Source of the DNA: a bacterium
GTDB lineage: Bacteria; Electryoneota; Electryoneia; Electryoneales; Electryoneaceae
DNA length: 64,000 nt
Direction: 5' to 3'
Assembly: GCA_963675295.2 (NCBI GenBank)
Contig: CAXXKJ010000002.1
Location: 1,440,001-1,504,000 of the forward strand
Position 1 is the first letter of the stretch, and every line of letters starts with the position of its first letter. Shown here in pieces: positions 1 through 64,000 of this stretch. The translations under genes were made by a program, and so were the position numbers. Below the pieces are notes generated by a model, which worked only from the letters and a program-made list of their open reading frames with translations, ran no database searches and was not told where the DNA came from.

Positions 1-416
1 CGCAGCCGCGCCGACATGCTTGGCCGCAGCCTCAGGGATTCCACCTCCGGCACTCTGGATGACGGCAAAAGGTTCTTGAGATCCGCGCGTTGTGAGCTGT
101 CAGCTGGGGAGAACGCCTGCCCGATGAAGAAGCCGTCGCTTTCGGCAACGATCCGCAGCACCAGCAGCCAGTTGAGATGCACTCCTTCGCCGGAGGACGA
201 TTGCCGCATCGCCAGCCACAGTTCGTCCGGATTTTCGGCAGGCAGGCGGAAGATGGTCAGGTCAACGGGTGTCCCGGTTGAATCGATGGCGGTGAAGTGG
301 CCAGTCAGGATGTCGTGCAGGCCGTTCAGGTCCGGGTTCAACGGAGCGGATCGGTCGCATGCGTTCAGCACGAATAACAAGCCCAGGACAACGGGAAACA
401 GTAGCAGGCGTTGCAT
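1..416 (-). CDS. Putative lipoprotein, partial (runs off the left edge)
   Basis: ATG at 416 with GGAGG RBS (421-425). Translation begins MQRLLLFPVVLGLLFVLNAC, a lipobox-like signal peptide; the frame stays open to the window edge. Not in the supplied ORF track. Confidence 0.65.
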   Translation of the reverse strand, partial: MQRLLLFPVVLGLLFVLNACDRSAPLNPDLNGLHDILTGHFTAIDSTGTPVDLTIFRLPAENPDELWLAMRQSSSGEGVHLNWLLVLRIVAESDGFFIGQAFSPADSSQRADLKNLLPSSRVPEVESLRLRPSMSARL

Positions 417-653
417 GAATCCTCCAGCTTGACGACATGAGTATGGCGGAAATGAACAGGCTCCGGATTTGAGTTTCATGACCTGGATCATTGGATCTCG
501 AGAGCCGGAAAACCCCTGCGAACCGCCATACAGATGGCGGGTCACAGGGGCATGACAAGAGGGTCGTAGATACACGTCGAAGTTCCAGCTCCGTGATACC
601 CGACTTGGACAAAACCACCAAGTCGGGCCACACGGATCAGCCAGAGCCTGGAA

Positions 654-2660
654 CTACTTCATCAGCATGACCTTGACGGTTTCATTCATCTGGCCCGGGA
701 CCAGCGCGCGGATGAAGTAGACGCCGCTGCTGAGGTCGCTGCCGTCGAAGCTGAGGTTGAAGCTGCCAGCCGCGAAACGATCATTCGCGAGTTCGGCAAC
801 CTGCTGGCCCATCACGTTGAACACGGCGACGTTCAGGTCGGCGGCTTCCGGCAGGCGGATGTCGATGGTGGTCGTCGGGTTGAACGGGTTCGGGTAGACG
901 CTGGTGATCGCGAATTCATTCGGCATGGATGCCGTGGCGATCGCTGTTTCCGGCGCGTCGAAACCGGTGACGGTCCATTCGCCAGCCTGCTGGGCGGCGG
1001 TGGTCAGCACGGTGAAGTTGAAGACGCTTTCGTTGACAACGTCGAAGCCCATTTCGCCCATGCGGACGTAGTAGGTGTACTCGCCGATCGGGGCATTGCC
1101 CGGAAGTAGCTGCACCGGATTCAGGTTGATGCAGGCGTCGGCGGCGATCACGATGTCGTGGATCTCGCGGATGCCTTCGATCATGGCGCCGTTCGGCAGC
1201 TCGACATCGATCCACAGGTCGGTGACATAGTCCATACCGGTGCCGTTGAAGATGTCGAGATCATAGCGGAAGCTGCCCGGGGCGTTGACGAACAGGTCCT
1301 GCTTTTCCGGCGTGACGATCATCGCCGGGGAACCGTTCCAGAGGTTGATGACGGCCTGGCCGATTTCGACGTTGTCGATGTAGTTGCCACGGACCATGTC
1401 GTGTTCATCGGCGAAGGCGGTGAAGATGTCCGCGCAGGCGCCCTTAACGTAGAAGTTGATCAGCATGTTGGTGTGGTTGCCGCTGTAGTAATGGAACTCG
1501 GGCATGTTGCCGACACCATTGTCGACGATCGGGTTGAAGATCGCCGGCGAACCGGAGTTCGGGCCCCACATGTTGCCGGTTTCATGGTCGCCGGTGACGA
1601 TCAGCAGCGTCTCATCCCAGCTGCTGTTGGCGTTGACCCAGTCCATGACGGTCTGGAACGCGTTGTCGAAGTCAACTTCTTCCTCGATCATGCGACCGAG
1701 AACATTGCCGTGACCGGCCCAGTCGACCGCGCCGCCTTCGATCATCAGGAAGAAGCCGTCTTCATCGTTGTCGAGCACGTTCAGCGCGCCGGCGACCATC
1801 TGCTGCAGGCTCGGAACGGTTTCGATGAACGGTACGGCGTACGGCGGCTCGGTGCTGTTGCCACCCGGGTTGTTGGCACGGTTGTACTGCAGGGTCTTGT
1901 AAACCTGCGGGATGCCGAGCACGCGGTCCGGGGTTTCGCCGGTGGCGAGGTCGATGAACGCCTGCTTGTCTTCGACGAGCGTCCACGGGTAGTCACCGCC
2001 CGCGGTACCGTTGGCGATCAGATCCCATTCCGCTTCGCCGCCGATGTAGTTGTAGTTGCTGGAAGACGGCTGGTCGCGGTAGACGCCGTTGTCATCGTAG
2101 AACGGATGGCCGCAGCCCATGATGACTTCGCACGCGCTCTCCTCAAGCATTTCAACTGCGATTTCCGCGTAGTTGTTGCGGGAGGCGTTGTGCGCGACGA
2201 ACGCAGCCGGGGTGGCGTGGCTGAACTCAACCGAGCTGACGACGCCGGTCGCCTTGCCGAGGGCTTCGGCGTAGTCGATGCTGTGAGTCAGGGCCTGGCC
2301 CATCGGGTCGACGCCAATCGAGCCACCGTAGCTTTTGCAGCCGGTGGACATGGCGGTGGCAGCCGCGGCGGAGTCGGTGTAACGGGTCATCTGCCAGTTG
2401 AAATCGCTCCAGCAGTCGGCATCCTTGTAGTACCAGGTGTCATTGAGGTCTTCGTACCACATGTAGGTGGACATGCCGAGCTCGGTCCAGTCGTCGCCGA
2501 GGTACGCCGGGGCGTTGCCGGTGTAGTATTCGGTGGCGCGGACGAGGTTGTACGACCAACCGTCCGAAATCATCACGACCACGTTCTTCACTTCCGCCTG
2601 CGCTCCGAAGGCGAACATCAGCGAAAGCAACATCACCAACACGATCACACTGCGCTTCAT
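654..2660 (-). CDS. phoA: Secreted alkaline phosphatase (PhoA family) with C-terminal T9SS type A sorting domain
   Basis: Signal peptide; ISDG, TDSAAAATA (catalytic Ser), HATPA, EGGAVDWAGH and TGDHETG motifs; C-terminal YPNPFNP...GVYF...KVMLMK. Confidence 0.9.
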   Translation of the reverse strand: MKRSVIVLVMLLSLMFAFGAQAEVKNVVVMISDGWSYNLVRATEYYTGNAPAYLGDDWTELGMSTYMWYEDLNDTWYYKDADCWSDFNWQMTRYTDSAAAATAMSTGCKSYGGSIGVDPMGQALTHSIDYAEALGKATGVVSSVEFSHATPAAFVAHNASRNNYAEIAVEMLEESACEVIMGCGHPFYDDNGVYRDQPSSSNYNYIGGEAEWDLIANGTAGGDYPWTLVEDKQAFIDLATGETPDRVLGIPQVYKTLQYNRANNPGGNSTEPPYAVPFIETVPSLQQMVAGALNVLDNDEDGFFLMIEGGAVDWAGHGNVLGRMIEEEVDFDNAFQTVMDWVNANSSWDETLLIVTGDHETGNMWGPNSGSPAIFNPIVDNGVGNMPEFHYYSGNHTNMLINFYVKGACADIFTAFADEHDMVRGNYIDNVEIGQAVINLWNGSPAMIVTPEKQDLFVNAPGSFRYDLDIFNGTGMDYVTDLWIDVELPNGAMIEGIREIHDIVIAADACINLNPVQLLPGNAPIGEYTYYVRMGEMGFDVVNESVFNFTVLTTAAQQAGEWTVTGFDAPETAIATASMPNEFAITSVYPNPFNPTTTIDIRLPEAADLNVAVFNVMGQQVAELANDRFAAGSFNLSFDGSDLSSGVYFIRALVPGQMNETVKVMLMK

Positions 2661-3316
2661 GGGTACCTCCCCCTGGAAACGGGCTCCCTGCCCTTGGATG
2701 GATCAACAACACGGGGGTGCTGTTGAGTGAAAAGAATCACAAATCGGTGAAGCGTGTTCACAACGAATTGTTGCCGGGAAGGTGATCTGAGAGTGTTAGG
2801 CGGTGGTGGAGACGGTATGAATGCTCACAGAGAATTTCTAACACGAAGTATTAGGATAACATTTACTAATATTATGTTTTCATATGCGAAAAAGGTCATA
2901 AACCTGATATATGAAGAAATACGGGACTCATCAGATGATCAAACATCAAGATTACACTCGCAGGGTGCGGATTCAATGCGGGTTCAGTTCAGGTACCATT
3001 AGAGGCGATAATCGTGTTAGTGGCGTTTTGGGGAGGAGAATCGGGGGCTGTGGCAGACAGGATGCCGGACCGCTCCGGGCGGGGTGTGGATCAATGCAAA
3101 TCGCTCGTGGTTGAGTTGCCTGTTCGCGGTGCATCACCTACTTTAAAGGCTCTGTTCCGGCGCGGAAAATAAGCCGTTTTGAGGGGTCGTGCCTTGGGTG
3201 TAAACTCACGCAACGCAAGGCGGTGCGCGGGCCGGACGTCCAGTCACGGATGGACAGTTCCTTTCTACGATTTCATGGTTACGATAGCAGTGGACAAAGG
3301 CGAAGGAGGCTTTCTG

Positions 3317-5401
3317 GTGAAGTCCATGTACAGGCCACCGTTCGGTCTTGCTCTGCTCGGGTTGCTGGTCGTGCTGTTGATCAGCCTGCCGGCGAGCGCG
3401 CAAATGGAGCCGGACCGTCCCACCCCACCCGGCGAACCTGATCCGGTGACCGTGTTTACACGGGTTGCTGATGCGGGTACGGCGGAGGATTACGACCACG
3501 ATTACATCATCGTAGTCGATCATTCGATCAGCCGCGTGATGGACACCGGCGTGACCTACGTCGACCTCTACACCGTGTACAAGGTGTTGACGGAGGACGG
3601 CGTGCAGGCGCTGAGTGCGCTGGATTGGCATTACGATCCGCGCAGCAGCTTCGTCAAGGTCAACGAAGTGAACATCATCCGTGACGGCGAACGCATCCCG
3701 GTGAGCGTCGACCTGGTGCAGGATCTGCCTGCTCCGCAGAGTGCGATTTACTGGAGCGACCGGATCAAGAACCTGCAGTTGCCGCGGCTGAAGGTTGGCG
3801 ACGGCATCGAGGTTGTCGCGCAGCGCAAGGGCTACAACTACGCGTTGCTCGATGATGCGGCGGGGGAAGCATCCCGCATGGGCAATGCGGCGGAAGACAT
3901 CCGCAGCGTGGATGACAACAAGTACATCCCGCCGATGGCCGGGCACTACTTCGATATCGTGGTGATGCAGGCCGATGTCCCGATGGTGGAGAAGAAGTAT
4001 GAGCTGATTCTGCCGAAGGATAAGTTCCTGCAGAGCCAGATTTACAACGCCCCGGCGTACATGAAGACGCACTACGACGCAGACCATATCACGTATACGT
4101 GGTGGGCGCTTGACATCCCCGCGAATCCGCACGAGCCCCGTCAGCCGGGCGAGTGGGATGTGTCGCCGAAGATTGTGATGACCACGGCGGAGAGCTGGGA
4201 ACAGAAGTCGCAGTGGTTCTTCGATGTCAACAAGAACCAGTTCGAGGTTACGGACGACATCCAGGCGCAGGTCGACCAGATCCTTAAGGACGCGGGCCTC
4301 AACGACAAGTCCGATCCGATGGACAAGGCAAAGGCGATCAACCACTGGGTCGCGCAGAACATCCGGTATTCGGGCCAGACGATGGGCGAGGGTGAGGGCT
4401 TCACGTTGCATCCGTCCGACGTGCTGTACGAGTATCGTTCCGGTGTCTGCAAGGACATCGCGTCGATGTCGATCACTTTCCTGCGTGCGGCCGGGCTGGA
4501 CACGTATCCGGCGATGACAATGGCTGGCGCGACGATTGAGGACATTCCGGCTGACCAGTTCAACCACTGCGTGGTCGCGTGGGAGAAAGAACCGGGCCAG
4601 TTTGTCATGCTCGACCCGACCTGGGTGCCGTACAACAACGACATCTGGTCGAAGCTGGAGACCGAGCAGCAGTACGTAATCGGTCATCCGGACGGTGTTG
4701 ACCATCTTGGCGAGATCCGTTACAGCCCGCCTGAGGAATCGCCGCTGTATGCGAACAACGAAGCGACGCTGAGCGAGGATGGCACGCTCTCGGGCACGCT
4801 GTACCTCAAGGGCAGCGGCGCGCTGGACAGCCGTCTCCGCCGCATCTGCTACAATAGCCAGAAGCGCGCGTTGGACGATGTCTTCGCCGGTGTGTTCGCG
4901 CATGCGAGCGAAGCGGTGGTGATCAAGGACGTCGAGCACCGCGGCCTGATGGACTTCAGCGGTGACATGTGGATCAACATCGAGTACGAAATTCCGGGCT
5001 ACGCGATGATGGTGGATGGTGGCCTTGAATTCACGCCGATGGTTGCGAACGCGGTCAAGGATCACGGTTACCTGTTCCGTGCCGGTGCGATTTCCTGGCC
5101 GGAGGATCGTGAGAACGACGTCTTCCTGTATTACACCCAGCGTCTCGACCTGACCGAGACCATCAAGTTGCCGGGCGGATACGAGCTGGCCAATGATGTG
5201 AACGTGGAAGCGGTGGACGAAACGTTCGCCAGCTTCGAGCAGGATACGAAGATGGACGGCCGCAAGCTGGTGCTGCATTCACGGACTGAAGTGAAGCGCC
5301 GCCAGTTCCCGCCGTCCGGGTATGCCGGGTTCATCAAAGCGATCGACCAGTTGGATGACTATGCCGGCAGCGTTGTTCGTGTGACGAAGGGAGGTGCGTG
5401 A
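3317..5401 (+). CDS. DUF3857 / transglutaminase-like domain protein
   Basis: GTG at 3317 after AGGAGG; signal peptide; P.LKVGD.IE DUF3857 motif; catalytic triad motifs GVCKD, FNHC and LDPT. Confidence 0.85.
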   Translation: MKSMYRPPFGLALLGLLVVLLISLPASAQMEPDRPTPPGEPDPVTVFTRVADAGTAEDYDHDYIIVVDHSISRVMDTGVTYVDLYTVYKVLTEDGVQALSALDWHYDPRSSFVKVNEVNIIRDGERIPVSVDLVQDLPAPQSAIYWSDRIKNLQLPRLKVGDGIEVVAQRKGYNYALLDDAAGEASRMGNAAEDIRSVDDNKYIPPMAGHYFDIVVMQADVPMVEKKYELILPKDKFLQSQIYNAPAYMKTHYDADHITYTWWALDIPANPHEPRQPGEWDVSPKIVMTTAESWEQKSQWFFDVNKNQFEVTDDIQAQVDQILKDAGLNDKSDPMDKAKAINHWVAQNIRYSGQTMGEGEGFTLHPSDVLYEYRSGVCKDIASMSITFLRAAGLDTYPAMTMAGATIEDIPADQFNHCVVAWEKEPGQFVMLDPTWVPYNNDIWSKLETEQQYVIGHPDGVDHLGEIRYSPPEESPLYANNEATLSEDGTLSGTLYLKGSGALDSRLRRICYNSQKRALDDVFAGVFAHASEAVVIKDVEHRGLMDFSGDMWINIEYEIPGYAMMVDGGLEFTPMVANAVKDHGYLFRAGAISWPEDRENDVFLYYTQRLDLTETIKLPGGYELANDVNVEAVDETFASFEQDTKMDGRKLVLHSRTEVKRRQFPPSGYAGFIKAIDQLDDYAGSVVRVTKGGA

Positions 5402-7326
5402 TGAATCGCAAATCTCTGCTGCTGACGGTATTCTCGCTGCTGCTGCTGATTGCGGCGAGCATCCCTGGATTCGCCGAGCCGATGACGTATTCAAACAACC
5501 TCGACATCGGCCAGATGATGGATGAAGCCCAGCGTGTCTGGGACTTTGAGGATCACGACTCGATCGTGTTGCTCGAAGGTGTGCGCTACACGTGGATGGA
5601 GGACGGCCGTCTCGCCGAACAGCATCACCGCGTGGTCTGGATCAGCACCGAGCATGGCATCGACCATTACGCCGACCTTCGCGTGCCGTTCGACAGCGAC
5701 CGGCAGGAGCTGAAGGTACGGGCGTTGCGGACCTGGCGTGATGACCGCTGGATCGAACACCGCAAGACGGCGATTGTCGAAACGACGCCCTACGCGTTCC
5801 GTGACACACCGGATTACAACGGTATCCGTGAGACAATGCTGCTGCATGACGGTGTCGAGCTTCCGTGTATCCTCGAGTGCAGCTTCACCATCGAGGACAA
5901 GCAGGCGTATCGTGGCGGATTCGAAGGCCAGTGGATGTTCCAGCACAACGACCCGACGTTGAACAGCTGGCTGATTATCGAAGCGCCGAACGCCGTGCCG
6001 GTGAAGGTGAAGAGCCTCAACGGGGCGATCGAACCGAGCGACGAATTGCCGGGCACCGATGCGTCGCAGCAGGTGTTCTCGTACCGGATGAAGAAGATGG
6101 AACCGGCACCGTTGCCGGCGACCAACGATCCGGCGGCATACCTGCCGACGGTGCAGTGGTCGACATTCAACAGCTGGGTCGACCTGGGCAATCAGCTCAA
6201 GGGCCAGTTCCTGACCAAGTCGATGATCACCGATGCGTTGCGTGACAGCCTCAACATGCTGCTCGATGACGCCGAGACGATGGTCGAAAAGGCTCATCGA
6301 ATCGCGGACTTTGTTGACAGCCACCAGCGTTACATCGACTACGATGGCAAGTGGTTCCTACCGCGTGTGCGCCGTGCGGGCCGGACGTACGAAACCGCGT
6401 ACGGCGCCGCCATTGACCAGAGCGTGCTCACCGCGACGTTGATGCGGGAAGCGGGCTTCGAGGTGTGGCCGGTGCTGCTGAGCGAAGGCTTCGGCAACGT
6501 GGACGAAGGCATCGCGACGTTTGCACGGTTCCAGGTTCCGGGTGTCTGGGTCAGTGGCCCGGGCGTGGAAGCGTACTGGGATCCAGCCACGGGCGTGTTG
6601 CACAACGGTCTCGCGCCGATTTACAACCGTTCGGTGTGGTTGCCGGGATACGACGATCAGCCGATGCTGCGTTGGTCGGGTGACGGTCAGGGCAGCCGTG
6701 TGCTGGCGAGCTTCGAGCTCAGCTGGTGTCCGAAGAATGAAGAGTGGCACGGCACGGGCTATTACGAAGCAGGTGGTGGTTTCTCGCCGTTCGACAAGAT
6801 GGAAGGCGGCGGCAACAGCGCGAACGATCAACTGACCAGCGTCTGCAAGGGCGTGTTCGGTGGCGCGAAGGTGACACAGTTCAGCCCGATGAGCTTTGAC
6901 CGGTTCACGGTTGCGTCCGATCTGTCGTTGACCGTCCCGAAAGCCGATTGCGACAATCTCGGCCGGATGCCGGTAGTTGTTGGTGCACCGGGTGGCGGCC
7001 TGATGGATCTGCTGCCGGGTTATGTGCCGCTTTACATTGCCGACCGAGGCACACCGGTCCCGTTGCCGGGCTCGGGCGAGCAGATGGTCAAGCTGAAGCT
7101 GGACGTGTCCGGCTTTAACGTGGTTCGTGTCCCGGAATCGATGGCGATCAACAACGAGGCGGGCAGCTTCGAGTTGACCGTCGAGCACGATGGTGACATG
7201 ATCACCCTGAACCGTTACCTCAAGGTGAACAAGTCGCTGTACGGCGTCGAGGAATGGCCGCAGCTGCGTGAGCTGTTGCTGGCGGAAGCGAGCGCGTCCA
7301 ACCAGACGATTCTGCTGACGAAGTGA
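5401..7326 (+). CDS. DUF3857-domain protein, probably inactive transglutaminase-like partner
   Basis: Overlaps the upstream stop; signal peptide; same architecture as the upstream gene but GAAIDQ replaces the G.C.D catalytic motif. Confidence 0.75.
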   Translation: MNRKSLLLTVFSLLLLIAASIPGFAEPMTYSNNLDIGQMMDEAQRVWDFEDHDSIVLLEGVRYTWMEDGRLAEQHHRVVWISTEHGIDHYADLRVPFDSDRQELKVRALRTWRDDRWIEHRKTAIVETTPYAFRDTPDYNGIRETMLLHDGVELPCILECSFTIEDKQAYRGGFEGQWMFQHNDPTLNSWLIIEAPNAVPVKVKSLNGAIEPSDELPGTDASQQVFSYRMKKMEPAPLPATNDPAAYLPTVQWSTFNSWVDLGNQLKGQFLTKSMITDALRDSLNMLLDDAETMVEKAHRIADFVDSHQRYIDYDGKWFLPRVRRAGRTYETAYGAAIDQSVLTATLMREAGFEVWPVLLSEGFGNVDEGIATFARFQVPGVWVSGPGVEAYWDPATGVLHNGLAPIYNRSVWLPGYDDQPMLRWSGDGQGSRVLASFELSWCPKNEEWHGTGYYEAGGGFSPFDKMEGGGNSANDQLTSVCKGVFGGAKVTQFSPMSFDRFTVASDLSLTVPKADCDNLGRMPVVVGAPGGGLMDLLPGYVPLYIADRGTPVPLPGSGEQMVKLKLDVSGFNVVRVPESMAINNEAGSFELTVEHDGDMITLNRYLKVNKSLYGVEEWPQLRELLLAEASASNQTILLTK

Positions 7327-7357
7327 GCGTCGTTTGAAGCGTACAGTTGCTGATTTC

Positions 7358-7387
7358 AGGGCGTCCCGTTCATGGGGCGCCCTTTTT
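7358..7387 (+). terminator. Rho-independent terminator
   Basis: AGGGCGTCCC-gttcat-GGGGCGCCCT hairpin followed by a T-run, just after the DUF3857 operon. Confidence 0.75.
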
Positions 7388-7553
7388 CTCGTTCATAGTT
7401 GGCAGGGAATGTCAGGCTCGTGCGATTAAGCGGAATAAGACGATAAAAATCCAAAATATCCCTATGCTGCTTGGCTGAAGCCGAATCGTGCCATAGATTA
7501 TCGTGCAGATGAACGACCAACTGACGCATTGGATCTGTCAAGGGGGGTGAAAA

Positions 7554-9332
<1,779 letters not shown>

Positions 9333-9377
9333 CAGCTGATTTCGATGGTATCCAGATTCTCATTGATCGTTACCCTG

Positions 9378-9406
9378 AAAAAGCCACCTCGTTCGAGGTG
9401 GCTTTT
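9378..9406 (+). terminator. Rho-independent terminator (possibly bidirectional)
   Basis: AAAAGCCACCTC-gttc-GAGGTGGCTTTT inverted repeat. Confidence 0.75.
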
Positions 9407-9572
9407 CTGGCTGATCCGCCGGGATATTCAGAAATTGCGCGGGGAGCGCTCCGAGCGTTTCAGGATGAGTATCGGTTCGATGCGTGGAGTGCTTTTCATC
9501 ATCAGTTTTATTCACTACGTTAATAATAGTCTACACGTTCTCAACGAAAACATATTGTTATCGGGGGTCTTT

Positions 9573-11366
9573 ATGAAACATACCTGCACGATTTTCCTGC
9601 TTCTGCTTTTTGCCTGCCTGGGAACAGCAAGTGCTCAGCCGCAATTCGACGAACACGTGATCGAACCGCACTACGATGGCGCGAACACCATTGACGTCAC
9701 GGACATGGACGGCGACAAGGATCTTGATATCGTCAGCTCGGCGTCTGGTTCTGAGGAGATCAGCTGGTGGGAAAACCAGGACTCGTTGAACTTTGAATAC
9801 CATTACGTCGGAGCCGCGCAGAATCCCAGCCGTCTGGAGGCCGGAGATCTTGATGGTGACGGCGACAAGGACATTGTCTGTGCATTCGACTTTGGCAACA
9901 TGATTCTGTGGTATGAGAACCAGGGGAATGACACCTGGTTGCCACATACACTGGTATCCGGCTATCCGGAAGCACGCAGCGTGGAGCTTGCGGACATGGA
10001 TTCGGACGGTGACGTGGACGTTGTTTCCTGCGGCCAGTGGCGTGTGACGTGGTTCGAAAACACCGGTAGCGCGCTTTCCTTCATCGCCCATGATCTCGAT
10101 ACGAATTTTCCGGGCGCGGCCATGGTGCAGGCGTTCGACGTCGACCTGGACGGTGACAAGGACGTGTTCTGCACCGCGTATTGGTGGGATGATACGGCGT
10201 GGTGGGAGAATGATGGCGCTGAGATGTTTACCCGGCACGATTTGAACCCGACTCTCGACGATCCGCACTGGATGGAAGTCGCGGATCTGAACGGCGATAT
10301 GCTCAAGGACGTTATCGTCAGCTCACGTTCGACCAACGAACTGATGGTGTACCGCAATACGGGGTCCGGCTTTACGGGGTACAGCGTGGCCTGCCCGGTG
10401 CAGGGACCACAGGGGATCACGGCGGCTGACTTTGATGATGATCAGGATACGGATTTCATCGTAGTGGGACGCGCTGAAGGGTCGATCTGGCTGTTTTTGA
10501 ATGACAACAATGAGTTTGAGCCATTCCTGATCCAGAATGGCCGGTCGTTGTGTTCCAATGTGCACGCCGGGCCGATGGACCATGACATGGACATCGACTT
10601 TGTCGCGACTTATCAGGGGGAGAACACGCTCGCGGTCTGGGAGAATCACGCAAACGACAACATTGACCCTGCCGAAATGATCGAAATCGAGTTGGTACCG
10701 TTCAACCCTCCAATTGTGATTCCACCCATCGGTGGCTGGCTGACCTTCAGCGCCGTCATCAGCAACCACAGCGAAGCGATGGTGAGTGGTTTCGCCTGGG
10801 CATGGGTGGTGACACCAACAGAGAACATTGTCCCGTTCGCTGGACCGATTGGGTTGACGCTGGGGCCGGGTGAGTCGGTTGACTACCCTTACCTGCAAGC
10901 TCATTGCCCCGCGGGTGCGCCGGCGGGGACATACACCATGCGTGCGGCAATTGGCGAACAGGTGCCTTATCCGCTGGACATGGATGAGTTTCCGATTGTG
11001 AAGCTGGCTGCATCCGGTCACGTGGATGAAAATGCGGAATGGAGGTTGACCGGTTGGGATGAGCCGAGTGGGGAGGTGCAGGCCGAACCTGTTGCACTTC
11101 CGGACGGCTTCGCGCTTTCCGCGTACCCGAATCCGTTTAATCCGTCGACGACAGTCACGGTCGATCTGCCGGCGTCGTCCGAGTTGAGCGTTACGGTGTT
11201 CGACGTTCAGGGACGTGTGGTGTCAACGTTGGCGGACGGATGGCACCAAGCCGGGGTGCATACGATCCAGTTTGACGCCCAGCACCTCGCGGCCGGCATG
11301 TATTTCGTGCAGGCTCGTGGCGCGGATGGCGAAACGATTTCCCGGAAACTGATGCTGCTGAAATAA
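9573..11366 (+). CDS. Secreted FG-GAP-repeat protein with T9SS sorting domain (tandem paralog of 7554-9332)
   Basis: Likely start MKHTCTIF at 9573; colinear with the upstream paralog (ANTIDV, SCGQWRV.WFENTG, NFPGAAM, TAYWWDDTAW). Confidence 0.88.
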   Translation: MKHTCTIFLLLLFACLGTASAQPQFDEHVIEPHYDGANTIDVTDMDGDKDLDIVSSASGSEEISWWENQDSLNFEYHYVGAAQNPSRLEAGDLDGDGDKDIVCAFDFGNMILWYENQGNDTWLPHTLVSGYPEARSVELADMDSDGDVDVVSCGQWRVTWFENTGSALSFIAHDLDTNFPGAAMVQAFDVDLDGDKDVFCTAYWWDDTAWWENDGAEMFTRHDLNPTLDDPHWMEVADLNGDMLKDVIVSSRSTNELMVYRNTGSGFTGYSVACPVQGPQGITAADFDDDQDTDFIVVGRAEGSIWLFLNDNNEFEPFLIQNGRSLCSNVHAGPMDHDMDIDFVATYQGENTLAVWENHANDNIDPAEMIEIELVPFNPPIVIPPIGGWLTFSAVISNHSEAMVSGFAWAWVVTPTENIVPFAGPIGLTLGPGESVDYPYLQAHCPAGAPAGTYTMRAAIGEQVPYPLDMDEFPIVKLAASGHVDENAEWRLTGWDEPSGEVQAEPVALPDGFALSAYPNPFNPSTTVTVDLPASSELSVTVFDVQGRVVSTLADGWHQAGVHTIQFDAQHLAAGMYFVQARGADGETISRKLMLLK

Positions 11367-11397
11367 GTGTTACAGCAGTTGAATGTCGTATACGCAT

Positions 11398-11424
11398 CAG
11401 CCACCTTTGCCGGGTGGCTGTTTC
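11398..11424 (+). terminator. Probable terminator
   Basis: CAGCCACC / GGTGGCTG hairpin followed by TTT, after 11366. Confidence 0.5.
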
Positions 11425-11439
11425 ACTTGGTCGGATGGC

Positions 11440-11889
11440 ATGCGTCGAACGAAACCTGAAGCATCGGTGCTGAACACCCTGGCGATTGCTGCCGTGCGCC
11501 TGTACCGCTCCGTATGGCACCGGATCCACCGATGTCTCGATTGGATGGGGATACGGTTTCGAGTCTGCCATTTCGAGCCTAGCTGCTCGCAATATGCCCT
11601 TGACGCCTTCGAACGCTACCCCGCACGCAAGGCGCTGGTGCTGACCTGGTTCCGTGTCTGGCGCTGCCATCGCGCAAGTTATTTCCACGTCGTGATGCCA
11701 GACCGGTTGGTGGATGAATCCGATGATGCACCGCACTACGAACACTGCTGCGGCGGTGCGATGCAGATGGGAAACGGTCACGCGAGTGCGCAGAACGGTT
11801 CCCGGCACTCGTCCAATGGTCACAAGCCCGACCACCATCTTGAGGTATCTCCGGAGGCTCGCTTTAAGAAAAGCTCAAGTAAACGGTGA
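11440..11889 (+). CDS. yidD: YidD-like membrane protein insertion efficiency factor with His-rich C-terminal tail
   Basis: VRLYR...CHFEPSCSQYALDAFERY...W.RVWRCH matches the three-Cys YidD signature. Confidence 0.7.
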   Translation: MRRTKPEASVLNTLAIAAVRLYRSVWHRIHRCLDWMGIRFRVCHFEPSCSQYALDAFERYPARKALVLTWFRVWRCHRASYFHVVMPDRLVDESDDAPHYEHCCGGAMQMGNGHASAQNGSRHSSNGHKPDHHLEVSPEARFKKSSSKR

Positions 11890-11902
11890 GAGCTGCCGAA
11901 GA

Positions 11903-12150
11903 GTAGGGGGAAGCGAATGCAGTACTCATTGCCCCTGCCCACCAACAGATGGAGGACATCGAGCGCTTCACTTCCCTCCGGTTGCGGAGGAACCCTTGCT
12001 GTCAGGTGCCCGAGTCGTGACGACGACTGCGGGCATTTGACGTTTTTGGGGCTCTCGTTGTCGCAGAGTGAAACTATTAAGCCGCAGGATGCGTCTACCT
12101 AACACTGGCCCCGGGATTGCTCGCTGACAGGTACGGGTCCTGAGTGTATC
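11903..12150 (+). ncRNA. Candidate structured non-coding RNA of unknown family
   Basis: At least 5 consecutive hairpins (11903-11938, 11972-11992, 12001-12041, 12051-12069, 12107-12140). G-U pairs in several stems work only on the + strand. No convincing ORF. Confidence 0.4.
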
Positions 12151-12302
12151 AAATGTAAATAATGCAAAAAACGTCGATACAGTTTTTGGGCTCTCGTGCC
12201 GATGTATTGGATATAGCCCGGATTTCTCTTACTATTGTGAGTGTTCTGATAGCATGTTCCGAAACCATCATGTTCCTACGCATCGATTCCTTTCGGAACT
12301 TC

Positions 12303-12334
12303 GAAGCCGCCCCCCTACAGGCGGCTTCTTTTTT
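12303..12334 (+). terminator. Rho-independent terminator on the + strand
   Basis: GAAGCCGCC / GGCGGCTTC stem followed by TTTTTT; faces the convergent yitJ end. Confidence 0.7.
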
Positions 12335-12370
12335 CTCTTGCTGGTACGGTGATCGTCGCTGGCGCGTTCG

Positions 12371-14344
12371 CTAGTCTTTCTCGCCTTCATCCAACAGAGT
12401 CTGGACTTCGCTCAGCTCGGGACGTCCCGGCAGCACGGCGGCGGTTTCGACGGCGAGTTCGACCTTGCCGAACGGTGGCATGATGTAAGCACCCTGTACC
12501 CGTCTTGCGAGCTGCTTCAGCATCGAGCGGGCGATGGCGATCCCTTCCTGCATGCCGTGTTCGCGGCTCTTTTCCGACGCGACGCGCATCTGTTCACGAA
12601 TCGGCTTCGGGATTTCCATGCCGGGGACTTCATTGTGGAAGAACTCGGCGTTGCGGTAGGATGCCAGCGGCAGAATCCCGATGAAGACGGGAATGTCTTT
12701 CAGGCCTTCGGCGCGGTCGAGGGCGCCCATCACGCGATCGAGATCGAAGACGGGCTGGGTGAGGATGTACTCGGCACCGTTGTCGAGTTTACGCGCGAGG
12801 CGGTCGAGTTCCAGCTTCAGGTCGATCGCGGCGGGATTGAAGCCGGCGCCGAGGAACAGGGATGTTCCCTTGGACAACGGTTTTCCGGCGAGGTCGAGGG
12901 AGCGGTTGAGGTTGCTGGCGATTTTCAGCAGGCCGATGGAATCGACGTCATAAACAGCGGTCGCCATCGGATAGTCGCCCAGTTTCGGCGGGTCGCCGGT
13001 GACCGCGAGAAGGTTCTGGAGGCCCAATGCCTGCGCGCCGAGCAGGTCGGACTGGATGCCAAGAATGTTGCGGTCACGGCAGGTGTAATGCAGGATGACA
13101 TCCATCTCGGTTTCGCGTTGGACAATGTGCGCGAGCGCCATCGGGGCCATGCGTGCCGAGGCGCGGGGACCATCGGGGATGTTGACAGCGTCGATCGCGG
13201 CGGCTTTAAGGAACTTGACCTGCCGCAGAATGAGCCCCTTCAACGAACTGCGCGGCGGGTGCAATTCGCAGCAGACGGGGAACGCGTTGATGTCCAGCAG
13301 CTTGGCGAGTGTGGATCGCTTGCCACGTGGCGGCACCGGCTGGCCTTCGTCGTCTTCGTCGGCAACAGCCTCCAGTTTTCCAAGGGAGGAGACGGAAACG
13401 TCCGCGCCGGCTTTGACCGGTCCGGCGACCGGGCCGAGCGCACGGATCGCCGCTGCCATCGCGGTGATGTGGCGCGGTCCGGTGCCGCAGCAGCCACCGA
13501 TGACACGGACGCCGTGCTGAACAAGGCGTTTCGTGTACTCGGCGAAATACTCCGGCGTCGACATGTAAAGGATGCGGCCCTCGACGACACGCGGTTCGCC
13601 GGCGTTTGGGAACGCGGCGAGCGGTTTGCTGGTGTGCTCGCGCATCGGGATGATGTTTTCGAGCAAGTCGTGCGGGCCGGTGGAACAGTTGAGGCCGATG
13701 ACATCGACCGGCTGTTTGTCGAGGGTGCGGGCGATGTGTGCTGGTGTGTGGCCAAAGCCGGCGGTGATCTCCGGGTTGAGTGTCATCAGCGCGATGATCG
13801 GCAGGTCGGACAACGAGCGCACGGCCTCGATCGCGAGCAGCAGGGCGTTGAGGTCGAGGAAAGTTTCGAGGATGAAGAGGTCAACGCCGCCCTCGCGCAG
13901 GCCGGTAACCTGGCGCTTAAACGCGCGAACGGCTTCCTTCGGCGAGAGGTTGCCGACGGGGGTGAGCGCGTTTCCGATCGGTCCGATGGACCCGGCGACG
14001 ACGACATTTGCGCCTTCGGACGCGCAGCGCCGGGCAATCGCCACACCGGCGCGGTTGATCTCCTCGGTTTTTTCCGCGAGACCGAACTTACCGAGTTTGA
14101 ATGGATTCGCGCCGAATGTGTTGGTCTCGAGGATGCGTGCGCCGGCCTGGACATACTCCCGGTGCACCGCCTTGACCAGGTGCGGGTCGCTGAGGTTGAG
14201 CGCATCGAAATTGCGGTTGATGTAGATGCCGCGCTCGTACAGACGGGTGCCCATGGCGCCATCCCCGAGCACCACCTGCCCCGCTTCCATCCAGCGGCGG
14301 AAGGGGTTGGTAACGATTGGCTTCTTTTTCTTTTCGGGGGGCAT
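12371..14344 (-). CDS. yitJ: Bifunctional homocysteine S-methyltransferase / methylenetetrahydrofolate reductase
   Basis: N-terminal HMT domain (DGAMGT, ETNTFGAN, GLNCSTGP, GGCCGT); C-terminal MTHFR (CRDRN, TGDPP, TQPVFD). Confidence 0.92.
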   Translation of the reverse strand: MPPEKKKKPIVTNPFRRWMEAGQVVLGDGAMGTRLYERGIYINRNFDALNLSDPHLVKAVHREYVQAGARILETNTFGANPFKLGKFGLAEKTEEINRAGVAIARRCASEGANVVVAGSIGPIGNALTPVGNLSPKEAVRAFKRQVTGLREGGVDLFILETFLDLNALLLAIEAVRSLSDLPIIALMTLNPEITAGFGHTPAHIARTLDKQPVDVIGLNCSTGPHDLLENIIPMREHTSKPLAAFPNAGEPRVVEGRILYMSTPEYFAEYTKRLVQHGVRVIGGCCGTGPRHITAMAAAIRALGPVAGPVKAGADVSVSSLGKLEAVADEDDEGQPVPPRGKRSTLAKLLDINAFPVCCELHPPRSSLKGLILRQVKFLKAAAIDAVNIPDGPRASARMAPMALAHIVQRETEMDVILHYTCRDRNILGIQSDLLGAQALGLQNLLAVTGDPPKLGDYPMATAVYDVDSIGLLKIASNLNRSLDLAGKPLSKGTSLFLGAGFNPAAIDLKLELDRLARKLDNGAEYILTQPVFDLDRVMGALDRAEGLKDIPVFIGILPLASYRNAEFFHNEVPGMEIPKPIREQMRVASEKSREHGMQEGIAIARSMLKQLARRVQGAYIMPPFGKVELAVETAAVLPGRPELSEVQTLLDEGEKD

Positions 14345-14351
14345 GATCAAC

Positions 14352-16652
14352 TTACCCCGCAGCTTCTTCCCGCATCCGTTTCGCGGCGGCGACCATATTC
14401 GCGAGCGAATCCTTTACTTCCGGCCAGCCGCGTGTTTTCAGGCCGCAATCGGGATTGACCCACAGCCGTTGTTTCGGGATATGCTTCAGCGCGCGTTGCA
14501 GCAGGTCGGTCATTTCGTCGCTGGAGGGGACGCGTGGGCTGTGAATGTCCCACACACCCGGCCCGATGTCGTTCGGATAATGGAATTCGTCGAACGCGTC
14601 CAGCAGTTCCATCCGGCTGCGGCTGGCTTCGATGGAGATGACGTCGGCGTCCATCGCGGCGATGGCGTCGAAGATCTCGTTGAATTCGCTGTAGCACATG
14701 TGGGTGTGGATCTGGGTATCATCCTTGACGCCGCTGGAAGCCACCCGGAAACAGCGCACCGCCCAGTCGAAATAGGTAGACCACTCCTTGCGGCGGAGGG
14801 GCAGTCCTTCACGGAAGGCCGGTTCGTCAATCTGGACGACCTCAATGCCAGCACTTTCGAGATCAACGACTTCGTCCCGAATCGCCAGCGCGATCTGTTC
14901 GCAGGTTTTGGAGCGGGGCTGATCGTCCCGCACGAACGACCACTGCAGCATCGTCACCGGGCCGGTGAGCATGCCCTTAACCGGATGATCGGTATGATCC
15001 TTCGCGAACCTGGACCACCGGACGGTCATCGGGTGCGGCCGGTGGACGTCCCCGAAAATGATCGGCGGCTTGACCCCGCGGCTGCCGTAGGATTGCACCC
15101 AGCCGTGTTGCGTGAACGCGTACCCGTCGAGCTGCTCGCCGAAGTATTCGACCATGTCATTGCGCTCAAACTCGCCGTGCACGAGCACATCAACCCCGGC
15201 CTCTTCCTGGTATTTGAGCGTGCTGAGGATTTCGTTTTCGATGGCTTGTTCGTACTGTTCGCGGGTTAACTCACCCTTGCGCAATTGCAGCCGCAGACGG
15301 CGGACTTCCCGTGTCTGCGGGAACGAACCGATGGTGGTCGTAGGGAACGGCGGCAGGTTCAGCTTCGCCTGCTGTGCGGCGACACGTCGCGGGAAATCGG
15401 ATGCCCGGCGCGCCATGGTGTCGTTGATTGCGTCCTGACGCTTGCGCACAGATTCGTTGACCACGCGCTCGCTGCTGCGGCGGGTATCCCACGCGTCCCG
15501 TGAGGCGGCGAACGCTTGCTGCACGTCGGATGTGCCTTCTCCGTTCAGGACGTACGTCAGTGCAACGACTTCGTCCAATTTCTGCTTGCCGAACGCCATC
15601 CAGCTCTTCAGCTCGTCGTCGAGTTTTGTCTCGAGGTCGAGGTCGATGGGGGAGTGGAGCAGGCTGCAGGATGGTGCGACCATCAGATCGTGATGTCCGC
15701 CGCGCAACGTCGCCGCGCGCTTGAGCAAGTCCAGCGCTTTGTCGAGGTCGGCGCGCCAGACGTTGCGTCCATTGACCACACCGCAGCCGAGCAGCTTGCC
15801 CTCCGGCAGTCGCGGCGCGATGGCGTCAAGCTGTTCCGGTGTGCGCACGAGGTCGAGGTGCAGACCGTCGCCCATGGTGACGGCGAGCTCAGCGTTGTGT
15901 GCGATGCTGCCGAAATAGGTCGCGGTGAGCAGTTTCGGACGCTCGGACAGGCTGTTGAGGTACGCCCACGCCTGCTCGAAGATGGAACGTGCTTCGTCGT
16001 CAAGGTCAAGCACCAGCGCCGGTTCGTCGAGCTGAACCATGAACACGCCCATCTCGTGGAATCGGCGCAGGATCTCGCCGTAGACCGGAAGCATCCGTTC
16101 GAGGATGACACGTTTCGGGGTGTCGTCCAGGACCTTGCCAAGCAGCAGGTAGGTCGCTGGGCCGACCAGTACCGGGCGTGGGTGTTCAACACCGGCGGCA
16201 CGGGCTTTTTCCACCGCGCGAAACGGGTGTAGCGAGGCGATGTGGAAGTCGGTGTCTTCGTCGAATTCCGGGACGATGTAGTGGTAATTGGTGTCGAACC
16301 ACTTGGTCATTTCCATCGCGGGCACGTCACGGTCGGCGTCCTGAGCGCCACGGGCCATCGCGAAGTAGGTGTCGAGTTCGATCTCATCGAGCAGCGGTGC
16401 GTTGTACCGGGATGGAATCGCGCCGAGCAGGCCGCTCATGTCGAGCATGTGATCGTAATAGGAGAAGTCGTTGACCGGTATCGCGAACAGGCCGGCGTCC
16501 ATCTGGATCCGCCAGTGCCGTTCCATCAGCATGTCCGCAGTATTGCGCAGCTGAGCTTCGGTCAGTTTGCCCTTCCAGAAGGCTTCGACCGCCTTCTTCA
16601 GCTCTCGTTTCGCGCCAAAACGGGGAAATCCGAGATTGCTTGCCACCGCCAT
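14352..16652 (-). CDS. metE: Cobalamin-independent methionine synthase
   Basis: Start MAVASNLGFPR; MTKWFDTNYHY, TTTIGSFPQT, HGEFERNDMVEYF, HTHMCYSEF and WVNPDCGLKTR motifs. Confidence 0.97.
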   Translation of the reverse strand: MAVASNLGFPRFGAKRELKKAVEAFWKGKLTEAQLRNTADMLMERHWRIQMDAGLFAIPVNDFSYYDHMLDMSGLLGAIPSRYNAPLLDEIELDTYFAMARGAQDADRDVPAMEMTKWFDTNYHYIVPEFDEDTDFHIASLHPFRAVEKARAAGVEHPRPVLVGPATYLLLGKVLDDTPKRVILERMLPVYGEILRRFHEMGVFMVQLDEPALVLDLDDEARSIFEQAWAYLNSLSERPKLLTATYFGSIAHNAELAVTMGDGLHLDLVRTPEQLDAIAPRLPEGKLLGCGVVNGRNVWRADLDKALDLLKRAATLRGGHHDLMVAPSCSLLHSPIDLDLETKLDDELKSWMAFGKQKLDEVVALTYVLNGEGTSDVQQAFAASRDAWDTRRSSERVVNESVRKRQDAINDTMARRASDFPRRVAAQQAKLNLPPFPTTTIGSFPQTREVRRLRLQLRKGELTREQYEQAIENEILSTLKYQEEAGVDVLVHGEFERNDMVEYFGEQLDGYAFTQHGWVQSYGSRGVKPPIIFGDVHRPHPMTVRWSRFAKDHTDHPVKGMLTGPVTMLQWSFVRDDQPRSKTCEQIALAIRDEVVDLESAGIEVVQIDEPAFREGLPLRRKEWSTYFDWAVRCFRVASSGVKDDTQIHTHMCYSEFNEIFDAIAAMDADVISIEASRSRMELLDAFDEFHYPNDIGPGVWDIHSPRVPSSDEMTDLLQRALKHIPKQRLWVNPDCGLKTRGWPEVKDSLANMVAAAKRMREEAAG

Positions 16653-16677
16653 GATGTCTACCCTAGCTTGAACAGAA

Positions 16678-17352
16678 ATGTTTGCCTTCCCGAACGAACA
16701 AAATGCGAACAGGTGGCCGGTGGATTCCAGCGAAAAACACGAATTGCCTGAGGCGCGAGTCAGCAATGGCAACAGCCCGTCCCAGCGTGGTCCGGTGATA
16801 GTCACCGGTTTGCCACGCAGTGGAACGTCGATGGTGATGCAGATGCTGAACGCCGGCGGGATGCCGTTGCTCATCGACGAAGGCCGCCCCGCCGACGACC
16901 ATAACCCGCGTGGATATTACGAATTTGAACCGGTAAAACGCATCGAGACGGACACGTCGTGGCTGCCGCAAGCCTACGGCAAGGCTGTGAAGATTGTGAT
17001 TCCGCTGGTGCGTGTGATCGCCGGGATGGATGTGCACGCGACGGTGCTGTTGGTGATGCGTGATTTGAACGCGGTGCTTGCCAGCCAGAAGCGGATGATC
17101 GAGGCGGACGGCGGAGTGGTGCCGCCGGACGAACAGGACCAGCTCCGCGTTGTGTTTCAAACCGAGCAGGCCCAGGCGAGAGCATTGCTCAATGCCAACC
17201 GTCACCAGAAACTGGTCGTGCTCACCTACGAGGCCATTCTCGAGAATCCGTTGCGTGAGGCGAACCGTATCGCGCAGGCCTTGCCGGCATGTGTCGATGC
17301 AGCAGCGATGGCGGCGGTGGTCGACCTTACGTTGAACCGGTCGGGCAGCTAG
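16678..17352 (+). CDS. Sulfotransferase family protein
   Basis: PAPS-binding motif IVTGLPRSGTSMVMQML, NPRGYYE, R...AVLASQ. The true start may be GTG at 16720. Confidence 0.8.
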   Translation: MFAFPNEQNANRWPVDSSEKHELPEARVSNGNSPSQRGPVIVTGLPRSGTSMVMQMLNAGGMPLLIDEGRPADDHNPRGYYEFEPVKRIETDTSWLPQAYGKAVKIVIPLVRVIAGMDVHATVLLVMRDLNAVLASQKRMIEADGGVVPPDEQDQLRVVFQTEQAQARALLNANRHQKLVVLTYEAILENPLREANRIAQALPACVDAAAMAAVVDLTLNRSGS

Positions 17353-17613
17353 CGTTCCTATTTGTTCACCCCCTTGTGCAGCTGTTTCTATCCCTGGCGG
17401 TGGGACACCAACTTACATCCATGCATGACCCTGAATGATCTCCAATCGCGGAGGCGAAATCCCAAAATCTAATTGCGCGGAATGTTTGGAAGGCCTAACT
17501 TCTGCCCACAACATACACCGTTGCAAAAGCCCAGTTTCGACTCACCCATACTGCAACGCTATCCAGGCCTCAACGGCGTAACTGTGATCCCCAACTGAAC
17601 TGCGGAGAGAGGT

Positions 17614-18507
17614 ATGCGTTTATTTACGCGGAACAACCTGGACGGCGTTGTCAGCGCAGCGTTGATCATGAAGAAAGAGGCGGTGGATGATGTGATGTTT
17701 GTGTCGCCTCGTGCGATGCAGGATGGCGAGATCGATGTGCAGCCCGGTGATGGCATTACCAACCTGCCGTATCACGCCAACGCCAGCCTTTATTTTGATC
17801 ACCATGAGTTGAGCGAAAGCGCGAGTAGGAACGGAGCTCGTGGGATTGTGCGCGAGGCGCCGAGTGCGACGCATCTCGTGTTCGAGCATTACGAGTTCGA
17901 GAAGGAAGGTGTGTTTGGCCGGTTGCACGACATGGTCCATTTCACCAATCGTCTCGACTCCGGGGTGCTGACGTACGAAGATGTGCTCAACCCAACAGGT
18001 TGGATGTTGCTTGGCTTCCTGCTCGATCCGCGTACCGGTCTGGAGTTGGACGAAGCCCTGTACAAGAGCCTGATTCACTGCATCCGTAACGGGATGAAGA
18101 TCAAGGATATTCTTGCGATGCCTGAGGTGCGCGAAGCCACGGCGCGCTATTTCGATCAGGAAGAAGAAAGCAAGATCGTGATCGCCAGCCACAGCAAGGT
18201 GTTCCGCAACGTGCTGGTGACAGATCTGTCCAACGTTGACGAACCGATTGTCGGCAACCGGTTCCTGTTGTACGCAATCTTCCCCCGTTGCAGCGCGAGC
18301 ATTCGAGTGGTCCGTCATGACACCAAGCCGGATACCGTCGTTTTTTCGGTTGGGAAGAGTGTGTTCAACCGGGCGTCGAAGGTACACATCGGTAAGTTGA
18401 TGGCGGAGTATGGAGGCGGTGGGTTGGAAGGCGCCGGCACCTGCCAGTTCCCGCGTACGGAAGCGGAAGAAAAGTTGGCGGAATTGGCAAACCGTCTCCT
18501 TGATTGA
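17614..18507 (+). CDS. DHH-superfamily exopolyphosphatase-like / nanoRNase-like protein
   Basis: MRLFTRNNLDG, NLPY, FDHH, LDPRTGL, GNRF, GKSVFNR, YGGG...AGTCQ. Confidence 0.8.
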   Translation: MRLFTRNNLDGVVSAALIMKKEAVDDVMFVSPRAMQDGEIDVQPGDGITNLPYHANASLYFDHHELSESASRNGARGIVREAPSATHLVFEHYEFEKEGVFGRLHDMVHFTNRLDSGVLTYEDVLNPTGWMLLGFLLDPRTGLELDEALYKSLIHCIRNGMKIKDILAMPEVREATARYFDQEEESKIVIASHSKVFRNVLVTDLSNVDEPIVGNRFLLYAIFPRCSASIRVVRHDTKPDTVVFSVGKSVFNRASKVHIGKLMAEYGGGGLEGAGTCQFPRTEAEEKLAELANRLLD

Positions 18508-18528
18508 GCGACGCGTTCGAGAAAAAAC

Positions 18529-18558
18529 AAGCCCGGATCCGAAAGGACCCGGGCTTTC
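18529..18558. terminator. Terminator between convergent genes
   Basis: AAGCCCGGATCC-gaaa-GGACCCGGGCTT hairpin flanked by A- and T-runs. Confidence 0.6.
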
Positions 18559-18579
18559 TGATTTCGGAGTGACCCGAAA

Positions 18580-20022
18580 TTACTTGATCATGGTGATCTT
18601 CTGCATCGCGTTCAGCTGGCCCGGGACCTGGGCATTCACGAAGTAAATGCCGCTGGCGAGGTTGCTGCCGTCGAAGGTGAAGGTGTGCGTACCGGCGGAG
18701 AACTTGCTGTTTGCCAGTTCGGCAACCTTCTGGCCGAGCGTGTTGAAGACGGCGACGGTCAAGTCAGCCGATTCCGGCAGTACGACGCTGACGTTGGTCG
18801 CGGCGTTGAACGGATTCGGCCACGCATCCTGCAGCGCGTAGGTGTTCGGAACCGAAGCGGTGCCGTACATGAGGTCTTCAATCGTGAAGGTTGAGCCTTC
18901 CCATGAGTGGTAATCACCCGCAGCAACGCCGGTCTTCTCGAAGGTGAAGTCATCGTCGATGTACGGACCCTGCGTGCGGCCGACATATCCGGTGAAGGTG
19001 TAGGTACCAGACGGCGCGATGTCCGGGATTTCCTGCGTCAGCGCCTGGATGGTGACATCCATGAACGGCTGAATGGTGAACGGAATCTGGGTCAGCGGGC
19101 CGAAGACCTGGCCGTTCGGCAGCGTGACTTCCGTCCAGTAACGCACGTTGGCGAAGGTCTGTCCGGTGATGTTGATCAGGTGCGCGTCGTAATACACAAT
19201 GCCGCCGCTCGGCGGAATCGTGGTGACGGTACCGGTGAGGTCGAGGTCGACCGGGCCGGATGGCGCGGTGCCGAACAGCTCAAAGTCGTCAAAGCAAACG
19301 CCGTAGTATTCCACCACGGTGGTCGCCCAGTGACGGAAACCGATCATGACTTCTTCACCATCATACTGGCCGATCTGGAAGGTTTCCTGGCCCCAGTAAT
19401 CGTGGATGCCGTTGCGGTTGTTGAAGCCAACCTGATCCAGGAAGCCGTCGAAGCCCTGCATGTCCGGGTAGCCAGCATCCGGGTACAGCAGTTCCCACGT
19501 GGCGCCGCCGTCGATAGAAGCCCAAACGTTGTAGCCTTCCCAGTAGAAGTAATCGTACCAGTGCCAGTAGGTGAAGTAGGCTTCATCGTCCTGGATGTTG
19601 AACGGTTCGGAGGTCCACAGCCATTCGTCGCCACCGGTCGCGCCGTGCGGACGCGCGAGGCCGGTCGCCCAGGCGTTGGTGCCAGAGTAGGCCGAGCCCG
19701 GACCCGGGTGAGCGGTGTCGGAGGACGGAAGCGGTTGTCCCCATTCCCATTCGGCCGCTTCCGGCACGAACGGGTCGCCGCTGCCTTCAAAATCCCAGAA
19801 CTCTTCCAGGTCATCGACGCTGTTGCCCGGTACATACGGGGTCATCGGCATCGTTTGCGCAGCACGCCAATCCATATACTGCTGCAGGAGCTGCACTTGT
19901 TCGGGAGTTGGGTTCGCCGCGATGGCGGCTTCCTCAATCTGGTTCAACTGTGCTTCTGTCCACGCGAAACCAGTGGATGCGACAAGCAGGAGAAGTCCCG
20001 CCAGCAATACCAAGCGCTTCAT
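18580..20022 (-). CDS. Secreted protein with MAM/immune-inhibitor-A-like beta-sandwich and T9SS sorting domain
   Basis: Signal peptide; WEWGQP...GPGSAYSGTNAWAT, FTYWHWY, S.DGG.TW, D.F.L pattern; WPNPFN C-terminal domain. Confidence 0.75.
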   Translation of the reverse strand: MKRLVLLAGLLLLVASTGFAWTEAQLNQIEEAAIAANPTPEQVQLLQQYMDWRAAQTMPMTPYVPGNSVDDLEEFWDFEGSGDPFVPEAAEWEWGQPLPSSDTAHPGPGSAYSGTNAWATGLARPHGATGGDEWLWTSEPFNIQDDEAYFTYWHWYDYFYWEGYNVWASIDGGATWELLYPDAGYPDMQGFDGFLDQVGFNNRNGIHDYWGQETFQIGQYDGEEVMIGFRHWATTVVEYYGVCFDDFELFGTAPSGPVDLDLTGTVTTIPPSGGIVYYDAHLINITGQTFANVRYWTEVTLPNGQVFGPLTQIPFTIQPFMDVTIQALTQEIPDIAPSGTYTFTGYVGRTQGPYIDDDFTFEKTGVAAGDYHSWEGSTFTIEDLMYGTASVPNTYALQDAWPNPFNAATNVSVVLPESADLTVAVFNTLGQKVAELANSKFSAGTHTFTFDGSNLASGIYFVNAQVPGQLNAMQKITMIK

Positions 20023-20568
20023 GATGTCTCCTTCAAAATAACGGAAGTCAAAACTGGACTCACGCCGGACTCGCAGTAACCCAGACGTAGCCCATCCATG
20101 CCCACAACAATCAGGGGGATGTTACGTGTAGAAAAATCACTATTTTGAGGTATGCCCCCCGCCTCAATCTTCACTTGACGGACTACAAGTATAACCCCTG
20201 ATCCAGGCGTTCGGTAGGGAAATTTCTGTTTTCGGCTAAATTCTCACCGGATCGCGAGCTGGCAAAGAGCCCGCAAGGCTCTGTTTGCATGTGCTAACAA
20301 GTCGTGACGGTCAGGTTTGGATGTGTATGATTCTCGGGATGAATCTCCGGTTTTTGGATCGCTGCAGGAACAGAAAATATCGATTTTCTAACGACTTACT
20401 CGACGAATCATGACACGGGTCTGCGGTTCCGGATCGTGTTGTGAGACGTGAGCACCGGCGAGTTAGCAACCTCGAACAGATTTACCGCGAAATGGAATCG
20501 GGACGTGTGGAAAATTGCCAGTTGCATGATCAACGTACCGCCCGTGCCCGGGGGTGGCCCGCGGGGGA

Positions 20569-20597
20569 TTGAAACGGGGCGGGCGGAGTGTTAGTTT
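20569..20597 (+). promoter_or_regulatory. Probable sigma70 promoter of the tRNA
   Basis: TTGAAA-17 nt-TAGTTT with an extended -10 TG, 17 nt upstream of the tRNA. Confidence 0.45.
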
Positions 20598-20614
20598 CCC
20601 TCTCGCAGATTCCC

Positions 20615-20700
20615 GGAGGATTAGCCTAATTGGTAAGGCAGCAGTCTTGAAAACTGCCGGGTGAAAGCCCTTGGGGGTTCGAGTCCCTCATCCTCCGCCA
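20615..20700 (+). tRNA. tRNA-Ser (anticodon UGA)
   Basis: GGAGGAT acceptor / ATCCTCC-G-CCA; anticodon stem GCAGT-cTTGAaa-ACTGC; long variable arm; GGTTCGAGTCC T-arm. Confidence 0.96.
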
Positions 20701-20792
20701 TACGCCCGTAACCCTTGCATTAACAGGGTTGTGGGCGTTACCTTTGGGGCGATCGTGACAAATTCGTGCCAAGCCCGAAAACGGAGCCTACA

Positions 20793-21881
20793 ATGACGCG
20801 CCCCAAGTATCCCAAGCCCTTCAAGCGTAAAGACACTGGAAAGTGGTGCATTTCGTACTTCGACCCAGAAAAGGGTAGACGTGTAAGAGAGACAGTTGGG
20901 ACAAAGGAGGAGGTTGCATTAAAAAGGGCTGGCCAGGTCTACAACGAGATGATGGCCATTTTCCTCGGCGAGCCTGATGCGGGAAGGGAAGACATATCTC
21001 TAGAAACTCTAGTCGATGAGTTTTTTCTAAGCAAGGAAGGTAGAACTGAAGCCATAACCATTAAGAGCTACCGGGCTAAAGCGATCTACCTGAAAAAGTT
21101 CATTGAAACCAAATTCCCGTCAATCAAGACCATCCGGCAAATAAAACCAGTTTACCTGGAAGAATTCCTCAAATCACGGCGGGAAGTAGGCAAGGCGCAT
21201 AGAACAGTCGAAGCTGACATGCAGGTCGTGAAAGCGGTATTCAATTTTGCTGTCGAACAAGGCTACTTGACGCAGAGTCCTGCCCGCCTGATCAAACCGT
21301 TCAAGAATCTGGATCAAGCCAAACATCCTCCATACTGGACAAAAGACGAAGTACAGAAAATCCTTGCGGAGATTAAGCCGGGATGGCGAGATGCTCATGA
21401 ATTCCTGTATCACACAGGACTTCGGAAAGCTGAGTTGATGTTCCTTACCTGGAGTGACGTGACCTTGGACGGTGAAGATTCGTACATCAGGATTCAAGCG
21501 AAAGAAGGGTGGCGTCCGAAGAACAACAAGGTAAGAGATGTTCCTCTTAACGATCGAGCCCAGGAAATTATCAAGCGACAGACGAAACTGAAATCGAACG
21601 ACTACGTGTTTCATGGACCACGTGGTGGAAAACAACTGCATCGTGACAAATTCTACCGCGAACTAAAACGAGCGCTAGAAGCTGTTGGTCTGGAAGGCGA
21701 TGTGCATCAGTGGCGTCACACGTTTGCATCACATTTGGTGGATGCAGGGGTAGGTATTGAAACTGTTTCGAAGCTCCTAGGTCATTCAACTTTAGAGATG
21801 ACTATGATTTATGTGTACTTAGCGAAAAATCGTCTTAAAAAAGCGGTAGATAAGCTTGATAGTCTTAATATTAAAGCATGA
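20793..21881 (+). CDS. Tyrosine recombinase / phage-type integrase
   Basis: Catalytic R (TGLRKAE), K (RPKN), H..R (HQWRHTFASHL), H (LLGHS), Y (TMIY); N-terminal arm-binding and SAM-like regions. Confidence 0.95.
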   Translation: MTRPKYPKPFKRKDTGKWCISYFDPEKGRRVRETVGTKEEVALKRAGQVYNEMMAIFLGEPDAGREDISLETLVDEFFLSKEGRTEAITIKSYRAKAIYLKKFIETKFPSIKTIRQIKPVYLEEFLKSRREVGKAHRTVEADMQVVKAVFNFAVEQGYLTQSPARLIKPFKNLDQAKHPPYWTKDEVQKILAEIKPGWRDAHEFLYHTGLRKAELMFLTWSDVTLDGEDSYIRIQAKEGWRPKNNKVRDVPLNDRAQEIIKRQTKLKSNDYVFHGPRGGKQLHRDKFYRELKRALEAVGLEGDVHQWRHTFASHLVDAGVGIETVSKLLGHSTLEMTMIYVYLAKNRLKKAVDKLDSLNIKA

Positions 21882-21893
21882 TACTTAGTTTTA

Positions 21894-22529
21894 CTAAACA
21901 CCAGTCATTTTTTGTACATGATCTACTGTAAACAACGTTTTACCTTTATTAGCACCGAATTTTTCACCTTTAAGCGTGCCCGCATCCATTTTACGATAGA
22001 TTGTATCTTTAGATACTCCAAGAAGGAATGCCAGCTCACGTACAGATATATATGTTTTGGGAAACCCATTCTTATTAGTGGGCCAACGTGATGCAAGATC
22101 AAAGCTAAGCTTATTTCTAATGTCAATAAGATGTTCAAACTGGTGTTTATGAATTTTAACTGTAGAATCAGATAGGTAAGTAGTTACATCTTTATTTGTT
22201 TGAGTAACATCATCTTCTTCTATAAGGCTGTCTATATATCTAATTGCTTGCGAAACTTTTGCAGGATGATTAAGGATTCCTTCCAACTTAGCTATTAGAA
22301 TCTCCCTTTTATGAACCAAAAGGTCGGATTTGGTTCGCTTCATGAACGAAGGCAGATCTTTATCATGAAAAGTCAGTTCAGGTTCTTCTAAACGTATATA
22401 CCAAGTTAATTTGCCAAAAATCTTAGTAAATTCCGACCCAATCTCTAAATAACTGTCAGGAATCTCAACGTGTCCGTCCATGACCAACGCAATGCGTTTT
22501 CGAATTTCATTCTCCTGGTTGCTGGGCAT
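21894..22529 (-). CDS. Protein with C-terminal excisionase-like HTH (HTH_17-like)
   Basis: ISVRELAFLLGVSKDTIYRKMDAGTLKGEK; ATG at 22529 with GGAGAG RBS. Confidence 0.7.
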   Translation of the reverse strand: MPSNQENEIRKRIALVMDGHVEIPDSYLEIGSEFTKIFGKLTWYIRLEEPELTFHDKDLPSFMKRTKSDLLVHKREILIAKLEGILNHPAKVSQAIRYIDSLIEEDDVTQTNKDVTTYLSDSTVKIHKHQFEHLIDIRNKLSFDLASRWPTNKNGFPKTYISVRELAFLLGVSKDTIYRKMDAGTLKGEKFGANKGKTLFTVDHVQKMTGV

Positions 22530-22639
22530 GTCAGACTCTCCATCATTAAGGGTGGTTCTCTTGCAGTTCAAAAAATTATAGCTCCGGTATGTCATATCTG
22601 CAAGTCCTGGAAAGCCAGGGGCTCACACCCGCCAGCAGC

Positions 22640-22671
22640 AAAAAGGAGGCTACCCCAAGGGGCAACCTCCT
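22640..22671 (-). terminator. Rho-independent terminator
   Basis: On the minus strand AGGAGGTTGCCCC-tt-GGGGTAGCCTCCT followed by TTTT, downstream of 22699. Confidence 0.65.
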
Positions 22672-22698
22672 GCAATAGGTGCGTAGTCAGCAATGAGA

Positions 22699-23034
22699 CT
22701 AGGCAGCAACCATATCGCCTTCCGAGTTGTCCTTATTTCCGTTCACAAGTTTCAAGTACGATTGCAGATCGAACTCCTGATACTTGGAGCTGAGATCTTC
22801 AATCTTTTTCTCATCGATCAGTTGTTTGATCTCTTCCACCTTGTCAGGGTGCCAAAGCAATCGAGGGGAACTGTCCCCACGAACCTGAATCTTGCTGGGA
22901 CTGATTTTGCCCTCTCGAACTGCTGTTTCAAGGGTTTTCGGGTCAACTTTGCAGATTCCTGCCACATCGCTCGTAGCATAGAATCCGCTGTTGTAGGTAG
23001 TAAAATCGTTCGGGTTACCTTTTGACTTCGGCAT
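22699..23034 (-). CDS. Small MerR/AlpA-like HTH DNA-binding protein (candidate excisionase or regulator)
   Basis: YATSDVAGICKVDPKTLETAVREGKI...RLLW; AAGGAG RBS before the ATG at 23034. Confidence 0.7.
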   Translation of the reverse strand: MPKSKGNPNDFTTYNSGFYATSDVAGICKVDPKTLETAVREGKISPSKIQVRGDSSPRLLWHPDKVEEIKQLIDEKKIEDLSSKYQEFDLQSYLKLVNGNKDNSEGDMVAA

Positions 23035-23595
23035 CGTAAATCTCCTTATCAACTAGAAATGAATGAACTACCGTTTTACTGATACTTCTGGAACTTCACA
23101 TCGCAGCTTGAATAGCTTCTTGCGGTGGTCCACGATCTCTCTGTCGTCCTTGAGGCGCAAGAATAGCGTCCATCAATACTTTAATCATCATCCATCTTTC
23201 CTTGTTTGCGTGTCGCCTTAGTTGTGTTTTGCCACGCCAGTTACATCAACAGAGTACCACTTTGTATTCGTAAAATCAACAGAAAAATCTAGATAAATAT
23301 TTGATTATTAAGAATTTAGCATAATCAACGCAGAATGTCGCATTCTGTCTCAAGTCGTCGCAGCTTGGAGAGTTCAGATGGTCTCCCATGGTGGTGTTGG
23401 GACGCTAAAATGCTTACCGGGCTAGTCTTCTCCTGGCGCGAATCACGAGCTAGGCAGGTGCGACTAGAACGGCTGCCCCGCGTTCGAAGGGTGCTGAATG
23501 GCTGGGTGTCAAAAACGTGGATTTCGGCCAAATCCCATTTTCGACGGTGGGCGGCTCCGCCGCGATTTTGCGATTTGGGCAAAAAAGCTAGCGCG

Positions 23596-23919
23596 ATCAG
23601 GTGATCACGATGTGGGGGTTGAAATGCGGCATAAAAACTTGCATAAACCTAGAAGGGGTATCACCCAACTGGGGCGCTGCATCGTGGTGGAAGGGAACCT
23701 GGGCTGGTAGTCTGCCAGGCTAACGTGTCACCAGGGGGGCATCCGGCTAAAACGGGGGTTTCGACGAAAATCCACTCAGGGTGTTGGGCGACAGATTAAT
23801 TCTGGCAAATTTGAAGCAAATATCAGGTGGTACCTTGGCAGGGGTTGAAATGCGTCCTGAAAACCTTTAAAACATATGTAGGGGTAACCTGTTCATTGCT
23901 GCATCAGTGATGGAATGGG
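23596..23919. repeat. Two degenerate ~100-bp direct repeats (23596-23695 and 23822-23919)
   Basis: Shared colinear blocks ATCAGGTG, GGGGTTGAAATGCG, AAAAC, AGGGGTA, GCTGCATC and GTG.TGGAA. Confidence 0.7.
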
Positions 23920-24041
23920 TTCAGAAAAGGGTTTTGGGAAGTTTAAAATCATGGAAATTAGACTAAATACTATATAGTAATACTGAAAACAATTTTGATT
24001 TATTTTTTTTTCTTCGAAAACCCACATTCGTGATATAGTAC

Positions 24042-24070
24042 TTGACAAACCATTCAATTATTCTTATAAT
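24042..24070 (+). promoter_or_regulatory. Consensus sigma70 promoter of the replication operon
   Basis: TTGACA (24042-47), 17 nt spacer, TATAAT (24065-70), with an AT-rich upstream region. Confidence 0.8.
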
Positions 24071-24212
24071 TAAAGTATGATATTGCCGTATTCCTGCCCA
24101 TAGGTACTACGACATCCCTTTAGGCTTATGACAATGCCGCCCACGGGCGGTTATTGTTGGAAGCAAATGCACCAAAAGGTATCACAAAATCAATCGAAAG
24201 GAAAACCAAAGG

Positions 24213-24410
24213 ATGGGCTTACATACAAGTACAATTGAAAAATTGGAAGACAACATACTTTGCGATCGTGTATTGGAAGCGATAAATCGAAATTATTCGC
24301 AACGATTTATACAACGTAGATACGATATCACACGAAGACAGCTACAGCGAATCATACAGCTAGACAGCGACAAAAGTAAAACAAATATAGGTAAAAAAAT
24401 GAATAATTAA
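24213..24410 (+). CDS. Small HTH-like protein
   Basis: YSQRFIQRRYDITRRQLQRII resembles an HTH; AAAGGA RBS; directly upstream of the primase. Confidence 0.55.
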   Translation: MGLHTSTIEKLEDNILCDRVLEAINRNYSQRFIQRRYDITRRQLQRIIQLDSDKSKTNIGKKMNN

Positions 24411-24428
24411 AGAAAGGATACTTATTAA

Positions 24429-26561
24429 ATGAAAATAAGCCTAAATAATGAAGTAATATCATCAAAAAAAGAAGGATATTATATCACAAAATTTGAAATT
24501 GTTGATGTAGATTTAAATGATAAGGAAAAACTAGCGTATATCTGTCGTAACAATGTTCATTCCATGAACGCATGGAAACCAGGTACTGGATGCAAGACAG
24601 ACAATTATATAGGCATGTTCGGTTTGGCACTGGATTCCGACGATGGTCTAGTCACCATAGAACAAGCACAAGAACAGTTCAAGGACTTCAATCATATCAT
24701 CTACACGTCTACCAACCACATGGAAGACAAGCCTGATCATGGCGGTGTACAACCACGATTCAGGGTCATTCTACCGTTTTCGCCATCCGAAGACTACTAC
24801 TTCACCGATCCAACCGATGCAGAACGAATCTATGACTGGGCGAAGGATAAGTTCCAGGGATACGATCCAGCTGTTTTTGAACTTGGCAGGAAGTTGTTTC
24901 CGAACACAAATCCTGATCGGGACAAGTTTGTACTGAAGGTCAATACAGACGCTGGCTGGTATGCTGTTCCTATGGACAGCGTGAACTGGTTCCATCAGGT
25001 AAAACAGATGAATTCGTGTGGAACAGGTACATCAGATAAACATGGTGGATCCCGTGAAAAAGCCGACACGAAGTACCTGGGCCACGATATGCAAATCGTC
25101 TTGCCTGACAAGCGTACCAGCTATAGGCTAGACGCATTGCGGCCTTTCCTGAAAGCCTGCAAGGATCAGAAGCAACCCTGTTACTGCCCGTTTTGTGATG
25201 ATTTGAATTCGGAAAGTCCATCCGCTTTCGTGCAGTTGACCAAGCAGGGCTTTGTCGAAATGCACTGTTCGCACTGCAAGTCAGTGGGCGAACAGCACTA
25301 TTTCTACGAAGATCCCGTGGAACCCAGCATGTTCATGCTGGAAGACAAAATGATGCGCGTGCAGGTGAAATCGAACAACGCATATGTCACCAGGATGAAC
25401 GAAGACTATATCCGCGAACGGCACCGCAAGCCGACCAAGGTCTATTTATCCAGGTGTCGCAATATTCCGTCTGCGCACTTCACGGTCGAACGTTTAGCCA
25501 GTGCGGCCCATGATCAGGTCGATTTTAACTTGGATATTGAAGAAGGCGTGCTGCGCATTCAGGTGCCATCGGCGGTGAAGACGAAGAAAAGGGAAAATGA
25601 CTATGTCGATGCCTGGCTGGAAGGTCTATTCGGTCAGCATAGCGACTTCATCAAGGACTGGCTTGCGCTGTACTGCTACACCAACTACCAGAAACTACCG
25701 GTCATCGTTCTGACCGGTCCCCGTGCTGCGGGGAAGACCACCTTTGCAGAAATCGTAGCGGAAATCTTCCCGGACCTGTCCATTGATTGGACGGGTGACC
25801 AGGCAACGTTCACCCCGGCATTCACGAAGAAGCTGTTGATGGTGGAAGAAAACTACATCAACAAAAAAAGCCAGTACACGGAACTGAAGAAGGTGACCGG
25901 TAGCGATTACCTGACGGTCAACGAAAAGTATACACCCCAATACCGGGTGCGGAATAACACCAACATCATCATGACGACGAACGAATCAAGGCCGATGTTC
26001 CTGAAGCATGATGAAAAACCGGATGACCCGAACCATAACAACTTTTTCATCTGGGAAGTGCCGGGCATCGCCAAGGTGAATCCACGCATCAAGAAGGAAA
26101 TCATGGACCGGTTGGGGCACTACATCCAGACGGAACTGCTTTCCAGGTATAAGAAGTGGGCAGCTGAAAAGGACCAGTCGGCAGCCCGATACGGCATCCC
26201 TTGTCCAATCACCGACCTGGCGAATGACCTGTACGACACGGCCCACACCAATATCGAAGCAGACGCTGAAATCCTGGCGGAAGCCCTTGTGAAGGGCGAA
26301 TTCGACAGTTACGGCTATCAGCACGGTGGCGGTAGCCACATCAAGAAAACAGCACTATGGAAACTGGCCGATGTTCTGGGTCTTCGAAAAGATCGACACC
26401 AACAGTATTTTCAGATCTTGCAAGATCAGGGTGTGCTATCCAGACGGGAAGATCGCACCAGCACGGGACGATTCGGCTACAAAATCCTTCGCAGCAAGGA
26501 CTACTATGGCGATCAGCTTGACTTGGATTGCGAAGCAATGACAAACTGTGACGCGTTCTGA
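24429..26561 (+). CDS. AEP primase / Zn-finger / SF3-type (DUF5906-like) helicase replication protein
   Basis: LDSDDG, YTSTNH and PRFRVILP AEP motifs; CPFC...CSHC zinc ribbon; Walker A GPRAAGKTT, MVEE, VNEKY, MTTN. Confidence 0.85.
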   Translation: MKISLNNEVISSKKEGYYITKFEIVDVDLNDKEKLAYICRNNVHSMNAWKPGTGCKTDNYIGMFGLALDSDDGLVTIEQAQEQFKDFNHIIYTSTNHMEDKPDHGGVQPRFRVILPFSPSEDYYFTDPTDAERIYDWAKDKFQGYDPAVFELGRKLFPNTNPDRDKFVLKVNTDAGWYAVPMDSVNWFHQVKQMNSCGTGTSDKHGGSREKADTKYLGHDMQIVLPDKRTSYRLDALRPFLKACKDQKQPCYCPFCDDLNSESPSAFVQLTKQGFVEMHCSHCKSVGEQHYFYEDPVEPSMFMLEDKMMRVQVKSNNAYVTRMNEDYIRERHRKPTKVYLSRCRNIPSAHFTVERLASAAHDQVDFNLDIEEGVLRIQVPSAVKTKKRENDYVDAWLEGLFGQHSDFIKDWLALYCYTNYQKLPVIVLTGPRAAGKTTFAEIVAEIFPDLSIDWTGDQATFTPAFTKKLLMVEENYINKKSQYTELKKVTGSDYLTVNEKYTPQYRVRNNTNIIMTTNESRPMFLKHDEKPDDPNHNNFFIWEVPGIAKVNPRIKKEIMDRLGHYIQTELLSRYKKWAAEKDQSAARYGIPCPITDLANDLYDTAHTNIEADAEILAEALVKGEFDSYGYQHGGGSHIKKTALWKLADVLGLRKDRHQQYFQILQDQGVLSRREDRTSTGRFGYKILRSKDYYGDQLDLDCEAMTNCDAF

Positions 26562-26822
26562 CAAGAATTTTTCATGGGGATTGTCATAGCTAAAGCGTAG
26601 CTATAGAATGAGATAGACGGACAATGACAAAATGACAGTTGGATTAAGTACTTAAGTGTGGATTATAGTATTTCGCGAAAGATCACTCACAGCAAAAAGT
26701 GGTATAAAAGTTTGCTTCTTCCTTTTGTCATTTTGTCACAATCATCTAAACATGGATTATGAAAACAGATACGGATGACAAGCCGCTGAAGATTCCCCGT
26801 CATGGCTGTCATTTTTTGTCAC
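26539..26822. repeat. TGACA(A)/(T)TGTCA iteron-like cluster, putative replication origin
   Basis: About 10 copies in both orientations right after the primase; perfect 13-bp inverted pair TGACAAAATGACA (26625-37) / TGTCATTTTGTCA (26726-38) around an AT-rich spacer. Confidence 0.7.
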
Positions 26823-26885
26823 TGGTAAACACCACCCCATTTTCGAATACGGATCTGCTGACCACACTATCAAGAAGGAAAATCA

Positions 26886-27458
26886 ATGAACACCGAAAAC
26901 AAACAACTCCACCTGCCAGGCACCGAAATCGCGCTGCCGAATGAAATTGCTGGGCTGACGTATGTTGAAAAAGTCGATTATGCTAAAATGCATGGAATGT
27001 CTAGTGAAGCTACAGATGTTGGTTTCAAGTACAAGCTGGTAGATACCGCTAAGGCGGATATTTTTGTGTATGCCTACCCAGATGAAAAATCGAACCATGC
27101 TGCGAATGCTGTCGATCTGGTAAACCACTATTTCGACTGCGTGAACGAAGTCCTTCAGTCAGAAGGGAACTACCGATCATACGCCAGGCTTATAGGGCAG
27201 CAACTTCTACAGGTGCAAGATTACCCGTATCTCACAAGTTGGTTTGTATTGCAGGAAGATCCAGACGGCGATCCCCTTTATTCCCTTTTGGCACTGACGG
27301 CAGTGTGTGGGTACTACCTGAAAATCAGGTATTCCGTGCGGCTGACCGATCCAAATGCTACATCAATCCCAGCTGGCTTGGATGAAAGCACGATGAAATT
27401 CCTGACTGAACTAACTTCTTATCTTGGGAAATCCAATGGCAAGAGAGTGGAACTGTGA
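26886..27458 (+). CDS. Hypothetical protein
   Basis: 190-aa ORF with AAGGA RBS; no recognised motif. Confidence 0.6.
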   Translation: MNTENKQLHLPGTEIALPNEIAGLTYVEKVDYAKMHGMSSEATDVGFKYKLVDTAKADIFVYAYPDEKSNHAANAVDLVNHYFDCVNEVLQSEGNYRSYARLIGQQLLQVQDYPYLTSWFVLQEDPDGDPLYSLLALTAVCGYYLKIRYSVRLTDPNATSIPAGLDESTMKFLTELTSYLGKSNGKRVEL

Positions 27459-27676
27459 ATAGACCAATAGCCGAACCACAGAAACAAAACAAGAAACTAC
27501 TGCGCGCCTTGGGTATCCGCCACTCAGCACCAGATCGCTACCGCAGAATTGACTCTGCAAACGCAGGTCATGCTGGAGATACACCGTCGTCAGGTGGATC
27601 TAGCCAGGATTCCTTCATGCACGATCTGCGGCAAATGGATCAGATGTTTGACGAGTGGTGGCAGGGTCGGCGATGA
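27455..27676 (+). CDS. Small 'EWW' protein, copy A
   Basis: GTGA overlap with the upstream gene; LLRALGIRHS...DSFMHDLRQMDQMFDEWWQGRR, paralogous to 33501-33779. Confidence 0.65.
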   Translation: MNRPIAEPQKQNKKLLRALGIRHSAPDRYRRIDSANAGHAGDTPSSGGSSQDSFMHDLRQMDQMFDEWWQGRR

Positions 27677-27865
27677 TAGTGAGCTGCGTTTTCTTCATCT
27701 ATTCCAAGACAAGTTGGCAAGACGTAGTAGTTGCTTCCCTTACTCCAAAACAAAAATGAAAAATCCGGAATGCCGGGCTAACATGCCAGATGCAGAAACC
27801 GTATATTGATATTCAGGGATCGATCTAAGCCACGCAGCTTGGGTCAGTATCTGGGGGAGGGAATC

Positions 27866-30466
27866 GTGAAAAAGCTCGTCATCTTCTTTGTCGCCTTACT
27901 CATCGCTGGGTCAGCAGTAGCCCAGGACAGTCTGAATGTCAGCATGGTAGGGTCGACATATTCTCTTTGGCAAAATATGCACAATATTATTTGTTCCGGT
28001 GATTTTGCATATGTCAGTACAGGCGAAACGGGTCTTAGTATATATGATGTAAGCGATCCAGAGAACGCATTTGAAGTTGGCGGATTCGACCCACAAGCCG
28101 ATATTATAAATGCGGCAATTTTGGATTCAACCACCAGATTGATATGCCTTGGAACTGAATCAAGTGGACTTCTCATAGTTGATGCCAGTAATCCATCTGA
28201 ACCGATTCAAGTTGGGGCATGTGATTTTCCTGGTAGCATTTATGATATTTGTGTAAATGGGAATTATGCTTATGTGTCAAATCATGAATACGGTTTGCGT
28301 GTTATCGATTTTTCTAATCCCCAGCTACCTGTAGATATTGGTTTATACACAGTACCTGGACATACTGAATATGTAGAATGCCATAACAATTATTTATTTT
28401 TGACTAACAATAACTCTGGTATCAATGATGGACTTATTGTATTTGATATAAGCAATCCATTTTCGCTTATATATGTTGGATTATTGGATATTATGGGTGA
28501 TACAGGAAATATGGATATTATTAATGATTATATCTATATTATATCTAATGATAATTATTGTATAGGTATTGTCGATATTAATAATGCTATTTTACCTAAT
28601 ATTGTCGGTACTATTGAGACAGAAGGCCTATGCAGTGGCCTTGTTATTTCTGATTCTGTTTTATTTATTGAAGATCATTTAGGTAATGGATATGGAATAT
28701 ATATTTACGATATAAGTAATCCTACAAATCCTGTATTCAGAGCAGATCATCCTATTCAATCGTGGCCATACCATATTACAGCTAGTAATGATGTGTTATA
28801 TATTGGCTTTAAGAGTGTTTCATCATACACTGTTTGTTGGTTGCAATTAATTGATGTTAGCGATCCATCATCGCCATCCGATTTAACAACTTGCGGGAAC
28901 AAAGGTAGAATTTACTATTCTGCAATAAACGACAGTATAGCGTTTGTTACACTTCAAAGAGGAGGATTGGGTATTGTAAATATAGAAAATCCATCTGCTC
29001 CTTTTGAAATTATAAATATGGATATCAACACTACTAAAGATTTGGTCCTAATTGATGAATACTTATATTTGGCTGTTGATTGTGGATTATATGCTATAGA
29101 TGTGTCAGATCCATACAATCCATCCATTATTGGGGCTATATCTCTCGGTATTGTTCCATTAGATCATTTATTTGTAGCAAATAATATTGCTTATATAGTT
29201 CAAGGATCCGATGAATTAACCATGATCGATATAAATGACCCAAGTAGTTTAGTATTAATTGCTAGCTATGATACTAACTACCTTATTGATGATCTATATA
29301 TAGAAGATAACTATGCATTTGTAGCCGCCGATAATTCTGGATATCTCATATTAGATGTTAGCGATCCTTATTCCGTATTCGAAGTATCAATTTCAACCGT
29401 GCCTGGTAATGCCAATGATGTAGCCCTGGAAAATGGTTTCTCATACGTAGTTACTTCTGCTGGACTGAGTGTTTTTGATATTTCAGACCCATATTTTCCA
29501 GAAGATGTAGGTTTTTTAAGCATACCTGGATTCGCCAGACAAATAGAGATACAAGAATCATTTGCGTATTTAGCGATGGATAGTGGGGGTTTACATATTG
29601 TAAACATAAACAATCCCATAGAGCCTGTAGAAGTTGGCTTCTACGAAACACCCGGCACGGCTCGTGGGGTAGATGTGATGGATGGGTACGCTTATGTATC
29701 TGATTTCTACTATTACCACATACTAGATTGCAGAGACGCTATTGGATGGGAAGAACCACCAAACCTACTAGAAGTAAGTCTAACAGCACAAAATCCGCTG
29801 ATCGTTCCGCGTGGTAGCAGTTTTCAATATGAAGCCCTGGTAACGAGCAACCTTCCTTCACCATACAATGTAGACTTCTGGACGTATGTCAGCTTGCCCA
29901 ACGGTTCGCCTTATGGCCCGCTGCAACGGATCAACAACGTTCCGATGACACCAACGACAATCATCGGACCGGTCAACCTGGGTCTTGCTATTCCCCAGAC
30001 CGCCGTCCTGGGTGAGTACACCTTCCATATGCAGGCTGGACGATTCCCGGCAACGGTGGTCGGGGAAGACGAGTTCCCCTTTGAAGTGGTCGCAGCTACC
30101 GGCACAAACGGCCTGCCATCCAGCGATTGGTCCGCATGGGGACTGGACCAGCTACACCAGACTAGTAGCGAAGAAACGGTTACTGATGTGGCTACTCCCA
30201 CTACCTACTCGCTTGCCGGTGCGTATCCGAACCCGTTCAACGCGAGCACTACGCTGACCGTGAACCTGCCGGAGATAGCTGAATTGACCGTGGTCGTGTA
30301 CAACACGCTTGGCCAGGAGGTGGTGCGAATAGCGGACGGCACCATGTCAGCCGGTAGGCACGATTTCACCTTCAACGCCAGCACGTTATCCAGTGGTGTC
30401 TATTTTGTCCAGGTACAGGTACCAGGCAAACTGGACGAATTACAGAAGGTTGTTCTGATGAAATAG
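27866..30466 (+). CDS. Secreted LVIVD-repeat beta-propeller protein with T9SS sorting domain
   Basis: GTG start after GGGGGAG; signal peptide; many YAYV...GL.I.DVSDP..P..VG repeats; Ig-like domain; YPNPFN C-terminal domain. Confidence 0.88.
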   Translation: MKKLVIFFVALLIAGSAVAQDSLNVSMVGSTYSLWQNMHNIICSGDFAYVSTGETGLSIYDVSDPENAFEVGGFDPQADIINAAILDSTTRLICLGTESSGLLIVDASNPSEPIQVGACDFPGSIYDICVNGNYAYVSNHEYGLRVIDFSNPQLPVDIGLYTVPGHTEYVECHNNYLFLTNNNSGINDGLIVFDISNPFSLIYVGLLDIMGDTGNMDIINDYIYIISNDNYCIGIVDINNAILPNIVGTIETEGLCSGLVISDSVLFIEDHLGNGYGIYIYDISNPTNPVFRADHPIQSWPYHITASNDVLYIGFKSVSSYTVCWLQLIDVSDPSSPSDLTTCGNKGRIYYSAINDSIAFVTLQRGGLGIVNIENPSAPFEIINMDINTTKDLVLIDEYLYLAVDCGLYAIDVSDPYNPSIIGAISLGIVPLDHLFVANNIAYIVQGSDELTMIDINDPSSLVLIASYDTNYLIDDLYIEDNYAFVAADNSGYLILDVSDPYSVFEVSISTVPGNANDVALENGFSYVVTSAGLSVFDISDPYFPEDVGFLSIPGFARQIEIQESFAYLAMDSGGLHIVNINNPIEPVEVGFYETPGTARGVDVMDGYAYVSDFYYYHILDCRDAIGWEEPPNLLEVSLTAQNPLIVPRGSSFQYEALVTSNLPSPYNVDFWTYVSLPNGSPYGPLQRINNVPMTPTTIIGPVNLGLAIPQTAVLGEYTFHMQAGRFPATVVGEDEFPFEVVAATGTNGLPSSDWSAWGLDQLHQTSSEETVTDVATPTTYSLAGAYPNPFNASTTLTVNLPEIAELTVVVYNTLGQEVVRIADGTMSAGRHDFTFNASTLSSGVYFVQVQVPGKLDELQKVVLMK

Positions 30467-30500
30467 GCGGAAGTTCTGCCAGTATCTGGGGGAGAGAATC

Positions 30501-31940
30501 GTGAAAAAGCTCGCCATCCTACTTTGTGCCATTCTGATGTGCACCACTGCATCCGCGCAAGAATGGACCGAACACATGGTTGATGGCGACTTCCCTGTGG
30601 TGAGGTCTGTTTTCGCGTCGGATGTTGACGGTGACGGTGACGTCGATGTGCTGGGATCAAGAGGTGTGGGGATTACGTGGTGGGAAAACGATGATGGTTC
30701 AGGTACGCAGTGGACCGCACACACCGTAGACAACGGTGGTGCAGAATCGCTTTACGCAGCGGACGTAGACGGCGATGGTGACATGGATATTCTCGGAGCT
30801 GTGCCTTGGGATGACGAAATCGTGTGGTGGGAAAACGTCGATGGAGTGGGAACTCTCTGGGTCGAACACCCTTTGGATGGCGACTTTGAGAACGCAGGCT
30901 CAGTTCATGCGGCAGACGTTGACGGTGACGGCGACACGGATATACTTGGTGAGTCAACATCTGGTGAATACCCCATCATTTGGATGGAAAACGTTGATGG
31001 TGTGGGCTCTGAGTGGACCAGACACCCAGTGTATACCGACTTCAATCACGCAGCCTCTGTATATGCGACGGACATTGATGGTGACAGCGACACGGACGTG
31101 CTAGCTGCGGTGTATTATCCCGATAGTATCAGATGGTGGGAAAATATCCAAGGAGACGGCACGGAATGGACTGAACACATTGTGGATGATGTTTTCGGGT
31201 TAGCCGGCTTTACCGCTGAATGTGTGTATGCGGCGGACGTGAACGGTGACGGTTACATGGACGTTATTAATGTGGCGTATTATACAGACCAAGTAGCATG
31301 GTGGGAAAATATCCAAGGCGACGGCACAGAATGGACTGAACACATCGTGGACAGCTATTTCGATCAGGCGTATTCTGTACACGCCGCAGATCTTGATGGC
31401 GATGGTGATACGGACATTCTTGGGGCTCGGCATGGTTTCCGTGGGGGTTTCCGTTGGTGGGAGAACACCAATGCAGTAGGCACATCATGGACCGAACATA
31501 TCGTGCAAGAAATCTCTTGTGCCGAGGGCGGAGGACATTCCGTTTATGCGGCAGACGTTGACGGTGATGGCGATCCAGATGTGATCGGGGCAGTATCTGA
31601 TGACAACTATATCGCATGGTACGAGAATTCGCTGCAAACAACTGTCAATGAACACGTAGAAGGTGAGTACCTCCAACACTATGATCTGGTAGGTATCTAC
31701 CCCAATCCTCTCAACGGATTAGCGCGGGTTGATGTTCACCTGCCGAAGCCTGCCACGTTAACATTAGTAGTGTTCAACATCATGGGTCAACACGTTGCGA
31801 GTTTAGCCGACGGATCGTATACCACAGGAACCCACACTTTCACATTTGACGCCACCAACCTATCTAGCGGAATTTACTTCCTGCGAGCAACAGTACCTGG
31901 ACAGCTGGATCAGACACAGAAGCTGGTGCTGATGAAGTAG
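30501..31940 (+). CDS. Secreted FG-GAP-repeat protein with T9SS sorting domain
   Basis: Signal peptide; 7 WTEH...ADVDGDGD.D...WWEN repeats; YPNP.N C-terminal domain. Confidence 0.88.
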   Translation: MKKLAILLCAILMCTTASAQEWTEHMVDGDFPVVRSVFASDVDGDGDVDVLGSRGVGITWWENDDGSGTQWTAHTVDNGGAESLYAADVDGDGDMDILGAVPWDDEIVWWENVDGVGTLWVEHPLDGDFENAGSVHAADVDGDGDTDILGESTSGEYPIIWMENVDGVGSEWTRHPVYTDFNHAASVYATDIDGDSDTDVLAAVYYPDSIRWWENIQGDGTEWTEHIVDDVFGLAGFTAECVYAADVNGDGYMDVINVAYYTDQVAWWENIQGDGTEWTEHIVDSYFDQAYSVHAADLDGDGDTDILGARHGFRGGFRWWENTNAVGTSWTEHIVQEISCAEGGGHSVYAADVDGDGDPDVIGAVSDDNYIAWYENSLQTTVNEHVEGEYLQHYDLVGIYPNPLNGLARVDVHLPKPATLTLVVFNIMGQHVASLADGSYTTGTHTFTFDATNLSSGIYFLRATVPGQLDQTQKLVLMK

Positions 31941-31971
31941 GCGGAGTTTTGCCTAGATCAGGGGGGAGATC

Positions 31972-33378
31972 ATGAAAACTCTGGCGATCGTGCTTCTGGT
32001 GCTATACCAGACATCTCTAGTGATAGCACAGGAGTGGACCGAACACATCATAGATAACAGCTTCGATGGTGCATTTGACGTGTGTGCCACCGACATCGAT
32101 GGTGATGGCGACATAGATGTGGTTGGTGCTGCCAACACAGGTAACGCCGTTGCTTGGTGGGAGAACACTGATGGTATGGGTACAACATGGACCGAACACA
32201 CCCTTTACAGTCATTTTGATGGTGCTAAATCCGTATATGCAATAGATTTGGACGGCGACGGCGACATTGATGTCCTAGGAGCGGTGCAATCTGCTGACAA
32301 AATAATATGGGGGGAAAACCTCGATGGGATGGGTACTCTCTGGGCAGCTCACACCGTCGACGACGACTTCAACGGAGCTAATTTCGTGCACGCAACGGAC
32401 ATGGACGGTGATGGCGATATTGACGTGTTAGGTGCAAGTCTTTTTGATACCATCATGTGGTGGGAGAATACCGATGGTGCTGGTGCGACATGGACTGAGC
32501 ACACCATAGACGGGGACTATGATATGGATTCCGTTTGCGCAGCGGACCTGGATGGCGACGGTGACATTGATGTGCTTGGGAGTGGACATTTTATGGATTA
32601 CACCTCGTGGTGGGAAAATCTGAATGGTTCAGGTACCCAATGGTTTGAGCACACCTCGACTATCATCTCTGGATTGATATCCGCATATGCAACGGATGTC
32701 AATGGAGACGGTGACATTGATTTAGTTGGGTCGGCAATACTGGAAGGCAGCATCAATTGGTGGGAAAACCGCTTCGGCCATGGAACAAACTGGATCGAAC
32801 ACATTGTAGACAACATTCAAGCATACAAGGTGTCCGCAGCAGACTTGGACGGCGACAATGACATAGACGTGCTGAGTACTTGGGATGCATATCCATGCTA
32901 TGTCTCGTGGTGGGAAAACGCTGACGGAGGGGGTATGGACTGGTTTGAGCACTTTGTCGGTGAAAACTTAGGGCACACACGTTCACTGCAGGCCACCGAC
33001 TTGGACGGTGATGGTAGTACCGACGTGCTCTGTGCGTCGCTTCTCCAAATCGTTTGGTGGGAAAATCCTCTAATTACCAGCGTCAGAGATCAAACACAAA
33101 GCAATCGCCCAACAGAATTCAAGCTCATTCTGGCATACCCAAACCCGTTCAACCCCACAACCAACTTTGCGGTTGAATTGCCGAAACCGTCCGATTTGAC
33201 TGTTACCGTCTACAACGTGACCGGTCAACAAGTGGCAGAACTGGCGAATGGCAGCTACACCGCCGGAACGCACCGCTTCACCTTTGACGCCACCAACCTA
33301 TCTAGCGGAATTTACTTCCTGCGAGCAACAGTACCTGGACAGCTGGATCAGACACAAAAGCTGGTGCTGATGAAGTAG
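31972..33378 (+). CDS. Secreted FG-GAP-repeat protein with T9SS sorting domain
   Basis: Same repeat architecture; last 96 bp are 95/96 identical to those of 30501-31940. Confidence 0.88.
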   Translation: MKTLAIVLLVLYQTSLVIAQEWTEHIIDNSFDGAFDVCATDIDGDGDIDVVGAANTGNAVAWWENTDGMGTTWTEHTLYSHFDGAKSVYAIDLDGDGDIDVLGAVQSADKIIWGENLDGMGTLWAAHTVDDDFNGANFVHATDMDGDGDIDVLGASLFDTIMWWENTDGAGATWTEHTIDGDYDMDSVCAADLDGDGDIDVLGSGHFMDYTSWWENLNGSGTQWFEHTSTIISGLISAYATDVNGDGDIDLVGSAILEGSINWWENRFGHGTNWIEHIVDNIQAYKVSAADLDGDNDIDVLSTWDAYPCYVSWWENADGGGMDWFEHFVGENLGHTRSLQATDLDGDGSTDVLCASLLQIVWWENPLITSVRDQTQSNRPTEFKLILAYPNPFNPTTNFAVELPKPSDLTVTVYNVTGQQVAELANGSYTAGTHRFTFDATNLSSGIYFLRATVPGQLDQTQKLVLMK

Positions 33379-33500
33379 ATGTCGTACAGGGTGGTTTCAC
33401 TAATACCAGCTAAAACTGTTACATGTGCTTACGCAAGTAGCCTCGCTGGTTATCGCTAGTTTTCGCTGGCGTGACAGTAAACAATAAATCAGGAGATCTA

Positions 33501-33779
33501 ATGAATCTACATCAATCACGAAGTACTGCCAGTACGCCCCCAGATTGGGGCGACGAAAAACAACAACAAAAAGAACGAGCCAGACTAGCTCGAGCTCTTG
33601 GGTTACAGCATTCGAAAATCAAGCAAGAGCAAGAACAACCACGAATCGAAACAAACAATCCCGATGATCCACCAACATCTGGATTACCATTATCGCCTGA
33701 TTCGGCGGTGCATCAGGCAAGGCAGATCGATAGCATGTTCGAAGAGTGGTGGCAGAATCGACGGAAAGTAGGCAGCTAG
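33501..33779 (+). CDS. Small 'EWW' protein, copy B
   Basis: AGGAG RBS; LARALGLQHS...DSAVHQARQIDSMFEEWWQNRR. Confidence 0.7.
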   Translation: MNLHQSRSTASTPPDWGDEKQQQKERARLARALGLQHSKIKQEQEQPRIETNNPDDPPTSGLPLSPDSAVHQARQIDSMFEEWWQNRRKVGS

Positions 33780-33957
33780 AAAACAAGTCGAAGATCCAAT
33801 AATAAGGCCAGTAGTAGCTCAGCTCCAGATCAAGAAAGCGGCTTTGAAATTAATCTGTGGAACCTTTATATTCATCACTCTTGAACCATCCATGGCCCTG
33901 GTTCACCGATAAATCCGCGAATCTACTGTAACCTTGGTTGAGTCTTTCGAGGCAGAT

Positions 33958-35409
33958 ATGATTACCCAGATTAGACTTGAGAATTTCAAGTGTTTTCGTG
34001 ACCTGGTTACGGTAGACTTGAAGCCGATAACAGTATTCGTAGGTCCTAACTCTGGCGGCAAAAGTACACTTACTCAGCCCCTCTTGCTTCTTAAACAGAC
34101 CGTTTTGGCAAACGAGGCTAGCCAAAAGCTATTCACATACGGTCCTATAATAGATATGGGTGATGCAAAATCGATTTTTAACATTAGCAGACCAAATGAC
34201 CCTCTAGGAATTGGTATAAGCCTTACTGAGACAAGTATCCATCCAGAAGGTGATTACTTACCAGTTAATGGATCAACAACTATAAATGATCGCAAATATA
34301 ATTTCAATCCAGTTACGGATATAAATATTTCAATATATCCAAATGATGTTTTAAATATCAGAAATTTAGAAATTAATAAATATACCTTTATTAACAATAA
34401 CATCAACAATCTTCACTATGTTATTAGCACCGAACAAGATCATTTAGCGTATAGAAATAATAATGATATTCTACTAAATAACATAATAATTAATGGTAGT
34501 TTTGGAAATTATGATGTTGGTTTATTGAATCCCATGTCAGAGCATGTTGATGACGAAGGAAATCTTACATTAAAAATGGAAGAATTAGATAACGCTGATG
34601 AACTTAGAAAGATCAAAAGAATGATTAGTGGTTGGATTGGTAATATTAATTATTTTACAAAAAATATATATTTCATTCCAGCTATAAGACATATACCAAA
34701 ATTTTACAATGAATATCAAGGCATAGACCTTAATGATAATAGTAACTCATATTTGAACAGGATTGTCAAAGGTTATACTAAGGAACGCCCAACTGAAAGA
34801 AAGGCATATGTTGATAATATTATTGAGGATAGGTGGTTCAATGAGCTGTGCATAGGCAAAAAACTGATATCGCGTGCTTATAAACATGGCATGGAACTTT
34901 TAGTGGAAAGCAATGATGGTAGTTTAATAAATGTAGCTGCAATGGGTATAGGTATATCGCAATTAATGCCAATAATATTGCTATCAAAAATTGGTGAGAT
35001 CGATTCAATTATAATTCAAGAACCAGAATCACATTTGCACCCAAGTATTCAGAGGAAATTGTCAGAGATGCTATCCTTAAATGTTGGTAATAGATATGAC
35101 GAAATTGATCATATTTGTACTAGAAATGAAAAAGGTAAATTAAGTAAGATAATACAGATGTCGCTTGGGTCTCAATATATAATAGAAACACATAGTGAAC
35201 ACATTGTAAGAGGATTCCAGATAGCAGTGGCGAAGGGATTAATAAGAAATACAGATGTGGGAATTTACTATGTTGATGCATCCCAAACTGAACCCATAAT
35301 ACCGATGAACCTAGATGAAAAAGGAATTCTAGTAAATGATTGGCCAAACGATTTTTACGGTTTTTCATTTGCAATGGCAATGGAATTAAAACGATATACT
35401 GAGAATTGA
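33958..35409 (+). CDS. ABC/AAA_15-AAA_21-type ATPase with C-terminal DUF3696-like domain (copy 1)
   Basis: LENFKCF, Walker A GPNSGGKST, signature MGIGISQ, IIIQEPESHLHP, IIETHSEH, C-terminal LDEKG...WP.DFY. Confidence 0.85.
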   Translation: MITQIRLENFKCFRDLVTVDLKPITVFVGPNSGGKSTLTQPLLLLKQTVLANEASQKLFTYGPIIDMGDAKSIFNISRPNDPLGIGISLTETSIHPEGDYLPVNGSTTINDRKYNFNPVTDINISIYPNDVLNIRNLEINKYTFINNNINNLHYVISTEQDHLAYRNNNDILLNNIIINGSFGNYDVGLLNPMSEHVDDEGNLTLKMEELDNADELRKIKRMISGWIGNINYFTKNIYFIPAIRHIPKFYNEYQGIDLNDNSNSYLNRIVKGYTKERPTERKAYVDNIIEDRWFNELCIGKKLISRAYKHGMELLVESNDGSLINVAAMGIGISQLMPIILLSKIGEIDSIIIQEPESHLHPSIQRKLSEMLSLNVGNRYDEIDHICTRNEKGKLSKIIQMSLGSQYIIETHSEHIVRGFQIAVAKGLIRNTDVGIYYVDASQTEPIIPMNLDEKGILVNDWPNDFYGFSFAMAMELKRYTEN

Positions 35410-35418
35410 GGCGCTGGC

Positions 35419-36231
35419 ATGGATCATCACATTACAATATCACCAAAAGCATTTTTGCACGATTTTGATTTCAAGCAATTTCACGCAGCAATGCTTAGGA
35501 GAGATCATAAACTTGCCCTAGATGATAATGATGAGATGATCAAATATTATGATAATGTACTAAATAAAGAAATAAGAATGGCAATAATAGCGAAAATGGT
35601 ATCTATAGGTCGGCTAATACAAGAATATAATTTTAATAAAAGCATTAATAGCGAAGAAGATCTGATTATATTTTGTAAGTCTACTCAAGATAAGTTTTGT
35701 GTTTCTTCAGTAAGTGAAAGAAGCGTATATAATTTATTAATATCCGATATCATAGATGAAAACGGCTTGTTATATGAAACAAAATGTAGAACACGTCATT
35801 ACAAAAAGAATGATAGTGCTGATAACTTACTGAAAACAATGCAACACTTAATAGAAAGAAAAAAACATGGCATAGTGCAATATAAAGACAGATATATGGA
35901 AAAATGTATTCCATTTATTGAAATGATACGAGAATCAGCGAAGAAATCAAGCAGCATATTAGAACTGTATCCTGGAAAATCATATTATGAACTACAAAAG
36001 CGTTATAGCGATGATAAAGTAATTAAATTATTGAATAAGGATTCACATGATAGAATGCTGTTGGGCAGCGATTTTGAATTCTTACTTGGTAATGGTATGG
36101 ATACAGTGAGATTTAATGTCCGGAACGGTAAATTAGAAAAAGGCTGCATCTTTCGAGCTGAAAACTCAATATCGCTAAACAGAAAATCAAAGGAGCGCCC
36201 TGCAAAGGTAACTGAAGCTTGGACCTTGTAG
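35419..36231 (+). CDS. ATPase partner with C-terminal HDR (MIT_C/PLD-like) motif (copy 1)
   Basis: 9 nt after the ATPase stop; HKLALD N-terminus; YKDRY and SHDRMLLGSDFEFLLGNGMD; homologous to 58878-59732. Confidence 0.6.
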   Translation: MDHHITISPKAFLHDFDFKQFHAAMLRRDHKLALDDNDEMIKYYDNVLNKEIRMAIIAKMVSIGRLIQEYNFNKSINSEEDLIIFCKSTQDKFCVSSVSERSVYNLLISDIIDENGLLYETKCRTRHYKKNDSADNLLKTMQHLIERKKHGIVQYKDRYMEKCIPFIEMIRESAKKSSSILELYPGKSYYELQKRYSDDKVIKLLNKDSHDRMLLGSDFEFLLGNGMDTVRFNVRNGKLEKGCIFRAENSISLNRKSKERPAKVTEAWTL

Positions 36232-36237
36232 CATGAG

Positions 36238-38184
36238 GTGGCTGACATGGCAAGAGTGTTCCCAAGTTGGCTTACGATCCATGATGCCTCCAAGTTTACC
36301 CCAGCACTGACCCCTGGCGAGGAATATCTGGTTGAACAGCTTGAGTCCCTCCTGGATGACAAATGGTCTGTTTATGTCCAGCCCCATTTGAATGGCGATC
36401 GACCTGATGTTGTTGCAATGAATCCAAACGTAGGTGTTACTTTTTTTGAAGTTAAGGACTGGAATTTGGATCTGTATAATGTTGATTCTTTTGACAATTG
36501 GCATGTTGTGACCAGACATGGAAGACAGACCTGGGTAGCATCTCCATTCAAGCAGGTCACCCGTTACCGTACGAATGCAATAAACCTACTTGTACCTCAA
36601 ATTGGACGTGCTGTTGATGAGGAACCCCAAAGACTACAAGCCTTAAAGACAGCCGTCTATTTCCACAATTCATCGGGCGAAATTGCCCGTAGCTTCAAGA
36701 CACCATCATCAAAGTATATATATGTGTTCGGATATGACGATTTTCCAAATGGTCTGCAAAAAATTATTCCAGACTTCGGGTACTCGAGCTCAAAATACAT
36801 GAAACCGAATTGGGCCAAGGAGCTAGCTCCTTGGCTACTTCCGCCCAGGCATGAAGCAACGCACGGGCGACTCCCATTGAGTCGTGAACAACGTCAACAC
36901 GCAACGCCATCGCAGGGCTTTCATCGGTTAAGAGGGGTTGCAGGATCTGGTAAAAGCTTGGTTGTAGCACATAGAGCGGCTGCCAATGCGCAAGCCGGTA
37001 AGCGAGTTTTGGTTTTGTGTTTCAATATCACGCTTGTGAATTACCTTTTGGATCTAGTAAAACGCGCACCTTACAACTTTGACCCATCATATATATCGAT
37101 TAGATATTTTCATGATGCATGTATCTGGATTAATGATAAGTTAGGAAGTTATCTTTCGGCTAAGAAGGGTGATGAAGAGGTATATTTTGAAAAAACAGTT
37201 CCGAATAAGACAATTAACGCCTTAGAAAGTTACATGACACTGAATGGTAGATTGCCATACGAGTTACGCTTCGACAGTGTACTGATAGATGAAGGCCAAG
37301 ATTTTACAAGGTCTTACTATGAGGTGGCAAGGATCTTGGCATCCGCATCCGGGAGAGAATTTGAATTGTTCATGACTGCTGACTACGCCCAGAACATTTA
37401 CAACCGTGAGTATAGCTGGTTGGAGGATATGAGGGGAACCGGTTTCCGTGGTGCCTGGGGAAAGCTTGCAAAAACATATAGAATGCGTCAAAGATTCGCA
37501 TCTGCTGCATGGCGTTTTGCTCAGGCTTGTGGGTTGGACACAGATTTACCAGAATTTGATGTAAACCAAGTTGGCCTGCTTGAAACCCTCGTATACTACC
37601 GTACGAAAGATATAGAGTCAGCCTGCAGAATCGCACTTGGGTGCTATGAATACCTTAGATCGGTTAGAGGTGTGCATCCACAGGATACAGCACTCTTGGT
37701 GCCCGACCATTCAACTGGTGTTAGTATGGCGACATGGTTAAATAATCAGGGAAATAGGGTTAATCATGTTTTTAGTACAGCTATAGACGAGAGACAAAGA
37801 CATAAAAAAGGTTTTTGGATGGGGCAAGGTGGAATAAAAATGTCCACAATACATAGTTTTAAAGGATGGGAGATTAATAGTTTGATATTAATAGCTAATA
37901 AAGAAACTTTAGCTAACATTAATACATCTATGATAATATATGTAGCTTTAACACGTGCGATCGAAAACATATATATTATATCTACTTATGATATAATCAA
38001 TATAGAAACCACAGAGCCTGATAATATCCCACTAGAAATATTAGAATATGCAGGAAAGACATCTTTTACGATCAACTGGAGAAATACTGTTCGTTCAAGT
38101 GACGAAGGATTGGATTACTATGACCGTATTGATCCTCCAGAAACTCATGGAGATGCTTGGTCATTCGGAATTGACGACGATTAG
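36238..38184 (+). CDS. NERD-domain nuclease fused to a UvrD/SF1-like helicase
   Basis: TPGE, QPHLNGDRPD...FFEVKDW (NERD); GVAGSGKS, LIDEGQDF, D.AQNIY, TIHSFKGWE, YVALTRA. Confidence 0.88.
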   Translation: MADMARVFPSWLTIHDASKFTPALTPGEEYLVEQLESLLDDKWSVYVQPHLNGDRPDVVAMNPNVGVTFFEVKDWNLDLYNVDSFDNWHVVTRHGRQTWVASPFKQVTRYRTNAINLLVPQIGRAVDEEPQRLQALKTAVYFHNSSGEIARSFKTPSSKYIYVFGYDDFPNGLQKIIPDFGYSSSKYMKPNWAKELAPWLLPPRHEATHGRLPLSREQRQHATPSQGFHRLRGVAGSGKSLVVAHRAAANAQAGKRVLVLCFNITLVNYLLDLVKRAPYNFDPSYISIRYFHDACIWINDKLGSYLSAKKGDEEVYFEKTVPNKTINALESYMTLNGRLPYELRFDSVLIDEGQDFTRSYYEVARILASASGREFELFMTADYAQNIYNREYSWLEDMRGTGFRGAWGKLAKTYRMRQRFASAAWRFAQACGLDTDLPEFDVNQVGLLETLVYYRTKDIESACRIALGCYEYLRSVRGVHPQDTALLVPDHSTGVSMATWLNNQGNRVNHVFSTAIDERQRHKKGFWMGQGGIKMSTIHSFKGWEINSLILIANKETLANINTSMIIYVALTRAIENIYIISTYDIINIETTEPDNIPLEILEYAGKTSFTINWRNTVRSSDEGLDYYDRIDPPETHGDAWSFGIDDD

Positions 38185-38356
38185 CAACACGCTGCATCTT
38201 AATCTCGGCCAGTCTACTTCTTAGTCATCCGCCCAAATCCCTGAAATAGCGTTCTGTCATTCGCCATGTTTACGGGCACAGAAAGATTCATGCTACGACG
38301 AATTCAGTGACAAGTAATTCCAACCAGGAGTATCGATTCCACAACACCCATCCCAT

Positions 38357-38947
38357 CTACTTCTTCTTCCGGCGGAGCTGTGCCGCTCGTTCGATAATAC
38401 GCTTACGATATTCAGCTTTCGACTGCACGTCTTTAATGGCGTCGATACCGATTGCCTTCGGTCCGAGTCCCAGCGCTTCTGACATCTGACTGCTGATGGC
38501 CGCAGAGCTTTGGTAAAGGAAGATGCAGATACCGCGAATTGCCAGTTGGCGTTGGGTGTGGGTTTTTTGGCGATCATCGTCGAACATGTCACCCAACGTT
38601 TCAAATGCTATCTTGTGCGCCAGATAGTTCCGGATTTCAATGGAATCTTCAAGACGCTGAAAGTACGTTGGTGGGTAAGCTGCGCCTAACTGGTCCAGTT
38701 TGTTGATCTGCTCCAACAGCTTGCGGACGTTCTGACCGTACGTGTCCTTCTTGCGTTGCGCATACAGCTGAAGCACCTGTTCTTCTGTGACCACATCCTG
38801 GTCATCCAGAAGGTCATTGATTTCAATACCGACCAACACATCGTTCACCATGTCTTCGATCAGCTGGAAGAAATAGCTGTTGTACCCGAAGTTGTAGAAG
38901 AAGATCTCTTCGTCAGGTGTCGGTTGACGGCTATCGTCATTGCTCAT
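38357..38947 (-). CDS. Hypothetical protein
   Basis: 196-aa ORF downstream of the SEC-C gene; contains RNYLAH, an R-x4-H HEPN-like motif. Confidence 0.6.
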   Translation of the reverse strand: MSNDDSRQPTPDEEIFFYNFGYNSYFFQLIEDMVNDVLVGIEINDLLDDQDVVTEEQVLQLYAQRKKDTYGQNVRKLLEQINKLDQLGAAYPPTYFQRLEDSIEIRNYLAHKIAFETLGDMFDDDRQKTHTQRQLAIRGICIFLYQSSAAISSQMSEALGLGPKAIGIDAIKDVQSKAEYRKRIIERAAQLRRKKK

Positions 38948-38994
38948 CTAATGCCCATGTATTGAAACGGTGTGTTGTGGCCACTTAAGTCAGG

Positions 38995-40491
38995 TTACAT
39001 GTGGCGATCTTCAAGCTTCATGAAGAATCCAGCTGGTTTACGGTCAATAAATGTGCGACGCTTCTGGGTGGACTGAACCAGCTGGCCTACCGCAACAGCT
39101 GCTGCAACGCCCCCGCCATGAATGCTTGCTGATGGAAGCATTCCTGCTGATCCTGCCACCACCGCGCCGGCCATAGCTACGCCGCCCATTAGGGTGGGAA
39201 TTAGCTTCTGATCGATTTCTTTCCATTCTATCCGTGCTTGGGCTACCTCGTGCTTTAGCTCGTCAGCCAAGTGTGAAGTGTTAATATCGCTGTATTTGTC
39301 ATCCACAGAAGCACTGTTCCACATCTTTCTGAGGAAGCTTCTCATGCTGCTAAGTCGATCACGCTTCCGTAGTTCAAGCGCGTCTGATATTTCGATGTTG
39401 TTGAGATAGAAGAACTCTTGTTCCTGAAATGCCTTAGCAAATGGTGACCAGAATTTAATTTTATCGTGATCTAACTCATGATCTGTCTGTAGTTCTTTCC
39501 AGCGATAAGGGACGTCAGTTGCTATGTACGACCCCGTAATAGCACAGGTCTCCTTTGCTTCATCATAACCAGCACCTGTAGTTGCAAACCGCAGGTCACC
39601 AGAAGTTTCACGAGGATCAAAGTAGAAGGGATTCTGTTTCTTCATGTTCTCCCAATAATCCAGAAGTTGTTCCTTACTAACTCCTGGTGGCAAGTCGGTC
39701 ATTTCTTCAACCGCTTGCAGCACTTCCTTTTCCATCGTCGCCCACTCCATCGCTCGCATGTATGGGTCTTCCATCATGCGTTCCGTAGCAGCCGCTATCT
39801 CCCTTTCAGCTGCGGCCACCAGATCGGGATTGCTTCTACTTCGCTGATCAGAACGGCGGAAACATTCATGTCGTAATCCTGGTACAAAATCCCCGGGAGT
39901 TCGGATAATATCCAATAGACCCGCTTCAATCCACGGAAGGAAATGGCTATAAATCATGAAGGCGCGTAATGTACTTGCCAGATGCATCTCGGGATGTTCA
40001 AGTGGGCTGAATTTTTTATTGATCCATAACGGGTGCACGAAGGGATCGATGAGTAGAATTTTGTCGCTATAGCAACAATGGCGTACTACACCTCGGGACA
40101 GGAGCTTTGGGATATCATAGTAACCCACATATAGGCCCGTCGTCGTTCGCTGATACGGTTCAAGCAACTTTTGATGATCTGTATCAAGTGGCCACAGTTC
40201 CGCGATGAACTGGTGAATGTCATGTACCACTTGTGGCGTGAATAGCTTTTTGATTTCTCCTGGATTTTCAAGATCCCTGGGGTCAGATAACAACTGCCGC
40301 CCCAGTACTTCTTCCATTTTCCAAGCAAGTAAGAGATTTCGACCCCTGACTGTAACAAATGGAATCCGATCCTTAACTGGTTTCTGGTTCAAATCATTCC
40401 AGTCCACGTGCCCTTGGCAACATTGTTTATACTTCTTGCCGGACATGCAGGGGCATGGGTCGTTGCGATTGATTTTGTTTTTGCTAGCCAT
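38995..40491 (-). CDS. SEC-C motif protein
   Basis: N-terminal RNDPCPCMSGKKYKQCC; C-terminal Gly/Ala-rich hydrophobic segment; 8 nt from the MTase stop. Confidence 0.8.
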   Translation of the reverse strand: MASKNKINRNDPCPCMSGKKYKQCCQGHVDWNDLNQKPVKDRIPFVTVRGRNLLLAWKMEEVLGRQLLSDPRDLENPGEIKKLFTPQVVHDIHQFIAELWPLDTDHQKLLEPYQRTTTGLYVGYYDIPKLLSRGVVRHCCYSDKILLIDPFVHPLWINKKFSPLEHPEMHLASTLRAFMIYSHFLPWIEAGLLDIIRTPGDFVPGLRHECFRRSDQRSRSNPDLVAAAEREIAAATERMMEDPYMRAMEWATMEKEVLQAVEEMTDLPPGVSKEQLLDYWENMKKQNPFYFDPRETSGDLRFATTGAGYDEAKETCAITGSYIATDVPYRWKELQTDHELDHDKIKFWSPFAKAFQEQEFFYLNNIEISDALELRKRDRLSSMRSFLRKMWNSASVDDKYSDINTSHLADELKHEVAQARIEWKEIDQKLIPTLMGGVAMAGAVVAGSAGMLPSASIHGGGVAAAVAVGQLVQSTQKRRTFIDRKPAGFFMKLEDRHM

Positions 40492-40499
40492 ACCATACC

Positions 40500-43400
40500 T
40501 CAGTCAATAACGAACGCATTTGGCCAGCCACCGTGTTCTTCGATGACTTCATCGATCTCGCCCACGATGAGGATGGTCTTCTGTATGGCAACAATGATCT
40601 TCTTGTAGTGCTCGATGTCTTCATCGGTTAATGTGCGCCCTGGCCGACCTTTCTTCGGCCCCCTGTCCTTTAGCCACTTCTTGCAAACAGGGTATCCCCC
40701 AATTTCATAATTCCACAGTTTGCTTGATATACCCGAAAACGAAATGTTCTTATCTTTATCTATCCATATCATGTTATCTTTAAATAATACTGAAGATATC
40801 CTCGGTGAAGCGCCGGAAGTGTTTTCATATGATACTGACGACAATGAATCAATTTTTTTTAACATATGTATATTTGTTAACTCTTTACCTTTGGTTTCTA
40901 GTTTTTCATACAATACTTTAGATTTGGTTATTGGGATATGCGGGTAATCAGATCGTAATTGCTTATCATATCGAGTACGGTATTTACTTGAATATAATAT
41001 GGCGTATATATAATATATGGATACATTTTCTTTGATGTTATTTATTGTATAATTATCTATTCTACCCATAACATCTTGTTTATAATATAATACTTGGGGT
41101 AAATAAGCTACTTTTCCTTTTGTACTGTAAAACGATCGATTGTTTGGAAGTACATTTGTTATTAATGCATGTGTAAAATATGAACCGATTGATACCTGCC
41201 TCATTATCATTAATGCTATATTATCATGCTCCACAAGATGTTTTCCAACTCTATAACTTGCAGTCATAACAAATTCCGGATTATAATACGCATATCTAAT
41301 ATCAAAAGGAGCATATAAAAACTTTATAATCGAACCATTTAGTTTATTATCGGTTACCATAGATTTTCTACGCGAAAATAAATCCTTTGCATAGACACCT
41401 GTAAGTCTATACTCTGATGTAACAATTTCATCTGATAAGGTAGAAAATTTTATTATATTATCTAATAACTCTTCTTTTGTAAATGCCGTAAGTAGTTGAT
41501 CATAACCGGAAGTAAACCCGGTAGCAAAATCATTGAATAATTCAGCACAAGAAATATAATTATTATATTCAGCATCAATAGAAACGTCTGATATATCAAA
41601 AATATAATTAGGTCTAATTGGTGATATCACTTTTAATGATAAGCTAGTGGCAGTTTCTTTTAGGAGTGTAGCATATTTATCATCACGAATGCCATAAATA
41701 TCTTTATAAAGCGTTAACATCTCGTTTGTAGTACTTTTTAATTTATATGAAATATTTATAGTAACTCCCTTTTTTATATCAAATACGTTATTATCTGGTT
41801 TTCCTTCCGGTGTACGTTCTTTTTTATCAGCATCACCGTGTAAATTAACTACCATCATACGATCACAATTCGATATAAGATTCCACCTAAATCCCCTAAG
41901 AGATAGCGCATCTAAGTAACTGTTATTTGTTATATAACCAATAATATTAGGAATATTCGCTGTAACTAATTGGGATAATCTAAAAAACTTGATATAATCG
42001 TCATTAAGATTACGTTCAAGCGACAAAGCACTCTTTTCGGAAATAGGAAGATTGTCTATGTATCGATACACATCTATCATCGATTTGACTGAATTAGACA
42101 TGTTAGCAGACATCTGCGCATAAGGTGGATTTGCAATAATTATCGTAAATAATTTATTAAACATAATATTCTGAACCATAGTTGCTTCTTTGGCAAGAGC
42201 GGGTAATATATTCTTTAGTGATACTTGTTTGTGGCCTGTAATAAATTCAAGCGAGTTTGAGAGATAAATGCGAGCTCTCTCTGAGGACTTGAAGTCATAT
42301 CCTGTTTCAATGAGTTTCAAACCAATCTTCATGTGTGCAATTGCATAAGGCGCCATCAGAAGTTCGAAGCCGTGAAGGCGAGGAAGTAGGGAATCCGCTA
42401 CATAGTCATTCCACAGGTCGTGGATTTCAGTCTTGCTATTTCCCGCTGACTTCCACTTTTTCTTCATCGTAGTATGTATAACGCCGATGACTTCAACCAG
42501 GAATGTGCCAGTTCCTGTTGCTGGATCAAGGATTTGGACAAACGGCTTTTCCGGATCAGCGCTATTTGGTATTTCGAAATCATCAATCCGCTGTCCCATC
42601 TCCCCCCAAGTTGTTGTATCCGCCAAACCGTCTTCCAAGCCAAATTCGGTTCGGAGTAGTTCATCTACGGACCTTACGATGAACGAAACTACCGGTCGTG
42701 GGGTATAGAAGACACCGCGTTGCATCCTCTTTTTCGCGTCGTATTCCTTAAGAAACAGCTCATAGAAGTGGATTACGGGGTCTTCGTAGGGATTGCGGTC
42801 ACCAAAGTCGCGCAAAACGGCTTCCATGTTTGCGTCCCGCAGAAGCTGTACGACTTCGTTTACACCCAATTCATCAAAATCGATGCCTGTACCCCGATTA
42901 TCACCATCTCGATCACGACCACCCATCTTCAGAAAGGTCTCGAGAAGTTCCTTCAGAAACGGATTGGTTACGGGGACCATGTCTGCGGCGTTATCGGCAA
43001 CCAAACCTTCCGGGCGCGATATCCTTGCCGTCAGTAACCCGTATGCGATGGTCTGTGCGTACATGTCTGCAAAGTCGTCTTCTTCCAGATCATGGATCAG
43101 CGCTTTTTTGAAGCTGTCCATCATGGTGCGGAGTGGACCTTTTTCGGATTCTGAATCCAGAGCTGAATTCACCTTCTTGCGAATGACCTTGGCCAGTTCA
43201 GCCAACCGAATCGCCAGGGCTTTTGATGTAGTAATGACCTCGCGGTGTCGAACCTGGAAGGCCTTCGACCATTCTTCACGCCAGGTATCCGTATCGGTGG
43301 GATCGTCCGGCCATCGAAGCCGGGTCTTCATCGTCTGAACCGAGTGTTCCAAGTGAAGGACTGTGTTTTCACCGTCCCACCCTAGAACATGAAGTGTGGG

Positions 43401-43832
43401 CAGGTCTTCAGTTTCTTTGTCCTCATGGAAATGCGCAAAGCTAAGCTGGCGCTTATCTTCCTCACCAAAGCTTGAAATGAAGAGAAGATCGGACATTTCC
43501 CAACGGGCCCGTACAGAACTGTTTGCCGATGACCGTTTCTTGATTACCAGACGGTTCAGGATACGACGCATCGCAACTACCGGCAGACGCTTCCTGTCGA
43601 ATTCAATGAAGAAGATGCCCCACGGCTGCTGGTCGTGAATTGGCCGGAGTTGGTGGATGGACCTGATCTTTGCGATTTCTTCCTCGCGAAGACCGAGTTC
43701 CTCTGGTGTGTATTCAAAGGTCAGTTCGTCGAATCCATATTCCTGTAGCGGCCAGTCGAGTTCATATTCCAGGTATTCGATTAGATCTTCAAACGTGGAA
43801 ATCTGGCGCAGACGCTCGGCTTCGGACGACAT
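40500..43832 (-). CDS. N6-adenine DNA methyltransferase with type ISP-like C-terminal specificity domain
   Basis: RGVFYTP, ILDPATGTGTFL (motif I), ANPPY (motif IV), DDYIKF, NLHGD, YAPFD, YIYAILYS, IGGY.V.KKWLKDR. Confidence 0.88.
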   Translation of the reverse strand: MSSEAERLRQISTFEDLIEYLEYELDWPLQEYGFDELTFEYTPEELGLREEEIAKIRSIHQLRPIHDQQPWGIFFIEFDRKRLPVVAMRRILNRLVIKKRSSANSSVRARWEMSDLLFISSFGEEDKRQLSFAHFHEDKETEDLPTLHVLGWDGENTVLHLEHSVQTMKTRLRWPDDPTDTDTWREEWSKAFQVRHREVITTSKALAIRLAELAKVIRKKVNSALDSESEKGPLRTMMDSFKKALIHDLEEDDFADMYAQTIAYGLLTARISRPEGLVADNAADMVPVTNPFLKELLETFLKMGGRDRDGDNRGTGIDFDELGVNEVVQLLRDANMEAVLRDFGDRNPYEDPVIHFYELFLKEYDAKKRMQRGVFYTPRPVVSFIVRSVDELLRTEFGLEDGLADTTTWGEMGQRIDDFEIPNSADPEKPFVQILDPATGTGTFLVEVIGVIHTTMKKKWKSAGNSKTEIHDLWNDYVADSLLPRLHGFELLMAPYAIAHMKIGLKLIETGYDFKSSERARIYLSNSLEFITGHKQVSLKNILPALAKEATMVQNIMFNKLFTIIIANPPYAQMSANMSNSVKSMIDVYRYIDNLPISEKSALSLERNLNDDYIKFFRLSQLVTANIPNIIGYITNNSYLDALSLRGFRWNLISNCDRMMVVNLHGDADKKERTPEGKPDNNVFDIKKGVTINISYKLKSTTNEMLTLYKDIYGIRDDKYATLLKETATSLSLKVISPIRPNYIFDISDVSIDAEYNNYISCAELFNDFATGFTSGYDQLLTAFTKEELLDNIIKFSTLSDEIVTSEYRLTGVYAKDLFSRRKSMVTDNKLNGSIIKFLYAPFDIRYAYYNPEFVMTASYRVGKHLVEHDNIALMIMRQVSIGSYFTHALITNVLPNNRSFYSTKGKVAYLPQVLYYKQDVMGRIDNYTINNIKENVSIYYIYAILYSSKYRTRYDKQLRSDYPHIPITKSKVLYEKLETKGKELTNIHMLKKIDSLSSVSYENTSGASPRISSVLFKDNMIWIDKDKNISFSGISSKLWNYEIGGYPVCKKWLKDRGPKKGRPGRTLTDEDIEHYKKIIVAIQKTILIVGEIDEVIEEHGGWPNAFVID

Positions 43833-43841
43833 AACCTTCTC

Positions 43842-46800
43842 CTAGTTCAGTTCCATCCAGCATTTCAACACGGGAGAAACACCTGGTAAAGCGTTTAGCG
43901 GACGAAGGTGATCCTTGATCAGCTGCTTGTCCATCTTCTTTCGGATGTCCGTCAGCAAAGCACGGTCAAGCTCAGTGTGGCGATTGGTATCAGGGTAGGA
44001 TCGGATCTGTTTCGCAATCACGCCTGGTTCGGACAGCAAACGTTCACTGTTCAGATCGTACAGGAGCCAGACAGTATAACCGGCATCATCGGACCAACGC
44101 TGATTTCCATTTTCATCTGGGATCAAATTCTTGTCCGGGCGTGGAATACGGTAGCAGAAGAACACCCCCTTCGCGCCGTTCTTCTCCGCTTTCTTGCCCG
44201 AGAACGTTTTTAGCGGAAGGTTCGCAACAGATTCCGCCAAATCTGCATGATCCCGCACCAGTTCATCATATTCAAGGCGGAGATCTTCAATGTCGCTACG
44301 CTTGCCTTCGTACTTTTCGTTCAGCTCACGGATTTGTTCGTATTGATCTTCAGGCGTCAACAAGGTTTGGCCCTCGATGCCAAGCGTCTTCGATATCACG
44401 ACAACCTTGTTCGTGACTGTGCGGTACAGGCTGAGCAGGTTTTCCAGTTCGTTCGGCGGCAGAAAATTCCAGTACGTAACCTTACCGCGATATTTAACCT
44501 GCTCGGGATGATCCCTCGTTAGGGCTTTTTCGTGGTCTGGATTCAGACGCCGGTCAATTCGGCCAATCCGCTGCATCATCCGTACGGGGTTCCAGTGCAG
44601 GTCGTAGTTTACAAGGGCTGTGGCATCCTGCAGGTTCAGACCCTCCGCTAAAATATCTGTCGCAATCAGGACGCGGATTTCCTTCCTTTTCTGTGTTGCC
44701 AGAATTTCGGAAGACGATTTGTTGTAGTATGGGGAGAAGCGTTTGATCGTCGCGCTTCTGTGTTTCTGCGAACTGCTACCGTCGATGCGCTCCAGATCTT
44801 CGATACTAGCTTCTTTCAGTTCCTTCTCGAGATAGCGAGCGGTATCTGAAAACTCTGTGAAGACAATCACCTTTTGTTCACGCAACTCCTTGCTCTGCAG
44901 TAGTTTCTTCAGTGTCTGCAGTTTGTCATCGTTCGCCGGTTTGATCTTAGAAACTTCTTCCAAGAATTCGGCAATTTGATTCATGTCATCTAATGTGTCA
45001 TCAATAATGTCATCGAGATTGAATTCATCTGGATCTAAGTCTGTTACATTGTTAAGGATGTCTTCAGTTAAAAAATCTTCCACTTGATCTTCTGATGCTT
45101 CTTTCGGCCATAACTCTTCTTGATGGTTCTTGATCAAGCCCACAAGATCAGCATATTTAGCATCCCACTTCTTTAGACGGCGAATGTCATGTTCGGTCGC
45201 AGCATACGTCTGAACCCAGGCATACAATTTCTGTAGTAGTCGATAGCAGGAACCTTCGAACGCCCTGGCTGAACTTTCGAAACGCTTCAGGAAAAGTGTG
45301 CGGATCAATGAAACAACCTGTTTCTGGCGACCTTCATCAAACGACTGGCTTTGTGAATCATCTTCTTCGCCGATCCGGTAGAATAGTGGATAGTAAATTC
45401 CCAGCATGAACAATGGGGTCTTCTTGCTGAACGCCTTTTTCACCTTCACGAGTAGCTCACCGTACGTTTTCTGCAAGTCGTAATCGGCAACCTGGGGAAG
45501 ACCACGTTCAGGGAAGATCGCGTTGTTGCCACCATGAAGCTTTTGGCTTGCCTTCACATATGACCGGCTACGCTGGATTACTAATGTGTCGAAGATCTTA
45601 TCCTTGTGCAGCGCTTCTTCGGCTTCTTCGATTTGGTCTGATGTAATCAGTGTGAGCTGGTCGTCGTCTGGAAGCTTATTCAGGATTCGCTTTTCGAGAT
45701 TGATGAAGTGCCTGCGCAGGTTATGGATGCCAAGGCTGTTGGCGAAGTAGTTATCCAAGGCATTAGTGCGAAGTTCAATGATATGACGGAAGTCGTGGAC
45801 TGAGTTGTTGATTGGGGTGGCTGTAAGGAAGAATAATCGCTTCTGGCGGTCCCCTCCATTTAAATACTGCTGGAGCTTGCGATAGCGCGATGGGGCTTTC
45901 GCCCCCTGACCTTTCACCCCAGGATTTCTGAAGTTATGCGCTTCGTCGATGATAATCGCATCAGCATCTCGAAGCGTCTGCTCCATCTGCCGTGGCCATT
46001 TTCCCTCCCGCTGGAGGTCGGTGTGGTTATACACAATCAGGTTGACAAATCCATTCCAAACCTCTTCAAGAAAATCGTCCAGTACAGTCTGCCAGACATC
46101 TTCCCTAGCAGCTTTCGGGGCAAAAAGTACGACTTGCTTCGCATCCTTGAATACAAGTCGTTCGATCAGCATCAGCCCGACATAGGTCTTACCCAGGCCC
46201 ACACCGTCGCACAGAAACGCACAGCCGTGTTCGTCAGCGATCCTTAGTAGATTGCGATAAGCATCTTGCTGATATCTGTCGAGAAGCGGAAAAATCTTTG
46301 ATTTCGTCTCATCCCATTCATCTGGTTCGAGATCTTTGCCACGGAAGAATTCTTGCAAAGATTTCATCCAGACAACGAATGGTGTTTTCGGTTCGATATG
46401 ACGTTCGATAGTCCGCAGAATTTCAGGAGTAACTTCTTGGGCTTCATCCCAATGTCGTTCGTACCAGTCTTGTAGAAGACGAACCTCAGGTCCGCTAATT
46501 TTGACGTTCAGTTCGACATTATCTGACAGGCCGGGGTAAGTAAAATTCGATGAACCTACTAGGGCGAATGATCCAACCACTTTTTCACGTGCATGTGTGA
46601 TATATGCTTTTGCATGAAACTTATCTTTTGTGTACACACGACAAACAATATATCCAGATCTAATAGCCTCTACAATTGCTGGAACACCTTCTAAAAAATC
46701 ATTTTGTTCCTTTTCTTTCTCAATACTTTCTTCGAGCTTTTCATTCAATTGCTGAATACCACTTGTTATTGCCCGCTTTGTACGTCTGCTTAATTCGTCA

Positions 46801-47000
46801 CCGAATAAAATCCTGATGTTGTCTATCTGCTGCCATTTTTCGTCCAGCCCTAAAAGGCTTCCAATTTCGAAATATCCGGTAGCGACGTCCAACCCTGACG
46901 ATATATTACACCATCCAGCTAAGTAGTCCAAGACTTTCCAGTCACTGTCACTGTTGTCTACAATGAACGGATCGCCTTCTGGTTCGCGAGTCTGCGGCAT
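43842..47000 (-). CDS. PLD-nuclease + SNF2-type helicase (restriction/translocase subunit)
   Basis: ATG at 47000 with AGGAG RBS; FHAKAY...GSSNFT..G...N.ELN (HKD-type PLD); DGVGLGKT, IDEAHN, LTATP, EGLNLQ, QRIGRIDR. Confidence 0.9.
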   Translation of the reverse strand: MPQTREPEGDPFIVDNSDSDWKVLDYLAGWCNISSGLDVATGYFEIGSLLGLDEKWQQIDNIRILFGDELSRRTKRAITSGIQQLNEKLEESIEKEKEQNDFLEGVPAIVEAIRSGYIVCRVYTKDKFHAKAYITHAREKVVGSFALVGSSNFTYPGLSDNVELNVKISGPEVRLLQDWYERHWDEAQEVTPEILRTIERHIEPKTPFVVWMKSLQEFFRGKDLEPDEWDETKSKIFPLLDRYQQDAYRNLLRIADEHGCAFLCDGVGLGKTYVGLMLIERLVFKDAKQVVLFAPKAAREDVWQTVLDDFLEEVWNGFVNLIVYNHTDLQREGKWPRQMEQTLRDADAIIIDEAHNFRNPGVKGQGAKAPSRYRKLQQYLNGGDRQKRLFFLTATPINNSVHDFRHIIELRTNALDNYFANSLGIHNLRRHFINLEKRILNKLPDDDQLTLITSDQIEEAEEALHKDKIFDTLVIQRSRSYVKASQKLHGGNNAIFPERGLPQVADYDLQKTYGELLVKVKKAFSKKTPLFMLGIYYPLFYRIGEEDDSQSQSFDEGRQKQVVSLIRTLFLKRFESSARAFEGSCYRLLQKLYAWVQTYAATEHDIRRLKKWDAKYADLVGLIKNHQEELWPKEASEDQVEDFLTEDILNNVTDLDPDEFNLDDIIDDTLDDMNQIAEFLEEVSKIKPANDDKLQTLKKLLQSKELREQKVIVFTEFSDTARYLEKELKEASIEDLERIDGSSSQKHRSATIKRFSPYYNKSSSEILATQKRKEIRVLIATDILAEGLNLQDATALVNYDLHWNPVRMMQRIGRIDRRLNPDHEKALTRDHPEQVKYRGKVTYWNFLPPNELENLLSLYRTVTNKVVVISKTLGIEGQTLLTPEDQYEQIRELNEKYEGKRSDIEDLRLEYDELVRDHADLAESVANLPLKTFSGKKAEKNGAKGVFFCYRIPRPDKNLIPDENGNQRWSDDAGYTVWLLYDLNSERLLSEPGVIAKQIRSYPDTNRHTELDRALLTDIRKKMDKQLIKDHLRPLNALPGVSPVLKCWMELN

Positions 47001-47155
47001 AGCATCTCCTACTATTGCAAGTAGAGTGGCATCAAGGTAGTGCGGCAAGTGTATGGAGGCAAAGTGTTGAAGGGTCTAGGTCCATTTGACTATCGCCCCT
47101 GGTCGTGGGTCAGATCCCCCACGAATTCTCTAGCTTTGCTTCCATCGTGATCACA

Positions 47156-47782
47156 TCAGTCAGCACGCAGTTCAACCAGACCGGTGTTTTCTTCCTCAAT
47201 CAGCCGCTGCAGTAGATTGACAGCAGTTGCGAAGTCACCACCAAGTGGGTTTTCAAGAAGGGTGGCCGCTGCTTTAATAAATTCACCTTGCTCACGATAA
47301 AGCTCTGCCATCATCAAACGGTCACTTGGTTCGTTCTCATCCATGAATCCTATAAGTGCATTCATGTTCGAAATGTCATCATTCGACAGTGGATCTGCGT
47401 CTTCAACACCACGTCGTAGATCATTCCTTGCCCACCACAGATGCAGCCTGAGATACCTTTCTTGTTTTCTGTCATTTCCACCCCGATCCAGCATCTGGAT
47501 ATAATCGGTCATTTCAAGGGATAATGAGTTTACCGCCCCTGGGTAGTTTTCGTCTACCTGGAAACGATATAGTTCGTCTATGTTTTCAAATTCATCCTTC
47601 CATCCAGCATGACTGCACTTGTGGCATTTCAGTAAGTGATGGACAATCAAGTCCATAGGCGCCACCATTCTGCCGTCGGTCCAGTACGTAGCTCCAAAGG
47701 TGTTGCCGGATAGCCATGTCTGCTCAAGTAACAACCCTTCACATTCAGGGCATTTACGAACTATTGTTGGTCCTGGCTGCAT
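47156..47782 (-). CDS. Hypothetical protein with zinc-ribbon N-terminus
   Basis: CPEC...SGNTFGA..WTDG...CHKC; C-terminal AELYREQGEF TPR-like helix. Confidence 0.7.
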   Translation of the reverse strand: MQPGPTIVRKCPECEGLLLEQTWLSGNTFGATYWTDGRMVAPMDLIVHHLLKCHKCSHAGWKDEFENIDELYRFQVDENYPGAVNSLSLEMTDYIQMLDRGGNDRKQERYLRLHLWWARNDLRRGVEDADPLSNDDISNMNALIGFMDENEPSDRLMMAELYREQGEFIKAAATLLENPLGGDFATAVNLLQRLIEEENTGLVELRAD

Positions 47783-47812
47783 GTTTTTAGACCCTTCGTC
47801 GCTATTCTTTGT

Positions 47813-48145
47813 TTATGCCGCTTTATCTCTGAATACTGTTATGAGCACATCATCTTCAGATGTAATGACACATACATTTATTGCGCGTTCTATGTCTTTT
47901 AACCACTCATGTCTGCTTTTTTCAGAAATATTTCTAACACTATTCCTTTCCGCACTATTAACTGCTCCTGTACGCCACTTATGCTGCATGTATAATTCTT
48001 CAATCATCTTCCTCGGAATACTATACATACGTTTACCACCTTTTAAATTGCTAACAGCCCCATGTATCACAACATATTCAGCTGTACATTCATCAATATT
48101 CCGCTGTCTACACCTATCTACGAAGTGTTGTGTCTTTTCAAACAT
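47813..48145 (-). CDS. DUF4258-like (RelE/BrnT-fold) putative toxin
   Basis: TQHFVDRCRQRNI...VIHG...LITVF; AAGGAGG RBS before the ATG at 48145. Confidence 0.6.
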   Translation of the reverse strand: MFEKTQHFVDRCRQRNIDECTAEYVVIHGAVSNLKGGKRMYSIPRKMIEELYMQHKWRTGAVNSAERNSVRNISEKSRHEWLKDIERAINVCVITSEDDVLITVFRDKAA

Positions 48146-48158
48146 GAAACCCTCCTTT

Positions 48159-48770
48159 CTAGGCAAATGGTATTTCTTCAGTTACTATTTTATCTCTTGC
48201 TAAATCACCTTCAATAAAACCAATAATGTTTTCCAATGTTATTAAGGGCCATCCCATAGCCCTATAAACTTCATCTTCCTTGTCACTTATTATATTATCA
48301 ATATCCCTTTGAACTTTATAACAATATGATAACAGTTTTTTCATTTCTTCAAGTGCTAATAATTGCTTATTACGTTTATTTTCGAGATAGTTATTATGCG
48401 TATAGTAAGACCATGATACCATATTCGCGAATATAAAGTCACGGCTGTGTTGCGATACTTTTGTCGCGTTATTAATTCTGTTTAATGTTTTTTCTCTAAT
48501 TGCAAAATTCTTTTTTTCAAAAGTTTTTTCATCATATTCAAAGCCGTTTTCTTTATTATATTCAATTACATAGTCAATGATTTTATGGAAATCTTGAGCA
48601 AATACTGAATCAAGAAATTCAACTGTCGGATAATCATTCTCTCTTAGCTCGTCAATGTATTCGATGACAATTTTCGGCAACTTAAAAGTTGTTCGCGCTG
48701 TTTTCGTGGTCCTTGAAGATTCCAAATTCTTATTTATCTCATCAAGTTTCTTTTTTGCGTTTTCGTTCAT
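48159..48770 (-). CDS. Hypothetical protein, RHH-like, possible antitoxin
   Basis: RTTFKLP...IDEL and KKNFAIR..TL.RIN strand-helix segments; directly upstream of the DUF4258-like gene. Confidence 0.55.
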   Translation of the reverse strand: MNENAKKKLDEINKNLESSRTTKTARTTFKLPKIVIEYIDELRENDYPTVEFLDSVFAQDFHKIIDYVIEYNKENGFEYDEKTFEKKNFAIREKTLNRINNATKVSQHSRDFIFANMVSWSYYTHNNYLENKRNKQLLALEEMKKLLSYCYKVQRDIDNIISDKEDEVYRAMGWPLITLENIIGFIEGDLARDKIVTEEIPFA

Positions 48771-48948
48771 CTTGCTCTCCAAATGTTATCTGAGTACCAA
48801 CTGGGGATAAACATACGGAATGCGATGAGGGATGTCAAGTAGTAGGACTCCAAGTGAATGGTAGGATATTGTGTAGTGCGTAGGTGGCCGTGTCTGCAAT
48901 AGGCTGGATCTACTGTGCCAATGTTGATGCGCGTTTTTCTCAAAATTC

Positions 48949-50493
48949 CTAGTTTGTGGGGGTTTCAGCCAGGCCGTAAACCCTATTTATGAGCGCGACC
49001 ATAGCTTCAGTATCACGTCGACAGTAAATCCACAAATCGTTGCGGATATTTTCAATCTCCGGATCTTCGTCGCCAGAAACTTTCCGTGCCTCCATTCGAT
49101 CGATCATCTCCAGAAACCTCAATGCAGCCGTGTCACCGTCTGCTATTGCTAATCCATCGTACGATAAGTCGTCGCACAGTGCTGGAAGAACTGATTTGAT
49201 GGAGAAGCTGCCTTCGAATTTTGGGTGGTAAACGTGTTCACGAATTATCGGAAGAAGGTCCATTAGTCTGTCTTGAATTGCTGAAAGATCGCTTTCCAGA
49301 TCTGGGCAGGCTTGAATCAACTCTCCCAGCATCCGATGCTCGTAACCGGAGTAGGTCAGTATCTTTCCTGAAACGATTGAAGCTTGTTGAATCAGTGCTT
49401 CTGAGAGTGGTCTTCGTGGGTCTGAAGAATCTGAATGCAGATACCCATCATGGAGTACGGTTTGCCCAGGACCACGTTCAAGGTGCAACGAAAACTGGAA
49501 GGGGATTGCCTGGAATGGGCGTGTTCCTGCCCACCGAGGAAGCGAAGTCAGACTACCGGTGCTTTCAAAATCCAGATGATATCGTGGATACCCAATCGCG
49601 TCGATTTGCTCCTTTAGTCCTCTTTCAATTTGAAGCTTACCTGTTTGATGCGCCCGTAACGCACGAGCTTGTGTAGCATTCAACGTAGAGGCGTCAAGTT
49701 GATCAAGCTCGTCAATGCCCTCGTCATGCCACTTGTCTGCACGAGCGGGCCCAGCTCCTGGAAGCAATGTCAATTCATCACGTGGTGGGATTTCACATGC
49801 AGTTCCAAGAAATGGGCAAGCGTATGGATCCGAACATTGGGACCCGGGGTAAACGACAGGAGCGGACGAACTGTCAATGACCTGTGTACCAAGTTCTAGA
49901 AGCTGGTTCACTTCACCAAGATACTGATCGGTTTGTGTTGTGAGATCGTGTTCGGAATACAGTTGCTGCAAATCATACTCGCCGCCTGGGTAGACATATT
50001 CCTTGTTCAGGTGCAGCACACCTGCCCTAACGATTTCGAGCTGAAATTCATTTTGTTTTGCCCAGAATTCGATGATCTTTCGTTGTATGGCAACATCGAT
50101 TTCATGGATGTCCTTCGCTGATCCGACCGACTTCACTTCCCACAGCTCCCATTGCTGGCCATGCAAGCGCACCATGATATCGGCACGGATAAACGTGCGC
50201 TGTACAATGAATGCAGCTTCATAGATGGCTTTACACTTGGGATCTTCAAGTAGGGCTCGTGTTTGACCGAGGGCACCTTCCACATCCCAATATTCAGTAT
50301 CAACCAGTACGCCACCAGACCAACGGTCACGAGCTAGCTCACCAATCCGAGTACCATTGTCAAAACGTGCCTGGGTGGCCACGTCTGTTTCAGCAGCTAA
50401 CTCGCGGTGATATACTTCGTTCCACAATCGCAACGGACACTGGCGTAAAGAAAGCAGTTTTGATTTGGAAAGGGATTTTCTATGCATGAACAT
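48949..50493 (-). CDS. DUF2779-domain nuclease-like protein
   Basis: LSKS...QCPLRLW, RADI...EVKS, LDFES...P.Q.IPFQFSLH, HP.F.GS.SIKSVLPAL, YC.RDT.AM. Confidence 0.82.
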   Translation of the reverse strand: MFMHRKSLSKSKLLSLRQCPLRLWNEVYHRELAAETDVATQARFDNGTRIGELARDRWSGGVLVDTEYWDVEGALGQTRALLEDPKCKAIYEAAFIVQRTFIRADIMVRLHGQQWELWEVKSVGSAKDIHEIDVAIQRKIIEFWAKQNEFQLEIVRAGVLHLNKEYVYPGGEYDLQQLYSEHDLTTQTDQYLGEVNQLLELGTQVIDSSSAPVVYPGSQCSDPYACPFLGTACEIPPRDELTLLPGAGPARADKWHDEGIDELDQLDASTLNATQARALRAHQTGKLQIERGLKEQIDAIGYPRYHLDFESTGSLTSLPRWAGTRPFQAIPFQFSLHLERGPGQTVLHDGYLHSDSSDPRRPLSEALIQQASIVSGKILTYSGYEHRMLGELIQACPDLESDLSAIQDRLMDLLPIIREHVYHPKFEGSFSIKSVLPALCDDLSYDGLAIADGDTAALRFLEMIDRMEARKVSGDEDPEIENIRNDLWIYCRRDTEAMVALINRVYGLAETPTN

Positions 50494-50501
50494 ACTGCGC
50501 C

Positions 50502-51440
50502 TCAAAGTTTGAGAAAATCTTCCCATTCTATTCTTTCAGACAGGTTCTTCTGTTGAAATTCTGAGGCTTTGTGCGGCTTGCCAGAAAAATGAAAAGTTTG
50601 TATAGTGCCGTCATCAAATTCGATTTGGTAGTTTGGGGCTGTTTCACCCGTGTTACCAACCCACACATAACGAGGTATTATTTCCGGATATTCGGAATTT
50701 TCAAGAAGCGTACTTAGGTTAGATACTATTGAGTCTCGTATGTCAGGTGTTACATTCTTATTCACTTCATCATCATTTAATTTTATTGCACTACTTGCAA
50801 CAAAATCGTATGATTTTAATGCAACACCTAATATGTGAAGGAAATAGTCATTTCTAAAATCCTCTAACTTGGCGAATTTATCGTAAATTTCCTTCCATGT
50901 AATAACAGGTACTTTCAATGGTTCAGTAAACTTTTTGTATTGTTGTTCAGCTAGTAATAAGATATGAATTGGAGCCCTCCTGGTTGATAAGTTTTTACAT
51001 AGATGATTAATAACTTCCTTTTGTTTACTAACTTGATATTTTAGATCAGCAGTTGTTGTATATCCAAATAATTTAGCTTCTATAACTATTAATATAATTG
51101 TGTTATCAGGATATACAATGTTAAAAACAATATCCGGTGTATCAAATCGGCGAGGAGGGCTACCATAGGTTTTTATAACGTTTCCAACCCACGCTTTCTT
51201 CAAATTGTATTCTGTAAATATTTGGATATTTGTTCTGTTTCTATCAGCACAAATCGCAGGCCATTCTACTTTATTTTGCAACTTTTCATTTATCAAATTT
51301 AAAAATACCGATATATATTCAAATTGATTTTTGCATATGATTTGAGGTAATACAGTAGCCGTGTAAAATCGCTCATCCCGGCTTAACGGAAGACCCTTGC
51401 CAGAATTATCGATCCCGAAAACCTCCTCCACAGATTGCAT
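50502..51440 (-). CDS. PD-(D/E)XK nuclease-like protein
   Basis: ERFYTATVLP, TPDIVF...IVIEAK, ITW.EI. Confidence 0.7.
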   Translation of the reverse strand: MQSVEEVFGIDNSGKGLPLSRDERFYTATVLPQIICKNQFEYISVFLNLINEKLQNKVEWPAICADRNRTNIQIFTEYNLKKAWVGNVIKTYGSPPRRFDTPDIVFNIVYPDNTIILIVIEAKLFGYTTTADLKYQVSKQKEVINHLCKNLSTRRAPIHILLLAEQQYKKFTEPLKVPVITWKEIYDKFAKLEDFRNDYFLHILGVALKSYDFVASSAIKLNDDEVNKNVTPDIRDSIVSNLSTLLENSEYPEIIPRYVWVGNTGETAPNYQIEFDDGTIQTFHFSGKPHKASEFQQKNLSERIEWEDFLKL

Positions 51441-51471
51441 CGCATCCCCCGTCTCATGTTAAATAATAGTT

Positions 51472-51777
51472 CTATACTTGGGAATCATCCCCTTTCCAAC
51501 TCTCGCCGTTGATTTGATCAAGAAGCCTTTCCAAATTAGGACGGATATCTTGATCAGCGCTTTCCAGGCCTTCAAGGCAAATCTTTTTTGCATCTGCTAC
51601 CTGGCCCAGGTCAAGCAACAATTGTGCAGCCAGTCCACATGCATACGGATGCGCATCGGCTGTTGCCCACCGGCTGAAGATAACCGACTGCTGCGCACTT
51701 TGCGTTGCGCTGTTGACAAAGCCTTCGCTCGCCTCATGACTAGCACGTGCAAGTAATACCTTACTCATTTCGGCCAA
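51472..51777 (-). CDS. Hypothetical helical (TPR-like) protein, start uncertain
   Basis: AAQLLLDLGQVADAKKICLEGL resembles a TPR; the ORF relies on a TTG or nearby ATG start. Confidence 0.4.
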   Translation of the reverse strand: MAEMSKVLLARASHEASEGFVNSATQSAQQSVIFSRWATADAHPYACGLAAQLLLDLGQVADAKKICLEGLESADQDIRPNLERLLDQINGESWKGDDSQV

Positions 51778-52065
51778 AGCATCGCCGAAACAGATTCGAA
51801 AGGCTCGGTCGAAGGAGATAGGATCAGAACTAATATCTATGTTTTCTGCGCTAATGTGACCGACCTCCTTGCTAGCTAATCTAAGACCAAAACCATTTTA
51901 CCTACAGCTCTAAATCCGTCCCACTTCTGATGTCAGAGAATCTACCACTTTGGAAAAGTTAAAATTTTGCCGTTCAATTGCGAACATGAATTCAGATCAT
52001 TAGATTTGCTGCTCAGTAGATGCGCGAACTTCTCAAAGATAAATCACTCTCACAAGGGAACTAAA

Positions 52066-53301
52066 ATGTTCGGAAAATTTGTTCGGGTTCTTCAGAACGT
52101 CGCTAAAGGATTTGGCGACGCTGCCCAAACCGTAGCCCATGAAGGTGGAAAAGTCATTGATAAGGGCTTGAAAGTAACGGGGGATGCTGCCCAAACCGTA
52201 GCCCATGAAGGTGGAAAAGTCATTGATAAGGGCTTGAAAGTAACGGGGGATGCTGCCCAAACCGTAGCCCATGAAGGTGGAAAAGTCATTGATAAGGGCT
52301 TGAAAGTAACGGGGGATGCTGCCCAAACCGTAGCCCACGAAGGTGGAAAAGTCATTGATAAGGGCTTGAAAACAGCCGGTGAAGTGGGCGATGGTATAGG
52401 TAAAGGCATTAGGCAGGCAGCTGAAGAAAATAACGTCCTAAATATGGGTGCTAGGGAGAAAGCGCTAAAGGAGCTTGAAGGCGCTTATAACACTTATCAA
52501 CAGAAACGTGCAGAGCTCGAAGATCGGCTGGTGCGCCTGTACAATCTAAGGAAAGGTATCGCAGAAAAGACGCTACCATCTGTTGAGCTCTATCTAAGTG
52601 AATTAGCAAATGCGCCAAGAGAATTCAAAGTCGGGGCTAGAGAATTAAGCCTAGTTGCCCAGGAATTCACTGGAATAGCCGAGCAGGTAAAGTCAGAGGT
52701 TAAGAAAACAGACCAAAAAGCTATGACTGGCGTGGCTTTGGCAGCTGGAGGTGGTGCTGCCACAGCGGCGATGGCTCCTACCTTAGCGATGGCAGTAGCT
52801 ACTACTTTTGGCACAGCTTCCACAGGCACAGCGATCTCAACACTGTCTGGTGCAGCTGCAACACAAGCTGCCCTTGCTTGGCTCGGTGGTGGCACTCTAG
52901 CTGCAGGGGGTGGAGGAACAGCATTGGGCGCGCAGGTCATATCAGTGTTGTCTGGACCCATTGGTTGGGCTATTGCTGCGGCAGGCATTGCAGCTACCGG
53001 CTGGTTTGTTGACAAAAAGAACCGTGAAATTGCAGAAGAGGCTACTGAGAAAACAATAACGATTCGCTCCGAATCAGCCAGGCTGGGTACGATTAGGGAA
53101 TCTACAGAACGATTAATTAACCAGACTGGCAAGCATCAGAAAGGCGTTACGGATCACCTTAGCTGGATCCGTCAAAACGCACCTCAGGATTACAAGCACT
53201 TTACTGACCAAGACAAAACAGAGTTAATGGCCTTAATCAACAATGTACGGTCCTTGACTCAGCTTCTTTCTGAACGAATTGACCCAACTGAGGGTAGCTG
53301 A
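52066..53301 (+). CDS. Coiled-coil / glycine-zipper membrane-associated protein with N-terminal 22-aa repeats
   Basis: 4x GDAAQTVAHEGGKVIDKGLK(VT); long Ala/Gly hydrophobic stretch ASTGTAISTLSGAAAT.A.LAWLGGG.LAAGGGG flanked by coiled coils. Confidence 0.8.
   Translation: MFGKFVRVLQNVAKGFGDAAQTVAHEGGKVIDKGLKVTGDAAQTVAHEGGKVIDKGLKVTGDAAQTVAHEGGKVIDKGLKVTGDAAQTVAHEGGKVIDKGLKTAGEVGDGIGKGIRQAAEENNVLNMGAREKALKELEGAYNTYQQKRAELEDRLVRLYNLRKGIAEKTLPSVELYLSELANAPREFKVGARELSLVAQEFTGIAEQVKSEVKKTDQKAMTGVALAAGGGAATAAMAPTLAMAVATTFGTASTGTAISTLSGAAATQAALAWLGGGTLAAGGGGTALGAQVISVLSGPIGWAIAAAGIAATGWFVDKKNREIAEEATEKTITIRSESARLGTIRESTERLINQTGKHQKGVTDHLSWIRQNAPQDYKHFTDQDKTELMALINNVRSLTQLLSERIDPTEGS
52120..52371 (+). 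repeat. In-frame 66-bp tandem repeat, ~3.8 units
   Basis: GCTGCCCAAACCGTAGCCCAYGAAGGTGGAAAAGTCATTGATAAGGGCTTGAAA recurs at 52120, 52186, 52252 and 52318. Confidence 0.95.
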
Positions 53302-53303
53302 AA

Positions 53304-54785
53304 GTGGCGAAGAAAAGGCAGAAAGCAGACCCAAACAGTCACCTCTCTGGACAGATCATTGGTGCCGGTGTTGATGCCGAAAAAGCTAGTCGACTGGCAG
53401 CAGAAACCGCAGCAATTTCCGCACAGGATCGAGCGTATGCTGCTGCAAGTGATTCCATTGACCAGGTCAGGAAATTTGTTGGAAGCCCGGAACACATCCT
53501 TGGAAATCCCGACACCAAACATGGAGAAATCGCCGAACATGCGCAAGTAGCTATTGATAACTCAAATGCTTTGCTTCAGCAACAAAGTCCTTCATCAACT
53601 TTCGATGGTGTAAGTAGAACGGATCCTGCTGACTACTTGAGGGACGGTGTATTTGTTCAATCCAAATATATCAATGGACTTAATAAAAACCTTCAGCACG
53701 TTCTGGATCATTTGCGCCAATATCCAGATTTTGGCCGTGGTGAAGAATACTATCACATTCCCAAAAATCACTTCAATGGCATCATGGAAGTGGTTCGGAA
53801 TAATGAGTACTCCACGTTGAACACTAGAAGTATTGCGGCAATCCAGGATAAAATTTCGAGGATTGAAGCATCCACTGGTCGTGACTTCACTGACGTCGTC
53901 AGACCAGGAGCTCTTGATTATGCAGCAGTTCAGCAAGGTAAAATCCATACAACGCTTGATGAGTGCGATAATTCCCTTAAAATCAGGAACGAAGAGCTGA
54001 AGCAAGAAATCTACCAGGAGCACCAGGCATCACTTGGTGGTGCAATTATGGCCGCGGGCGGTGGGGCGGCCGTAGGTGCAGGAATTCGACTGGTCAAAGT
54101 GTATTTTGACAAGAAGAACGAAGGAAGAGATTTATTTAAAGGCGAGTTCACGACCCAGGACTGGCAGGACTTTGGACTTCAGGGTGTTGGCGGAGCTGTT
54201 CAAGGTGGTGTTTCCGGTGCGGCAATATATGCCTTGACTAACGCCACAGATATGGCGGCCCCTTTTGCTGCAGCATTTGTGACAAGCGGAATCGCCATCG
54301 GTCGGTTAGCTTATGACTACAAGCAAGGTCGGATTTCACAAGAAGAATTAGTAGAAAATGGCTTAGTTGTTTGTCTTGAAGGTGGTATTGTAGCTCTAAC
54401 CACAATTGCTGGTCAGACGCTGATTCCTGTCCCAATACTGGGATCGGTTTTGGGCGCAGTGTCAGGAAGAGTGTTGGTTGCCGTAGGCAGAAATGTACTT
54501 GGACAAGCGGATGCGCAACTATGGGAGATGCTAGAGGCACGGCTGGATCAAGCTCAATCAGCCACAGAACATAAATACCTGCCAGTTTTCCAAGAGATTA
54601 CAGCAAAATTCGATTACCTTGAGGATCTTTCAAACATAGCGTTCGATCTTGACAATAATTGCTCGTTAGTACGCTTGAGTGCTAGCATCAACATGGCAAG
54701 GCATTTGAATGTCCCTGAAGAAGAAATCATGCGCAAATATGAAGACCTTGATCGGTTCATAGTAGGCAATGGGTCAGCATCATAA
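53304..54785 (+). CDS. Protein with restriction-endonuclease-like N-terminus and hydrophobic Gly-rich C-terminus
   Basis: KHGEIAE...ADY...VQSK (E-D-QxK); several GxxxG hydrophobic helices; 2 nt after the upstream stop. Confidence 0.7.
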   Translation: MAKKRQKADPNSHLSGQIIGAGVDAEKASRLAAETAAISAQDRAYAAASDSIDQVRKFVGSPEHILGNPDTKHGEIAEHAQVAIDNSNALLQQQSPSSTFDGVSRTDPADYLRDGVFVQSKYINGLNKNLQHVLDHLRQYPDFGRGEEYYHIPKNHFNGIMEVVRNNEYSTLNTRSIAAIQDKISRIEASTGRDFTDVVRPGALDYAAVQQGKIHTTLDECDNSLKIRNEELKQEIYQEHQASLGGAIMAAGGGAAVGAGIRLVKVYFDKKNEGRDLFKGEFTTQDWQDFGLQGVGGAVQGGVSGAAIYALTNATDMAAPFAAAFVTSGIAIGRLAYDYKQGRISQEELVENGLVVCLEGGIVALTTIAGQTLIPVPILGSVLGAVSGRVLVAVGRNVLGQADAQLWEMLEARLDQAQSATEHKYLPVFQEITAKFDYLEDLSNIAFDLDNNCSLVRLSASINMARHLNVPEEEIMRKYEDLDRFIVGNGSAS

Positions 54786-54926
54786 ATTTGGTCTACCACC
54801 TGCTTCAACATTTTTAACGTCTGACAGGTTTGTTGAGAGACTTTGCAGAAACGTCTCGACCTCTTCCATTTCAAAGGCCTTAGGCCAAGGCCGATTTCTG
54901 TTGACTAGTGAAAGGTAAACAGCAAA

Positions 54927-56030
54927 GTGAATACTCCAAACCTGTTCAATTTTGCGACGTCTGAACTATCACAGGATGCAACACTTGCCTACATCCTCGC
55001 CTGGGCAAAACCTGAGTACAAGGCAAATGGCTATCTACTGAACCGACTTGGCGAGTCATTACTACGTGCAATGGTCGAAAGCTGGGCTCGAGCCACAGAC
55101 AATCCGGATCCACTAGAAGGTGTTCCGATAGCTTTAGTTGAGGTAGGAACGCAACGGAATCACATTGATCTGTGGGCTAAAATCAATGATGATCTAGTAC
55201 TGATCGTTGAGGACAAAACCCAGACAGTTGAACATTCTGATCAAATTGCTAGATACCAGCAAAAAGCCGCGAATATGTGGCCGGAACGCATGGCAGTTGC
55301 AGTATATGCAAAAACAGGTAACGAGTGTCTTCCATCGCTAGAGGAAGGCGACAAGCACTTCGGTATGTTCTTGCGTCCTGACTTGCTGGAAGTACTGGAT
55401 TCTGTAATCGAGACAGACAACACCATCCTCGCAGAATTCAAACAGTACTTACAAACCTGGCAAGATGAAACTGACAGCTACCAAACTGAACCATACTATC
55501 GCTGGAAAACGAAAGAAGATCGTAACTGGCGAGCGACACACGCAATTGAAGGGTTTTATGACGAATTGAATCGTTGGTTGACCAGTATGGGTGAATGGTC
55601 GAACTGGGGTTATGTCGCAAACCCGAATGGCGGATTCATGGGCTTCTGGTGGTATTGGAAAGTGCACCATGGATTGAACTGTGAACTCTACCTTCAGATT
55701 GAAAGCGGATGGCGTCTCCAGATCAGGGTTAACCGTCTGCCGGACGAGGACAAGAACTACGAAAAGGTAACCAAGGATCTTATGTGGGATGCCTGGTTCG
55801 CCATTGAAGCTGCAGCTGCCGCACCTGCGTTCGATCTAATCCAGATCAATAAGTCGGGTCGATATCGTGGTGGCAAAATGGCATCGGTGGCCGACGTGAC
55901 GTTCTATGACAAAGACACTTACCTCGCTTCCAAAAGCGACGGTATCATCCACATGCCAGGCACAAAGCGTAACCTGCAGCTGGCAATGCAGCTCGTTGAT
56001 GCGGTTTGCACTCGATCCAAAGAGGAGTAG
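54927..56030 (+). CDS. PD-(D/E)XK nuclease family protein (PDDEXK_4-like)
   Basis: PNLFNFATSELSQDA, IDLW...LIVEDK, HSDQ..RY. Confidence 0.8.
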   Translation: MNTPNLFNFATSELSQDATLAYILAWAKPEYKANGYLLNRLGESLLRAMVESWARATDNPDPLEGVPIALVEVGTQRNHIDLWAKINDDLVLIVEDKTQTVEHSDQIARYQQKAANMWPERMAVAVYAKTGNECLPSLEEGDKHFGMFLRPDLLEVLDSVIETDNTILAEFKQYLQTWQDETDSYQTEPYYRWKTKEDRNWRATHAIEGFYDELNRWLTSMGEWSNWGYVANPNGGFMGFWWYWKVHHGLNCELYLQIESGWRLQIRVNRLPDEDKNYEKVTKDLMWDAWFAIEAAAAAPAFDLIQINKSGRYRGGKMASVADVTFYDKDTYLASKSDGIIHMPGTKRNLQLAMQLVDAVCTRSKEE

Positions 56031-56108
56031 GGACGACGGACAAAACAGCGATTCTGCTTGTTCAGCAGAAACCAGAATCGCTCGCACTTGTAATCCTAGG
56101 GAGCAGAC

Positions 56109-56696
56109 ATGGCACTGCGAGACTACGATCGTTACGTCAATAACAGCATCTTGAAGGCGTCTACCCGGCCCCAAGTTTCTAGCACTTGTTCTGTGAATGC
56201 GATGGCAACAGCGATAAATGCAGCATTTGGGCTTTCGCTATTTCCAAGTGAAGTGGAAGAAATCTGTGGCTGGAAACGTACTTGGGTTCAAGACGGTGAA
56301 GTCGGAAATGATGAATTGGAATGGGGTATGAAGGAAATTATCAAGCAGAAAAAACTTTCAGGGAAAGTCACCCGCTTTCTCACTTCGGTCAAACTGGGTG
56401 AGCAGAACATTGAGAAAACTTGGACCCGGCTTAAAAAAGCGATTCGGGCTAAAAACATTGCACTAATTTATCACATGCCGGGTCACTACACAGTCCTCGG
56501 AGGATATTTTGAGGAACCCTGGGACGTAAAATCCAAGAATAGCACGGCATTCGAAAACAGAAGGGATTGGGTAGTGATAGCTGAGCACTCAAGGAATAAG
56601 AAAGATACTCCTATATGGTGCATGACCTGGAAGGAACTGAGGTGCGATATTCGAGACGACAGCAATCATATGATATTCCGCGTTTCGAAGCTTTAA
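56109..56696 (+). CDS. Papain-fold (C39-like) cysteine peptidase-like protein, BIVM-like
   Basis: RPQ....C (oxyanion Gln and catalytic Cys), IYH..GHY (His), W.VIAE.S. Confidence 0.65.
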   Translation: MALRDYDRYVNNSILKASTRPQVSSTCSVNAMATAINAAFGLSLFPSEVEEICGWKRTWVQDGEVGNDELEWGMKEIIKQKKLSGKVTRFLTSVKLGEQNIEKTWTRLKKAIRAKNIALIYHMPGHYTVLGGYFEEPWDVKSKNSTAFENRRDWVVIAEHSRNKKDTPIWCMTWKELRCDIRDDSNHMIFRVSKL

Positions 56697-57146
56697 ACTG
56701 GAACTCATCTTTTTATCCAGACCGGCGAAAGATACTAAACAGCAGATTAGAGCGCTCTGACTACTCACTTTGATTCTAACGATGACCATTTGCCGATGTC
56801 TATTTATAGTAGCAGCTTGAACCTGCTAAATCATCTGCATAAACAAGGCAATCTAATCATCTCTAGCTGTTATTGTAAGTCTTACCAGATAAGGACCACT
56901 AAACGTTTCACTCCTAAATGTGATGGGTTACTAAGTAGCTATTCTAGCTGATGTACAGTATTCAGCAGTTTCACATCGACCGACGTTTAACGAAACAAGC
57001 TTGTTCACACGAATCTGCTTCAATCGAACATTTGTACCAAGCAAGCTCGAGCAGATGCAGTAGTTGATGTTAGTTCAGTTACAACGCAATTTGCTACAGG
57101 AATTTTTGGGGTGCCTGACCGGATCGGGCATCCTTACTCTTTCGAA

Positions 57147-57224
57147 CCTATATCATCAGTATTTTAGGAGAAGCAGGTCGATGAAGCGAGTGAAGAGTGG
57201 TGGCACAGTGCCGCACCACGATAA
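57147..57224 (+). pseudogene. Degenerate third copy (C) of the 'EWW' gene
   Basis: Frame reads PISSVF*EKQVDEASEEWWH, in register with copy B PDSAVHQARQIDSMFEEWWQ; TAG at 57165 replaces CAG. Confidence 0.55.
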
Positions 57225-57411
57225 ATAAAAAGCCAATGGCAGGAGGTGTCAGTGGTATCGAAAGGTCCTCGCTCCGCTCAATTTCCTGCAGTTGGGTTTG
57301 AACTAGATATGATGAACCGCTACCTTTGGTGGTTGGAGGTAAAGATCATGTTGGCATATGCCGACAATCGACGAATTCGTCGACGTATTTGTGGGATTTC
57401 TCGAGGTACGT

Positions 57412-58863
57412 ATGATCACCCAGATAAGATTGGAAAATTTTAAGTGTTTTCGTGACCTGGTTACGGTAGACTTGAAGCCGATAACAGTATTCGTAGGTCC
57501 TAACTCTGGCGGCAAAAGTACACTTACCCAACCTTTGCTATTGTTTAAACAGTCTAAACTTTTCAAAGCATCTAAAAATGAAATCCCAACCAGTGGTCCA
57601 ATAATTGACTTAGGAGAACCAAAACATCTGTTCAATACTTCTGCGCCAAATAACGAAATGGTGCTCGGCCTGAGCATAGCAGAAACAAATTTCCACCCAG
57701 ACGGTGATGCTTATCGTCCAATCACAAACACTGCAGAACTATCCAACAAGGAGATTATGTTCAACCCTGTATCAGATTTTGACATAATAGTTTCTGCCAA
57801 TGACAAACTATATTTAGATAGATTCAAGTTAAATGGATTGCGTTTTCTTATAAATAATAACTATATACCACGTTACAGTTTACTAAACGACAGCAATACG
57901 AATTTTGAAATTGATAAGAAAAGAAGCATTCTTAGTGAGCTAAATATTGACGGAAACTTCGGCAATTTCAAAGTATCTAAACGTAGTATTGGCTATAGCG
58001 ATGAAGAAGGCCGGCTTGTCATAGACACTAGTAAAAAACATCAGGATGAAGATTTTTTGCGAAAAGAACATCTTATGGAAGTAGGAATATCTAACCTAAA
58101 TTTTTTTCCTCAAATATTGCACTTTGTTCCTGCATGGCGTTCTATTCCAAAGTATTTCACACAATATAAATCAATATCACCACATAACAGTGATACATCT
58201 TATTTAGAAACAATTATTGGGCGCTATACTAATTACATGGCATCTAATGATCAACCTTATAAAGATAATAGTATAGAAGATAATTGGCTAAAGAAGTTAA
58301 ATATAGGGTATAGACTCGTATCACGCGCATATAAGCATGGGATTGAACTTCTTGTAGATGTAGATGGTGACAACCTAATTAATGTCGCCTCTATGGGAAT
58401 GGGAGTATCACAATTAATTCCTATAATAATATTATCCAATATAGATTATATAGATACATTGATTATTCAAGAGCCTGAATCACATCTTCATCCAAATACA
58501 CAACGTAAAATTGCTGAACTATTGGCCGCTAATGTAGGAAATAGACAAGATGAAGTAGCTCACATAGGTATTCGAAATAAAGAGGGCATAATTAACAAAT
58601 TGAGACCGTTAACACTTGGATCACAGTATATTATCGAGACGCATAGTGAACACATAGTACGCGGATTCCAGATTGCAGTGGCAAAAGGTATAATTAAGAA
58701 TTCAGATGTTGCCATATATTTTGTCGACGCAAGCCAGGAGAATCCAATCGTACCCATGGAACTCGATGAGAAAGGAATGTTAATGCGCAAATGGCCGAAC
58801 GATTTCTATGGGTTGGCGTACTCTATGACACTGGAGCTAAACCAGATTCAATCCGACAATTGA
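57412..58863 (+). CDS. ABC/AAA-type ATPase with DUF3696-like C-terminus (copy 2)
   Basis: Same motifs and same length (1452 nt) as 33958-35409. Confidence 0.85.
   Translation: MITQIRLENFKCFRDLVTVDLKPITVFVGPNSGGKSTLTQPLLLFKQSKLFKASKNEIPTSGPIIDLGEPKHLFNTSAPNNEMVLGLSIAETNFHPDGDAYRPITNTAELSNKEIMFNPVSDFDIIVSANDKLYLDRFKLNGLRFLINNNYIPRYSLLNDSNTNFEIDKKRSILSELNIDGNFGNFKVSKRSIGYSDEEGRLVIDTSKKHQDEDFLRKEHLMEVGISNLNFFPQILHFVPAWRSIPKYFTQYKSISPHNSDTSYLETIIGRYTNYMASNDQPYKDNSIEDNWLKKLNIGYRLVSRAYKHGIELLVDVDGDNLINVASMGMGVSQLIPIIILSNIDYIDTLIIQEPESHLHPNTQRKIAELLAANVGNRQDEVAHIGIRNKEGIINKLRPLTLGSQYIIETHSEHIVRGFQIAVAKGIIKNSDVAIYFVDASQENPIVPMELDEKGMLMRKWPNDFYGLAYSMTLELNQIQSDN
57442..57527 (+). repeat. 86-bp exact repeat of 33988-34073
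   Basis: AAGTGTTTTCGTGACCTGG...GGCAAAAGTACACTTAC is identical in both ATPase genes. Confidence 0.95.
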
Positions 58864-58877
58864 GTCTGGAGGACGCT

Positions 58878-59732
58878 ATGGACTTCGATATAGCTTTCAG
58901 TCCTGACGTATTGAGATTTTTTGTGCTAAAGAATCCTGAGTCAGGAGAACGACTGATCGATATAATGAGTGAGCGGCGCCATAAACTGGTAGTTGATGAA
59001 CATGGAGCTGCCCTACATCTTTATGAAGAAGCGTGTGGAGAAGCGTGGGAGTATTTTTTTCGAGAGTTTGGATCGTATGTCCAATCCCGCAAGATTAATT
59101 CGCCAAAAGATTCTGATGATGCTGATTTCTTGCTAGACTTAGCTTCAAGATCACGAGATCGTGTTTGGATTGGAAGCGGATCGACTGACAGAGAATTGAT
59201 ACGACTTAGCATTGATGAGCTGCTAGAAAATGGAAACATATTATTCTACACTTACACTCAGGTTCCCCCACGCGAATTCAGAAAAGGTCACGACGCTAGT
59301 GGGTTTCTAAAGAGTCTACATCACATGATAGCTCGAACAAGGCATGATGAGATCCGGCTCGAAGATCCATATATCACTGCTGTCGAAGACGAGTTCTTGG
59401 AATTCTTGTGTAATGCGATGACGAGTTCAGATTGCAAGGTGCTCGTCATGCCTTGGAAGGATATGGAAGTACCAAATTCTAGAACAACCAGGGAATCAAT
59501 AAGTCAGTACATGGAAGCGTCAAATATTCGGGTAGTATGGCAGAAGTATCCAAAACTTGATTTTCACGACAGACGTATACGCGGTGACGATTTTATCTAT
59601 GATCTCCACAATTCATTCAGTCGGATCGACATGAAGCGGCGTCAGTTCCGTGGCCAATTTAGATTCAGCATATCGCGTGCAGATGAACTTGTTAAAATCG
59701 AAGATCCGCCCAAAGTTTCCATTTCTTTATAA
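58878..59732 (+). CDS. ATPase partner with C-terminal MIT_C/PLD-like HDR domain (copy 2)
   Basis: ATG at 58878 after GGAGG; HKLVVD; EIRLEDPYI and FHDRRIRGDDFIYDL. Confidence 0.65.
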   Translation: MDFDIAFSPDVLRFFVLKNPESGERLIDIMSERRHKLVVDEHGAALHLYEEACGEAWEYFFREFGSYVQSRKINSPKDSDDADFLLDLASRSRDRVWIGSGSTDRELIRLSIDELLENGNILFYTYTQVPPREFRKGHDASGFLKSLHHMIARTRHDEIRLEDPYITAVEDEFLEFLCNAMTSSDCKVLVMPWKDMEVPNSRTTRESISQYMEASNIRVVWQKYPKLDFHDRRIRGDDFIYDLHNSFSRIDMKRRQFRGQFRFSISRADELVKIEDPPKVSISL

Positions 59733-59792
59733 CCAAGATAAGAAGAATTAGATATTTGATTAATTCATTACCAAAGAACGAGGAAACATCAA

Positions 59793-60353
59793 GTGATATA
59801 CTACATGTGGGAAAGTGGAAACGAGTTGCTTGATGCAGCTATAAAATTTGTCACAATCGATGGCAAAGTCGCACCTTATGGTCACTGGAATAGTATATAC
59901 GAGTTCATAATAAATTCAAATGATAAGAACTTAGATATTCCTGGACTTCCGGGACTTGCAGAGCCATTAGTAGCAACGGAGGCATTATGTGTGCAATTAC
60001 GCCGAGCAGAAGAATTAGGAATTCTTGAGAAAGTCATATCTTTGTTACTTGAAATACCGGATGAAGATTGGTATTGTGATGGCCCAGATTCTCCAGAGGA
60101 ACGGTACTACGATGTTAAGTTAAAGCTCCAAAATATTGACGAAGCTGAAGAGCATTTACGCAAAGAATATGACATATTATTAGATCGTATAAATATTTAC
60201 AGCGTTTTTGCGAAAAATAGTGTAGAGGGAAGTGAAAAACGGTTAGCTGAAGAGAAAAATAAGATCAAACTTGTTGAATCAATGTTAACCAGTATTTCGG
60301 AATGGCAAAATATGTCTGATAAATACTTAAAAGAGTTGCGTAGAACATATTAG
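59793..60353 (+). CDS. Hypothetical protein with coiled-coil C-terminus
   Basis: 186-aa ORF with GAGG RBS; no recognised motif. Confidence 0.6.
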   Translation: MIYYMWESGNELLDAAIKFVTIDGKVAPYGHWNSIYEFIINSNDKNLDIPGLPGLAEPLVATEALCVQLRRAEELGILEKVISLLLEIPDEDWYCDGPDSPEERYYDVKLKLQNIDEAEEHLRKEYDILLDRINIYSVFAKNSVEGSEKRLAEEKNKIKLVESMLTSISEWQNMSDKYLKELRRTY

Positions 60354-60519
60354 AGCAATAAATAATAAAGTGGGTTAAGAATTTCGCTATTGTAGTTGGC
60401 AAGAGGTCCTTAGATTAAGGTTCCAGCTTGGCTTATTTGCACAATAGGAATCAAAGATAGAACACCAGCCAGCCGATTTTCCTTGGGACAATATCACAAT
60501 TAATTCTCATTGCACGCTT

Positions 60520-63500
60520 TCACTGTTTCAACTCTACCCATCCGCGGACCTTGTCTATACACCAGTCAATCTGTTCGCGAAGCTGGTAAACCCAGAATCG
60601 TTGCACGTCCCATCCAAGTTCGATCATGCGTAGGTTACGCATCTGATCTCTTCGGCAAAGTTCACCATCCCAGGCACGGTGGTATGTTTCTCCGTCCACT
60701 TCAATGTTGAGCCGCCGGTCTCCATCGTAGAGCGCAAAATCCAGGATATACTTTTCCACCGGAACCTGCGGAACCGGTCGAAATCCAGCTTGATAAAGCT
60801 TCTTGTAAAAGTATCGTTCCCAATCCGATACAATCTCAGGCTGCGATACGGTTGGATATTCAGGTCCAAGATCAGGTATTTCTGGTCGTTTATCCACTTC
60901 GGTGCGTTTGTCTAGCTCATATACATACGAGGAAAACTGCCTCAAGTACTTGATGTCTTCGTTGTTCGCCGCATTTCTATCGCCGACGACAATCAGTGCC
61001 GCACGAGCCCGTGTTACAGCCACGTTGAATAGATTGGAGCTTGTGCCCATGAACCATCGAGCACCTCGTGTGGTTCCCGAAGAGATCACTGGTGAAAAGA
61101 TCATGATGTCCTTTTCATCACCCTGAAATGAATGAACGACATCGCAAAGGAAGTCGTGTTCATTCAACCGCTGCTGCAGGGAGTCGTTTTCGGCAACAAA
61201 CCTGTTGATAAGATTAGCGTGAGCCCGGAATGGTGTGACAACACCCACTGTCCCTGCATAACGCTGTTCGATTACAAGCCTAGCAAGTTCATCAACCACT
61301 GCCCTTGCTTCCCGCTTGTTTATTGCACCCCCATTTTGTGGCCTTAGCAACTGTCCTTTTACGTCTATCCAACGGACGGCTGGTCCCTTCAATCCAGGTC
61401 GAATTAGTCTGTCGTAGTGGGTAGCCACACGGAGCCGACCATCGTAGAAGTTGCGATTTGAAAATTCAATGATATCAGCGTGAGACCTATGGTGATCACG
61501 AAGTGCAATGAGTGTAGAAGCAGAAACACGAGTTGATGCAAGATCGAACAGTGAATTCTCTGAGTAGGACCATTCGATGTGATCTGGCACCAGCTCATGT
61601 GATTCCAGCAATTGCTCATCCATTGATGTGGTGATCGACGTGATATGTCGTAACTGCTGAGGATCACCAATGATTACTGCTCTCTTTGCCCTGTATAGCA
61701 GCGGTAAGGCGGAAGCAATGTCACACTGGCTTGCTTCGTCGATGATCAGTAGGTCGAAAAAACCGGGATCCAATGGGACTCTATTTCGTGCACTCAATGC
61801 CGTCACTGCCCAACAAGACAGTTGCCTCGTAACGTTAGGGAACAATCGGTGAAACTCCCGGGCAGTTTTCCCGATATTGCTTCCGCTACCCATCATTCGA
61901 AGTAGAGTATTGAATCGTCCGAGGTCTTGACGCTGTTCATTGGTCAAACGTGCAGGTTGGACGCTGAGCCAAAGATCCCACAGCTTTCTGGACGTCGCCT
62001 CCAGCTCAGGAATCATGCTTGCCCGCTGTCGACTCACATCTTCCAATGCTGGTTCAGAAGACAGACGTTTCAGCTGAGTGATCAATTCTTGCCATGCACG
62101 AGCCTGACGAACTCTCTCCTTTCCAAACTCATAAACTTCCTCCCATTCCGGTAGATTTGGGTCTGATTCTTCTAATACTTGTGGCAACAACACGCCAGCT
62201 TCACCGAATGCAGAAGTGTGCTCTTTCTGCCATCTGCGAAGTTGATCGATACGCCCTTTCTTTACCCATCTCCAGAACAACTGAAAAAGTAGAGCAGCCT
62301 TTTCCTTCCAACATCCGTCCAGTACAAAACGAAATTCTTTGATTACTCCATCTATCTTCTCCAGATCCCACGACTTCAACGTCGAGATCTGATCTGGTGT
62401 CAAAACGTGGCGCCAGCCATCAACTATTCTATCAAGTTCATCTACACGATTTCGCTGATGGACAATTGTATCCAATTGTTGATCGAGCGATTGGATTCGG
62501 GATAGGAGTTGTTTGTAATGCTCGAGTTCGGCATTGAATTTAGAAATGTCTTCTCCGGTACTGGATTGAGATAAGAGCTGCGTCAAATAATCAGATAGTT
62601 CTGAATAGTGTTCTTTTTTTCCTGTACGCAACAGGACCGGCCTTCTGCCAAGAGCGTTCACCCGTGTTTCGACGACATCGACCGCCTTGCTATTCTTACT
62701 TGAAAAAAGGACGCTCATTTGCCGCCAGGCAGCATTCACAAGGATGGCCGAAACCACCTGACTTTTGCCAGTACCGGGTGGGCCGGTAACGACAGTAAGT
62801 GGAGCGGCAAGTGCTGAGTGCACGGCTGTACGCTGCTCGCTGTTTAGCGGCGCTACTTCTAAGAGGACTTCACTATCTAAAGGTTCTTCAGGTATAGATT
62901 TCGTAACATGTATCCACCGCCCCAGGGCGCTCTGCCCGTATTGCTCCTTCGTTGCTTTACGCAATGCTTGTAGTTCTGTTTCAAGTCCCTGGGTGTAATT
63001 TTGGCGTTCCAATGGGATCAGGATTGCACGGTTGTAAATACCGTCTTGTGCAGCTTCCGAAAGCGGCGGTTCGTCTGTAAGGCGGTAGGGATCTGGTTCA
63101 TCCAGCCAGGGCCACTCGGGATGCAGTTCTCGGATCCGTGCAAGGACATCATCGTATTCAGGCAATTCTGCCAAGTGTCGAGTCAGACCTAGCTCTTCAG
63201 CAAGTTCGATAGATTGTTCAAGGATGGATCGCGTATTTCCACTCAACCTTGCAAGGAATTTGTGATTGATGGAAGGTGGTGCATCGTCGATGACGGGTTG
63301 TCCGTTATCGGCACTGATGAAGTGCAGAAATACAGGTTCGACCACTGCGAAGTGATTTCTGTTCGGCAGTCGAATCCAACTCACTAATACCGGATGACCA
63401 AGGCAAAGAACGTTGTTTCTTTGTGCCTGGACCTTCCCCCAAATACTGCGAGCTCTTTCTTCCAAGAATGGATCGTAGTCGCTTGTGAGAGGGTGGGCTG

Positions 63501-63843
63501 GTAATTCCATGTAGTCCGGTTCGCCATACCTGTTGCTCGCATAAGCCGATGCATCTACAGATGATTCCTGATCGATGCAGGAAAGGAAGTATCGACATAA
63601 CTGGCTTAATGGTGTGTTTGCATCATCAGGTTCGCTTTTCTGTTTCTGTCCGACCGAACGACTTCCGGCTATCCACCAGCGGTAGTGATCATCTCTTTCT
63701 ACTTTGCCCCGTAACTGCCCGTAAAGAACACTGTTTACCAGACTCTTATCCTCATCTAGCTCTACCGCGATCTCTCGGGCAGTTCGGCCAGAGTGCTGCT
63801 CAAGGACAGAGATGATCTTCTCGCTGAGATCAGGCTGAGCCAT
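60520..63843 (-). CDS. SF1B (DNA2/NAM7-like) helicase with C-terminal DUF559/Vsr-like endonuclease and N-terminal winged helix
   Basis: GPPGTGKS, IIDEASQ, IGDPQQL, HHRS, VHSFQGDEKD, NVAVTRAR; LDFA...IEVDGETYH...RD..R...LGW.V.RFW. Likely start MAQPD at 63843. Confidence 0.9.
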   Translation of the reverse strand: MAQPDLSEKIISVLEQHSGRTAREIAVELDEDKSLVNSVLYGQLRGKVERDDHYRWWIAGSRSVGQKQKSEPDDANTPLSQLCRYFLSCIDQESSVDASAYASNRYGEPDYMELPAHPLTSDYDPFLEERARSIWGKVQAQRNNVLCLGHPVLVSWIRLPNRNHFAVVEPVFLHFISADNGQPVIDDAPPSINHKFLARLSGNTRSILEQSIELAEELGLTRHLAELPEYDDVLARIRELHPEWPWLDEPDPYRLTDEPPLSEAAQDGIYNRAILIPLERQNYTQGLETELQALRKATKEQYGQSALGRWIHVTKSIPEEPLDSEVLLEVAPLNSEQRTAVHSALAAPLTVVTGPPGTGKSQVVSAILVNAAWRQMSVLFSSKNSKAVDVVETRVNALGRRPVLLRTGKKEHYSELSDYLTQLLSQSSTGEDISKFNAELEHYKQLLSRIQSLDQQLDTIVHQRNRVDELDRIVDGWRHVLTPDQISTLKSWDLEKIDGVIKEFRFVLDGCWKEKAALLFQLFWRWVKKGRIDQLRRWQKEHTSAFGEAGVLLPQVLEESDPNLPEWEEVYEFGKERVRQARAWQELITQLKRLSSEPALEDVSRQRASMIPELEATSRKLWDLWLSVQPARLTNEQRQDLGRFNTLLRMMGSGSNIGKTAREFHRLFPNVTRQLSCWAVTALSARNRVPLDPGFFDLLIIDEASQCDIASALPLLYRAKRAVIIGDPQQLRHITSITTSMDEQLLESHELVPDHIEWSYSENSLFDLASTRVSASTLIALRDHHRSHADIIEFSNRNFYDGRLRVATHYDRLIRPGLKGPAVRWIDVKGQLLRPQNGGAINKREARAVVDELARLVIEQRYAGTVGVVTPFRAHANLINRFVAENDSLQQRLNEHDFLCDVVHSFQGDEKDIMIFSPVISSGTTRGARWFMGTSSNLFNVAVTRARAALIVVGDRNAANNEDIKYLRQFSSYVYELDKRTEVDKRPEIPDLGPEYPTVSQPEIVSDWERYFYKKLYQAGFRPVPQVPVEKYILDFALYDGDRRLNIEVDGETYHRAWDGELCRRDQMRNLRMIELGWDVQRFWVYQLREQIDWCIDKVRGWVELKQ

Positions 63844-64000
63844 GGGCTTCGACGTCCGTTGCAAAGTCAGTTGGTGGTAACTTTGTCCACGCTTCCACCT
63901 CATCATCGGATGCGGTAGTTGGCATGAAATCAGTCGCTTTGATGTTAAGTTTATCAATCCAGTGCTGGAGATCTTCCTTATTCAGTATTGTTACATCCAA
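63830..64000 (-). CDS. C-terminal fragment of an upstream gene (enters from the right edge)
   Basis: Open frame LDVTILNKEDLQHWIDKL...AHGSA* whose stop overlaps the helicase start by 14 nt. Confidence 0.5.
   Translation of the reverse strand: MDVTILNKEDLQHWIDKLNIKATDFMPTTASDDEVEAWTKLPPTDFATDVEAHGSA

Follow-up and report, generated by a model that had tools for sequence, protein, structure and literature searches.

A two-gene pairing of an NsnB-like ATPase with a predicted PIN-PLD partner, present twice in one defence island

The stretch of DNA analysed here (64,000 nucleotides; the window) holds two diverged copies of a two-gene unit in which an ABC ATPase resembling NsnB of the Menshen system is followed by a protein with a predicted PIN-like N-terminus and a predicted C-terminal domain of the MITD1/PLD fold. 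Each pair is probably a self-contained anti-phage module of the DUF3696-ATPase family that works without the NsnA/DUF262 sensor. The parts have already been described; the new element is a two-gene format that lacks NsnA and has a PIN-PLD effector.

Two coupled gene pairs in a tRNA-Ser island

The two coupled gene pairs noticed in the preliminary description (33958-36231 and 57412-59732) are both present, with all four open reading frames on the plus strand:

20615..21881, plus strand: tRNA-Ser, then a tyrosine integrase; left edge of the low-GC island holding both pairs
33471..33779, plus strand: small ORF (102 aa) upstream of copy 1; an island-specific repeated ORF
33958..35409, plus strand: copy 1 ABC ATPase, NsnB/HEC-03-ATPase-like (483 aa), of the AAA_15/OLD-ABC class with a DUF3696-like tail
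35419..36231, plus strand: copy 1 partner (270 aa), predicted PIN-like plus MITD1/PLD-fold domains, the NsnC inPIN-PB-PLD1 architecture
36046..36054, plus strand: HDR motif of partner 1, with putative catalytic His210/Arg212
57412..58863, plus strand: copy 2 ABC ATPase (483 aa), motifs as in copy 1
58878..59732, plus strand: copy 2 partner (284 aa), predicted PIN-like plus MITD1/PLD-fold domains
59565..59573, plus strand: HDR motif of partner 2, His230/Arg232, with HxRxxxxD spacing

The ATPase stop and the partner start are separated by 9 nt in copy 1 and 14 nt in copy 2. The frame of the copy 2 partner is open from 58791 (313 aa), and 58878 was taken as its start because GGAGG lies upstream and the position aligns with Met1 of the copy 1 partner. 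Similarity between the two pairs exceeds chance, the ATPases being 50% identical (E 1e-173) and the partners 22% identical over 294 columns (pairwise E 8e-13). Residues 1-44 are the same in both ATPases, and identity between the copies over residues 133-220 is 14-24%.

GC content is 58.8% at positions 1-20000 versus 44.2% at 20766-64000, and the four pair genes lie at 32-43%. The setting is a defence island: alongside the pairs, the tRNA-Ser integrase island carries a type IIG/ISP restriction-modification (R-M) gene at a distance of 4.3 kb from copy 1, PLD-SNF2, NERD-UvrD and PDC-M09AB genes, and a Mokosh-like helicase. The window contains no second tRNA-Ser copy of at least 14 nt that could represent an att site, and the tRNA was the sole Rfam match in 20000-64000.

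Several neighbouring elements were considered as further components. The 102-aa ORF has a paralogue at 27410-27676 (42%, E 2e-12) and a broken relic near 57114-57224, and has no match in any fetched related locus; it is not NsnA and probably lies outside the two-gene system. The DNA upstream of both copies is shared (score 45, reached by none of 1000 shuffles), and was rejected as a system-specific leader since a third copy precedes unrelated cargo (27410-27676) and none occurs in the fetched loci. Promoter matches do not exceed the frequency seen in shuffled sequence. The NERD-UvrD gene (36238) was likewise rejected as a third component, since it follows copy 1 only; a Pfam scan of the neighbours of PLD loci found no gene of this type.

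Architecture of the ATPases and their partners

Both ATPases carry the Walker A sequence GPNSGGKS at residue 29, and the shared length and IIQEPE motif described earlier were recovered, the latter at residue 352 in copy 1 and 351 in copy 2. In copy 1 these are accompanied by an Arg at 244, a GxG signature, the Walker B variant QE and an ETHSEH switch. The signature motifs of the window ATPases, MGIGIS and MGMGVS, have GxG in place of SGG, and R243, G329 and G331 are invariant across the ATPase alignment (A4). AAA_15 is matched above the Pfam cut-off (E 2.5e-21 for copy 1, 8.5e-26 for copy 2), whereas DUF3696 scores of 16.2 bits (E 0.012) and 20.8 bits (E 0.0005), respectively, fall under the cut-off of 22; the tails align with DUF3696-positive relatives, and the earlier assignment to the DUF3696 class stands. 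The Walker B motif had been called atypical. The pair QE is indeed present in both copies, but Walker B changes are usual in this family: among 120 family ATPases, EQ occurs in 64, EN in 34 and QE in 3. As a marker of PIN-PLD pairs QE was rejected, since three GTDB ATPases with short partners share it and lie elsewhere in the tree.

The PADLOC model best matched by both ATPases is Menshen NsnB (165.6 bits, E 6e-49 for copy 1; 176.9 bits, E 2e-52 for copy 2). Other matches, for copies 1 and 2, were to HEC-03B (E 4e-29, 3e-28), PDC-M55A (E 3e-25, 3e-29) and AriA, which is weaker than NsnB (E 3e-24, 8e-30). Neither partner matched any PADLOC 2.0 model at E<=0.05. On the proposed PADLOC check for novelty, the partners have no model and the ATPases match NsnB.

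For the partners, the fold assignment rests on structure models because Pfam matches are below the cut-off or absent: MIT_C scores 17.3 bits (E 0.0046) in the copy 2 partner, under the cut-off of 25, and has no match in that of copy 1. The copy 1 model (pLDDT 86.5, pTM 0.84) places a PIN-like domain at approximately residues 1-114 and an MITD1/PLD-fold domain at approximately 121-258; in the copy 2 model (pLDDT 66) the corresponding boundaries are 1-122 and 134-258. The models match 2YMB with Z 11.9 (rmsd 2.8, 130 residues aligned) and Z 8.7 (rmsd 3.2, 115 aligned), respectively, and Foldseek matches the copy 1 model to MITD1 at E 5e-5. After 2YMB, the next matches in the fold search include the nucleases NucT (Z 10.3 for copy 1), Zucchini, Nuc, SauUSI and BfiI. 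Over residues 1-125, both models return many PIN-fold matches with Z scores that are middling and consistent across PIN families, the best being 7F3E for copy 1 (Z 7.7) and 1Y82 for copy 2 (Z 8.1). Thus, the initial reading of the partners as MIT_C/PLD-like stands, but it overlooked their N-terminal half; as modelled, both are a PIN-like N-terminus joined to an MITD1/PLD C-terminus.

Despite their divergence, the partners keep all four motifs first noticed in them (copy 1/copy 2): HKL..D at 30/35, D.Y at 157/163, HDR at 210/230 and G.DF...L at 216/236. EIRLEDPYI was confirmed in the copy 2 partner only. The acidic residue of the PLD-fold domain is D157 in copy 1 and D163 in copy 2. In both, HxR replaces the HxK of the canonical HxK(x4)D motif; the family consensus HDRxIxxD retains the canonical spacing, and copy 1 instead has Ser at +7 and Asp at +8. 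In an alignment of 14 partner rows with 10-24% identity to copy 2 (A5), neither the His nor the Arg varies and the Asp is nearly invariant; HAR or HSR stands in for HDR in 5 of the 14 relatives, and no acidic residue of the PIN tetrad is conserved.

Homologues of the partners are sparse in sequence searches. Word-indexed searches with each partner returned the query alone, and a profile of both against 1.84 billion representatives gave five matches, namely copy 2 itself and the nearest relatives of the window partners, P0005-P0008. Plasmids searched by tblastn yielded nothing at E<=1 with partner 2 or with the partner from locus L032, and a PDB sequence search with alignment A3 had no match better than E 0.47. 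Unnamed clusters of 281-295 aa in the ESM Atlas, one with 10% MIT_C (0.94 copy 2, 0.82 copy 1), serve as a lead only. The PLD-partner profile compared with canonical BECR-type NsnC gave a probability of 0.1%, that is, no alignment, as would be expected because effector domains evolve fast.

NsnA, related loci and a proposed mechanism

All six frames of the window were without a match (E<=1) to an HMM of seven NsnA proteins, while a held-out NsnA (from locus L103) scored E 2e-70 as a control. The best tblastn match for NsnA in the window had E 0.36, and Pfam GmrSD_N was absent from the 25 island proteins. At least 14 other loci with an ATPase and a PIN-PLD partner were located, two of the 14 from the partner side, which upholds the expectation of a recurring two-gene unit. 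Among these loci are L099 from Methylocella, L102 from Azotobacter and L101 from Deinococcus. NsnA was absent from the DNA fetched around all 14, which at L068 and L038 reaches just 0.8 kb and 1.4 kb upstream, respectively. NsnA-linked PLD loci are not fairly sampled in this set, because ATPases with the EN Walker B fall outside the patterns of the GTDB scan and 80 of 352 confirmed matches were taken.

PLD-linked ATPases (n=15; 13 intact loci and the two window copies) are 441-664 aa long with Walker B EQ, EE or QE, in contrast to the 352-428 aa and EN (6) or DS (2) of NsnA-linked ATPases (n=8); against the NsnB model they score 119-217 bits versus 352 and 405 bits for true NsnB. Sister partners have PIN, BECR-like or TOPRIM-like nuclease domains in the equivalent position: the HEC-03 PIN model is matched by 43 of 64 GTDB downstream proteins scanned, and PDC-M55B by the L002 and L036 partners. 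The L032 partner exceeds the Pfam MIT_C cut-off (37 bits) and has weak PADLOC BrxL and NsnC matches. Of the 14 related partners, 13 have no model in PADLOC 2.0, nor do the two in the window, and NsnA-free PIN-PLD loci would go uncalled by it.

A careful tree, thinned to 33 rows (long-branch P0011 among those dropped), groups the window pair with three NsnA-less PLD loci (support 96/93); the seven NsnB form a separate clade (100/100), as do the HEC-03 ATPases, and PDC-M55 ATPases share an 18-row tree set with PLD-linked ATPases. The window ATPases fall outside the seven-row NsnB clade in this tree and in an earlier one. Row selection first left out 10 split, partial or pattern-failing ATPases; for the earlier tree L099 and L100 were restored and about half of the HEC-03 rows removed, and the careful tree was thinned further. 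The window pair is a long branch, none of the seven NsnB sampled has a PLD effector, and an AU test did not reject joining the window pair to the NsnB clade (p 0.217).

We infer defence, binding and nuclease activity for the window pairs, and the following scheme is conditional on them. An ATPase oligomer and the partner would be held together by the DUF3696 tails of the former and the PIN-like domain of the latter, as in the predicted Menshen NsnB4-NsnC2 assembly. The enlarged, fast-evolving ATPase insert would sense a phage protein or DNA lesion in place of NsnA, and ATP turnover would release or unmask the partner. PLD domains with a single His motif need dimerisation to form an active site, as in Nuc/Zucchini-type enzymes. 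Released partners would for this reason dimerise; once paired they would cut nucleic acid and infection would abort, as in PARIS. The two copies might go back to an ancient duplication or to the import of a related unit, followed by divergence of inserts and effectors, and so may respond to different phages; the different triggers suggested in the preliminary description would be in keeping with the 14-24% identity at ATPase residues 133-220.

In an alternative reading, both pairs are Menshen systems of the ordinary kind, with an nsnA that has been lost, leaving decayed remnants, or that acts in trans from elsewhere in the genome. The NsnB plus NsnC(inPIN-PB-PLD1) architecture, the best PADLOC match and the AU result, compatible with NsnB affinity, would all suit it. 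Set against these are the intactness of both pairs, whose catalytic motifs persist despite deep divergence, the missing nsnA remnant in the 64-kb window together with the absence of NsnA at 14 of 14 related loci, and the differences in length, Walker B and NsnB-model score from NsnA-linked NsnB; we regard this explanation as quite unlikely. An unlikely but compatible variant of the NsnA-free reading makes the ATPase a guard that monitors a neighbouring R-M complex and fires the PLD effector once a phage inhibits restriction. Three of the 14 relatives do sit within type I R-M operons beside hsdS (L099, L100, L102), the type IIG/ISP gene lies close to copy 1, and PrrC and PARIS offer precedents, but 11 of the 14 relatives, like both window copies, lie outside any R-M operon.

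The pairs could also be defensive without the MIT_C/PLD domain being a nuclease, if its substrate were phospholipid or some other phosphodiester, or if it did no more than bind, perhaps leaving the cutting to the PIN-like domain. The nearest structure, MITD1, is without demonstrated catalysis, lipases, polyphosphate kinase and TrmB are also among the fold neighbours, and one preprint makes the case for active PIN domains in Menshen. This possibility seems improbable given the invariant His and Arg and nearly invariant Asp across 14 partners that conserve no PIN acidic residue, the five nucleases among the next fold matches, and the nuclease domains of sister partners. A selfish, toxin-antitoxin-like addiction module that stabilises the island with no anti-phage role would account for a two-gene plan of toxin and ATPase on an integrative element, and for relatives on plasmids and beside integrases; with defence genes as neighbours and the tested family members, Menshen and HEC-03, reported to be anti-phage, we consider it very unlikely.

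A broader version of the NsnA-free reading is put forward tentatively, as possible but short of probable. NsnA-free pairs of ATPase and PIN effector would form a broad family (PIN alone, PIN-PLD, PIN-TOPRIM-like, PIN-BECR-like), of which Menshen would be a branch with a shortened ATPase and an added DUF262 sensor; the PIN-PLD branch would be an uncatalogued defence system whose effector, an enzyme of MIT_C/MITD1 fold, becomes active once released and dimerised, and the two copies in the window would have exchanged their sensor-effector cassettes downstream of a common Walker-A 5′ end. If so, no MIT_C/MITD1-fold protein would have been shown to be an enzyme before this effector.

Comparison with known systems

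The preliminary description called the pairs undescribed and outside existing definitions. This does not survive comparison with Menshen, whose NsnB is their best PADLOC match and for which an NsnB plus NsnC(inPIN-PB-PLD1) architecture is published (PMC12065111). NsnB there is an AAA_15 + DUF3696 protein with an altered Walker B, DE being replaced by EN in S. silvestris; one NsnC type combines an inactive PIN with a MIT_C-like 'PB-PLD1' that has an acidic residue after beta2 and HDR before beta5; and the assembly is predicted as NsnB4-NsnC2, with DUF3696 tails clamping the inPIN domain (PMC12065111). Like NsnB, the window ATPases are AAA_15 proteins that end in a DUF3696-like tail and have an altered Walker B, an Arg replacing the Q motif and a GxG signature, and their partners share the PIN-like N-terminus and the MIT_C-like C-terminus with acidic residue and HDR. 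The leading structural matches also agree, Li et al. listing 2YMB and then NucT (6EHI) for PB-PLD1 (PMC12065111). They differ from Menshen in having no NsnA (ParB-DUF262 + ParBDB) directly upstream of the ATPase, in a longer ATPase (483 versus 352-428 aa) with Walker B QE rather than EN or DS that reaches about half the NsnB-model score of true NsnB, and in partners matched by no PADLOC NsnC model.

In the published Menshen model NsnA is needed as sensor and the signalling route to NsnB is not explained (PMC12065111). A natural form without NsnA, whose effector type is already published, would place sensing in the ATPase and provides a minimal two-gene system to dissect, and two diverged copies in one island lend themselves to swap experiments on trigger specificity. 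Catalysis by MIT_C was offered as a hypothesis by Li et al. (PMC12065111), and the window pairs allow a direct test of whether this fold, found in human MITD1 and BREX BrxL, is catalytic. They also link Menshen, HEC-03 and PDC-M55 into one family.

HEC-03, an ATPase with a PIN protein, is reported to be defensive and to require both genes (10.1101/2024.01.29.577857). It shares with the window pairs the two-gene plan, a related ATPase, a PIN-fold partner and the lack of DUF262, but its partner is a lone VapC-like PIN of ~165 aa, whereas the window PIN-like domain has no conserved acidic motif, is fused to a PLD domain and matches no PADLOC HEC-03 PIN model (E<=0.05). The PADLOC candidate PDC-M55 likewise has two genes and a related ATPase; its partner, read from motifs, looks TOPRIM-like, and the window partners have no PDC-M55B match.

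PARIS (AriAB) is a two-gene system combining a sensor, an ABC ATPase, with a sequestered nuclease that dimerises on release (PMC11464382), and so offers a mechanistic template with the same ATPase-nuclease plan. AriB, however, is a TOPRIM protein, with no PADLOC match among the window partners, whose effector domain has the predicted MITD1/PLD fold, and PARIS has no DUF3696-PIN pairing. The MITD1 C-terminal domain and BrxL-associated MIT_C (PF16565) are the best structural match of both effector domains, but have other domain partners and contexts, and the window proteins score under the Pfam cut-off. With the PLD (HKD) nuclease superfamily, both window partners share the modelled PLD alpha/beta fold. 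The pairs are not a new category, ATPase-controlled nuclease pairs being already a well-known theme.

The gene pairs and their low-GC island

Two coupled pairs, each an ATPase gene followed by a partner gene, were confirmed by their open reading frames where the preliminary description had placed them, both ATPases being 483 aa long, and they share a low-GC region opened by a tRNA-Ser and containing a tyrosine integrase.

20615-20700, tRNA-Ser, start of the low-GC region
33958-35409, + strand, copy 1 ATPase, 483 aa
35419-36231, + strand, copy 1 partner, 270 aa, starting 9 nt 3′ of the ATPase
36238-38184, NERD-UvrD, defence-type
40500-47048, type IIG/ISP R-M with PLD-SNF2 helicase, defence-type
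51967-54785, PDC-M09A/B pair, PADLOC candidate (E 5e-89 and 3e-165)
54927-56030, PD-(D/E)XK, PDC-S26-like, defence-type
57412-58863, + strand, copy 2 ATPase, 483 aa
58878-59732, + strand, copy 2 partner, 284 aa, starting 14 nt 3′ of the ATPase
60520-63957, Mokosh-like SF1 helicase with C-terminal nuclease domain, defence-type

At 20615-26561 the tRNA-Ser and the tyrosine integrase, together with a DUF5906/P4-type primase-helicase and an HTH protein resembling an excisionase, form an integrative element or satellite; the window contains no second att site. The PDC-M09A gene contains a 66-bp tandem repeat (~52114-52371). Three secreted repeat proteins sharing a C-terminal sorting-like tail are encoded inside the island at 27806-33378, and the high-GC host region has similar genes at 654-2660, 7554-11366 and 18580-20022.

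Copies 1 and 2 are each other's closest relatives in both the homologue search and a 33-row tree, with 50% identity between the ATPases and 22% between the partners over their full length (pairwise E 8e-13). The first 44 ATPase residues are identical between copies, and identical codons are in excess at the 5′ end (32/43 vs 76/192 elsewhere; Fisher p 4e-5), a pattern that points to the ATPase 5′ ends having been exchanged more recently, although constraint close to the start codon may have played a part. The corresponding 133 bp (33947-34079 and 57401-57533) are 92% identical, far above the remainder, and represent a possible gene conversion or cassette-swap junction. Upstream, the copies resemble each other through a small repeated ORF, which is found ahead of unrelated cargo as well. 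The island has three members of this ORF family (RALG..HS ... RQ.D.MF.EWWQ), at 27410-27676, at 33471-33779 and as a relic at 57114-57224, each time just 5′ of a cargo block; the family received no Pfam or PADLOC assignment, had no match in any relative locus examined, and may be a marker of modules repeated within the element.

Properties of the ATPases and their partners

Both ATPases are of the AAA_15/AAA_21 ABC type and end in a DUF3696-like tail, whose score falls below the Pfam cut-off. Their top PADLOC model is NsnB, the ATPase of the Menshen anti-phage system (166 and 177 bits), after which come the ATPases of HEC-03 and PDC-M55 and AriA of PARIS. Neither partner matches a PADLOC model; the absence of hits that the preliminary description would have counted towards novelty holds for the partners but not for the ATPases. 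Relatives are distant, the best non-self matches having E 3e-29 or weaker. The motifs quoted earlier all occupy their expected positions, and the IIQEPE Walker B, described as atypical, does retain Glu at the catalytic position while lacking the acid at the Mg-binding position. Judged from aligned relatives, however, an altered Walker B is the norm in this family: among 120 sequences (the two window copies and 118 matches) the pair is EQ in 64, EN in 34, QE in 3 (two of them the window's own), other in 9 and unparsed in 10. The extra ATPase length falls in an insert region, residues 133-220, which is also the stretch least conserved between copies (14-24% identity, vs 56-100% in the core). Two further ATPase clades (L037, L055, L080, L084, L085 and L047, L063, L073) have short PIN-like partners that do not match the HEC-03 model; the latter clade has a QE Walker B independent of the window pair.

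The proposal that the partners are MIT_C/PLD-like was borne out by structure prediction. Sequence libraries returned almost nothing: Pfam reported MIT_C for partner 2 (E 0.0046) and gave no MIT_C match for partner 1. The partner 1 model (pLDDT 86.5) matches MITD1 (2YMB, Z 11.9, rmsd 2.8 over 130 residues), with NucT next (Z 10.3), and its residues 1-114 match PIN folds (Z up to 7.7); the partner 2 model (pLDDT 66) matches 2YMB with Z 8.7 and PIN folds with Z up to 8.1. Foldseek ranked MITD1 first for partner 1 and second for partner 2. These models settle the fold of the partners as a PIN-like domain plus an MIT_C/PLD domain. The His and Arg of the HDR motif do not vary among 14 partners only 10-24% identical to copy 2, and the upstream Asp is almost invariant, which argues for catalysis, although no MIT_C protein is known to be an enzyme. 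Regulators of the RtcR/CARF type, which are linked to RNA repair, adjoin three of 14 loci with such partners (L010 9996-11561, L038 309-1274, L072 2069-3577) and may hint at an RNA target.

Recurrence of the pair without NsnA

NsnA, the DUF262 protein of Menshen, was not found in the window by tblastn or by an HMM from seven NsnA proteins, and the DNA upstream of both copies holds no long ORF. Relatives were sampled to learn whether NsnA is missing only here. A GTDB scan with an alignment of ATPases supplied 80 loci out of 352 that were confirmed; its Walker B pattern leaves out EN, so the scan is biased against canonical NsnB. At least nine of these 80 loci (L009, L010, L018, L032, L038, L043, L048, L068 and L072) encode a partner of 295-362 aa that has the D...H[DA]R pattern, and among the GTDB matches listed, 43 of 64 scanned downstream proteins matched the HEC-03 PIN model. 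Examination of 20 of 41 ATPase-matched plasmid records, about one per organism, revealed seven canonical Menshen loci and three with a PLD partner (L001, L099, L100); two more, L101 and L102, came from a search that started with the partner. Three of 14 matched phage records were examined, yielding one canonical Menshen locus and no PLD partner. The NsnA-free combination of ATPase and PIN-PLD partner therefore recurs at no fewer than 14 other loci. At all 14 PLD loci the 0.8-6 kb of upstream DNA examined is free of DUF262 genes, and none of eight Menshen loci examined has a PLD partner.

A profile trained on nine of the 14 partners matched held-out partners from L009 (E 3e-14), L099 (0.01), L100 (0.01) and L102 (0.004; hhalign 92%). 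The L101 partner did not match it, and this locus was counted on a 31% match to L099 together with its motifs. The L032 partner exceeds the MIT_C cut-off and weakly matches a BrxL model and a model of NsnC, the Menshen effector, which ties the PLD loci to the published family.

The ATPases divide along similar lines. All eight NsnA-linked ATPases are 352-428 aa with an EN or DS Walker B; the 15 intact PLD-linked ATPases, window copies included, measure 441-664 aa and have EQ, EE or QE. On the NsnB model, PLD-linked ATPases score 119-217 bits, vs 352 and 405 for two true NsnB proteins. In the 33-row mixture-model tree, seven NsnB proteins form their own clade (support 100/100), and the window pair groups with L010, L038 and L043 (96/93) inside a set (96/92) that takes in every one of the 11 PLD-linked rows plus two of TOPRIM type. 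A quick tree of 77 rows gives broadly the same picture, less well supported. Joining the window pair, a long branch, to NsnB was not rejected by the AU test (p 0.217). The trees are unrooted and therefore silent on whether the NsnA-linked or the NsnA-less form is older.

Other partners follow NsnA-less DUF3696-type ATPases at ten loci (L004, L005, L042, L045, L104; L002, L036, L088, L094, L105), and from their motifs look PIN-BECR-like or PIN-TOPRIM-like. No PADLOC model covers the BECR-like partners scanned, and in the mixture-model tree three of the ATPases paired with such partners adjoin the NsnB clade. GmrSD-type DUF262 genes occur near non-PLD pairs (L008 9256-11055, L030 999-2972, L036 8064-9572, L094 4371-6143), outside the NsnA position and with 26-32 bits on the NsnA profile. 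An RNA-ligase-family gene repeatedly lies 3′ of HEC-03-type pairs (L089, L092, L093, L054, L056, L061, L077, L011), a possible sign of an RNA break-and-repair module.

Possible mechanism and comparison with named systems

On the model of PARIS (PMC11464382) and of the complex predicted for Menshen, an ATPase oligomer would most likely grip the partner through its PIN-like domain. The ATPase itself would detect infection and then free or unmask the partner. The built-in sensor would be expected in the insert region, since the extra length and the lowest conservation between copies fall there. Single-motif PLD nucleases act as dimers, so release followed by dimerization of the freed partners would provide a natural switch. 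A live variant is that the pair watches over restriction, because three relatives adjoin hsdS inside type I R-M operons, the position occupied by PrrC.

The literature searched, which included 10.1101/2025.07.10.664194, 10.64898/2026.08.28.747851 and PMC12839542, yielded no definition of an NsnA-free ATPase and PIN-PLD system, though Krishnan et al. 2020, reportedly a classification of ABC-ATPase conflict systems, may already list the pairing. Menshen goes unmentioned in this version of 10.1101/2022.05.11.491447.

Li et al. (PMC12065111) describe NsnB as AAA_15 plus DUF3696, in which the Walker B reads EN, Arg stands in for the Q motif and the signature is GxG, and NsnC as an inactive PIN domain joined to one of 15 effectors. 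These include PB-PLD1, which is MIT_C-like (2YMB Z 11.4, NucT 8.9) and has both an HDR motif and an acidic residue following beta2; in predicted NsnB4-NsnC2 complexes the PIN domain is clamped by the DUF3696 tails (PMC12065111). The architecture of the window pairs, presented earlier as possibly undescribed, is therefore already published as NsnB with an NsnC of inactive PIN plus PB-PLD1. The duplication is real but not unusual, since 53 genomes carry more than one Menshen variant (PMC12065111). The 1,997 Menshen systems were gathered from DUF262 seeds (PMC12065111), which places NsnA-less pairs outside that sample, and a term search of the main text found no NsnA-less case.

Menshen differs from the window pairs in possessing NsnA. 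HEC-03 is a two-gene sister system that defends and needs both genes, as reported in 10.1101/2024.01.29.577857. Both parts of the pair belong to described families, and the combination of ATPase and PIN-PLD partner without NsnA has no PADLOC 2.0 model. By analogy, the window pairs would work like Menshen NsnBC and HEC-03, yet for each of these systems there is a defining test that the pairs fail.
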